Under the pieces are notes generated by a model. That model ran no database searches. It was given only the letters and a program-made list of their open reading frames with translations, and had not been told where the DNA came from. The translations under genes were made by a program, and so were the position numbers. Source: Candidatus Limnocylindrales bacterium (GTDB lineage: Bacteria > Chloroflexota > Limnocylindria > Limnocylindrales > CSP1-4). Taken from it: 37,597 nt of DNA. Location of the stretch: assembly GCA_038322255.1 (NCBI GenBank), contig JBBQFS010000002.1, forward strand, positions 1-37,597, given 5' to 3'. This document shows, in pieces, positions 1 to 37,597 of this stretch; the stretch's first letter is position 1, and the number at the start of each line of letters is the position of its first letter.

Positions 1-969
1 CGGGCCGATGCCGCGGCGGGCGTGGCCGTTGTAGATCGAGATCTCGGAATCGCTCAGCCCGCGGCCATACTGCCCGGCGGCGCCCGGCCCGGGCGGGATG
101 AGGTTGATCCGGACGATAACCTCGCGCGTCGTGCGGTCGCCGGCTCGAGTCGGGTACGTGACGTCACGGCGTAGCCGGAACTCCTCGGGCTTGCCGGTCT
201 CGGGCGGCGTCGCCTTGAACCCGCGATCGGCCAGCCAGGTGCGCGCCTCGGTGAGCATCTGCTTGTGCGCCCCGTTCTCGTCGAAGCCGACCGCGAGAGT
301 GACGTCGAGGTAGCCGTCAGCGAACAGCCGCTCGTAGTCGAAGTAGTGCTCCTCGACCTTGCCCGCCCTGGGCGCCGTCCGATCGAGCTCGCCGAGGGCG
401 CGCGCCGAGAGCTTGTCCCCCGGGATCGAGCGGCGCGACCGGAACAAGCTGATCGCTGTCTGGGTCTCGCTGCCGTAGTCGCCGTCGCGCTCGTGCTGGA
501 CAAGCTCGAAGCCGAGGTCGATCAGCGCCTGCTGCACGGCCTTCACCGGCCCGCCGTTGTCCCGCGGCGAGAGGGTGCCCTCGCCCTTCGCGATGCGCTC
601 GAGCCGCGGCTCGCCGACGAAGCGCGGATTCGACAGCGTGACCGGCTCCTGCTCGGTGGCGTAGGGGTTGGCGGCGAGCTCCGACTGCGCGCCGCCGCCC
701 GGCGTGGTGATCGCGTATGGGTTCGGCGCCACGTCCCATTCGCTGGGGGCCGGCCCTTGTCGCTGGACGCTGTGGTGCGCGACGTGGCTCATCGCGAGGT
801 TTCCGGCGGTCCGCTGGACACCCATCGCGTAACGCTGGCGCGCGGCGCCATCCATGAGCGCGACCGGCAGCGCGGCGTCGAAGTCGTCGGCGGTGCGCGA
901 CCGGGTCAAGGCTCGCTGTCGAATGGCCGCCGGCTGGCGGCGGGCAAGCGTCGTCCCCGCGATCTCCAT
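1..969 (-). CDS. Peptidoglycan-binding-domain protein, partial (C-terminus lies beyond the left window edge)
   Basis: Not in the supplied ORF track because it has no stop inside the window. Hand check: plus-strand frame-1 triplets from 1 to 969 contain no tta/cta/tca. The ATG (cat 967-969) is the first start after an in-frame stop at 979-981. 323 codons with G/C-rich third positions. Translation MEIAGTTLARRQPAAIRQRAL...GPVKAVQQALIDLGFELVQHERDGDYGSETQTAISLFRSRR fits the PG_binding_1 pattern. Listed ORFs 265..1221(+) and 54..503(-) look like Arg-rich out-of-frame artefacts. Confidence 0.6.
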   Translation of the reverse strand, partial: MEIAGTTLARRQPAAIRQRALTRSRTADDFDAALPVALMDGAARQRYAMGVQRTAGNLAMSHVAHHSVQRQGPAPSEWDVAPNPYAITTPGGGAQSELAANPYATEQEPVTLSNPRFVGEPRLERIAKGEGTLSPRDNGGPVKAVQQALIDLGFELVQHERDGDYGSETQTAISLFRSRRSIPGDKLSARALGELDRTAPRAGKVEEHYFDYERLFADGYLDVTLAVGFDENGAHKQMLTEARTWLADRGFKATPPETGKPEEFRLRRDVTYPTRAGDRTTREVIVRINLIPPGPGAAGQYGRGLSDSEISIYNGHARRGIGP

Positions 970-1040
970 CCTGGAACCGTCTCAGGCCGTTCGGGCAGGG
1001 TCAAGGTCCGTTCGGGCAGAGATGCCCGGACGGCTCGGGG

Positions 1041-1796
1041 TCAATCCCAGCGGAAGGTACGCACCGTCAGGCCGGTCGCGAGGGCGGCCCAGACCAGAAG
1101 GATCGCGACGGAGCGCGTCGCGTCGAGGCCCGCGCCCATGCCGAGCGCGATTCGCAACAGGTCCGCGAGGGCGGTCGCCGGCAACACGGCCGCGAGCGGC
1201 TGCAGGAAGCCCGGGAGATGATCCACGGGCAGGACGATCCCGCCGAGCATGAGGAAGGCGAGGAACAGGCCGTTGGCGAGGGCCAGGGTCGCCTCGGCGC
1301 GCAGGGTGCCGGCGAGCAGCAGGCCGAGCCCGGTGAACGCGAGCGTGCCGAGGAAGATCGCAACTACGAGGAGGACCGGCGACCAGCCGGCGCCCGGGTG
1401 CCAGCCGAGCGCGACCGTCGCCACGCCCACCAGGAGCGCGACCTGGAGCACCTCGAGGACCAGGATGGCCGCGACCTTCGCCGCCACGAGCCCCCACCGC
1501 GGCAGCGGGGCGCCACCGAGCCGCTTCAGGACGCCGTAGGACCGCTCGAACGCCGTCGCGATCCCGAGGTTGACGAGCCCGCTCGCGATGAGCGCAAGGG
1601 CAATTGCCCCGGGCAGGAGGAAGTCGACCGGGCGGCCGCCGAGGTCGGGCACGAGCGACGTGCCGGCAAAGAAGAGCAGCACCGCGACGGGGATGACGAG
1701 GGTGACAAGCACGTTCTCGCCTCGGCGGGCGGTGAGGCGGAGCTCCAGGGCGGCGAGCGCCGAGACGGCCCGGAGCGCCGATGCGGGCCGGCTCAC
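1041..1796 (-). CDS. ABC-2 type transporter permease
   Basis: ORF 1041..1904; multi-TM sequence typical of ABC-2 permeases (...FERSYGVLKRLGGAPLPRWGLVAAKV...). Start placed at GTG 1796 (VSRPASALRAV...), which forms a GTGA overlap with the upstream ATPase stop (1793-1795). The 36 codons upstream are Arg-rich and overlap the ATPase. Confidence 0.8.
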   Translation of the reverse strand: MSRPASALRAVSALAALELRLTARRGENVLVTLVIPVAVLLFFAGTSLVPDLGGRPVDFLLPGAIALALIASGLVNLGIATAFERSYGVLKRLGGAPLPRWGLVAAKVAAILVLEVLQVALLVGVATVALGWHPGAGWSPVLLVVAIFLGTLAFTGLGLLLAGTLRAEATLALANGLFLAFLMLGGIVLPVDHLPGFLQPLAAVLPATALADLLRIALGMGAGLDATRSVAILLVWAALATGLTVRTFRWD

Positions 1797-2791
1797 TCGA
1801 CGGCCTCGACGTCGCGGTCGCCGGTGAGCTCGAGGTAGCGCTCCTCGAGCGACGCAGCGCCCGCCCGCAGCTCTACGATCAGCAGGCCTTCGCGCGCGGC
1901 CCACTTCGCGATCTCGGCGACGATGTCGGCCGAGGCGGCACCAGGGGCGATCTCGAATTCGGTGGCTTCCTCGTCGCCCGCCTTGTGATCCGCCACGTCA
2001 TGCGAGGCCAGGGCTCGCCCGCCGGGCGCGGGCCGGAGGCGCGATGCGCTGTCGAGGGCGGCGATCCGGCGGCTCAGCCACTCGATGGCCGTTCGCGATG
2101 GGGCGGCATGGAGGCGGAACCGCACGGCGACCGAGCTGCCCCGGAGGATCGCCTCGGGCGCGTCGTCCACCACGATCCGCCCGCCGCTCAGGATCGCGAC
2201 TCGATCCGCGAGCCGCTCGACGTCGCCGAGGTCATGCGTCGTCATCAGGATCGTCCGCCCCTCGTCGCGCAGGTCGCCGACGAGCTCGCGGGTCGTCCTT
2301 CGCGCCTCGGGGTCCATGCCCGCCGTCGGCTCGTCGAGGATGAGGACCTCGGGGTCGCCGGCCAGGGAGATGGCCAGCGCCAGGCGCTGGCGCTCGCCCC
2401 CTGACAGGCGTCGGACGCGCGCCGCGGCAACGCTCGTGAGCCCGACCTGCTCGAGCAGCTCGTCGGGGCTCCGACCGCCGTCGTGGAGCGCCGTGTACAG
2501 GCGGACCAGGTCGCGCGGCGTTGCCCGCGGTTCGAGCCCGGCGCCGCCCTGGAGCATCAGCCCGACGCGCGCCCGCAGCGCCGGTCCGCCGTGCCGGGGG
2601 TCGATCCCGAGCACTCGCGCCGTGCCCGAATCCGCCTTCCGATAGCCCTCGATGATCTCGACCGTCGTCGTCTTGCCGGCCCCGTTCGGGCCGAGCAGCG
2701 CGACGAGCTCGCCCGGCCGGACGACGAGATCGACGCCGTCGAGAACGGTCCGGCCCGCATAGGCCTTGCGCAGGCCGGCGACCTCGATCAC
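1793..2791 (-). CDS. ABC transporter ATP-binding protein (ABC-2/DrrA-like exporter ATPase with C-terminal extension)
   Basis: ORF 1793..2959. Walker A GPNGAGKTT, signature LSGGERQRLALA, Walker B VLILDEPTAGMD, H-loop TTHD. Start placed at GTG 2791 (VIEVAGLRKAY), giving a GTGA overlap with the TlpA-like stop (2788-2790). Confidence 0.9.
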   Translation of the reverse strand: MIEVAGLRKAYAGRTVLDGVDLVVRPGELVALLGPNGAGKTTTVEIIEGYRKADSGTARVLGIDPRHGGPALRARVGLMLQGGAGLEPRATPRDLVRLYTALHDGGRSPDELLEQVGLTSVAAARVRRLSGGERQRLALAISLAGDPEVLILDEPTAGMDPEARRTTRELVGDLRDEGRTILMTTHDLGDVERLADRVAILSGGRIVVDDAPEAILRGSSVAVRFRLHAAPSRTAIEWLSRRIAALDSASRLRPAPGGRALASHDVADHKAGDEEATEFEIAPGAASADIVAEIAKWAAREGLLIVELRAGAASLEERYLELTGDRDVEAVE

Positions 2792-3294
2792 GGGGCGCCG
2801 GAAATCAGCGCGTACTGCCGCTCGAACTCCGCGTCGGTCAGCTGGCCGACCTGGATCGATCGCAGGATTCCGTCGCGATCGATGAAGTACGTCTGTGGCC
2901 GCGCCGCGACCCGGTAGGCGGTGCGAATCCCGCCGGAGGGGTCGTCGACGGTGGGCCACGATGCGCCGTACGCGGCGATGAAGTCCCGCGCCGGCGCGGG
3001 CGAGTCGAAGGTGAGCACGCCGAGAATTGCCAGCCCGTCGGCCGCGTGCTGCGCCAGCCTGGCCTTGAAGAGCGGGAACTCATCGCGGCACGGCACGCAG
3101 CTCGGGCCCCAGAAGTTCACGATCACCGGCCGGCCCCGGAGGGACGCCAGGTCGAAGGCCGATCCGTCGAGCGTGGTTCCGATGACGGCCGGAGCGGGCT
3201 TTCCCCGGGCGATCGAGCCGGAGTCGGACGCCGCCGGCGCATCGAGGCCCGAGCGGATCATTACCAGGGCCAAGGTCGCGATCGCCGCAGCCAC
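2788..3294 (-). CDS. TlpA/ResA-like membrane-anchored thiol:disulfide oxidoreductase (thioredoxin fold)
   Basis: 168-aa ORF with an N-terminal hydrophobic anchor (AAAIATLALVMI) and the CxxC motif in the context VIVNFWGPSCVPCRDEFP, typical of the TlpA/ResA family. GTG start. Confidence 0.85.
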   Translation of the reverse strand: MAAAIATLALVMIRSGLDAPAASDSGSIARGKPAPAVIGTTLDGSAFDLASLRGRPVIVNFWGPSCVPCRDEFPLFKARLAQHAADGLAILGVLTFDSPAPARDFIAAYGASWPTVDDPSGGIRTAYRVAARPQTYFIDRDGILRSIQVGQLTDAEFERQYALISGAP

Positions 3295-3353
3295 GAGCCC
3301 GACGAGGACGGGCCGGCGCTGCCGGTCCAGCTTGAGCGCCGTGACCCGCCCGC

Positions 3354-4451
3354 CTACTTGACCGTCAGGGTCCCGGTCATCGCGTCGATGGGATGGATCG
3401 AGCAGATGAACACGTAGTCGCCGGGCTGGAGCGCGTCGTACTGGTAGGTCTGCGTCGTGCCGCCGGGCGTCGGCTGCTGGTCCTTGATCGTCGTCCCGTC
3501 CTTCGAACGGATTTCGATGTCATGCGTGGTCGTCGGTGGGTCCTCGTTGTGGAAGACGATTGTGAATGGTTGGCCGGCGGTCACTTCGAGCGCCTTCTTG
3601 TCGAAGGCAATGGTCTTGGCGACGATCTCCAGGCCTCCGGCGGGCGGACCGACGCCGCTCGGCAGCGCGCCCGAGGCACCCGGCGAGGCCCCGGGGCCGC
3701 CGGCGGTGGCGGGCGAGGCCGGCGGGAAGATGCCGACCTGCGACAGCACCACGAGGGCGAACAGGACGGCGAACGACTGGAGGGTCCGCGCCGGCAGGCG
3801 CCGAACGGGGATGTTTTCGAGGTGCCCGGTCCGGTCGGCTTCCTCGACCTTGCGGTACTCGGCCGTGAAGTCCAGCAGCCAGCCGAGCAACGTCCAGACG
3901 AGGAAGATCACGGCGAGCACCAGCACCCAGCCGCCGGCGACAAGTCCACCCAGGAGCGCGGCCGAGCCGAGTGCGCCGAGGAGCGGTCGTGTCGACGGCC
4001 CGGGCATGTGGACGCCCGGCGGCGGTCCGGGGTGGACGATCGCCGGCAAGGATCGGCTCGGCTCGATGCGGTCGTAGTCGCGGAGCGCCTCGCGGAACCA
4101 GGCGAGCAGGGTGACGACCAGCACCGCAACGCCGACCCACAGCAGCAAGCCGCCGGCGACGAGGCCGAGGAACAGCGCACCGGCGCCCAGCGCGACGAGA
4201 ATCGGCGCAGACGAGCCGCCGGGCATGTGGACGCTGGCGGGCGTGACCGGCTGGATGCGCGCCGGGGCCCGGCGAGTTGGACCGAGCGTCGCCCACTTCC
4301 GGACCGTCAGCAGGAACCAGGCGAGGAAGAGCAGGGCCAAGCCGATCGGGATGAGGCCGAGGAGCGCATTCCAGTTGGGCGTGATGAAGATCCCCGCCAC
4401 GTTCAGGAGCGTGTCCATGAGGGTCATCGGGGACGGGGATGGAGAGGGCAC
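3354..4451 (-). CDS. Six-TM membrane protein: duplicated subunit-IV (CtaF)-like module fused to a C-terminal type-1 copper cupredoxin domain
   Basis: 365-aa ORF. Two repeated modules each contain VHMPG(G/P)S followed by two TM helices. A Pro/Gly/Ala linker follows, then a ~94-aa domain with the candidate T1Cu ligand set: His in TTTHD, then C-S-I-H-P-x4-M (YVFICSIHPIDAMTG). GTG start at 4451, 16 nt after the upstream stop. Confidence 0.8.
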   Translation of the reverse strand: MPSPSPSPMTLMDTLLNVAGIFITPNWNALLGLIPIGLALLFLAWFLLTVRKWATLGPTRRAPARIQPVTPASVHMPGGSSAPILVALGAGALFLGLVAGGLLLWVGVAVLVVTLLAWFREALRDYDRIEPSRSLPAIVHPGPPPGVHMPGPSTRPLLGALGSAALLGGLVAGGWVLVLAVIFLVWTLLGWLLDFTAEYRKVEEADRTGHLENIPVRRLPARTLQSFAVLFALVVLSQVGIFPPASPATAGGPGASPGASGALPSGVGPPAGGLEIVAKTIAFDKKALEVTAGQPFTIVFHNEDPPTTTHDIEIRSKDGTTIKDQQPTPGGTTQTYQYDALQPGDYVFICSIHPIDAMTGTLTVK

Positions 4452-4467
4452 GATCGCGAGGGGGGCG

Positions 4468-4653
4468 CTATTCGCCGGACTCGGTGTGCAGGACGAAGAA
4501 CATGATCCCGAGGGCCGCGCCGAGCGCGATGAGCATGGTCACGCCGGCGAACTCGATCCGATAGCCGAAGACGGGCGCGAGGGCGCCATAGAGGAGGCCC
4601 GTGACCACGCAGGCGACGGCGATGATGATCGCGTTGCGGTGACGACCGGTCAT
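4468..4653 (-). CDS. Small 2-TM protein resembling the N-terminal half of actinobacterial cytochrome oxidase subunit IV (CtaF)
   Basis: 61-aa ORF between ctaE and the cupredoxin membrane protein. Two hydrophobic helices (IIIAVACVVTGLLYGAL, AGVTMLIALGAALGIMFFVL). From memory, the VVTxLLYGxL...ExAGxTxLxL pattern resembles the CtaF N-terminus. Position in the operon supports a small oxidase subunit. Confidence 0.6.
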   Translation of the reverse strand: MTGRHRNAIIIAVACVVTGLLYGALAPVFGYRIEFAGVTMLIALGAALGIMFFVLHTESGE

Positions 4654-4664
4654 CGGATCCCTCG

Positions 4665-5309
4665 CTACAGCAGGTACAGGATCGAGAACAGCAGGATCCA
4701 GACGACGTCGACGAAGTGCCAGTAGAGCGACACGGCCTCGATGGCGTCATGGTGGCGGGCCGAGAACTGGCCGGCCATGCCGCGGTAGAGCAGCACGCCG
4801 AGCATGAGCACGCCACCGAAGACGTGCGCGCCGTGGAACCCGGTGAGCGTGAAATAGGTCGTCCCGAACGGGCCCGACCCGAGGGTCATGCCCTCACCGA
4901 ACAGGAGCGTGTAGTCGAAGGCCTGCATGATCAGGAAGACGATCCCGAGCACGAACGTGACCGCGATGTTCCGATTGAAACCGCGGCGGTCGCCCCGCCG
5001 GATGGACCACACCGCGAACTGGCAGGTGAACGAGCTCGTGATCAGGATGATCGTCGCGATGATGATCGGCCCGAGCGGGTCGAGGATGTCCGCGAAGACG
5101 TCGGGCGGCCAGGGTTGGTTCGCGGCGCGGGTCGCGAAGTAGGCCGCGAACAGGCCTGAGAAGAACATCACCTCCGAGGTGATGAACAGGATCATCCCCA
5201 GGATCGGGTTGCTGATGCCCCGCTGGGCGTGGCCGCTCGCCGCGGCGTGCGGGTCGGCGTGGGCCACCCCGCCCGAGCCCGAGGCGATCGCCGGCGCTTC
5301 GGCCGTCAC
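4665..5309 (-). CDS. ctaE: Cytochrome c oxidase subunit III
   Basis: 214-aa ORF with hallmark motifs ILFITSEVMFFSGLFAAYF, TGFHGAHVFGGVLML and SLYWHFVDVVWILLF. GTG start 5309 overlaps the ctaD stop (GTGA). Confidence 0.95.
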   Translation of the reverse strand: MTAEAPAIASGSGGVAHADPHAAASGHAQRGISNPILGMILFITSEVMFFSGLFAAYFATRAANQPWPPDVFADILDPLGPIIIATIILITSSFTCQFAVWSIRRGDRRGFNRNIAVTFVLGIVFLIMQAFDYTLLFGEGMTLGSGPFGTTYFTLTGFHGAHVFGGVLMLGVLLYRGMAGQFSARHHDAIEAVSLYWHFVDVVWILLFSILYLL

Positions 5310-7024
5310 GCGGCGTCCCCCGGTCCCTGGTCGTCGTGGTCACCCTCTTCGAGCAGCTTGGGTGCCTCTTCGTCGCCCGGGCCACCGTGTCCGCCGTGGG
5401 CGGCGAGCCCATGGCGCGCGTCGAACAGCGGCCGCTCCGATCGGATCTCCGGCAGCCGATCGAAGTTGTAGGGCGGTGGCGGCGACGAGGTCGCCCATTC
5501 GAGCGTGTTGCCCTCCCACGGATCGTCGCCGGCGATCTTGCCGTTGCGCAGCGAGATGAAGACATTCCAGATGAAGGGCAGGATCGAGGCCGCGATCAGG
5601 AAGCCGCCGATCGTCGCCGCGAGGTTCCAGTCGTTCCAGCCGGCATCCGATGCGTAGTCGGCGATCCGACGGGGCATGCCCTTGATGCCGAGCATGTGCA
5701 TCGGGAAGAAGGTCAGGTTGAAGCCGATGAACATGAGCACGAAGTGGATCTTGCCGAGGCCCTCGTCCAGCATCCGCCCGGTCATCTTCGGGAACCAGTA
5801 GTAGATCCCCGCGAACATCCCGAAGACCGAGCCACCAAAGAGGACGTAGTGCAGGTGGGCCACGACCCAGTAGGTGTCCTGGAGCGCGAAATCGATCGGG
5901 ACCGAGGCGCTGAAGGCGCCGTTGATGCCGCCGATCAGGAACATCGTAAGGAACCCGACCGAGAAGATCAGCGGCGTCGACAGCGTCAGCTGGCCGCGGA
6001 ACAGCGTGAAGACCCAGTTGAACATCTTCACGCCGGTCGGCACGGCGATCAGGAACGTCATCAGGCTGAAGAAGGGCAGGAACACCGCGCCCGTCGTGAA
6101 CATGTGGTGGGCCCAGACGGAGAACCCGAGCGCGCCGATACCCGCCGTCGCGAAGATGAAGGCCTTGTAGCCGAAGAGCGGCTTGCGGCTGAAGACCGGC
6201 AGGACCTCGCTGATCACGCCCATGGCCGGCAGGACCATGACGTACACCGCCGGGTGCGAGTAGAACCAGAAGATGTTCTGGTAGAGGATCGCCTGGCCGC
6301 CCTTGTCGGGCAGGAAGAACGAGCCACCGTAGTTGCGATCGATGAAGAGCATGACCAGGGCGCTGGTGATCACCGGGGTGGCCATGACCACGAGGACGCT
6401 CGTCACGAGGATCGTCCAGACCATGATCGGCATCCGGAACAGGGTCATGCCGGGGGCGCGCATCTTGAAGATCGTCACCAGGAAGTTGATCCCGCCCAGG
6501 ATCGAGCTCGTGCCGATGAGGATCAGCGCGACGATCCAGAGGTCCTGACCGGGACCCGGTGACGACAGTGGACCCCGCTCCGTGAGCGGCGGATAGCTCG
6601 TCCAGCCCGCCGCGGCGGCGCCACCGGGGGTCAGGAACCCCAGGAGCAGCAGCATCCCGCCAAGCGGCAGCATCCAGAACGACAGGGCATTCACCCGCGG
6701 GAACGCCATGTCCGGCGCGCCGATCATCAGTGGCACCGCGAAGTTCCCGAGGCCCGCGAGCATCGGGATGATGAACAGGAAGATCATCACGGTCGCGTGG
6801 ATCGAGAACGACTCGTTGTAGACGTGCTCGTTCTGGAAGATCTGGATTCCCGGCGCCGCCAGCTCGGTCCTGACCAGCAGCGCGAAGACGCCGCCGATGA
6901 GGAAGAACAGGAACGAGTTGATGACGTACATGATCCCGATCTTCTTGTGGTCGGTCGTCGTCAACCACTCGTAGATGCCACCCCGGTAGGCCGGGATGGC
7001 GGGGCTCAGCGCGTGCGTCGCCAT
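5306..7024 (-). CDS. ctaD: Cytochrome c oxidase subunit I (heme-copper oxidase, aa3 type)
   Basis: 572-aa ORF. WLTTTDHKKIGIMY, 12-TM pattern, GGINF, WAHHMFT, HFHYV-like LHYVLFGG and PRRI motifs typical of A-family subunit I. Confidence 0.97.
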   Translation of the reverse strand: MATHALSPAIPAYRGGIYEWLTTTDHKKIGIMYVINSFLFFLIGGVFALLVRTELAAPGIQIFQNEHVYNESFSIHATVMIFLFIIPMLAGLGNFAVPLMIGAPDMAFPRVNALSFWMLPLGGMLLLLGFLTPGGAAAAGWTSYPPLTERGPLSSPGPGQDLWIVALILIGTSSILGGINFLVTIFKMRAPGMTLFRMPIMVWTILVTSVLVVMATPVITSALVMLFIDRNYGGSFFLPDKGGQAILYQNIFWFYSHPAVYVMVLPAMGVISEVLPVFSRKPLFGYKAFIFATAGIGALGFSVWAHHMFTTGAVFLPFFSLMTFLIAVPTGVKMFNWVFTLFRGQLTLSTPLIFSVGFLTMFLIGGINGAFSASVPIDFALQDTYWVVAHLHYVLFGGSVFGMFAGIYYWFPKMTGRMLDEGLGKIHFVLMFIGFNLTFFPMHMLGIKGMPRRIADYASDAGWNDWNLAATIGGFLIAASILPFIWNVFISLRNGKIAGDDPWEGNTLEWATSSPPPPYNFDRLPEIRSERPLFDARHGLAAHGGHGGPGDEEAPKLLEEGDHDDQGPGDAA

Positions 7025-7037
7025 GCTCGCTGGCTCC

Positions 7038-8156
7038 TTACTTCACGGTCAGGGTGCCGGTCATCCCCGGGACGCCGGGATGCACCGAGCAGAAATACTG
7101 GTAGGTGCCGGCCGCGAGGGGCTTGTAGCTGTAGGTTCCGGTCGAGCCGCCGGGGACCGGCGCCTGGTCGGCGACGACCGACGAGCCATCGGGACTCTTG
7201 ATGTCGACGTCGTGGGTGACCGTGGCCGGGTCCTCGTTCTTGAAGTCGATCACGAACGGGGCGTTGGCCGTTGCTTCGAGCGCGTGCTTGTCGTAGGCGA
7301 TGTTCTTGGCGGCGAGCGCGAGCACCGATGCGCCTGACGGCGCGGGCGCCGGGGTCGCATTCGCGGTCTCGACGAGCTTGGCCAGCCAGGCGTCGTAATC
7401 GGCCGGGGTCATGGCGACCACGCTGAAGAGCATGACTCGGTGCCCGGCCCCGCAGAGCTCGGCGCACTGGCCGTGGAAGGTCTGGCCTGCCTCGTCCTGG
7501 TTCACCGTGAACTCGAAGTGGTTCGTCTGGCCGGGCACGACATCGCGCTTGAACAGGAACCGCGGGACGTACCAGGCGTGGATGACGTCGCCGCTGTCGA
7601 GCGTGACATAGACCTTCTTGCCGACCGGGACGGCCATCCCGCCACCGTCGCCGTTCGGCTTGGTCTGCGTGGCCAGGTGCTTGCCGTCCTTGTCCAGGTA
7701 CTCGAACTGCCACTGGAACTGGCCGGCCAGCACGTGAATGCGGACGTCCGGGCCCGGCGGCGTCTGGGTGATGGCGTCGACGTGGCCAAGCGTCGACCAG
7801 GAGATCGCGAAAAGGTAGAGCACGATCACGGTCGGGATCAGCGTCCAGAGCGCCTCGACGAGGTTGTTGCCGTGGGTCTGGGGCGGGAGGTCGACGTCGC
7901 CCGGGCGGCGGCGGTATCGCAGGATGCTCCAGACGATCAGGCCCTCGACCGCGATGAAGATCACGACGGCGAGCGCGAAGACGATGTCGTACAGCGCGCT
8001 GACTTCGCTCGCCTGGGCGGTCGCCGGCTTCGGCGGGTACAGCGCCGAGCCGGCTCCACTCAGGAAGACCAGCCCGACGATGGCGATCAGCAGGATGACG
8101 ACGCCACCGGCGACGATCGCTTCGGAGGCGGGGCCCTTCCTCGGACTGGTCGACAT
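7038..8156 (-). CDS. ctaC: Cytochrome c oxidase subunit II (CuA) with fused C-terminal type-1 copper cupredoxin domain
   Basis: Part of ORF 7038..8618. Start placed at ATG 8156 (MSTSPRKG..., GAGGAG just upstream); everything upstream is Arg/Pro-rich. Two TM helices, then CuA motifs HAWYVP and CAELCGAGHRVM. An Ala/Pro linker follows, then a ~98-aa domain (about 7041-7334) with TVTHD and YFCSVHPGVPGMTG. Confidence 0.93.
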   Translation of the reverse strand: MSTSPRKGPASEAIVAGGVVILLIAIVGLVFLSGAGSALYPPKPATAQASEVSALYDIVFALAVVIFIAVEGLIVWSILRYRRRPGDVDLPPQTHGNNLVEALWTLIPTVIVLYLFAISWSTLGHVDAITQTPPGPDVRIHVLAGQFQWQFEYLDKDGKHLATQTKPNGDGGGMAVPVGKKVYVTLDSGDVIHAWYVPRFLFKRDVVPGQTNHFEFTVNQDEAGQTFHGQCAELCGAGHRVMLFSVVAMTPADYDAWLAKLVETANATPAPAPSGASVLALAAKNIAYDKHALEATANAPFVIDFKNEDPATVTHDVDIKSPDGSSVVADQAPVPGGSTGTYSYKPLAAGTYQYFCSVHPGVPGMTGTLTVK

Positions 8157-8259
8157 GACTCCTCGGCTGCGTCGTCGGGGCCGGCGCCCGATGCCTGGGA
8201 CGGGGCCTGTCGGGCAGGGAACACGCGAACGGCCGACCCTGGGAGGCCAGCCGGCGGCC

Positions 8260-8265
8260 ATCATA
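8260..8265 (-). promoter_or_regulatory. Candidate -10 box (TATGAT) for the ctaC operon
   Basis: Minus strand reads gcTATGATggc about 100 nt upstream of the ctaC ATG, in the 148-bp divergent ctaC/ctaG intergenic region. No convincing -35. Confidence 0.25.
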
Positions 8266-8304
8266 GCGCGAGGCCCCTGCGGCGCGCCGTGCGACCATGG
8301 CGCC

Positions 8305-9363
8305 GTGCTCATTCGCATCGATCTTCGGGCCCGGTTCGCCACCCTCGCGACGGTCCTGATCGGAGCCGCGCTCGCCTCACCGGCGGTCGCAGCAGCGCAC
8401 GGCACGGTCCCGCCCGATCCGCCGACGCTGGCGAATCTGGTCCTCGCCTGGCTGTTCGATCCGCTGATTGCCGGATCGCTCCTCGCCGCGGCGGTCGGCT
8501 GGGTGCTCCTCGTCGGCCGGGTCGCCCGGCTCCATCCCGGCCGGCCGGTGCCGATCGCTCGATCCGCTGCGTTCCTCGGCGGGCTGGCCGCGATCGCCGT
8601 CGCGCTCCTGTCGGGCATCGAGCGCTACGACACGACGCTCTTTTCGATCCATATGGTTCAGCACCTGCTTCTCATGCTCGTGGCCGCCCCCCTCATCGCC
8701 CTGGCCGCGCCGGTCACGCAGCTCCTTCGGGCGGCCTCGGCCGATGCACGGCGCCGGTTCGTATTGCCGGTGCTGCACTCGACGGCGTTCGCCGCGCTCG
8801 GCCACCCCGTCGTGGCGTGGCTCACCTTCACGCTCGTCCTGTGGGTCAGCCACTTCTCGCCGTTGTTCGACCTGGCCCTCGAGAACCCGGGGATCCACCA
8901 GCTCGAGCACGGCGCGTTCCTGGTTTCGGCCCTGCTCTTCTGGTGGCCGGCCGTCGCGGCCGATCCTGCGCCTCGTCGCCTTGCGTACCCGGCCCGTGCC
9001 GGGTACCTGCTGCTCCAGCTGCCCCTGGGGTCGTTCCTCGGGATGGCGATCCTCTTCGCAGCGACCCCGCTCTACGCCCACTACGCGACGCTCGGCATGC
9101 CCTACGGCATCTCGCCTTTGGCCGACCAGCAACTTGCCGGCGGGATCATGTGGCTGGCAGGCGACGTGGTGCTCATCGCCGCGGTCCTCGCCGTGGTCGC
9201 GGCGTGGATGCGCCACGATCAGCGCGATGCGCCCGCGGCGGACCGCCGAGCTGATGCCCAGCGGGCCGCGATCAACGTGCGTGCCGCGCGGCTTGCTCGC
9301 GGTAAGGCGGCGGGAGCGAGCGCGCCGGGGGCCGAGGCGGACCCACGGATCGCGGCGGACTAG
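8305..9363 (+). CDS. ctaG: Cytochrome c oxidase assembly factor CtaG (Bacillus/caa3_CtaG type membrane protein)
   Basis: Part of ORF 7864..9363. Start placed at in-frame GTG 8305 (VLIRIDLRARFATLATVLIGAALASPAVAAAHG, signal-like). Multi-TM with FSIHMVQHLLLMLVAAPL, HQLEHGAFL, LLFWWP and DQQLAGGIMW, as in the caa3_CtaG family. Divergent from ctaC. Confidence 0.85.
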   Translation: MLIRIDLRARFATLATVLIGAALASPAVAAAHGTVPPDPPTLANLVLAWLFDPLIAGSLLAAAVGWVLLVGRVARLHPGRPVPIARSAAFLGGLAAIAVALLSGIERYDTTLFSIHMVQHLLLMLVAAPLIALAAPVTQLLRAASADARRRFVLPVLHSTAFAALGHPVVAWLTFTLVLWVSHFSPLFDLALENPGIHQLEHGAFLVSALLFWWPAVAADPAPRRLAYPARAGYLLLQLPLGSFLGMAILFAATPLYAHYATLGMPYGISPLADQQLAGGIMWLAGDVVLIAAVLAVVAAWMRHDQRDAPAADRRADAQRAAINVRAARLARGKAAGASAPGAEADPRIAAD

Positions 9364-10433
9364 GGGATCGGCGATTCCAGGAGCTTGAGGTAGACGTCGG
9401 GGTCGACGTTTCCGCCCGAGACCACGGCGACGACAGTTCCCACGAGCCCGTCGATTCCAGCCTCGCGAGCGCGGAAGCGGGCCGCCGCCGGTGCCAGCGC
9501 GCCGGACGGCTCGACGACAAGCCGCGACTCCTCCGCGATCAGGCGGACGCCCGCGGCGATCTCCGCCTCGGGCACGGTCACGATGTCGTCGAGGAGGCGC
9601 GACAGGTGGGCGAAGTTCCGTTCGCCGATGGCCTGCGAGCGGACCCCGTCGGCGATGGTGCTGGTCACCTGCGCCGCGTCCCAGCGCACGACCCGGCCCT
9701 CGCGCAGCGACTCGGCCGCGTCGGCGGCGAGCTCCGGCTCGACCCCGAGGATTCGCGCCGTTGGGTGGAGCGCGCGAATCGCCACGGCGACGCCGCTCGA
9801 GAGGCCACCCCCGCCCACCGGGATCAGCACGGCCGCGAGATCAGGCACGTCCTCGGCGATCTCGAGCCCGAGGGTGCCCTGGCCGGCGATGATCCGGTCG
9901 TCGTCGTACGGCGGGATGAAGACGAGCCCTCGCTCCCGCGCGAGCTCCTCGGCCTTCGCCTCGCGCTCGCTGCTGGCAGGCCCGACCATCACGACCTCGG
10001 CCCCGTCGGCCTCGACCCGGCCGCGCTTGATCGCCGGCGCGTTCGAGGGCATGACGATCACGGCGTGGGTCCGGAGCAGCCGCGCGGCGAGGGCCACGCC
10101 CTGCGCATGGTTGCCCGACGAGTGGGTGACGACGCCGCGGCGGCGCTCGTCGGGCGAGAGCAACGAGATGGCGTGGTACGCGCCCCGGATCTTGAAGGCG
10201 CCGATCGGCTGGAGTGACTCGGCCTTGAGGAGCACACGGGGGCCGCCAGCGCCGGCGAAACCGAAGGGAATCAGGGGCGTTCGAAGGGCCACTCCCGCGA
10301 GATTCGCGGCGGCGCCCCGGATGTCGTCGATCGAAACCAGGCGCTCGTCCCTGCCTTTGTCATCGCCCCCCGTCGCCGGCGGTCCCGAGCCGGCTCGCGC
10401 GGCCGCGATGCGGGTCATGACGTCGCTTTCCAT
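9360..10433 (-). CDS. PLP-dependent threonine/serine dehydratase (fold-type II, short form)
   Basis: ORF 9360..10529. ESLQPIGAFKIRGA (PLP lysine), SSGNHAQG, PVGGGGL. Start placed at ATG 10433, a 1-nt overlap (TGATG) with the upstream DksA-like stop. Confidence 0.85.
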   Translation of the reverse strand: MESDVMTRIAAARAGSGPPATGGDDKGRDERLVSIDDIRGAAANLAGVALRTPLIPFGFAGAGGPRVLLKAESLQPIGAFKIRGAYHAISLLSPDERRRGVVTHSSGNHAQGVALAARLLRTHAVIVMPSNAPAIKRGRVEADGAEVVMVGPASSEREAKAEELARERGLVFIPPYDDDRIIAGQGTLGLEIAEDVPDLAAVLIPVGGGGLSSGVAVAIRALHPTARILGVEPELAADAAESLREGRVVRWDAAQVTSTIADGVRSQAIGERNFAHLSRLLDDIVTVPEAEIAAGVRLIAEESRLVVEPSGALAPAAARFRAREAGIDGLVGTVVAVVSGGNVDPDVYLKLLESPIP

Positions 10434-10774
10434 CAGCGCGCGGTCTTTCGCGCGCAATCGATGCAGGTCGGCGCCCACGGGATCGCCTCGAGTCGCTCCG
10501 GGGCAATCGGCTGGCCACAGCTGGCGCACGTCCCGTACGTGCCGTCGTCGAGGGCACGGAGCGCAGCGTCGACGCGCGTGAGCTCGGCCCGTGAGCGCTC
10601 CCGGAGCGCGAGGTCACGCTGCTGGGTGAACACCTGGCTGGCGGCAGCGGCCTGGGAGCCGTAGGTCATCTGGTCGGGGCCCTCGATCGGCTCGCCGAGC
10701 TCGTCGAGGAGCCGGCGGCGTTCGTCCTCGAGGCTCGTCCGGGCGCCGTCACGATCGATGCTCGGCGCGGCCAT
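10433..10774 (-). CDS. DksA/TraR-family C4 zinc-finger protein
   Basis: ORF 10433..10903. Start placed at ATG 10774 (MAAPSIDRDG...). C-terminal CASCGQPIAPERLEAIPWAPTCIDC four-Cys finger preceded by a coiled-coil-like region. Confidence 0.8.
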   Translation of the reverse strand: MAAPSIDRDGARTSLEDERRRLLDELGEPIEGPDQMTYGSQAAAASQVFTQQRDLALRERSRAELTRVDAALRALDDGTYGTCASCGQPIAPERLEAIPWAPTCIDCARKTAR

Positions 10775-10780
10775 CGATCG

Positions 10781-10786
10781 ATCGTA
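10781..10786 (-). promoter_or_regulatory. Candidate -10 box (TACGAT) exactly 6 nt upstream of the DksA-like ATG (leaderless geometry)
   Basis: Minus strand reads ctgcTACGATcgatcgATG. No Shine-Dalgarno sequence is present. Confidence 0.4.
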
Positions 10787-10871
10787 GCAGCGGCTCTCCA
10801 GGAGGCAGGCCCTGCGCCCCCACCCCGCCAGAAGCGGCTCGAGGCGGCAGCGCGTCAAGGCGGCGCCGCTG

Positions 10872-11675
10872 CTACAGGCGGGCGCCGGCAGTCTCCGCGC
10901 CACTGATCCGCTGCGCGAGCCAGACCGGGAAGACGCTTGCCAGGATCAGCACGAAGGCGACGACGTTCACGACCGGCAGCTCGTTCGGGCGCTGGATCGC
11001 GCTAAGGATCCAGAGCGGGACGGTCTGGGTTCCGGGTCCGGCCGTGAAGTTCGTGACGATGATCTCGTCGAACGAGAGCGCGAACGCCAGCAGCGCCCCC
11101 GACAGGAGCGCGGTCCCGAGCCGCGGTGCCGTCACCCGCCGGAACGTCGTCCATATGTCCGCGCCGAGGTCGCTCGATGCCTCCTCCGGCGAGGACGGCA
11201 GGCGGCGAAGACGGGCGATGACGTTGTTGTAGACGATGACCACGCAGAACGTGGCGTGCCCGACGATCACGGTCATCAGCCCGAGGTTGATGTCAAAGGT
11301 CTTGAAGGTGCGTTGCAGGGCGATGCCCGTGACGACGCCCGGCAGCGCGATCGGCAGGACCAGCAGGAACGACACGGTCTCCCGCCCGAAGAAGCGGAAG
11401 CGGTGGACCGCGAGCGCCGCCATGGTCCCGAGCACCAGCGCGAGCACCGTGGCGACACTGCCGGCGATGAGCGAGGTCGTGACCGCCTTGATCACGCCCG
11501 GATTCGAGGCCGCCTCGCCGAACCAGCGCAACGAGAACCCGGCGGGCGGCCAGGCCTGGATGCGGCTGTCGTTGAACGCATAGATCGCGAGGACGACGAG
11601 GGGCAGGTAGAGGAATGCGAGCACGAGCGCACTCGCGATCCGGAGCGCGATCCGGATGGCCCTCGACTCAATCAT
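10872..11675 (-). CDS. ABC importer permease (PotC-like, binding-protein-dependent transport family)
   Basis: 267-aa six-TM ORF with the EAA-loop region (EEASSDLGADIWTTFRRVTAPRL). Confidence 0.85.
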   Translation of the reverse strand: MIESRAIRIALRIASALVLAFLYLPLVVLAIYAFNDSRIQAWPPAGFSLRWFGEAASNPGVIKAVTTSLIAGSVATVLALVLGTMAALAVHRFRFFGRETVSFLLVLPIALPGVVTGIALQRTFKTFDINLGLMTVIVGHATFCVVIVYNNVIARLRRLPSSPEEASSDLGADIWTTFRRVTAPRLGTALLSGALLAFALSFDEIIVTNFTAGPGTQTVPLWILSAIQRPNELPVVNVVAFVLILASVFPVWLAQRISGAETAGARL

Positions 11676-11684
11676 CGCCGGCCC

Positions 11685-12632
11685 TCACAGCGAGGCGAAC
11701 GCGCCGAGCCTGCGGGCGGTGAGCAGGTAGACGGTCATGATCGCGATGGGCAACATCGAGTAGGCCGCCGCCAGCGGCGGATTGCCGAGCGCCGAGTTGT
11801 CGTAGATGACGTTGCCGATGAACTTCGCGTCCGAGACGAGGTCGGGCGTGATGTAGTCCCCGAGCGTCAGCGAAAAGGTGAAGATCGAGCCCGCGACGAG
11901 GGCCGGGAAGACGAGTGGCAGGAGCACCCGTCGAAAGGTCGTGCCCGCCCGACCACCGAGGTCGGCCGACGCCTCCAGAAACGAGCGCGGGATCCGCTCC
12001 AGGCCGGCATAAACCGGTACGATCATGTATGGCAGCCAGAGGTAGCTGAGCACCAGCCACGAGTTGGCAAGGCTCTTGAGCCCCTGGCTCTCGATCCCGA
12101 ATGGGGTCAACACCCACTCGAGCAGGCCGTTGCCCTGCAGGATCGTCCGCCACGCGTAGACCTTGACGAGGTACGCCGCCCAGAGCGGCAGCAGGACCGC
12201 GATGACGAGCGCATTGCGCGTCCGCGGCGAGGCGATCCGGGCCATGTAGTAGGCGATTGGGAAGGCCAGCAATGCGTCGGTTACCGTGACCAGCGCGGCC
12301 ATCCCGATGGTCCGCAACGCCACGGTCCGGTAGACGTCGCCGCCGAGCAGAAGCTCGAAGGCGCGGAGGCTCCACGTGAAGGGCTCGACGTTGCCGGTGA
12401 AGGGATCCTTCGTCCAGAACGCGCTCAGCAGCAGGATGAACAGCGAGCCCAGGTAGGCGATCGCCAGCCAGCCGAGGGGCGTGCCGAGGAGGAGCCCGAG
12501 CTGGACCCTGCGGCGCCCGTGCAGCCAGATCGCCAGCCGTCGCCGCAGACCGGGCGCCGCGCGCGGCACAGGCGGGTCGCGCCCCTCAGGCGCCTCCCGC
12601 TGCTCCCTCGGCCTCGAGACGTCGGTGGTCAT
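11685..12632 (-). CDS. ABC importer permease (PotB-like)
   Basis: 315-aa ORF, multi-TM, EAA loop LEASADLGGRAGTTFRRVLLPLVFPAL. 9-nt gap to the next permease. Confidence 0.85.
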   Translation of the reverse strand: MTTDVSRPREQREAPEGRDPPVPRAAPGLRRRLAIWLHGRRRVQLGLLLGTPLGWLAIAYLGSLFILLLSAFWTKDPFTGNVEPFTWSLRAFELLLGGDVYRTVALRTIGMAALVTVTDALLAFPIAYYMARIASPRTRNALVIAVLLPLWAAYLVKVYAWRTILQGNGLLEWVLTPFGIESQGLKSLANSWLVLSYLWLPYMIVPVYAGLERIPRSFLEASADLGGRAGTTFRRVLLPLVFPALVAGSIFTFSLTLGDYITPDLVSDAKFIGNVIYDNSALGNPPLAAAYSMLPIAIMTVYLLTARRLGAFASL

Positions 12633-12724
12633 TCTTCAGGCAGCCGGCCGCCTTCGGGCTCCAGACGATGAAGGGCTCCCCGTCTGCCCGGGGAGCCCTT
12701 CTCGCTCAGAACCCTCGCGTCGGC

Positions 12725-13975
12725 TCAGCCGCCGCGAAGCGTCGTCCACGCGCTGACCCAGTCGTCCTGGCTTACGCACGTGGTGGCCGCGTCGGTGTCG
12801 GCGCAATCGGTCTGGGGCGTGGCCCAGTAGTGGACCTTGGCGTAGTAGGCCTCGTCCGTCGCGTGGGTTTGCGCGCAGTGGCCCGGGGCGATGGTCTCGG
12901 CGTAGGCGCATGCCTCCGGGCTGGTCGGGGCCTCGCCGAACCAGACCGTGGCCTGGCCGTTGGCCTGGGCCGACATCATGTGGTTCATCCACAGGTACAT
13001 GCAGTTCGGGTGAGCTGCCTTCTTCGCGATCATCCAGGTGTCCGACCAACCCGTCGAGCCCTCGTCGGGGAAGACAGCCTGGATCGGCTGCTTGTCGGTT
13101 TGGAGCAGGTTGACCTGATACTGCCACGTCGTCCCGATGACGACGTCACCCGAGGTGTACGAAGCGACCTGATCGGTGACGCCCGACCAGTAGGTCGGCT
13201 GGTTGGCGTTGAGCGCCTGCAGCAGCGCGACGGCTGCGTCGAACTGTGGCTTGGTCAGCTGGTAGGGATCCTTGATCCCGAGATCGGGCTTCGTCCGCAT
13301 CAGGTGCAGTGCCGCGTCCGCGATGAAGATCGACGAGTCGTAGATGCTGATCTTGCCCTTGTACGCGGAGCCACCTTCCCAGATCGGATCCCAGTTCGTC
13401 GGGGCCGGAGTGATCTTGCCGGTGTTGTAGCCGATAAGGTTCGGGCCGCGCCCATGCGGTACGCCGTAGCTGATGCCGTTCACGGTGTTGTGGGGCAGGC
13501 CCTTGAGGCCTGCGAAGACCTTGGCGTAATTGCTGAGCAGGGCCGTGTTGACCGGGGCCACGATTCCGCCCTGGATCAGGCGCGCCGTGGCATCGCCCGA
13601 CGCGGAGATGCCGTCGTACTGGCCCGATTGCATGAGCGAGACGCCGTTGTTCGAATCGGACATGTCCGTCGTCGTCACCTTGCAGCTCGTCGCGGTCTCG
13701 AACGGGGTCACCCAGTCGTAGGCCTTGTCGACCGCGCCGCGCTCCGCATAGCCGGCCCAGATGACGAGGTTCAGGGAGCCTTCGCCCGGACCGACCGCGC
13801 TGGGCAGCTCGACGGTGGGCGCGGCGGCGGTCGGCGCAGCCCCGGTCGCCGCCGCTCCTGTCGGCGCGGCACCGGTGGCCGCGGCCGTCGGCGCGGTGCT
13901 GCTCGCGGCGGGGCCGCACGCTGCGGCCACCAGGGCCACGACCGCCAGGACCCCTCCGAATCTTCGCTGGAACAT
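12725..13975 (-). CDS. ABC importer substrate-binding lipoprotein (PotD/PotF-like family 1 SBP)
   Basis: ORF 12725..14041. Start placed at ATG 13975 (MFQRRFGGVLAVVALVAAAC, lipobox) with GAGAGGAGGAG upstream. Ala/Thr/Pro low-complexity linker, then an SBP-like body (LNLVIWAGYAE...). Confidence 0.85.
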   Translation of the reverse strand: MFQRRFGGVLAVVALVAAACGPAASSTAPTAAATGAAPTGAAATGAAPTAAAPTVELPSAVGPGEGSLNLVIWAGYAERGAVDKAYDWVTPFETATSCKVTTTDMSDSNNGVSLMQSGQYDGISASGDATARLIQGGIVAPVNTALLSNYAKVFAGLKGLPHNTVNGISYGVPHGRGPNLIGYNTGKITPAPTNWDPIWEGGSAYKGKISIYDSSIFIADAALHLMRTKPDLGIKDPYQLTKPQFDAAVALLQALNANQPTYWSGVTDQVASYTSGDVVIGTTWQYQVNLLQTDKQPIQAVFPDEGSTGWSDTWMIAKKAAHPNCMYLWMNHMMSAQANGQATVWFGEAPTSPEACAYAETIAPGHCAQTHATDEAYYAKVHYWATPQTDCADTDAATTCVSQDDWVSAWTTLRGG

Positions 13976-14004
13976 GTCTCCTCCTCTCAGCGCGGACTCG
14001 AACG

Positions 14005-15141
14005 TCACTCGTTGACGCGGAGCACGTGCTGTCGCTTCCATACCAGCCGCACGGGTCGACCCTGCGCGGCCAGCACCTCCATGGATGATGTGTTCAGGTT
14101 CTGCTGCGTAACGACCAGATCCGAGCCGGCGTCGAGCGTGACGATGTAGCGCGTGTCCGGCCCGAGATAGACGACATTGCGGATGGTGCCATCCGCGCCC
14201 ACCTCGTCGTCGGCGACGGCCGCGCCCGGATCCGTGATCCGGATCTTCTCGGGGCGCACCGTAAACAGCCCGACGATGCCGACCAGCGCTCGAGCTGCCT
14301 CGCCGCGCAGCAGGTTCGAGGTCCCGACGAACCCCGCGACGAACGCGGTTGACGGGCGCTCGTAAAGGTCGGCCGGCGTTCCGACCTGCTCGATCCGCCC
14401 ACCGTTGAACACCGCAAGGCGGTCGCTCATCGTGAGCGCCTCCTCCTGGTCGTGGGTGACGTAGACGAACGTGATCCGGACCTCGCGCTGGATCGCCTTG
14501 AGCTCCAGCTGCATCTCCTCGCGGAGCTTCAGGTCGAGGGCACCGAGGGGCTCGTCGAGGAGCAGGACGCGGGGGCGATTCACGAGTGCCCGCGCGAGCG
14601 CGACGCGCTGACGCTGGCCGCCGGAAAGCTGTGACGGCTTGCGGCGCTCGTAGCCCGTCAGGCGAACCATGCCCATGGCTTCGGCGACGCGCCGCTCGCG
14701 ATCGGCGCGTGGCACCTTGCGCACCACGAGGCCGTAGGCCACGTTCTCGCCGACGGTCATGTGCGGGAACAGCGCGTAGTCCTGAAAGACCGTATTCACG
14801 TCGCGCTCGAACGGCGGCCGGCTCGTGACGTCCTCGCCCTGCAGCCAGACGCGCCCCTCGGTGGGCAGCTCGAACCCGGCGATCAACCGGAGCGTCGTCG
14901 TCTTTCCCGAGCCCGACGGTCCCAGCATCGAGAAGAACTCGCCGTCGGCGATCTCGAGGTCGATCCCGTCGACGGCCGTGACGTCGCCGCCGGCCACCGT
15001 CGCGGTCTGGCCCTTCGAGCGCGCGACGCGCCGGCCGGCCTCGCCGGAGAAGCGCTTCACGAGATGCTCGAGGCGAACCGCCGCCGGGGCGCTGGGCGGC
15101 GCGGCCACCGTCGAAGGGTCCTGGTGCGTGCGGGTGGCCAA
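14005..15141 (-). CDS. ABC importer ATP-binding protein (PotA-like with C-terminal TOBE-type domain)
   Basis: 3-prime part of the 748-aa ORF 14005..16251. Walker [36 protein letters not shown]. Start placed at TTG 15141, preceded by GAGGAG and a 4-nt spacer. The ORF upstream of that overlaps fdxA/proC on the other strand and is Arg-rich. Confidence 0.88.
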
Positions 15142-15285
15142 GCGACTCCTCGTACGGGTCCCGTCGACTGATCGCAGAGCCGGAGTGTCCGGGCGCGGCC
15201 GACGCGATGTCAAGGCCGCGCGAGCCGGTGCTACCCTCACGGCGCCGATCGGGCGCGTGTTCAGTCGAGAGGAGTCCAGCGTCAG

Positions 15286-15573
15286 ATGACCTACGTCATC
15301 GCCGAGCCCTGCATCGATGTCCTGGACATCTCGTGCGTCTCGGTCTGCCCTGTCGACTGCATCCACTATGAGGAAGGCGTCGATCGCAAGCTGTTCATCG
15401 ACCCGAACGAGTGCATTGACTGCGGCGCCTGCGAGCCCGAGTGCCCGGTGAACGCGATCTTTCCCGAGGATCAGATCCCCACAGAGTGGGCGAACTACAC
15501 CGTGATCGACGCGACGTGGTTCACCGATCGCGATGCCGCGCGTGCGGCGGTGGACGCCGCCAAACCTCGCTGA
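15286..15573 (+). CDS. fdxA: 7Fe-type ferredoxin (3Fe-4S plus 4Fe-4S)
   Basis: 95-aa [30 protein letters not shown]...[16 protein letters not shown] is the classic FdxA cysteine pattern. GAGAGGAG upstream. Confidence 0.93.
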
Positions 15574-15576
15574 CCC

Positions 15577-16464
15577 ATGTCTTCGCTCGCGAGTCGCACC
15601 ATTGCAACCGTCGGCTCCGGCGTCATGGCCGAGGCGATCATCGCCGGCCTGCTCCGGGGCAAGCTCGTGTCGCCCGAGCAGATCGTGGCCAGCCACCCTC
15701 GGGCGGATCGGCGCGAGGCACTGGTCCGGACCCACGGTGTCCGGACGGTCGATTCCAATGCCGCCGCGATCGAGGGCGCGGACGTCGTGCTCCTGGCGAT
15801 CAAGCCGCAGATGCTCGCGCGGGTCGGGCGCGAGATTCGAGGTCGACTCAAACCGGGCCAGCTCGTGATCAGCATCCTGGCGGGCGCGACAACCCGGGCC
15901 CTGATGGGCCACCTCGGGCATCGGGAGGTGGTGCGCAGCATGCCCAACACGCCCGCGCAGCTCGGTCGCGGGATGACGGTCTGGTACGCGACGCCCGAGA
16001 CCTCTGCCGAGCAGCGGATGCAGGCCGCGGCTCTCCTCGGGGCCCTCGGCGTCCAGATCGAGGTCGATGACGAGCGCCTCGTCGCAATGGCCACCGCGGT
16101 CTCCGGCACCGGCCCAACCTACGTCTTCCTGGTCATGGAGGCACTGATCGACGCGGCGGTGCATCTCGGGTTCGCCCGACACGTGGCCCACGACCTCGTC
16201 ATCGAGACGCTCGAAGGCAGCACGCTCTTCGCCAAGCAGTCGGGCATGCATCCCGCGGAGCTCCGGAACATGGTCACGTCACCCGGGGGCACCAGCGCGG
16301 CAGCGCTTCACGAGCTCGAATCGGGTCGGCTTCGGACTGTCCTATCCGAGGCTGTCTGGGCGGCGTTCCGCCGAACGGTCGAGCTCGGTGAGCAGCTCGA
16401 GGTCGGCGTACCGCCGGAATCCGAGCTGCCGGCGCGCCGCGTGGAGGCAGCCGAGCCGATCTGA
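15577..16464 (+). CDS. proC: Pyrroline-5-carboxylate reductase
   Basis: 295-aa ORF. N-terminal Rossmann [31 protein letters not shown] and [12 protein letters not shown] motifs. Confidence 0.93.
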
Positions 16465-16481
16465 TCCGAATCGGCGGCCGA

Positions 16482-16985
16482 TCAGCCTGCGGCGGCCAGG
16501 ATCTCCCGCAGCTGTGTGGCGTGGCCTTCGGTGTGGCCGACCAGGAATGGTTCCAGCATCTCGCGAACGGTCATCTCGCCGCGAGTCGGGTGGATCCCGC
16601 GTTGCGATGCCTCGTTCTCGTTGAGTTCGCCGAGTCGCTTCGCGACCCGCGCAGCGTCGGCTTCGATCCGCGAGAAGAGCTCGCCGAGGGGGAGGCTCCG
16701 GTCGCGCCCGATGACCCCGATGCGGAGATCGTCCGTCGCGACACGCCCAAATGGCACCGGCGCCCGGCCGTCGCCGGCAAGAACCCGCTCGATCTCGCCC
16801 AGCCAATACCGCAGGTACTCCTCGACATGCGCGAGCAGCTCCGGTGGCCCCCAGCTTGCCTCCGGCTCCGGGCCGTACAGTTCCGCGAGCGGCCATGGCC
16901 CACCTGCCTCGACCTCGCCCCGGAGCGTCAGCATCTGGCTCGCTGCCCTCTCGAGCCGCAGAACCTCACCAGAAAGCGCAGTCAC
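16482..16985 (-). CDS. DinB-family (DinB_2 / MDMPI_N-like) four-helix-bundle protein
   Basis: 3-prime part of ORF 16482..17240. LAHVEEYLRYW, IHPTRGEMTV and LVGHTEGHATQL give the His pattern of DinB-like proteins. Start tentatively GTG 16985 (alternative ATG 16934). The upstream ORF part is a 13-nt repeat array, not coding. Confidence 0.7.
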   Translation of the reverse strand: MTALSGEVLRLERAASQMLTLRGEVEAGGPWPLAELYGPEPEASWGPPELLAHVEEYLRYWLGEIERVLAGDGRAPVPFGRVATDDLRIGVIGRDRSLPLGELFSRIEADAARVAKRLGELNENEASQRGIHPTRGEMTVREMLEPFLVGHTEGHATQLREILAAAG

Positions 16986-17050
16986 CGCCGGAGTGTTGCA
17001 CGCGGGCGCTCGCCGGGCTGTCGCGCCCGCGGCGCCTCGGCTGCGCATTC

Positions 17051-17170
17051 TCTCGTTCGGCCTCGGGTTCGCTCCGGGCTTTTCTCCCAGGCTTTCGATC
17101 CGGGCTTTCGCCCCATCGTTTCGCGCCATCCGTTTCGCGCCCTCGGTCTCCCGTCCTTCGTTTCGAGCCC
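17051..17170. repeat. Degenerate tandem array, about 9 units of 12-15 nt (13-nt period), core (G/C)(G/T)TTTCG
   Basis: Plus-strand units: tctcgttcggcc / tcgggttcgctc / cgggcttttctcc / caggctttcgatc / cgggctttcgcccc / atcgtttcgcgcc / atccgtttcgcgcc / ctcggtctcccgtc / cttcgtttcgagccc. T-rich cores start at about 17055, 17067, 17080, 17093, 17106, 17119, 17133 and 17161. Intergenic and lower in GC than the surroundings. Confidence 0.7.
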
Positions 17171-17295
17171 AACTTGATGCACCCTCGTTGTCGCGCTCTC
17201 GCCAAGCACGACCACGTACCTCAACTGCGCTGCAGCCCAAATCGAATTTGCTTCCACGTAAGCGAAACCATCGACTTCAGGGGCCGATTCGATTT

Positions 17296-17614
17296 TCAAC
17301 GTCGACCCGATTCGTCGACCTGCGATCGGGGTAACCCAGGGAGTTCCACGCCGGCCAGCCAGGCCGTGATGGGACCGAGCATTCGGGCATTCACCACGTA
17401 CACGCGCCCTCGGTCGTCGAGTCGCGACCAGGTCGAGCGGATGAGTCCGGCCTCGCGCATCAGCCGGAGGTGGTGGGTCGTCGCCGGCCGGCTTTCGACC
17501 GATTGCAGCTGCGATCGCCGAAGAGCGCATCCCCCGAACGGCGAGCATCGACATGATCCGCCGTCGGTTCGGGTCGACCAGAAGCTCGATGCCACGGCCT
17601 CGTCGTGCAGGCAT
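17296..17614 (-). pseudogene. ArsR/SmtB-family transcriptional regulator with an apparent +1 frameshift
   Basis: The N-terminal half (MPARRGRGIELLVDPNRRRIMSMLAVRGMRSSAIAAAIG) is in the frame of ORF 16982..17857. The recognition helix and wing (SRPATTHHLRLMREAGLIRSTWSRLDDRGRVYVVNARMLGPITAWLAG) are in the frame of ORF 17296..17733. Junction within 17491-17503 (cggctttcgaccg). Total length 319 nt, i.e. 3n+1. Confidence 0.7.
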
Positions 17615-17920
17615 GGCCACAGGATGCGACCGGTCGCTTGGCGCGTGGTTACCCGCGAATTGACGGTTTCGCTTATTTGGAACGATTTCCGATTTGGCGC
17701 TACGGGCGAAGGACCTTCGCCGCCGTGCGGCACCTGCGGCCTTCGGCACGGGCGAAACCTCCGCTGGTCGGCCGCGCCGGGTGGGCGACAGCCGGCGGAA
17801 CCGTTTGTCCTGCTGCAACGAGGGCGGGACTATCATGCGAGCAACTCGTCGCTCCAATTCAGCGGCGACGGCTCGCGCGACTCGTGCGCCGTCATCGCGT
17901 CACCAGGGGAGCTGCGTTCG

Positions 17921-19147
17921 ATGACTGAGACGATCACCCGGGGCGCCCCCAGGCAGGCCGGCGCCAACGCCGACAAAGGCGCCGCCAATGCCAACAAGGG
18001 CGCCATCAACCAGGCCGGCGCGCACGTCAACAAAGATGCGTACGCTGAGGCCAAGGATTTCCTGCCGCTCAACGGTGTGGACCATGTCGAGTTCTGGGTG
18101 GGCAACGCGCGCCAGGCAGCCCACTACTACCGGGCCCTGTGGGGCTTCACGCCGATCGCCTACGCCGGGCTCGAGACCGGAATCCGCGATCGGACGAGCT
18201 ATGTCCTGCGCCAGAACGACATCACGCTCGTCGTCACCGGAGCGCTGAATCCCGATACCGAGATCGCCGCGCACGTGAACCGTCATGGCGACGGTGTCAA
18301 GGACATCGCCTTCAATGTTGACGACGCCGCCAGCTCGTGGCGCGAGACAACCAGCCGCGGCGCCAAGTCCGCGATCGAGCCGGTCGAGCTCGATGGCGGT
18401 GAGGATGGAACTCTGCGACGCAGCGCCATTGGAACCTACGGCGACGTCCGGCACTCGTTCATCGACCGTCGCGACTATCACGGCGTCTTCGCGCCCGGCT
18501 ATCGAAAGATCAAGAAGCCGGCCGCGGCAGCCGGAGGCCTCTCGCTGCTCGAGATCGATCACTGCGTCGGCAACGTCGAGCTCGGCGATATGAACAAGTT
18601 CGTCGACTACTACCGCGACGTCTTCGGCTTCGCCCAGCTCATCCACTACGACGACAAGGTCATCCACACCGAGTACTCGGCACTCATGTCGAAGGTCATG
18701 ACCAACGGCAACGGCCGGATCAAGTTCCCGATCAACGAGCCTGCATCGGGCAAGAAGAAAAGCCAGATCCAGGAGTTCCTCGACTACTACCTGGACAACG
18801 GCACCCAGCACATCGCGCTCCGGACCGAGGACATCGTGACGACGGTTCGGCGGCTTCGCGAGAACGGGATCGAGTTCCTCGGCATGCCGCACGCCTACTA
18901 CGAGAATCTCGCCGACCGCGTCGGCGACGTCGGCGTCCCGATCGAAACGCTCGAGGAGCTCGGGATCGAGGCCGACCGGGACGAGGAGGGCTACCTCCTG
19001 CAGATCTTCACCCGCCCGATCCAGGATCGCCCGACGTTCTTCTTCGAGATCATCGAGCGCCACGGCTCGCGGGGCTTCGGCGTCGGCAACTTCAAGGCCC
19101 TGTTCGAGGCAATCGAGATCGAGCAGGCTCGGCGGGGCAACTTGTAG
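17921..19147 (+). CDS. hppD: 4-hydroxyphenylpyruvate dioxygenase
   Basis: 3-prime part of the 798-aa ORF 16751..19147. Start placed at ATG 17921 (MTETITRG), with AGGGGAG upstream. VDHVEFWVGNARQAAHYY, IDHCVGNVE, GTQHIALRT, FFFEIIERHGSRGFGVGNFKALFEAIE are hallmark HppD motifs. Confidence 0.95.
   Translation: MTETITRGAPRQAGANADKGAANANKGAINQAGAHVNKDAYAEAKDFLPLNGVDHVEFWVGNARQAAHYYRALWGFTPIAYAGLETGIRDRTSYVLRQNDITLVVTGALNPDTEIAAHVNRHGDGVKDIAFNVDDAASSWRETTSRGAKSAIEPVELDGGEDGTLRRSAIGTYGDVRHSFIDRRDYHGVFAPGYRKIKKPAAAAGGLSLLEIDHCVGNVELGDMNKFVDYYRDVFGFAQLIHYDDKVIHTEYSALMSKVMTNGNGRIKFPINEPASGKKKSQIQEFLDYYLDNGTQHIALRTEDIVTTVRRLRENGIEFLGMPHAYYENLADRVGDVGVPIETLEELGIEADRDEEGYLLQIFTRPIQDRPTFFFEIIERHGSRGFGVGNFKALFEAIEIEQARRGNL
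17960..18043 (+). repeat. Four degenerate 21-nt (heptad) repeats encoding the N-terminal extension of HppD
   Basis: GANADKG / AANANKG / AINQAGA / HVNKDAY, from ggcgccaacgccgacaaaggc gccgccaatgccaacaagggc gccatcaaccaggccggcgcg cacgtcaacaaagatgcgtac. Confidence 0.6.
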
Positions 19148-19162
19148 CGAGGGGATCGGAAG

Positions 19163-19597
19163 ATGGCGTCCCAGCTGTCGAAGGGCTCGAAGGTCGACCT
19201 GCTCAAGTCCGTGTCGTTGTTCTCGGGCATGGGCAGACGCGAGCTCGAGGCGGTCGCCCGGCTCATGGACGACGTGGAGGTTCCTGCCGGCAAGGTCCTG
19301 ATGCAGCAGGGCGAGACCGGTCAGGAGATGTTCGTGATCGTCTCGGGGCGTGTCTCGGTCGAGCGGAACGGCACGAAGATCACTGAGCGCGGCCCCGGTT
19401 CGGCGCTGGGCGAGATTTCGCTCCTCTCGGAAGGGCCACGCACGGCAACGGTCACGGCCCTCGAGCGGTCGACGCTGCTGTACGCGGGCCATCGCGAATT
19501 CCATTCGCTGATGGATCAGCATCCATCGGTTCGGCTGTGCATTCTCGACGGGCTCGCCGCCAAGATCCGCTTGCTCGACGAGGCAAGCGTCCACTAG
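19163..19597 (+). CDS. Stand-alone cyclic-nucleotide-binding (CAP/Crp effector) domain protein
   Basis: 144-aa ORF 15 nt after the hppD stop. LFSGMGRRELEAVA..., GETGQEMFVIVSGRV, GSALGEISLLSEGPRTATVTA is the cNMP-binding cassette. There is no DNA-binding HTH. Confidence 0.85.
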   Translation: MASQLSKGSKVDLLKSVSLFSGMGRRELEAVARLMDDVEVPAGKVLMQQGETGQEMFVIVSGRVSVERNGTKITERGPGSALGEISLLSEGPRTATVTALERSTLLYAGHREFHSLMDQHPSVRLCILDGLAAKIRLLDEASVH

Positions 19598-19712
19598 GCC
19601 GACGGCATCCGAGGAGGGTGCTTTCGCGGCGCCCAGGAGTCGCGCGGCTCACGTGGCTCCCAGGACGCCACCTGGCAAGTAGACCAGCGATCCGGGACCA
19701 GAGGAGGGAAGC

Positions 19713-20087
19713 GTGCTCACGCGCTTGCATGGCGCCGTGGCCTGGCTGTTCGTCGCGACGATCGTGGTCCAGGTGTTCCTGGTGGGCGCCGCGATTCCTC
19801 AGCTCGGTGGCTCCAACGATTTCAGTCCCCATCGGGACTTCGGCTACTCGATCGTCGGCCTTGCCGCCCTCGCGATCGTGGTCACCGCGGTCGTCGCCCG
19901 CGCCGGCCGGCGGGCCATTGGGATCAGCCTGGCGATGCTCGTGCTGTACGTTGTCCAGACGTCACTGCCCTACGCCAAGGCGTCGATCCCGTTCATCGCC
20001 GCGCTGCATCCGGTCAACGCCCTGGTGCTGTTCGCGCTCGCTGTCTGGTACGCGCGGCGAGCGTGGCGCGCGTCAGCTGTCGCCTGA
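19713..20087 (+). CDS. Small four-TM membrane protein of unknown function
   Basis: 124-aa ORF, GTG start preceded by GAGGAGGGAAGC. Four hydrophobic helices, conserved-looking LHPVNALVLFALAVW. Confidence 0.6.
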   Translation: MLTRLHGAVAWLFVATIVVQVFLVGAAIPQLGGSNDFSPHRDFGYSIVGLAALAIVVTAVVARAGRRAIGISLAMLVLYVVQTSLPYAKASIPFIAALHPVNALVLFALAVWYARRAWRASAVA

Positions 20088-20110
20088 TCGTCTGAAGGGA
20101 GGAGGAACGC

Positions 20111-20617
20111 TTGATGGATCTCACCCCCTACATTCCCTGGATCGTGTTCCTGCACGTGGCTGGCGCCTTCGTCTTCGTCGCGGGCCACGGCGTTTCCATG
20201 TTCGTTGCCTTCCAGCTCCGCAAGGAGCGGGACCGCGCGCGGCTCGGCGCACTCCTCGACCTCTCCGGCTGGTCCCTCGGGGTCGCCGGAATTGGCCTTC
20301 TCGTGCTGTTCATGTCGGGAATCCTGGCGGGAATCATCCTCGGCTCGTTCGGGAGCTGGTGGATCTGGGTGTCGCTGGTCCTCCTGGTAGTGATCGCGGG
20401 GCTCATGACGCCCGTCGGCGGCAGCTACTTCACGCGCATCCGGGTGGCGCTCGGGCAGCGCACACGCGGGCTGAAGGCTGCTGATCCCGATCCGGTGCCG
20501 CTAGGCGACGCGGAGCTTGCGGGGCTGCTGGTGTCGCGAGCCCCGGAGGCCCTGCTCCTCCTCGGCGCCGGGGGCTTCCTCGTAATTTTGTACCTGATGA
20601 TGTTCCGGCCGTTCTGA
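20111..20617 (+). CDS. Integral membrane protein (DUF2269-like, unconfirmed)
   Basis: 168-aa ORF, GGGAGGAGG upstream. TTG 20111 or ATG 20114 start. Four or five TM helices. Confidence 0.65.
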   Translation: MMDLTPYIPWIVFLHVAGAFVFVAGHGVSMFVAFQLRKERDRARLGALLDLSGWSLGVAGIGLLVLFMSGILAGIILGSFGSWWIWVSLVLLVVIAGLMTPVGGSYFTRIRVALGQRTRGLKAADPDPVPLGDAELAGLLVSRAPEALLLLGAGGFLVILYLMMFRPF

Positions 20618-20645
20618 GCCCGCGGCCCGTCTGCCGCACGGCCAC

Positions 20646-21503
20646 CTAGCGGGCCGGAGTCAACAGTCGAAAGAGCTGCCGCTGCCCGGTAAGGCCCTTG
20701 AGCTCGTGCATGCCCGCGTCCTCGAAGACGAGGTCGGAACCCTCGACGAGGTCCATGACCGTCGCGGACACGAGGATCTCGCCCGGCCCGGCGGCGCTCA
20801 TGATCCGCGCCGCCGTGTGGACGGCGATTCCACGGATGTCGTCGACCCCGACCTGCACCTCACCGCTGTGGATCGCCGCGCGAATTTCGAGACCGAGCTC
20901 AGACGCAACGTCCCGCAATGCAGCACCCGCTTCAACTGCGCGCTCCGGGCTGTCGAAGGCGGCGATGACGCCGTCGCCGGTGGTCTTCACGAGTCGGCCG
21001 CGGCGGCGTTCGATTGCCGTCTGCGCCTTGCGATTGTGCTCGGCGATGATGTCGAGCCAACGGCTCGCCCCGAGCTCGCCGGCCCGGCGCGTGGAATCGA
21101 CGATGTCAGTCATCACGATCGAGGCGAGCGTGCGCTCCGCGAGCGTGTCGCTCTTCTTGCCATACGTCCGCATCGCCTCGAAGTCGATCGATACCCACGG
21201 CTCATCTCCGATGACCCACGCGTCATGGCCGGGCGGGATCTCGAACACCTCGTTCGGGCCGATCTCCAGCTCCGTACCGTCCGGCATCTGTACACGGAGT
21301 CGACCCGACACCGTGTAGCCCAGGTGGTGGTACTGGCACGCCTCGGTGCCCGCGATCGGCTGGACGTCGATCGACCAACGCCAGCCGGGTTCGTGGGTCA
21401 TCCTGCCGATGACGTGGTCGTCCATCTCCACGATGTCGATCCGCCCGTGCGGAAACAGGCGCACCTCTGCCGCCTCGCTGAAACGACGTCGCTGGAGTCG
21501 CAC
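20646..21503 (-). CDS. Class III adenylate/guanylate cyclase with N-terminal cupin-like domain
   Basis: 285-aa ORF, GTG start with AGGAGGGA upstream. C-terminal LASIVMTDIVDSTRRAGELG...LVKTTGDGVIAAF...IRAAIHSGEV...GIAVHTAARI is the CYTH-unrelated class III cyclase catalytic pattern. The N-terminal ~120 aa is beta-rich (cupin-like). Confidence 0.85.
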   Translation of the reverse strand: MRLQRRRFSEAAEVRLFPHGRIDIVEMDDHVIGRMTHEPGWRWSIDVQPIAGTEACQYHHLGYTVSGRLRVQMPDGTELEIGPNEVFEIPPGHDAWVIGDEPWVSIDFEAMRTYGKKSDTLAERTLASIVMTDIVDSTRRAGELGASRWLDIIAEHNRKAQTAIERRRGRLVKTTGDGVIAAFDSPERAVEAGAALRDVASELGLEIRAAIHSGEVQVGVDDIRGIAVHTAARIMSAAGPGEILVSATVMDLVEGSDLVFEDAGMHELKGLTGQRQLFRLLTPAR

Positions 21504-21547
21504 GGTCTGGGATCCCTCCTGGTCGTGTGCGCCGATCGTGCCATACC

Positions 21548-21553
21548 TAGACT
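21548..21553 (+). promoter_or_regulatory. Candidate -10 box (TAGACT) exactly 6 nt upstream of the fahA ATG (leaderless geometry)
   Basis: ccTAGACTcaggtcATG; no Shine-Dalgarno sequence. Confidence 0.4.
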
Positions 21554-21559
21554 CAGGTC

Positions 21560-22615
21560 ATGCGCGTCGCCCACGTTCGCGAACGACATGCCGCCGCCGG
21601 CGCGCCCTGGCGGCTCGCCGCCGCGGCGCCGGGAGCCGATTCCTGGCTGGACCTGGAGGTGGCGCGCCGCCGCCTCGTCGCGGCCGACCCACGGCGCGCC
21701 CACAACTCGATCCTCTTCCGGCAGCCGATCACGACGCTGGATGAGCTCCTCGGGCGAGGGCTGCGAATCGAGGCGTTGCGCGAGATCGTGGAGGGTTTTG
21801 CCGCCGCAGGTGGCGCCCACGACGACGACGATGCCGTCCTGGGAGCGGCGAATCTCGCCTTCGGGCCGCCCGTGCTGCGGCCCCCGTCCTTCCGCGACTT
21901 CTATGCCTTCGAGCAGCACGTCGCGACGATGTGGGGCCGACGCGGCAGCGAGATCCCCGAGGCCTGGTTCCGCCTGCCGATCTTCTACTTCTCGAACACC
22001 TCCGAGGTCCGTGGGCCTGGCGACCCGGTCTGGGCACCGCGTGGCAGTTCCGAGCTCGATTTCGAACTGGAGCTCGGGGCGATCGTCGACACCCCGGCGT
22101 ACAACCTGTCCGAGGAGCGCGCGGCAGAGGCGATCGGCGGTTACTGCATCGTCAACGACTGGTCGGCGCGAGACCTCCAGCGTGACGAATCCACCGTCCG
22201 GCTCGGGCCGGCGAAGGGCAAGGACTTCGCGCTGACCATCGGACCCTGGATCACGACGCCCGACGAGCTTGTCGACCTCTGGGCACCCGGGGCGACCGCT
22301 CCGGATCTCGTGGCCACCGCGACCGTCACCAGCGCGGACGGTCGAACGACCGAGGTGTCTCGGGCATCGCTCGCGACCGCCCGCTACTCGTGGGGCCAGA
22401 TGCTGGCCCGGGCTTCGGCGGACGTCCACATCCGCCCGGGCGAGATCCTCGGCAGCGGGACCGTCGGGACCGGGTGCCTGCTGGAGGTCAAGGACACGAC
22501 CCTGCGCCGCTGGATCGAGCCAGGAGATGTCGTCACCCTCGCCATCGAGCGGCTCGGCGAGCTCCGAACGCCGATCGTAGCCCGCTCCAGCGCGAACGAT
22601 TTGCCCCGCAGATGA
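21560..22615 (+). CDS. fahA: Fumarylacetoacetase-like hydrolase (FAH family)
   Basis: 351-aa ORF. DFYAFEQHV, PIFYFSN, ELDFELELG, GYCIVNDWSARDLQ and LGPAKGKDFA parallel the motifs of true fumarylacetoacetases. Confidence 0.85.
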   Translation: MRVAHVRERHAAAGAPWRLAAAAPGADSWLDLEVARRRLVAADPRRAHNSILFRQPITTLDELLGRGLRIEALREIVEGFAAAGGAHDDDDAVLGAANLAFGPPVLRPPSFRDFYAFEQHVATMWGRRGSEIPEAWFRLPIFYFSNTSEVRGPGDPVWAPRGSSELDFELELGAIVDTPAYNLSEERAAEAIGGYCIVNDWSARDLQRDESTVRLGPAKGKDFALTIGPWITTPDELVDLWAPGATAPDLVATATVTSADGRTTEVSRASLATARYSWGQMLARASADVHIRPGEILGSGTVGTGCLLEVKDTTLRRWIEPGDVVTLAIERLGELRTPIVARSSANDLPRR

Positions 22616-23088
22616 CCGCTCCAGTCACCAGCAAACCCTCGACCCTCCTGGCGCCGCGCCTGCCCGCGGGCATCGATACGCCGGCGGTCGTCATCGACCT
22701 CGATGTTGTGGAGCGGAACGCCCATCGGCTCGGGACCGCCCTGGCGGAGCGTGGGATCGCCCTGCGGCCGCACGCCAAGACCCACAAGAGCATCGCCCTC
22801 GCCCGCCTGCAGCTGGCCGCGGGCGCCCGGGGGATCACCGTCGGCAACCTCGGCGAGGCCGAGGTCTTCGCGGCAGGCGGCCTGGATGCCGTCATCGAGC
22901 GTGTCTCCGACTACCACGGCGTGGTGCGAATCCCGCCGGGCACGCCGAAGCCGCGCGTGGGCGAGGCGCTCGCCGTCATCCCGAACCACGTCTGCCCCGT
23001 CATCGACCTCAGCGATTCGTTCATCGCGACGCGGGCCGGCGTCGTGGTCGGCACCTGGCCTGTCGACGCGCGCGGCCGCAGCGGCTGA
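22612..23088 (+). CDS. Internally deleted D-threonine aldolase / D-serine dehydratase-like (D-TA family, alanine racemase N-domain) remnant, ORF intact
   Basis: Part of ORF 22390..23088. ATG 22612 overlaps the fahA stop (ATGA). The N-terminal ~85 aa (IDTPAVVIDLDVVERNAHRL...LRPHAKTHKSIALARLQLAAGARGITV...AEVFAAGGLDAVI) joins directly to the family C-terminus (DYHGVVRIPPG...LAVIPNHVCPVIDLSD...WPVDARGRS). Only 158 aa, versus about 370 for the family as I recall it. Confidence 0.65.
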   Translation: MTAPVTSKPSTLLAPRLPAGIDTPAVVIDLDVVERNAHRLGTALAERGIALRPHAKTHKSIALARLQLAAGARGITVGNLGEAEVFAAGGLDAVIERVSDYHGVVRIPPGTPKPRVGEALAVIPNHVCPVIDLSDSFIATRAGVVVGTWPVDARGRSG

Positions 23089-23128
23089 CGCAATCGCCTG
23101 AACGTTTCGAGGACTTCGGCCAGTCATA

Positions 23129-23332
23129 GTGGTCGTGATGGTGCAGCTGTCTGATCCAAAGACCGGAGGCTCGGCCGGGACGTATGTCGTACGTGACAAT
23201 ACCTACACCGCAACCACGTTGGCTGGCGAGACCTTCTCGTGGCCGTTCACCGTTACGGCAACGACGCTGACGTTTGGTGAGGGCGGGCCGGTGACGCTGC
23301 GCGTGAAGCCCTGGACGCGCATCGGCCCCTGA
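23129..23332 (+). CDS. Small hypothetical protein (possible lipocalin-like fragment)
   Basis: 67-aa ORF in a lower-GC patch. Beta-rich sequence GTYVVRDNTYTATTLAGETFSWPFTVTATTLTFGEGGPVTLRVKPWTRI. CATAGT lies 7 nt upstream of an internal ATG at 23138. Weak support. Confidence 0.35.
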   Translation: MVVMVQLSDPKTGGSAGTYVVRDNTYTATTLAGETFSWPFTVTATTLTFGEGGPVTLRVKPWTRIGP

Positions 23333-23368
23333 TTTTCGGGCGACCGGCGTCCGCAATCGGCCGCGCCT

Positions 23369-23401
23369 AGACTGGCCTCCGCAGAGCGCGGAGGCCAGTC
23401 T
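23369..23401. promoter_or_regulatory. Perfect 14-bp inverted repeat with 5-nt loop, covering the hmgA Shine-Dalgarno sequence and overlapping a TAGACT box
   Basis: AGACTGGCCTCCGC agagc GCGGAGGCCAGTCT (23369-23382 / 23388-23401). GGAGG at 23390-23394 lies in the right arm, the ATG is at 23406, and TAGACT is at 23368-23373. Confidence 0.6.
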
Positions 23402-23405
23402 CGTC

Positions 23406-24629
23406 ATGTACTACGTCCAGCACGGCAGCGTTCCTCGCCAGCGCCACACGCAGCACCGGGCGCCCGATGGGAGCCTGTATGCGGAGGAGCTGTTCGGGGT
23501 CGAGGGCTTCACGGGGCGCAGCTCGCTCCTGTACCACCTCGTGCCCCCAACCCGAACGCACAAGATCGAGCCGCTGCGCGAGATTCGGTTGGAAGCTGCC
23601 GGCGAGAAGACGCACCGCCACCACCTGACCAAGACGGGCGATGTCGCGCCCAAGGGCGACGCAATCACCGGGCGCGTGCCGCTGTACTTCAACAGCGATG
23701 TCGTGTTCGGCGTCGTGCGCCCCGCCGAGGCGATGCCCGAGGGAACGTTCTACCGGAACGGCGTGGCCGACGAGATGCTGTTCGTCCACGAAGGCACGGG
23801 CGTCTGCGACACGATCTTCGGACCGCTGCGCTACGGGCCGGGCGACTACCTCGTCCTGCCGATCGGCACGACGTGGCGCCTCGATCCCGATCCTGGCTCA
23901 ACCCAGCGGATGCTGTACCTCGAGGCGCCGTCGGAGATCGAGCCGCCGAAGCGCTATCGGAATGACTATGGCCAGCTGCTCGAGCACTCGCCCTACTCGC
24001 AACGCGATCTCCACGACCCGGAGGACGTCCCGGCTCGGAGCGACGAAGGCGACTTCGTCATCCACGTCCGCTCGACCGACCTGCTAACGGCGTACCACTA
24101 CCGGCACCACCCGTTCGACGTCGTCGGCTGGGACGGCTACCTCTGGCCGTTCCGGTTCAACATCGCCGACTTCCAGCCGATCACCGGGCGCGTCCACCAG
24201 CCGCCGCCGGTCCACCAGACGTTCCAGGCGCGGAACTTCGTGGTCTGCTCGTTCGTGCCTCGCAAGTTCGACTACCACCCCCTCGCGATCCCGGCGCCCT
24301 ATAACCATTCCAACATCAACAGTGACGAGGTCATCTACTACGTCGCCGGCAACTTCATGAGCCGGCGGGGGGTCGAGATCGCCTCGTTCACCCTCCACCC
24401 GGCAGGGATCCCGCACGGGCCGCATCCCGGAACGGTCGAGGCGTCGATCGGCAAGGAATCCACCGAGGAGCTTGCGGTCATGGTCGACACGTTCCATCCG
24501 CTCAAGCTCACCAAAGCCGCCCTCGAGCTCGACGACGACCGGTACCCGTATTCGTGGCTCCCGTCCGACGACCACGCGAAGGAAGCCTCCGAGCTCGCGG
24601 AGCGAGGCCCGGAGGCATTCCCGGATTGA
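23406..24629 (+). CDS. hmgA: Homogentisate 1,2-dioxygenase (short bacterial form)
   Basis: 407-aa ORF. The cupin core with FYRNGVADEMLFVHEG, HQPPPVHQTF, YNHSNINSDEV and LHPAGIPHGPHPG resembles the short HmgA family. Confidence 0.9.
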   Translation: MYYVQHGSVPRQRHTQHRAPDGSLYAEELFGVEGFTGRSSLLYHLVPPTRTHKIEPLREIRLEAAGEKTHRHHLTKTGDVAPKGDAITGRVPLYFNSDVVFGVVRPAEAMPEGTFYRNGVADEMLFVHEGTGVCDTIFGPLRYGPGDYLVLPIGTTWRLDPDPGSTQRMLYLEAPSEIEPPKRYRNDYGQLLEHSPYSQRDLHDPEDVPARSDEGDFVIHVRSTDLLTAYHYRHHPFDVVGWDGYLWPFRFNIADFQPITGRVHQPPPVHQTFQARNFVVCSFVPRKFDYHPLAIPAPYNHSNINSDEVIYYVAGNFMSRRGVEIASFTLHPAGIPHGPHPGTVEASIGKESTEELAVMVDTFHPLKLTKAALELDDDRYPYSWLPSDDHAKEASELAERGPEAFPD

Positions 24630-24668
24630 AGCAAGGCGCGATGTCCGGGCCGTCCCGGCTCGCAAGGC

Positions 24669-25478
24669 TCAGGGCAGCTTCACCCCGGCGAGGAGGGTCC
24701 TGAACATCCCGATGTCTTCCGGATTGGACGTGTCCTCGGGAGGGTGCTGCAGGTAGAACAGGTAGCCGATGCCCTTGTCGATGACACCGGCATTCACCAC
24801 GAGGATGCCGCAGTGCTTCACATTCAGGCGTCCCGGTTTGCCGTCGATCGTGATCGCCTCGTCGATCTCGGGCGTTACCGGACAGGGATGCTCGAGCGCA
24901 GCCGCCGCGTTCTGGTCGGCAAGGAACTTCGCGAGGGTCTTCGTCGTGGGCGTCGCCATGACCCAGGCCTGCGTCCCGGTCGACGAATTGACCTGGTCAA
25001 CGTCCGAGCTGAAATTTGCCGGGGAGCTCTTCCCGTCCCAGGGGGCGAGGGCCGGATATGCAGTCCAGCCGGCCGGCAAATTGATCGTGTAGTGGTAGAG
25101 CGGCGAGGTGAAGACCGACGGGGCCGCCGTCGGCTGGACTGTCGTCGTCGTTGGTGAGGGAGCGAGCGACGGGGCGGCTGAAGGGGTCGCGGCAGCGGTG
25201 GGTGTCGGTTGCGCCGACGGCGACGGTCCGATGCCGGCGCCGGGCGTCTTGTTGGTCAATGAGAGGAGCGCCACGCCGGCGATCGCGACAATCGCGATCC
25301 CGGCGGCGAGCCGCATCGAAGTCGTCATCGGGCTGAACCTCCGCGGGATCCGGAGATCCCGCTCCTGTGGGGTTGTCTTGACGGCGAGGAGGACGGCATC
25401 GATCGCGGCCGGCGGCGTTCCGTCGGAGCCGGCCTCGAGCCATTCGCGGACGGCGTGGTCGAATGTTCGGTCGCTCAT
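24669..25478 (-). CDS. Single-pass membrane protein, putative anti-sigma factor partner of the upstream ECF sigma
   Basis: 269-aa ORF. Its ATG overlaps the sigma stop (ATGA at 25475-25478). A short cytoplasmic N-terminus (REWLEAGSDG), one TM (LAAGIAIVAIAGVALL), a Pro/Thr/Ala linker and an extracytoplasmic domain. Paralogous to 26191..27021. Confidence 0.7.
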   Translation of the reverse strand: MSDRTFDHAVREWLEAGSDGTPPAAIDAVLLAVKTTPQERDLRIPRRFSPMTTSMRLAAGIAIVAIAGVALLSLTNKTPGAGIGPSPSAQPTPTAAATPSAAPSLAPSPTTTTVQPTAAPSVFTSPLYHYTINLPAGWTAYPALAPWDGKSSPANFSSDVDQVNSSTGTQAWVMATPTTKTLAKFLADQNAAAALEHPCPVTPEIDEAITIDGKPGRLNVKHCGILVVNAGVIDKGIGYLFYLQHPPEDTSNPEDIGMFRTLLAGVKLP

Positions 25479-26029
25479 GCCAGCCGTTCCTCTCGAACCC
25501 GGGCCTGCTTGTCGGCCGCCTCGAAGGCGGCTCGCAGCGCCCGGGTCGCGTAGTGCAATCGCGAGCGAGCGGTGCCGTCCGGGATGCCGAGGGTCTCGGC
25601 CACCGCGACGAGGGGCAGGCCCACGTGGTGGTGCAGGACGAACACCGCGCGCTGGTCGAGCGGCAGGGCGCGGAACGCCTGCTCGAGCTCGTCGCGATCG
25701 ACGATGGTTCGATAGTCGTCGGACGCGTCAGCCCGGTCGAACGGGAGGACGCGCACGACTGCCGCCCAGCGCCGGTTCCGCGGCGCATCCGCGTAGCAGG
25801 CGTGGACGACGATCCGGAAAGCCCAGGCCTCGAAGCGATCGACGTCCCGCAGGTGCGGAAGCTTCCGCCAGATGGTCACGAGGGCGTTCTGCAGGACGTC
25901 CTCGGCGAGTCCCGGATCGCGCAGGATCCGCCGGGCGATCCCGAACAGGGAGTCGCTGACCTGATGCACCAGGTCTGCGAATGCCTGCTGATCGCCCGAG
26001 CGAGCCCGCTCGACGAGGTCTCGGTCCAT
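25475..26029 (-). CDS. ECF-type RNA polymerase sigma-70 factor
   Basis: ORF 25475..26116; start placed at ATG 26029 (MDRDLVERARSGDQQAF). Region 2 (DVLQNALVTIWRKLPHLRD...FEAWAFRIVVHAC) and region 4 (LPLDQRAVFVLHHHVGLPLVAVAETLGIPDGTARSRLHYA). Confidence 0.9.
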   Translation of the reverse strand: MDRDLVERARSGDQQAFADLVHQVSDSLFGIARRILRDPGLAEDVLQNALVTIWRKLPHLRDVDRFEAWAFRIVVHACYADAPRNRRWAAVVRVLPFDRADASDDYRTIVDRDELEQAFRALPLDQRAVFVLHHHVGLPLVAVAETLGIPDGTARSRLHYATRALRAAFEAADKQARVREERLA

Positions 26030-26091
26030 CTCACCCTTGGAGTGCGCCGCGGCTCCGCAGCCTCGGTCTACTGATGATGAGGGTGGGGGCT

Positions 26092-26105
26092 CGCCGATTC
26101 GTTCA
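26092..26105 (-). promoter_or_regulatory. Candidate ECF -35-like element TGAACgaaTCGGCG upstream of the intact sigma gene
   Basis: Minus strand reads TGAAC-N3-TCGGCG, 76 nt upstream of the ATG at 26029. The same 14-mer pattern recurs at 27627-27640. Confidence 0.35.
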
Positions 26106-26190
26106 TGACCCGGCACAAGACCCGGGCAAGGGTCTCAGGCCTCGCCCGGGTCCGTAGTCGGCAATCGGGTGCCGTGGGCGCCCGGGTGTG

Positions 26191-27021
26191 TCAGCTCGGT
26201 GCGGCTGATGGCCTTACTGCTCGCTCAGGATGGAGCGTTGCGGTCGAGATGAGCGCCTTGAGCATCGTCACGGCGTCCGCGCCGGGCTGGGAGCCGAGCG
26301 GCAGGACGTACGTGAAGATGTAGGCCCGGCCGTTCGCGAATGTCGTGGACTCGACGTAGTTGCAGCCGACATAGAGGCCGCCAGGATGGCCGTCGAGGGT
26401 CACCGGAAGCCACTGGTCGCGGGTTGGGAAGCACTGCGCGCCGAACTGCGCCACCACGGGGGCGCGATAGGCCGCGACCCACGCGTCCTCGGACATCCCG
26501 CTCGGGATCAAGGTTGACGTGCCGTACATCTCCAACCCGGTGACGGTCGGCGCGAGGAAGTGGTCGAAGAACCCGCGCTCGGCGCTCGTCAGGTCGCCAA
26601 GGCCTGCCGGGGTCGTGCCGGCCTCGAGCCGCCAGCCGGCCGGGTAGCGAGCGTCGAACCCGAAGACCGCTGAGCTGAACGGGACCCAGGTCGTCGTGTT
26701 TGGCGTGCCGGCAGGAGCCGTTGCCGTCGCCGTGGGCGCAGGGCTTGGTGATGCGGTTGCGCTCGGGCCGCCGACACCATTGCGGGGGCCGATCAGGTAC
26801 AGCGCCCCGCCGATGGCGATGACGGCGACAACTGCCGCCGCCCCGAGGCGGGCGTAGGTGTCCATCGGAAAGAACCTCCAGGGCGCGAACGGGCCGCGCC
26901 GGGCCTGAGGGGTCGTTGGAAGCGAGGTCAGGATCGCCCGGCGCGTGGCGTCGGGAAGATCCGTGGGGCCCTCATCGAGCCACGCGTTGAGGATCGCGTC
27001 GGGATCGCGCGTCGCGTTCAT
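26191..27021 (-). CDS. Single-pass membrane protein, putative anti-sigma factor (paralogue of 24669..25478)
   Basis: 3-prime part of the 458-aa ORF 26191..27567. ATG 27021 (MNATRDPDAILNAWLDEG) overlaps the stop (27018-27020) of the sigma region-4 reading frame as ATGA. One TM (LGAAAVVAVIAIGGALYL). Confidence 0.7.
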   Translation of the reverse strand: MNATRDPDAILNAWLDEGPTDLPDATRRAILTSLPTTPQARRGPFAPWRFFPMDTYARLGAAAVVAVIAIGGALYLIGPRNGVGGPSATASPSPAPTATATAPAGTPNTTTWVPFSSAVFGFDARYPAGWRLEAGTTPAGLGDLTSAERGFFDHFLAPTVTGLEMYGTSTLIPSGMSEDAWVAAYRAPVVAQFGAQCFPTRDQWLPVTLDGHPGGLYVGCNYVESTTFANGRAYIFTYVLPLGSQPGADAVTMLKALISTATLHPERAVRPSAAPS

Positions 27022-27567
27022 GCGGGTCGCACCTTCCGGCTCTCGACCCGGTCGGCCGCGAGCGCCTCGCGAAGGATCCGGGTGGCGTAGTGGAGCCTGG
27101 ATTTCACCGTTCCGACGGGCACGCCCGCGACCTCCGCAATGAAGGCCAGCGGCATGCCCGCGTGGTGATGCAGCACGGCGACGGCGCGATGCTCGGGTGA
27201 CAGGCGTCGAAACGCCCGCTCCAGCGCATCTCGATCGTCGATCGACACGGGTCTCGTCCCCGCCGCCCGGTCCGTCGACCGGGAGCGTTCGGACGTTCGC
27301 GCTCCACCGCCGGTACCGGCGGAACTCCTCGTAACAGGCATTCACGACGAGTCGATGGAGCCAGACCTCGAAGCGTTCGGGGTCGCGCAGCCGCGGGAGC
27401 TCGCGCCACGCGAGGAGGAGTGCCTGCTGCACGGCGTCCTGGGCCCGCTCGACATCGCGCAGGATCCGGTAGGCGATGGCGTAGCAGCGGTCACCGTCCA
27501 GGTCGAGGAGCTCCGCGAAGGCGACGTCGTCGCCAGCGCTTGCTCGTTCGAGCAGCCTCGCTCGCAC
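27018..27567 (-). pseudogene. ECF-type sigma factor with an apparent +1 frameshift between region 2 and region 4
   Basis: Region 2 (RLLERASAGDDVAFAELL...AVQQALLLAWRELPRLRD...WLHRLVVNAC...RRWSANVRTLPVD) is in the frame of ORF 26191..27567. Region 4 (VSIDDRDALERAFRRLSPEHRAVAVLHHHAGMPLAFIAEVAGVPVGTVKSRLHYA) is in the frame of ORF 27018..27341. The shift lies within about 27246-27273 (G/C homopolymer runs). Length 550 nt, i.e. 3n+1. Confidence 0.75.
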
Positions 27568-27626
27568 GGGCGAACCTCACGACTGCGCCCGTACCGGGCG
27601 CTTCGTCAACTAGAGATGGTGCGCCG

Positions 27627-27640
27627 CGCCGAAAGGTTCA
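27627..27640 (-). promoter_or_regulatory. Candidate ECF -35-like element TGAACcttTCGGCG upstream of the frameshifted sigma gene
   Basis: Same pattern as 26092-26105 and a similar distance (73 nt) to the GTG start at 27567. Confidence 0.35.
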
Positions 27641-27678
27641 ATTGACCGCGGGTCAGGCTCCAGGCGCGTCCAGCGGGT

Positions 27679-28320
27679 TCAAATTCCGAACAGCTCCAAG
27701 CTCGATTCCAGCCCTTCGACGGTGACCTTGGGCCGGGGTCGGGCGCGCCAGCCGGCGAACGTGAGGCGGAACCGTTGCGTCTCCCGGGGGACGCCACGAG
27801 GCGCCAGCTGTCCGTAGCCGTTCGGCTCGTAGCCGATCGCCAGGCTCACACGGTTGGACGCCGGGTTGTCGATGAAGGCTTCGGTCTCGGCCAGCTGTGC
27901 CCCGAGATGGTCGAAGGCGAGGGTCAATGCCGCCTGGCGCATGAGCTTGCCGATGCCGCGACCCTGGAACGTCGATCCCAGCCACGAACCCGTGCCGACG
28001 GTGCGGTATTTCGGGAACTCGTGGCCGCGGAGGTCCTGGAAGCCCACGGGCTCACCGGCCGCCCAGACGCCGAGGGTCAACGTCCAGTCGTCGACCATCC
28101 AGCCGGATCTCGTGCTCATCCAGAACTGGTAGCTCGAACGGATGCGCTCCGCCGAAGGCAGGTCCGTCCAGGCAATTCCGAACGGCATCTCGGCGGTCGG
28201 ATGGATCCCGCGCCCCGCCACTTCTGCGAAAGCCGGCAGCTCCGCCTCGGTCGGCACGCGCAGCTCCAGGTCTCCGGTCGTGAGGCGCAGGTCGTACAGG
28301 GGCCACAGCGGGTGGGTCAT
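27679..28320 (-). CDS. GNAT-family N-acetyltransferase (RimJ/RimL-like)
   Basis: ORF 27679..28443; start placed at ATG 28320 (MTHPLWPLYDLRL). The acetyl-CoA motif region is GSWLGSTFQGRGIGKLMRQAALTLAF. Confidence 0.85.
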   Translation of the reverse strand: MTHPLWPLYDLRLTTGDLELRVPTEAELPAFAEVAGRGIHPTAEMPFGIAWTDLPSAERIRSSYQFWMSTRSGWMVDDWTLTLGVWAAGEPVGFQDLRGHEFPKYRTVGTGSWLGSTFQGRGIGKLMRQAALTLAFDHLGAQLAETEAFIDNPASNRVSLAIGYEPNGYGQLAPRGVPRETQRFRLTFAGWRARPRPKVTVEGLESSLELFGI

Positions 28321-28326
28321 CGCGGC

Positions 28327-28332
28327 ATGATA
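28327..28332 (-). promoter_or_regulatory. Candidate -10 box (TATCAT) exactly 6 nt upstream of the GNAT ATG; overlaps CATGAT (28326-28331, plus strand), which lies 6 nt upstream of the aldolase GTG
   Basis: Minus strand reads cccTATCATgccgcgATG; plus strand reads gCATGATagggagGTG. The whole divergent intergenic region is 17 bp. Confidence 0.4.
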
Positions 28333-28337
28333 GGGAG

Positions 28338-29135
28338 GTGACCACGCCCGACCTCGGCCGGAGCTCCGGCGCCGCACTTCGCCGACGGATCCTCGCCGGC
28401 GAGACGCTCTTCGGCGCTTGGGCGAGCCTCGATTCGCCGGCATCGGCCGAGCTCCTCGGAAACGCCGGGCTGGATTGGGTCCTCGTCGACCTCGAGCATG
28501 GCGCGGCGACCGAGGCGAGCCTGCTAGCGCACCTGACCGCGATCGAGGTTACCGGCGCGGCGGCCCTGGTTCGTCCGCCATCGGGCGAGCGCCTCCGGAT
28601 CGGGCGCGCCCTCGATCTCGGCGCGGCGGGCATCGTCGTGCCCCGGCTCGACACCGTCGCGCAGGTCGAGGAGGCGGTTACCTTCCTGCGCTACCCGCCC
28701 GCGGGCGGGCGCGGCGTCGCGTTGCTGACGCGCGGGGCGCGGCTGGGCAGCGTGAATCACGCCGGCGTCGCCGCGCTCAACGACGACATCGTCGGGGTCA
28801 TCCAGATCGAATCACCGTCGGCGCTGGAGGCTGCGGACGCGATCGCGGCCGTCGACGGCGTCGACGTGCTGTTCGTCGGGCCAGCGGACCTCTCGCACTC
28901 GCTCGGCGTCCCCGGCCGATTCTCGGAGGTGCGCTACCAGGACGGCCTGCGCCGGGTCGTCGCCGCCTGCCGGGCGCACGGCAAGGCCGCGGGGATCCTG
29001 CTCTACGATCCAGCCTCGTTCGGCCCGCACCTCGAGCTCGGGTTCACGTTCGTCGGCGTCGGCGCCGACATCTCGTACGTGAACGACGGCATTCGCGGCG
29101 CCCTCAGCATCGCCCGGGCGGCGACGCCAGGCTGA
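28338..29135 (+). CDS. HpcH/HpaI-family 2-keto-3-deoxy-acid aldolase
   Basis: 265-aa ORF, GTG start. LDWVLVDLEHG, LVRPPS, GIVVPRL, VIQIESPSAL and VLFVGPADLSHSLG match the HpcH/HpaI aldolase pattern. Confidence 0.88.
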   Translation: MTTPDLGRSSGAALRRRILAGETLFGAWASLDSPASAELLGNAGLDWVLVDLEHGAATEASLLAHLTAIEVTGAAALVRPPSGERLRIGRALDLGAAGIVVPRLDTVAQVEEAVTFLRYPPAGGRGVALLTRGARLGSVNHAGVAALNDDIVGVIQIESPSALEAADAIAAVDGVDVLFVGPADLSHSLGVPGRFSEVRYQDGLRRVVAACRAHGKAAGILLYDPASFGPHLELGFTFVGVGADISYVNDGIRGALSIARAATPG

Positions 29136-29250
29136 GCTCGGCCCGACCTTGCGAGCGATCGTGAGCCGGCTCGGCAGGGCGCTGGGCCAGATCGCGTAGC
29201 CCTCAAGGCGCGGGTTGTCGCCATCCTGGCGCCAGCCAGGCATGACGATG

Positions 29251-29913
29251 TCAATCGCTGACAGACCAGTCGTCGACCTCGATGGGCTCCTGCCACACGA
29301 TCCGGCCATCTGTCAGGAGGAACGGATCGAGCATCAACGGCCAGGCAGCGTTCGCCTCGTAGTCGATGACCACGTGAGCGACGACGGGCGCCGGCGTGTC
29401 CAACGAGAAGCTCATGAGCGTCCCGCGCTTCGGCGTCGCAAAGAGCTGATCCTGTGTTCCGAAGATTCGCATCAGGTGCGCTGGCGAGAGAATCAGCGAT
29501 GACGCCCACGGAACGCGTTCCAGGACGCGAACGATCCTTCCCGACAGCGTTCCATGTTGGAGTGCACCGGCGTCCACCCGCCCGGCTCGCCGATCGATAT
29601 TCGCGTCACCCGCTTCCGCAAGCTGCGGCTCGCTCACCTCCCAACGCTCGGCCAGTGCCCGGTCGACGAGAACGTACGTCCCGTCGATCTCTATCCCGAA
29701 GGTGACCGCGCAGCCCGGCCGGCCGACGACCGTCACCAGCGGATCCGGCCCAAGATAGGGGCCGGCGAGCAGCGGCATGAGTCGGGGCCTGGCCCAGTCC
29801 CAGGGCATTGGCCTGGGCATCTTTTTCGCGGCTCGCCGCAAGCGTCGCTCCTCGCGCAGAAGGTCAAGGGCTCGGCGGGGATGGAGGTGGAGGCGCGCTT
29901 CGATGGTTGGCAT
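29251..29913 (-). CDS. Hypothetical protein
   Basis: 220-aa ORF with balanced composition and G/C-rich third positions. I recognise no family. Confidence 0.55.
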   Translation of the reverse strand: MPTIEARLHLHPRRALDLLREERRLRRAAKKMPRPMPWDWARPRLMPLLAGPYLGPDPLVTVVGRPGCAVTFGIEIDGTYVLVDRALAERWEVSEPQLAEAGDANIDRRAGRVDAGALQHGTLSGRIVRVLERVPWASSLILSPAHLMRIFGTQDQLFATPKRGTLMSFSLDTPAPVVAHVVIDYEANAAWPLMLDPFLLTDGRIVWQEPIEVDDWSVSD

Positions 29914-29990
29914 GCCGACATCGTGGCGATGACCGCTTACCGCCGGCTTATGCGCAGGTCCCGCTCGACCGGCCCGTGAGGCGAACCAAC

Positions 29991-29996
29991 TACACT
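29991..29996 (+). promoter_or_regulatory. Candidate -10 box (TACACT) exactly 6 nt upstream of the CBS-protein GTG (leaderless geometry)
   Basis: caacTACACTttctgcGTG; no Shine-Dalgarno sequence. Confidence 0.4.
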
Positions 29997-30002
29997 TTCT
30001 GC

Positions 30003-30503
30003 GTGACTGAACTCACAGAACGGGCCGTCGCATCGCGCGTGCCGGGCCTCATCGACGAAAAGCTCAAGGTGCTCACCCGTCGAGATCCGATCACGGTCGC
30101 TCCGGGAACCTCGCTCCAGACATGCCTCGAACGAATCCGCCAGGCGGGAACCGCTGATTCGGTCTTCGTGATCGACCCGGCGGGTCGCCTGCTCGGCGTG
30201 CTCACCGAGCGCGATATCTTTGCCCGGCTCGTCGGGCCCGGCACGGATCTCTCGCAGCCGGTCGAGCGACTGATGGTCGACCACCCGAACACGCTCCACC
30301 TCGACGAGCCGATCCGCCGCGCCGTCGAGCTCATGCAGACCGGCCGATTCCGCAATGTGCCGCTTGTCGACGATGACGCCGTGCTGGTCGGGGTCGTCCG
30401 CCCGGTCGACGTCCTCAAGTACCTCGCCGAGGCGTTTCCCGAGGAGCTCCTCAACCTGCCGCCGCGGCCGCACCAGCGCATGGTCGCCACGGAGGGCGCG
30501 TGA
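30003..30503 (+). CDS. CBS-pair domain protein
   Basis: Part of ORF 29808..30503. Start tentatively GTG 30003 (alternative GTG 29976). Two CBS motifs (ITVAPGTSLQTCLERI...GVLTERDIF; TLHLDEPIRRAVELM...RNVPLVDDDAVLVGVVRPVDVL). The stop overlaps the korA GTG (GTGA at 30500-30503). Confidence 0.8.
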   Translation: MTELTERAVASRVPGLIDEKLKVLTRRDPITVAPGTSLQTCLERIRQAGTADSVFVIDPAGRLLGVLTERDIFARLVGPGTDLSQPVERLMVDHPNTLHLDEPIRRAVELMQTGRFRNVPLVDDDAVLVGVVRPVDVLKYLAEAFPEELLNLPPRPHQRMVATEGA

Positions 30504-32422
30504 GCACGGAGGTTCCGGTCAAGCCCACGCCGCCAACGGAGAAGCAGCTCGAGCGGGTCACGATCCGGTTCGCCGGGGACTCGGGCGATGGCATGCAGCT
30601 CACGGGCAGCCAGTTCACGCGGACGGCCGCCGCGTTCGGCAACGACATCAGCACCTACCCCGACTTCCCGGCCGAGATCCGCGCCCCGGCCGGCTCCCTG
30701 CCGGGTGTCTCCGGCTTCCAGCTGAGCTTCTCGAGCACCGAGATCCACACTCCGGGTGACGCGCCCGACGTCCTCGTCGCGATGAATCCGGCGGCCCTGA
30801 AGGCGAACATCGGCGAGCTCCCGGCCGGCGGCGCGCTGATCGTCAACGAGGACGCGTTCACCGCCCAGAACCTGCAGAAGGTGGCCTACGCCAGCAATCC
30901 TCTGACCGACGGCTCGCTCAAGCAGTGGAACGTCTTCAGCGTCCCGATCTCGACCCTGAACAGCCGGGCGCTCGAAGGCCTCGGCCTGACGAACAAGCAG
31001 GTCGACCTGACCAAGAACTTCTTTGCTCTCGGGCTGATGTTCTGGCTGTACGAGCGCGACATGGCGGCTACGACGGCCTGGATCGATGACAAGTTCTCGA
31101 AGCGGCCCGAGATTGCGGAGGGCAACAAGCGCGCGCTCAAGGCCGGCTACAACTTCGGCGAGACGACCGAGATCTTCCACGAGCGCTACATCGTCCCGCC
31201 GGCCAAGCTGGCCCCGGGCCACTACCGGAACATCACGGGCAACGAGGCGACGGCGCTGGGCTTCGTCGCTGCGGCCCAGCTCGCCGGCCGGGACCTGTTC
31301 TACGGCTCGTACCCGATCACCCCGGCCTCGGACATCCTCCACCAGCTCGCCGGCTACAAGAACTTCGGCGTCAAGACGTTCCAGGCCGAGGACGAGATCG
31401 CAGCGATCGGTGCGGCGATCGGGGCAAGCTACGGCGGCGCGATGGGCATGACCGCCTCATCCGGCCCCGGCATCGCGCTCAAGCAGGAAGCCCTCGGGCT
31501 GGCGGTCATGGTCGAGCTGCCGCTCGTCGTCGTCGACGTCCAGCGCGCCGGCCCGTCCACCGGCATGCCGACCAAGCTCGAGCAGGCGGATCTGCTGCAG
31601 GTCATGTTCGGGCGCAACTCGGATTCCCCTGTCGTTGTCGTCGCGCCGGCGACCCCCGCCGAATGCTTCACCTTCTCGATCGAGGCGTGGCGGCTCGCGC
31701 TCAAGTACATGACCCCCGTGGTCTACATGTCCGACGCGTTCCTCGCGACGGGCGCCGAGCCGTGGCAGATCCCGAGCGTCGAGGACCTGCCCTCGATCGC
31801 GGTCCCTAACCGGACCGAGCGCCAGGGCTTCTACCCCTACCTCCGCGACGAGACGACGCTCGCCCGGCCGTGGGCCGTGCCCGGCACGCCGGGGCTGGAG
31901 CACCGGATCGGTGGCCTCGAGAAGGCCGACATCCTCGGCAACGTCAGCTACGACCCCGACAACCACCACCGGATGCAGCTGCTCCGCCAGGCAAAGATCG
32001 CGGGGATCGCGGCGGACATCCCGCCGCTCGAGGTCCACGGGCCGGCCGACGGCGACCTGCTCGTCCTGGGCTGGGGTTCGACCTACGGCGCGATTCGCAG
32101 CGCGGTCGAGCGCCTCCAGGGCCGGGGCGCGTCCGTCGCGCATGCCCACCTGCGCTACCTCAACCCGCTGCCGGCGAACACCGGCGACGTCCTCCGAGCC
32201 TACCGGCGGGTGCTCGTTCCCGAGGTCAATCTCGGCCAGCTGCTGCTGCTCATCCGGGCACGATTCCTGGTCGACGCGACCGGCTACAACCGGGTCCGCG
32301 GCAAGCCATTCCGGATCGCCGAGCTCGAGGCCGAGGCGGAACGAATCCTCGCGACCCTCCGACCGATGGCTGGCGGGGCGTCGCCTCGGTCGTCAGAGAG
32401 CGGAGGGCAGCTCAGTGGCTGA
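30500..32422 (+). CDS. korA: 2-oxoglutarate/2-oxoacid:ferredoxin oxidoreductase alpha subunit (fused gamma-alpha, actinobacterial KorA type)
   Basis: 640-aa ORF. IRFAGDSGDGMQLTG, FPAEIRAPAG, GSYPITPASDILH, MTASSGPGIALK. Confidence 0.93.
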   Translation: MSTEVPVKPTPPTEKQLERVTIRFAGDSGDGMQLTGSQFTRTAAAFGNDISTYPDFPAEIRAPAGSLPGVSGFQLSFSSTEIHTPGDAPDVLVAMNPAALKANIGELPAGGALIVNEDAFTAQNLQKVAYASNPLTDGSLKQWNVFSVPISTLNSRALEGLGLTNKQVDLTKNFFALGLMFWLYERDMAATTAWIDDKFSKRPEIAEGNKRALKAGYNFGETTEIFHERYIVPPAKLAPGHYRNITGNEATALGFVAAAQLAGRDLFYGSYPITPASDILHQLAGYKNFGVKTFQAEDEIAAIGAAIGASYGGAMGMTASSGPGIALKQEALGLAVMVELPLVVVDVQRAGPSTGMPTKLEQADLLQVMFGRNSDSPVVVVAPATPAECFTFSIEAWRLALKYMTPVVYMSDAFLATGAEPWQIPSVEDLPSIAVPNRTERQGFYPYLRDETTLARPWAVPGTPGLEHRIGGLEKADILGNVSYDPDNHHRMQLLRQAKIAGIAADIPPLEVHGPADGDLLVLGWGSTYGAIRSAVERLQGRGASVAHAHLRYLNPLPANTGDVLRAYRRVLVPEVNLGQLLLLIRARFLVDATGYNRVRGKPFRIAELEAEAERILATLRPMAGGASPRSSESGGQLSG

Positions 32423-33500
32423 GGTTGCCGACCCAATGAACAACGAAACGACCGGTGCGAACGGCGCCGCGGGTGGCGCGGGCACGATCGCCACCGAGCT
32501 GCCGGTGCTCACCCGGAAGGATTTCGTGTCCGACCAGGAGGTGCGCTGGTGCCCGGGCTGCGGTGACTACTCGATCCTGGCGCAGACACAGAAGGTGATG
32601 CCCGACTTCGGCTACCCGAAGGAGAACATCGTCTTCATCTCCGGGATCGGCTGCTCGGGCCGGCTGCCGTACTACATGAACACCTACGGCTTCCACACGA
32701 TCCACGGCCGGGCGCCGGCGATCGCGACCGGGCTCAAGGCCGCTCGGCCGGACCTGATGGTCTGGGTGATCACCGGCGACGGCGATGCCCTGTCGATCGG
32801 CGGGAACCACCTGATCCACTCGCTGCGCCGGAACGTCGACGTCCGGATCATCATGTTCAACAACCGGATCTACGGGCTCACCAAGGGCCAGGCCAGCCCC
32901 ACGTCCGAGCTGGGCAAGATCACGAAGTCGTCGCCCTACGGCACGGTCGACTTCCCGGTCAGCCCGCTGGCCATCGCGCTGGCGGCCGAGGCGAGCTTCA
33001 TCGCCCGCTCGGTCGACACGCACACCGAGCATCTCCAGAAGACGCTCGAGGCCGCTGGGACCCACCACGGCTCGACCTTCGTCGAGGTCCTCCAGAACTG
33101 CAACATTTTCAACGACGGCGCCTTCCGCGACTTCACCGACCGCGAGGTCCGCGAGGACCGGATGCTGATGGTCGAGCACGGCAAGCCCATGATCTTCGGC
33201 AAGGAGCGCAACCAGGGCATCAGGCTCGAGGGCCACCAGCCGACGGTCGTGACAATCGGCGAGGACGGCGTGACCGAGGCCGATCTCCTCGTCCACGACC
33301 AGACCGATCCGCTGATCGCCTTCATGCTCGCCAAGCTGTGGTGGCCCGACTACCCGGTGCCGGTCGGGGTCATCCGCAACATCTCTCGACCGACCCACGA
33401 CCAGATGATCAGCGACCAGATCGCGCAGGCGACCGCGAGCCGCGGTACCGGCGACCTGGACAAGCTGCTCAACGCCGGCGAGACCTGGACCGTCGAGTGA
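32415..33500 (+). CDS. korB: 2-oxoglutarate/2-oxoacid:ferredoxin oxidoreductase beta subunit (TPP-binding)
   Basis: Part of ORF 31911..33500. Start placed at GTG 32415 (GGAGGG 7 nt upstream; alternative ATG 32436). WCPGCGDYSIL, GIGCSGR, ITGDGDALSIGGNH, NNRIYGLTKGQ. Confidence 0.92.
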   Translation: MAEVADPMNNETTGANGAAGGAGTIATELPVLTRKDFVSDQEVRWCPGCGDYSILAQTQKVMPDFGYPKENIVFISGIGCSGRLPYYMNTYGFHTIHGRAPAIATGLKAARPDLMVWVITGDGDALSIGGNHLIHSLRRNVDVRIIMFNNRIYGLTKGQASPTSELGKITKSSPYGTVDFPVSPLAIALAAEASFIARSVDTHTEHLQKTLEAAGTHHGSTFVEVLQNCNIFNDGAFRDFTDREVREDRMLMVEHGKPMIFGKERNQGIRLEGHQPTVVTIGEDGVTEADLLVHDQTDPLIAFMLAKLWWPDYPVPVGVIRNISRPTHDQMISDQIAQATASRGTGDLDKLLNAGETWTVE

Positions 33501-33635
33501 CGTCGCGGTGATCCGGCCCTATCGCGGCGTTGGCCGCTCCGCAGGCTCGCTTACGCACCTTCAGGGTGCGCTCGCGACCCCTGCTCGCGGCCGCCTTGCC
33601 CTAGGACCGGCTGACCGCGCCTTCAGGTCCGCGCC

Positions 33636-34136
33636 GTGATCTGTCCCGTTTGCCGCTTCGGCAACTTTCCGGGCGACGACACTTGTGCCAACTGCGGTGC
33701 CGACCTGTGGAGCGTCGACACGCCGCAGCAGGTCACGACCTTTCGGGGCGCGCTCCTGGGCCTGCACCTCGACGAGCTCGGGGCGCCGGCGCCGCACCTG
33801 ATCGACGCTGGAGCCTCGATCGACGAGGCCATCCAGCAGATGCAGGCCGACGGCGCCGACTGCCTGCTCGTCATCGAGGCGGGTGCCCTCGTGGGCATCT
33901 TCACCGATCGCGACGCGATCCTGAAGGTGGCCGGCCAGCCAACCGACGGCCGGACCATCGCCGACGTCATGACCCACGATCCGGTGATCCTGCGGAGCGG
34001 CGACCCGGTCGCCGTCGCGATCAACAAGATGGCCGTTGGCGGGTTCCGCCATGTCCCGATCGTCAAGGCCGGCGTGCCCGTCGGGGTCGTGTCGGCGCGC
34101 GATGTGTTCCGGCACCTTGCATCCGGCGTTGGCTGA
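33636..34136 (+). CDS. Zinc-ribbon plus CBS-pair domain protein
   Basis: 166-aa ORF, GTG start. N-terminal CPVC...CANC four-Cys ribbon, then two CBS motifs (GIFTDRDAI; FRHVPIVKAGVPVGVVSARDVF). Confidence 0.8.
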   Translation: MICPVCRFGNFPGDDTCANCGADLWSVDTPQQVTTFRGALLGLHLDELGAPAPHLIDAGASIDEAIQQMQADGADCLLVIEAGALVGIFTDRDAILKVAGQPTDGRTIADVMTHDPVILRSGDPVAVAINKMAVGGFRHVPIVKAGVPVGVVSARDVFRHLASGVG

Positions 34137-34533
34137 CGCTGTCCGGGTCGTTCGCGACGTCGTCGTCCTCGCCGACGACCTGATCTGGGGGACACGGCTC
34201 GCCGAGGCCATCACGGCAGCGGGCGCACGTCCGAGGCCGGCTCGCCGGCTGGCGGATCTCGAGCGGCTTCTCGCTAATGATGCTGGGGCGGGCGACGGCG
34301 CCGGCGAGCCCGGAACCGTATTGGCAATCGTCGACCTGACGGCCCGGGCCTACGACGGGATCGAGGCCATCCGCCTCGCGGCCGGCACGGGAGCGAGGGT
34401 CGCCGCGGTCGGGCAGCACGACGATGCGGCACTTCGGCGCGCCGCGATCGCGGCTGGTGCGGAACGTGTCTACACCTACCGAGCGCTCTTCGAGGATGGG
34501 CCGCGGGCCCTGGCCGCGTGGCTCGCCCGGTGA
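34129..34533 (+). CDS. Small receiver (CheY-fold)-like protein, degenerate
   Basis: Part of ORF 34036..34533. Start tentatively TTG 34129, overlapping the CBS stop. VVVLADDLIWGTRL...LAIVDLTA...VAAVGQHDD alternates beta/alpha like a REC domain, but I cannot find the conserved Lys. Confidence 0.45.
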   Translation: MADAVRVVRDVVVLADDLIWGTRLAEAITAAGARPRPARRLADLERLLANDAGAGDGAGEPGTVLAIVDLTARAYDGIEAIRLAAGTGARVAAVGQHDDAALRRAAIAAGAERVYTYRALFEDGPRALAAWLAR

Positions 34534-35705
34534 CCGTCGCGGCCCGGGGCGCGCTCACCAAGGAAGGCGCACTGCTCGAGAACCGGCTCAGCCGCGCCCG
34601 GGCGGGCCTCGGAACCAAGGATGCGGCGGCCCTCCTGATCGGGATCGGCGCCGACCTGCGCTACCTCACCGGCTACGCGGCGCATCCGCTCGAGCGGCTG
34701 ACCATGCTCGTCCTTCCCGCCGAGGGCAGCCCGGCGCTCGTCGCCCCGCGGCTCGAAGCGATGGCTGCCGCGGCGAGCCCGGCGGCGACGGCAGGTCTCG
34801 TCGAGGTCCTGCCCTGGGACGAGAGGGACGATCCGTACGAGCTCGTCGCGTCGCGCCTCACACACGGGACAGTCGTGGGACAGGCCGAGCGGCTCCTCGT
34901 CGACCCGGGGCTGTGGGCGCTCCACATGCTGGCCCTCCAGGGCGCGATGCCGGGCCGATCCTTCGGCCTGGCCACCGAGGTGACCCGCGAGCTTCGGCTG
35001 CACAAGGATCCCTCGGAGATCGACTGCCTGCGACGGGGAGCGCATGCGGCCGATCGGGTGGTCGCGCAGATCGCGGCCGGCAGTCTGGTCGGACGTACCG
35101 AGGCGGACGTCAGTCGCGAGGTTCGCGGACGACTCGTGGCCGAGGGCCACGAAGCGGCGTCGTTCGCAATCGTCGCCTCTGGCCCGAACTCGGCCTCGCC
35201 CCACCACGATGCCGGCGAGCGCATGATCGAGCCCGGCGATCCGATCGTCCTCGACATCGGCGGCACGCTCCAGGGCTACGGCTCGGATATCACCAGGACG
35301 CTGTGGGTCACCGGTGGCGACCCGTCCCGCGGTCCGAGCCCCGAATTCGTCACGGTCTTCGCCCTTGTCCTGCGTGCCCATGACGAGGCGATCGCGGCGG
35401 TTCGGCCGGGCGTCGCCTGCGGCGAGCTCGACGAGATCGGGCGGCGGGTCATTCGCGACGGCGGCTACGGCGACGCGTTCATCCATCGGCTCGGTCACGG
35501 CATCGGCCTCGACGCCCACGAGGAGCCTTATCTCGTCGCAGGCAATACGGAGGCCCTTCGAGAAGGATCCGCGTTCAGCATCGAGCCGGGCATCTATCTC
35601 GCAGGCCGGTTCGGCGTCCGGATCGAGGACATCGTCGTCTGCACCGAGCGCGGGACGGACGTCCTGAACGAGGCGCCGCGCGAGTTGCTGGTGGTCGAAG
35701 GCTAG
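34530..35705 (+). CDS. M24-family Xaa-Pro peptidase (PepP/PepQ-like)
   Basis: ORF 34518..35705. Start placed at GTG 34530, forming a GTGA overlap with the upstream stop (GTG 34518 also possible). Metal ligands in DIGGTLQGYGSDITRT, HRLGHGIGLDAHEEP, FSIEPGIY, VRIEDIV. Confidence 0.9.
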   Translation: MTVAARGALTKEGALLENRLSRARAGLGTKDAAALLIGIGADLRYLTGYAAHPLERLTMLVLPAEGSPALVAPRLEAMAAAASPAATAGLVEVLPWDERDDPYELVASRLTHGTVVGQAERLLVDPGLWALHMLALQGAMPGRSFGLATEVTRELRLHKDPSEIDCLRRGAHAADRVVAQIAAGSLVGRTEADVSREVRGRLVAEGHEAASFAIVASGPNSASPHHDAGERMIEPGDPIVLDIGGTLQGYGSDITRTLWVTGGDPSRGPSPEFVTVFALVLRAHDEAIAAVRPGVACGELDEIGRRVIRDGGYGDAFIHRLGHGIGLDAHEEPYLVAGNTEALREGSAFSIEPGIYLAGRFGVRIEDIVVCTERGTDVLNEAPRELLVVEG

Positions 35706-35823
35706 CCTCCGGCGAAGCGGGGTATCATCCCCGGAACGGGCGCCTGCCCACGCGATCCTGCTTCGTAGGCCCGGTAATGAGCACGACCTTTACGCGGCGC
35801 CTCGGCGTCGCCGAATCCAGCCG

Positions 35824-36726
35824 ATGAGCCGACGCTGCCATCACGGCTCGCCGCGACACGCCCAGCTGGGGCGAATGCCTCGACGCCCATCGACGGTGGA
35901 GCCCGAGCGCCATGCGCGACTCGGCAACGAGGATGCTCCCCGCCTCCCGCTGTCGCGCTCCGAGGTCGTTGCCGACCGCGCGGCGCCGCGGGTCCCGGCG
36001 CAACGGCCCCGCTTACCCGTGCCGCCCCCGGTGCCGCTGCAGGCCAGCCCACCGATGCTTCCACCCGTCCACGAGCAGCCCGCGCCCCTCGCCCAGCCCA
36101 AGCCGCGGGCCGAGCCCGCGCCCCTCGCCCGGCCCAAGTCGACCGCGCAGACCAGCGAGCGCCCGCCACGAGCAGAGCAGTCGATGCCGGCCATCGACGG
36201 AGCTGCCACGCGGTTCGAAGCCGCCAGGGCACCTGTCGCTGCCGCGCCGGCCCCCGCCGCGCCGATCCTTGCTCCGCCGATCGCTGCCGCGCCCCGCGCG
36301 CCGGTGGCCCGTGCCCTGGCGCCTCGACGGCTGGCAGGCCGGCCGCCCGCGGGACCTCCGCCCCATCCAGGCGAGCCCCCCCGAAATCCGTCGATGCCGC
36401 CAGGGGCCCTGCGCACCATGATCGACGGCGAAGACGCGTCCCTCGAGCGCAGCGCGACGGCGCCGCAGCTGCGCCGGTTCATCAAGAGTCGCGCCTACGT
36501 GCCGATGCACGAGCTCCGTCGGCGATTCGCCATCAACGGCGGCGATGACGAGGTGACCCCGGTCGATCTCGAGCGCCGGCGGGTGTTCGTCGGCCTGCCC
36601 GACCGCGAAGGTCGGCTCCTGGGCGAGCTGCTGCGCGCGGGCGACATCGGCTACGAGTTGTCGCTCGATCCGATCAGCCCGATCGTCGTCGGTGTCTACC
36701 CGATGCGCCCGGTGACCCGCACCTGA
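35824..36726 (+). CDS. Pro/Ala-rich protein with a compact conserved-looking C-terminal domain; N-terminal boundary uncertain
   Basis: 300-aa ORF. Third-codon positions are G/C-rich throughout in this frame. The C-terminal ~100 aa (LRRFIKSRAYVPMHELRRRFAINGGDDEVTPVDLERRRVFVGLPDREGRLLGELLRAGDIGYELSLDP) has normal composition. Internal starts (for example MIDGEDASL) are possible. Confidence 0.5.
   Translation: MSRRCHHGSPRHAQLGRMPRRPSTVEPERHARLGNEDAPRLPLSRSEVVADRAAPRVPAQRPRLPVPPPVPLQASPPMLPPVHEQPAPLAQPKPRAEPAPLARPKSTAQTSERPPRAEQSMPAIDGAATRFEAARAPVAAAPAPAAPILAPPIAAAPRAPVARALAPRRLAGRPPAGPPPHPGEPPRNPSMPPGALRTMIDGEDASLERSATAPQLRRFIKSRAYVPMHELRRRFAINGGDDEVTPVDLERRRVFVGLPDREGRLLGELLRAGDIGYELSLDPISPIVVGVYPMRPVTRT
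36077..36138 (+). repeat. Imperfect 36-nt tandem duplication inside the Pro-rich coding region
   Basis: agcccgcgcccctcgcccagcccaag (36077-36102) and agcccgcgcccctcgcccggcccaag (36113-36138), 25 of 26 identical, encoding PAPLAQPK / PAPLARPK. Confidence 0.8.
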
Positions 36727-36774
36727 TCCCAGGCCGCCACGCCGCACGCGGCGCCATGGCGGCCGCGAGCGTCG

Positions 36775-37597
36775 TCAGGCGCGCTGGCCCGCTACGCCCT
36801 TGGGCCGGCGGCGTCGAAGGTCGCGAAGGTCGCGCTGATCGGGTCGCGCCAGCCGGACGTTGTCCGGCGTGGAGGTGCGACCCAAGCGCTCGGTGAGCTT
36901 CGAGTTGATGAGCGTGCTCATCTCGGCCACGTCCATCACCGACTTCAGGGTGGCGCTGGGCACCTCCAGCAGCTCGGTTTCCTCCTCGGCAATCACATTC
37001 GCCGTGCGCGGACTGCCAGTGAGGGCCGCAATCTCGCCGAAGAAGTCGCCGGGACCCATGGCTGCCAGCGATCGATAGCCGTCCGCGTCGGGGACACCCG
37101 CCACGGCCTTTCCGCCGAGGACGAAGAAGGCCGCATCGCCCGGGTCGCCGGCCTTGACGATCGCCTCGCCCGGCGCGGCCTTGGCGACCGTGGCACCCGA
37201 CAGGAAGCCGGCCCGGCGGGCCATCGCCAGGCTGCCGAGCTCCGGCATGAGCCCCAGGAGCCGATCGAAGTCGAGCATCGTGGCGGGCCGGCCGGAACCG
37301 ATCTTGGGAGCCGCCGGGGCGCTGGCGAGGAGCCGCATCGCCCGCCGCCACTCTGCCGCCGGGCGGCCGATGCCAGGCATGAACTGGGCCAGGACCCCGG
37401 CCCCCACGAGCACGAGTGACGCGGCGATGACCAGCTCTCGAACCGGCAGGATGTCGGCCAGGGCGGCGCCGGCCATGCCGATCAGGAACACGACATCCCG
37501 CGCAACGAAGAAGGCCGAGAACACCCGGCCGCGCATCTCGCGCGGGATGTTCTTCTGCAGCAAGCCGCGTCGGGCGATGGCCGCCGGCGAGTTCAGG
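36775..37597 (-). CDS. Membrane transporter C-terminal TM region (MFS-like) fused to a cyclic-nucleotide-binding domain; N-terminus beyond the right window edge
   Basis: ORF 36775..37563 is listed from a TTG, but the frame stays open to 37597 (LNSPAAIARRGLLQKNIPREMRGRVFS...). Two TM helices, then a cNMP cassette (AAFFVLGGKAV...GDFFGEIAALTGSPRTANVIA). Confidence 0.75.
   Translation of the reverse strand, partial: LNSPAAIARRGLLQKNIPREMRGRVFSAFFVARDVVFLIGMAGAALADILPVRELVIAASLVLVGAGVLAQFMPGIGRPAAEWRRAMRLLASAPAAPKIGSGRPATMLDFDRLLGLMPELGSLAMARRAGFLSGATVAKAAPGEAIVKAGDPGDAAFFVLGGKAVAGVPDADGYRSLAAMGPGDFFGEIAALTGSPRTANVIAEEETELLEVPSATLKSVMDVAEMSTLINSKLTERLGRTSTPDNVRLARPDQRDLRDLRRRRPKGVAGQRA

Follow-up and report, generated by a model that had tools for sequence, protein, structure and literature searches.

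The locus analysed here raises the question of how electrons enter a haem-copper oxidase whose operon encodes two cupredoxin domains, each joined to a membrane protein, and no cytochrome c. The window (the whole stretch of 37,597 nucleotides that was analysed) derives from an uncultured member of the Chloroflexota of the Limnocylindria type, and the oxidase operon was read from its sequence. The genes ctaC, ctaD and ctaE, an ORF for a 61-aa protein, a gene for a 365-aa protein and tlpA form a tight minus-strand operon, with ctaG in divergent orientation (Table 1). From ctaC to the 365-aa gene the spacing between consecutive genes is -4 to 16 nt according to the ORF coordinates.

Table 1. Features of the oxidase locus, with their positions in the window.
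Feature	Position	Strand	Basis
TlpA/ResA-like membrane-anchored thiol-disulfide oxidoreductase (WGPSCVPC)	2788..3294	-	Pfam AhpC-TSA, E 2.5e-21; Redoxin, E 2e-15
Cupredoxin domain 2, residues 273-365 of the 365-aa protein	3357..3635	-	Pfam Cupredoxin_1, E 5.5e-10
Pro/Ala/Gly/Ser linker of the 365-aa protein, residues 244-272 (~30 residues)	3636..3722	-	sequence
Six-TM-helix membrane part (residues 1-243) of the 365-aa protein	3723..4451	-	Pfam Cyt_c_ox_IV (PF12270), E 3.7e-9
61-aa two-helix membrane protein	4468..4653	-	two hydrophobic segments
ctaE, subunit III	4665..5309	-	Pfam COX3, E 1.9e-38
ctaD, subunit I, A-family haem-copper oxidase, A2 subtype (FWFYSHPAVY)	5306..7024	-	Pfam COX1, E 1.5e-160
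ctaC, subunit II (372 aa): signal-like N-terminal helix, two TM helices, CuA domain, linker, C-terminal cupredoxin	7038..8156	-	Pfam
Cupredoxin domain 1, CtaC residues 278-372	7041..7325	-	Pfam Cupredoxin_1, E 2.8e-9
Ala/Pro linker from CuA domain to cupredoxin, CtaC residues 266-277 (12 residues), NATPAPAPSGAS	7326..7361	-	sequence
CuA domain, CtaC residues 134-265	7362..7757	-	ligand alignment
ctaG, oxidase assembly factor of the Caa3_CtaG type, in divergent orientation to ctaC	8305..9363	+	Pfam PF09678, E 2e-69

Subunit II combines two transmembrane helices with CuA ligands in the order H ... C-x-E-x-C-x3-H-x2-M. The protein consists of the Pfam domains COX2_TM, COX2 and Cupredoxin_1 and exceeds the cut-off of TIGR02866 (score 176.9, cut-off 147.7). 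The same three domains are found in more than 120 CtaC homologues of 365-377 aa. The start MSTSPRK is conserved. The CuA ligands (H193, C231, E233, C235, H239 and M242) are all present and invariant in 32 aligned homologues, which bears out the normal CuA site described in an earlier note on this DNA; F147 takes the position of Paracoccus W121 in the alignments to 2yev_B and 1ar1_B. The earlier note also read an Ala/Pro linker followed by a blue-copper domain at the place where caa3 oxidases hold a cytochrome c, and both readings hold: Cupredoxin_1 is matched beyond the linker, and the alignment to 2yev_B, subunit II of the Thermus caa3 oxidase, stops at query residue 273 (chain residue 235 of 337), with the cupredoxin beginning where the Thermus cytochrome c domain begins. 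In the AlphaFold model of CtaC a helix extends to residue 265, and the cupredoxin opens with a strand from residue 277. Domain 1 (pLDDT ~90) carries the ligands H315 (7212-7214), C356 (7089-7091), H359 (7080-7082) and M365 (7062-7064), the last three in a C-x2-H-x5-M loop with the sequence CSVHPGVPGM; among solved sequences, auracyanin A, AniA and plastocyanin come nearest to it.

The subunit I gene covers positions 1-436 of the 436 positions of the COX1 profile and exceeds the cut-off of TIGR02891 (score 704.8, cut-off 670.75). Its best solved relative is the mycobacterial CtaD (E 7e-200), with which it aligns in helix VI as fwfYSHPAvy against fwfFGHPEvy. We take the YSHP.VY motif, in which Tyr-Ser replaces the Glu of the A1 motif GHPEVY, to define the A2 subtype, and by its YSHPAVY motif the predicted subunit I is of the A family and the A2 subtype. 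The operon had been described as that of an aa3-type oxidase; the oxidase operon stands, but the aa3 label is not supported by the sequence, which shows the A2 motif and does not give the haem type. The NCBIfam models of actinobacterial CtaC, CtaD and CtaE are the top matches of the three proteins, yet the scores remain below their cut-offs. The 61-aa protein matches nothing in Pfam or NCBIfam. An ORF of this kind is found at the same position in eight further loci (L001, L004, L005, L014, L017, L021, L166 and L167), and the protein is probably a small oxidase subunit.

The second cupredoxin is part of the 365-aa protein (3354..4451, minus strand), which consists of Cyt_c_ox_IV and Cupredoxin_1 (Pfam). 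PF12270 is matched with 37.2 bits (cut-off 26.9) in two stretches covering profile positions 39-125, which agrees with the subunit-IV-like membrane anchor proposed before, while for some homologues the match is faint or missing in precomputed tables. The membrane part consists of two tandem copies of a CtaF/subunit-IV-like unit (48% identity over 73 aa, E 4e-20), each opening with an invariant VHMPG.S motif, and its six helices are also seen in the AlphaFold model. With six helices formed by duplication of a partial unit, and with its linker and cupredoxin, the protein is not a plain CtaF, which is a single four-helix protein of ~130-140 aa; no solved CtaF chain was matched, either with the single sequence or with a profile. 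The protein was initially placed just after ctaE: its six helices and its place in the same operon are borne out, whereas direct adjacency is not, since the 61-aa ORF lies between the two genes. In the linker region the model has a pLDDT <50 (residues 242-269). Domain 2 (pLDDT ~93) carries the ligands H310 (3522-3524), C350 (3402-3404), H353 (3393-3395) and M358 (3378-3380), with a C-x2-H-x4-M loop of the sequence CSIHPIDAM, and its best Foldseek match is the Roseiflexus auracyanin 6kol (E 2.8e-7).

Domains 1 and 2 are paralogous, as had been estimated by eye: 54 of 97 residues are identical (56%, E 6e-37) and both end in MTGTLTVK. Cupredoxin_1 scores are 37.4 and 39.6 (cut-off 27); with PF00127 (Copper-bind, cut-off 21.2) domain 2 lies above (21.7) and domain 1 below the cut-off (19.4). 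Both parts are modelled as all-beta structures with pLDDT ~90-95, and the C-terminal loop of this beta-sandwich of the Greek-key type shows the type-1 ligand pattern His ... Cys-x(n)-His-x(n)-Met. Alignment finds the His/Cys/His/Met sets complete, 100% conserved in 240 homologues (the best 120 of each family) and invariant also in 24 divergent fusions; as judged from these alignments, both domains carry full predicted type-1 copper ligand sets. Both cupredoxins are predicted on the outer face of the membrane. For the 365-aa protein, in which K/R-rich loops lie on one side, the placement of the cupredoxin outside the membrane, rather than in the cytoplasm, follows from hydropathy, the positive-inside rule and the CtaF match.

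Instead of carrying electrons, the two domains might be copper chaperones or stores that load CuA and CuB, similar to the cupredoxin-fold chaperones PCuAC and CupA, during assembly. Assembly genes do flank the operon, no Sco or PCuAC gene was seen within the window, and CupA (4f2e) is among the weaker Foldseek matches (rank 28). The ligand set and spacing, invariant in both families, however match the canonical type-1 sites of electron transfer (His ... Cys-x2-His-x4/5-Met). Copper chaperones rely on Cu(I) sites of the Met/His or Cys/Met kind, and type-1 sites hold copper too firmly to pass it on. Moreover, the closest solved relatives by sequence and Foldseek are the auracyanins, amicyanin and plastocyanin, and the same domain occurs fused to a cytochrome c beside Rieske and cytochrome b genes, so that we regard a chaperone role as very improbable. 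The flanking genes themselves are confirmed and are conserved neighbours. The TlpA-like protein combines a thioredoxin fold and a CxxC motif with a membrane anchor at its N-terminus, and both ResA and TlpA of NCBIfam match it below cut-off. Its gene likewise follows the oxidase genes in L001 and most loci of Chloroflexota type and was not detected in the actinobacterial loci among the syntenic loci examined. The position of ctaG is unchanged in L001 and L003-L025. The two genes had been taken as a sign of heavy demand for copper-site maturation, a reading that we do not retain: TlpA and CtaG are ordinary oxidase assembly factors and therefore say nothing specific about extra copper demand. Neither ctaA nor ctaB was identified within the window.

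The same gene order is found in a JGI contig of 1.43 Mb (CtaC identity 79%), in two ENA contigs and in ~13 GTDB species representatives. That the fusions are artefacts, produced by an assembly join or a frameshift that attached a separate plastocyanin-like gene to ctaC and to the subunit-IV gene, has a negligible probability. We found no point in its favour; frameshifts were seen only outside the window, in the contig L084, which derives from long reads. Against it stand the best 120 homologues of each protein, which come from JGI, ENA, NCBI and Logan assemblies, all but a few full-length and almost all with the same precomputed domain set, as well as 36 representatives of divergent 50%-identity clusters that keep both CuA and the downstream type-1 copper loop. 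Assembly error, raised earlier as a possible refutation, is excluded because the synteny is identical in independent contigs. The architecture is thus a real, conserved and widespread variant of a known design.

With respect to phyletic distribution, CtaC-cupredoxin fusions occur in many Chloroflexota and in some Actinomycetota MAGs, the two-cupredoxin operon only in loci labelled as Chloroflexota/Limnocylindria. The CtaC cupredoxin is found alone in L003, L011, L015, L020 and L023, in L007, L016 and L018, and in the actinobacterial loci; the basic design can therefore do without the second cupredoxin. These relatives favour a reading in which only the CtaC cupredoxin lies on the main electron path, with the CtaF-like one serving in supercomplex docking or structure, as the entry of another donor or as a redox buffer. 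The different loops (C-x2-H-x5-M versus C-x2-H-x4-M) and linkers (12 versus ~30 residues) point in the same direction. Nonetheless, the second domain keeps its four ligands in all of the best 120 homologues and is retained in the operon at identities as low as ~30-45%, which fits a redox role better than a purely structural one, and we consider a path through CtaC only to be unlikely.

If the cupredoxins carry electrons, the source of these electrons has to be considered. All six frames of 2701..9400 lack a CxxCH motif, and the whole window contains only three such motifs, all in open frames of 31-40 codons. The oxidase is hence not a member of the caa3 class, characterized by a CxxCH class I cytochrome c at the C-terminus of subunit II: CtaC lacks CxxCH and ends in a cupredoxin. 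The absence of a cytochrome c module, as claimed previously, thus holds for the operon and the window but may fail for the whole chain. In related metagenome contigs, namely L084 and seven clean ones, genes for a cytochrome b6, a subunit-IV-like protein and a Rieske protein are followed by an ORF comprising a TM anchor, a CxxCH motif and a type-1 copper cupredoxin; Pfam assigns Cytochrom_C and Cupredoxin_1 in L090 and L106. The cupredoxin of this third-subunit fusion belongs to the same subfamily as the oxidase-tethered domains and is as similar to them as they are among themselves (in one example 69% to the subunit-IV cupredoxin of L009 and 53% to that of the window). At the position of the fusion, more remote relatives of this cytochrome b6 carry a dihaem protein resembling QcrC, and some cytochrome c-cupredoxin fusions of other contigs have a loop of auracyanin/azurin type. 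Neither the window nor any contig with the oxidase operon was found to contain the cluster; that it comes from the same lineage is a candidate assignment, suggested by the cupredoxin similarity and by a possibly matching Limnocylindrales-labelled fragment (P0465). We infer that the Rieske/b6 complex with its membrane-anchored monohaem cytochrome c-cupredoxin subunit is likely the upstream partner. In some genomes of Limnocylindrales and Chloroflexota (L029, L031, L074) an unfused CtaC is encoded beside cytochrome b or dihaem qcr genes, so that the class also has other electron routes.

Oxidation of an extracytoplasmic substrate, such as Fe(II) or the substrate of a periplasmic dehydrogenase, could feed the cupredoxins in place of a quinol-oxidising complex. 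Amicyanin, which accepts electrons from a periplasmic dehydrogenase in methylotrophs, is among the Foldseek matches, and blue copper proteins (rusticyanin and sulfocyanin) have been proposed to act in Fe(II) oxidation in Acidithiobacillus and Ferroplasma (PMC10654088). Yet neither such a dehydrogenase nor an iron-oxidation gene was found in the window or the syntenic loci, whereas close cupredoxin paralogues lie within Rieske/cytochrome b6 clusters; there is at most a slight chance that this source applies.

Among characterized oxidases, the caa3 oxidases of Thermus thermophilus and Rhodothermus marinus (A2; PDB 2YEV) provide the best solved match of CtaC (E 1.2e-35, Foldseek rank 1). They share with the window the carrier domain on the C-terminus of subunit II directly after the CuA domain, YSHP.VY in subunit I and Phe at the position of Paracoccus W121. 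The fused carrier differs (predicted type-1 copper cupredoxin versus haem c), as do the second carrier on a CtaF-like subunit and the separate genes for subunits I and III in the window. The actinobacterial bcc-aa3 supercomplexes (Mycobacterium smegmatis, M. tuberculosis, Corynebacterium glutamicum; PDB 6ADQ, 6HWH, 7Q21) contain the closest subunit I sequences, likewise have a CtaF/Cyt_c_ox_IV-like subunit and follow the logic of a hard-wired path from complex III to IV without a soluble carrier. However, the mycobacterial CtaD is A1 (FGHPEVY), the wire is a dihaem QcrC with no cupredoxin against two cupredoxins here, and CtaF is one four-helix unit instead of a duplicated unit with a cupredoxin. 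Auracyanins A and B of Chloroflexus and Roseiflexus, from the same phylum, are the closest solved cupredoxins (2aan, E 1.8e-5 and 3.4e-8, besides the Foldseek match to 6kol) and are membrane-tethered respiratory and photosynthetic carriers. They are free-standing, have a C-x2-P-G-H-x3-M loop and the alternative complex III as partner, in contrast to the plastocyanin-like C-x2-H-x4/5-M loops and the fusion to oxidase subunits in the window, which rule out auracyanins sensu stricto.

Haloarchaea offer precedents in terms of wiring. In Natronomonas pharaonis, halocyanin is described as the electron donor of the ba3 oxidase; in Halobacterium and Haloarcula it forms a fusion with subunit IIa (PMC3128077), and haloarchaeal Rieske/cytochrome b clusters contain a halocyanin gene (PMC3509893). 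The likeness lies in a type-1 copper carrier proposed between a Rieske complex with split cytochrome b and a haem-copper oxidase (PMC3128077, PMC3509893) and in its covalent link to a small transmembrane oxidase subunit (PMC3128077). These archaeal systems have a B-family oxidase with the cupredoxin N-terminal to the single IIa helix (P-x-G-T/Trp motif) and neither a fusion to subunit II nor a two-cupredoxin operon; the A-family oxidase and the position C-terminal to a six-helix CtaF-like part rule out the halocyanin-subunit IIa class for the window. According to citations in PMC3750248 and general knowledge, membrane-anchored sulfocyanin (SoxE) replaces cytochrome c in the Rieske/cytochrome b and oxidase assembly of the Sulfolobus acidocaldarius SoxM complex. 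SoxM, likened here by description, is archaeal, with sulfocyanin as a separate polypeptide and subunits I and III fused. With thousands of database proteins and the haloarchaeal precedents (PMC3128077, PMC3509893), the cupredoxin-oxidase design is not unique; we found no published description of an oxidase with two built-in cupredoxins.

Taken together, the observations are probably best explained by a caa3-like A2 oxidase in which a type-1 copper cupredoxin replaces the fused haem c, combined with the relay and partner proposed here. By position and analogy, we infer that either cupredoxin may feed CuA. The CtaC cupredoxin would be the proximal donor, and the long-tethered one a swinging relay or a second entry point that takes electrons from the quinol-oxidising complex and hands them on, either to the CtaC cupredoxin or straight to CuA. 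The resulting wire would run from the Rieske protein via haem c, type-1 copper, one or two further type-1 coppers, CuA and haem a to O2, and would need no diffusible carrier. TlpA would keep the cysteines of CuA, and perhaps of the type-1 sites, reduced, and CtaG would load CuB.

More tentatively, and with some doubt on our side, Chloroflexota of the Limnocylindria type and some Actinomycetota may possess a hard-wired III-IV assembly in which cupredoxins have replaced haem c at three covalent points, leaving a mostly copper chain. The points of attachment would be a QcrC-like subunit (haem c and type-1 copper in place of dihaem cc), the duplicated CtaF-like subunit and subunit II, giving the sequence Rieske, haem c, three successive type-1 coppers and CuA. 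If true, such a chain would represent a wiring of respiratory supercomplexes of a kind so far undescribed.

The oxidase operon of the window (G+C about 69%; features in the table below) consists of tightly packed genes from ctaC to the gene of the 365-aa protein, with spacings between a 4-nt overlap and 16 nt, and a 59-nt gap upstream of tlpA. Scanned for promoters and terminators, the operon gave no signal above chance. Pfam and NCBIfam profiles detect a Cupredoxin_1 domain in both CtaC and the 365-aa protein, as well as COX2 in CtaC, and bear out the TlpA-like gene and ctaG that the earlier note had named as flanking genes. The same note had described a six-TM protein with a cupredoxin domain, encoded directly after ctaE. 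The protein and its place in the operon are retained, but the two genes are separated by a 61-aa ORF.

Features of the window and of related loci in other contigs (L-numbers)
Feature	Position	Strand	Profile matches and remarks
TlpA/ResA-like gene	2788..3294	minus	Pfam AhpC-TSA + Redoxin
365-aa gene	3354..4451	minus	Cyt_c_ox_IV (PF12270, two stretches) + Cupredoxin_1; Copper-bind above cut-off
61-aa ORF	4468..4653	minus	between ctaE and the 365-aa gene
ctaE	4665..5309	minus	Pfam COX3
ctaD	5306..7024	minus	Pfam full-length COX1; TIGR02891 above cut-off
ctaC	7038..8156	minus	Pfam COX2_TM + COX2 + Cupredoxin_1; TIGR02866 above cut-off
ctaG	8305..9363	divergent from ctaC	Pfam Caa3_CtaG
HPPD-like Glyoxalase-fold domain	16751-19147		in a long ORF
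FAA hydrolase	21560-22615
HgmA_N-like protein	23406-24629		weak match
2-oxoacid:ferredoxin oxidoreductase	within 30500-33500		two genes; POR/POR_N, TPP_enzyme_C
Cytochrome c-cupredoxin ORFs, same subfamily	L089:7980-9188; L090:2215-3243; L102:3165-4274; L103:7871-9271; L105:3214-4338; L106:3269-4345; L112:7510-8562
Fusions with auracyanin/azurin loop	L092:3197-4861; L094:4797-5993; L095:2215-3423; L116:8060-9223; L117:6623-7846; L118:2203-3507; L136:1856-3046
Dihaem QcrC-like genes after Rieske	L121:2594-3400; L122; L126; L128; L131; L138; L161

The cupredoxin of CtaC (cupredoxin 1) and that of the 365-aa protein (cupredoxin 2) share 56% identity over 97 residues (E 6e-37), in line with the earlier estimate by eye of about one half. 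To compare the copper sites, the C-terminal 105 residues were aligned for about 240 sequences, namely the top homologues longer than 340 aa of both proteins and the two window domains. The type-1 copper ligands, one Cys, one Met and two His, are each 100% conserved in both families, which confirms the blue-copper ligand pattern noted earlier. The ligands are H315/C356/H359/M365 in CtaC (loop C-x2-H-x5-M) and H310/C350/H353/M358 in the 365-aa protein (loop C-x2-H-x4-M); the CuA ligands of CtaC (H193, C231, E233, C235, H239 and M242) are likewise invariant. By sequence, auracyanin A, the type-1 copper domain of the nitrite reductase AniA, and plastocyanin come closest among solved proteins. AlphaFold models the cupredoxin parts with a pLDDT of about 90-95, and Foldseek ranks a Roseiflexus auracyanin first, ahead of a Nitrosopumilus cupredoxin, Cupredoxin_1 proteins and amicyanin. 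By ligands and fold, both domains are thus assigned to the type-1 copper cupredoxins, nearest to auracyanin. Auracyanin in the strict sense was rejected as their identity. No solved structure with CuA and a second cupredoxin on one chain was found.

Both domains are predicted to lie outside the membrane rather than in the cytoplasm. CtaC has a signal-like N-terminal helix followed by the usual two TM helices, placing the CuA domain and everything downstream outside. The 365-aa protein has six helices; its Lys/Arg-rich loops (residues 51-78, 124-157 and 199-222) lie on one side, and its uncharged N-terminus and C-terminal tail on the opposite side, so that the positive-inside rule predicts cupredoxin 2 outside. 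In the Pfam match, which covers profile positions 39-125, helix 1 pairs with the second-helix region of actinobacterial CtaF; given the orientation of CtaF in mycobacterial structures, this agrees with the placement outside. No solved CtaF chain was hit when the membrane part of the 365-aa protein was searched by sequence or by profile. This part is a duplicated unit, its two copies sharing 48% identity over 73 residues (E 4e-20), and each of the two repeats opens with an invariant VHMPG.S motif, whose His and Met could form a putative metal-binding site. The motif residues H75-M76-P77 (window 4221-4229) and H148-M149-P150 (4002-4010) are predicted at the cytoplasmic membrane interface. The linkers differ in length: about 12 residues connect the CuA domain to cupredoxin 1, and about 30 disordered residues connect helix 6 to cupredoxin 2.

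The absence of a cytochrome c module from the operon, also claimed earlier, holds: none of the six reading frames of 2701..9400 contains a CxxCH, and the three CxxCH of the whole window each sit in an open frame 31-40 codons long. The ten largest ORFs in the rest of the window include no other recognised respiratory gene; they encode proteins of the homogentisate pathway and a 2-oxoacid:ferredoxin oxidoreductase, among others. CtaD matches mycobacterial CtaD best (E 7e-200), with YSHPAVY versus FGHPEVY in the latter. YSHPAVY is the A2 signature common to the caa3 oxidases of Thermus and Rhodothermus, and by sequence the oxidase is assigned to the A2 type of the A family. CtaC is most similar to subunit II of the Thermus caa3 oxidase (E 1.2e-35); the two align only as far as chain residue 235 of 337, the start of both the Thermus cytochrome c domain and cupredoxin 1. 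Trp121 of Paracoccus is the electron entry residue for soluble cytochrome c. It aligns with an invariant Phe of CtaC (F147, window 7716-7718), and the Thermus caa3 subunit II also has Phe here.

The best 120 CtaC homologues, from JGI, ENA, NCBI and Logan assemblies, span 356-377 aa (72-96% identity) and share the same three Pfam domains; the CtaC of the window itself is not among the recorded entries. The homologues of the 365-aa protein give the same picture, except for two truncated entries and a few with one of the two Pfam domains unlisted. On a 1.43-Mb JGI contig (Ga0672937_0000003, L001; CtaC at 79% identity) the gene order is identical, including the 61-aa ORF and tlpA, and on the upstream side synteny extends to genes for an ABC transporter, PALP and DksA; two ENA contigs, whose 'sample' accessions are whole metagenomes rather than MAGs, also keep the order of the window. 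Other near-complete contigs with the two-cupredoxin operon are CAWEZH010000002.1 (2.04 Mb, L005) and CAVZVS010000004.1 (1.0 Mb, L013). The many independent assemblies and the identical synteny in separate contigs rule out an artefact.

Organism labels, where given, are Candidatus Limnocylindria/Limnocylindrales or generic Chloroflexota, with a few odd ones (Patescibacteria, Dormibacteraeota). Three entries labelled "Patescibacteria group bacterium" or "Candidatus Dormibacteraeota" are probably mislabelled MAGs: L008 (DATNFQ010000138.1), which carries the same two-cupredoxin oxidase operon at 50-79% identity to the proteins of the window, P0088 (CtaC, 74%) and P0143 (a protein of the 365-aa type, 68%). 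A search over 1.84 billion cluster representatives yielded a set of 172 sequences (150 listed representatives and 22 cluster members), 36 of which, among the matches listed, have a CuA motif followed by a type-1 copper loop, with identities to the CtaC of the window down to about 27-40%. Two of the 36, P0281 (499 aa) and P0294 (458 aa), carry two tandem cupredoxins after CuA. Among the divergent CtaC fusions, many carry a signal peptide of the lipoprotein type and a conserved pair of Cys where the cupredoxin begins. When GTDB species representatives were scanned with the CuA-plus-cupredoxin alignment of the divergent fusions, at least 22 full-length CtaC fusions were returned, all in MAGs; among the matches listed, most are labelled Chloroflexota, "Chloroflexia" or with names beginning in Limnocylindr, and four Actinomycetota, Actinomycetes or Mycobacteriales, and CtaC is unfused in Streptomyces, Kribbella and similar genera. 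About 13 of these at least 22 loci have the two-cupredoxin operon, the remainder the CtaC fusion only. Unfused CtaC/CtaD genes adjoin a cytochrome b gene at L029 and L031 (Candidatus Limnocylindrales) and L074 (a Chloroflexota MAG); at L074:2340-7958 the cta genes form an actinobacterial-style cluster together with those for a dihaem cytochrome c, Rieske and cytochrome b. Complex III-IV modules of more than one kind are therefore present in the class.

The cupredoxin-domain profile also found free-standing relatives. P0471 (L002:10001-10525) and P0481 (L083:8001-8495) begin with a lipoprotein signal peptide, its lipobox being LVAC, from which a long Ala/Ser/Pro linker leads to a cupredoxin with about 50% identity to that of CtaC; they adjoin transhydrogenase (pntAB) rather than respiratory genes. 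The gene contexts of the free-standing cupredoxins at L002, L083 and L085 are uninformative. P0427, in contig L084 (cluster at L084:3328-8420), lies directly 3' of genes for a FAD/FeS oxidoreductase, for proteins resembling cytochrome b6 and subunit IV, and for a Rieske protein. The uncalled stretch between Rieske and cupredoxin encodes a TM anchor and, with the motif CARCH, a class I cytochrome c; it is interrupted by long-read frameshifts, on account of which the gene caller missed the cytochrome c part. A scan of JGI metagenome contigs with the L084 cytochrome b6 returned 80 loci. Of these, 14 reach at least 78% identity and have a complete third gene; in every one, Rieske is followed by a single ORF of 342-554 aa with a TM anchor, one CxxCH and a C-terminal cupredoxin. 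Seven of the 14 fusions have a plastocyanin-like loop, and Pfam finds Cytochrom_C and Cupredoxin_1 in both of those tested (L090 and L106). The other seven have an auracyanin/azurin-like loop (C-x2-P-G-H-x3-M), recognised by motif only; L092, with two tandem cupredoxins by motif, is the sole one tested, and Pfam found no cupredoxin in it.

By similarity, the fusion cupredoxins fall in among those tethered to the oxidase: one shares 69% identity with the subunit-IV cupredoxin of L009, and that of L106 shares 53% with the subunit-IV cupredoxin of the window, against 56% between the two domains of the window. The cupredoxin of the fusions with the plastocyanin-like loop, and that of L084, belongs to the same subfamily as the domains of the window. 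Among loci at 60-72% cytochrome b6 identity, seven encode a QcrC-type dihaem protein and others a monohaem one. The dihaem protein of these distant relatives stands at the position of the fusion, which suggests that a cupredoxin took the place of the second haem domain in a QcrC-like subunit. The fusion cupredoxin would then face the tethered cupredoxins of the oxidase, and the Rieske/b6 cluster, known here from metagenome contigs outside the window, is suggested as a candidate partner. We note that no contig with both the oxidase operon and this cluster was found, and none of the 80 cytochrome b6 loci lies on the 1.43-Mb contig. A 4-mer classifier of Limnocylindria-type versus actinobacterial loci gives the Rieske/b6 contigs intermediate scores, which are confounded by gene content.

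The oxidase most likely works on caa3 lines, with copper standing in for haem c. The CtaC cupredoxin, held beside CuA by its short linker, would donate electrons to CuA, and cupredoxin 2, on a long tether to an oxidase subunit, would relay electrons from the quinol-oxidising complex; alternatively, it may serve as a second electron entry. Plastocyanin, halocyanin, sulfocyanin and auracyanin are established type-1 copper donors to haem-copper oxidases. In Haloarchaea, halocyanin is fused to subunit IIa of ba3 oxidases (PMC3128077), and a halocyanin gene lies inside a Rieske/split-cytochrome-b cluster (PMC3509893). These fusions are the closest conceptual precedent, although they involve another oxidase family, subunit and domain order. 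The likeness to caa3 oxidases lies in the working design; membership fails because the haem c domain is absent. The nearest relatives are the actinobacterial aa3 enzymes, from which the oxidase differs in its A2 motif and its carrier. No description of bacterial CtaC, CtaF or cytochrome c fusions with a type-1 copper domain was found in the searchable literature, mostly non-subscription journals. Chloroflexi NirS fusions (PMC8756737) are not directly relevant, nor are PMC3750248, PMC10654088 and PMC3475470, and database labels read merely "cytochrome c oxidase subunit II", "plastocyanin" or "hypothetical". The oxidase is mechanistically plausible and abundant in uncultured lineages, with a putative function read from sequence and analogy.

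Limnocylindria and related lineages are described as widespread in soil, sediment and freshwater (PMC13212565). All operon-bearing genomes found are MAGs, and hence the respiration of these lineages is known only from gene lists. If our reading is right, their main oxidase would be fed through built-in copper domains, convergent with caa3 oxidases and haloarchaeal halocyanin systems. The case shows that the slot after CuA on subunit II can be filled by a haem carrier or by a copper one. It also makes testable how tethered carriers with different linker lengths cooperate, how copper and iron supply influence respiratory chains, and how the actinobacterial dihaem QcrC wire originated, since relatives hold a cupredoxin in place of one haem domain.
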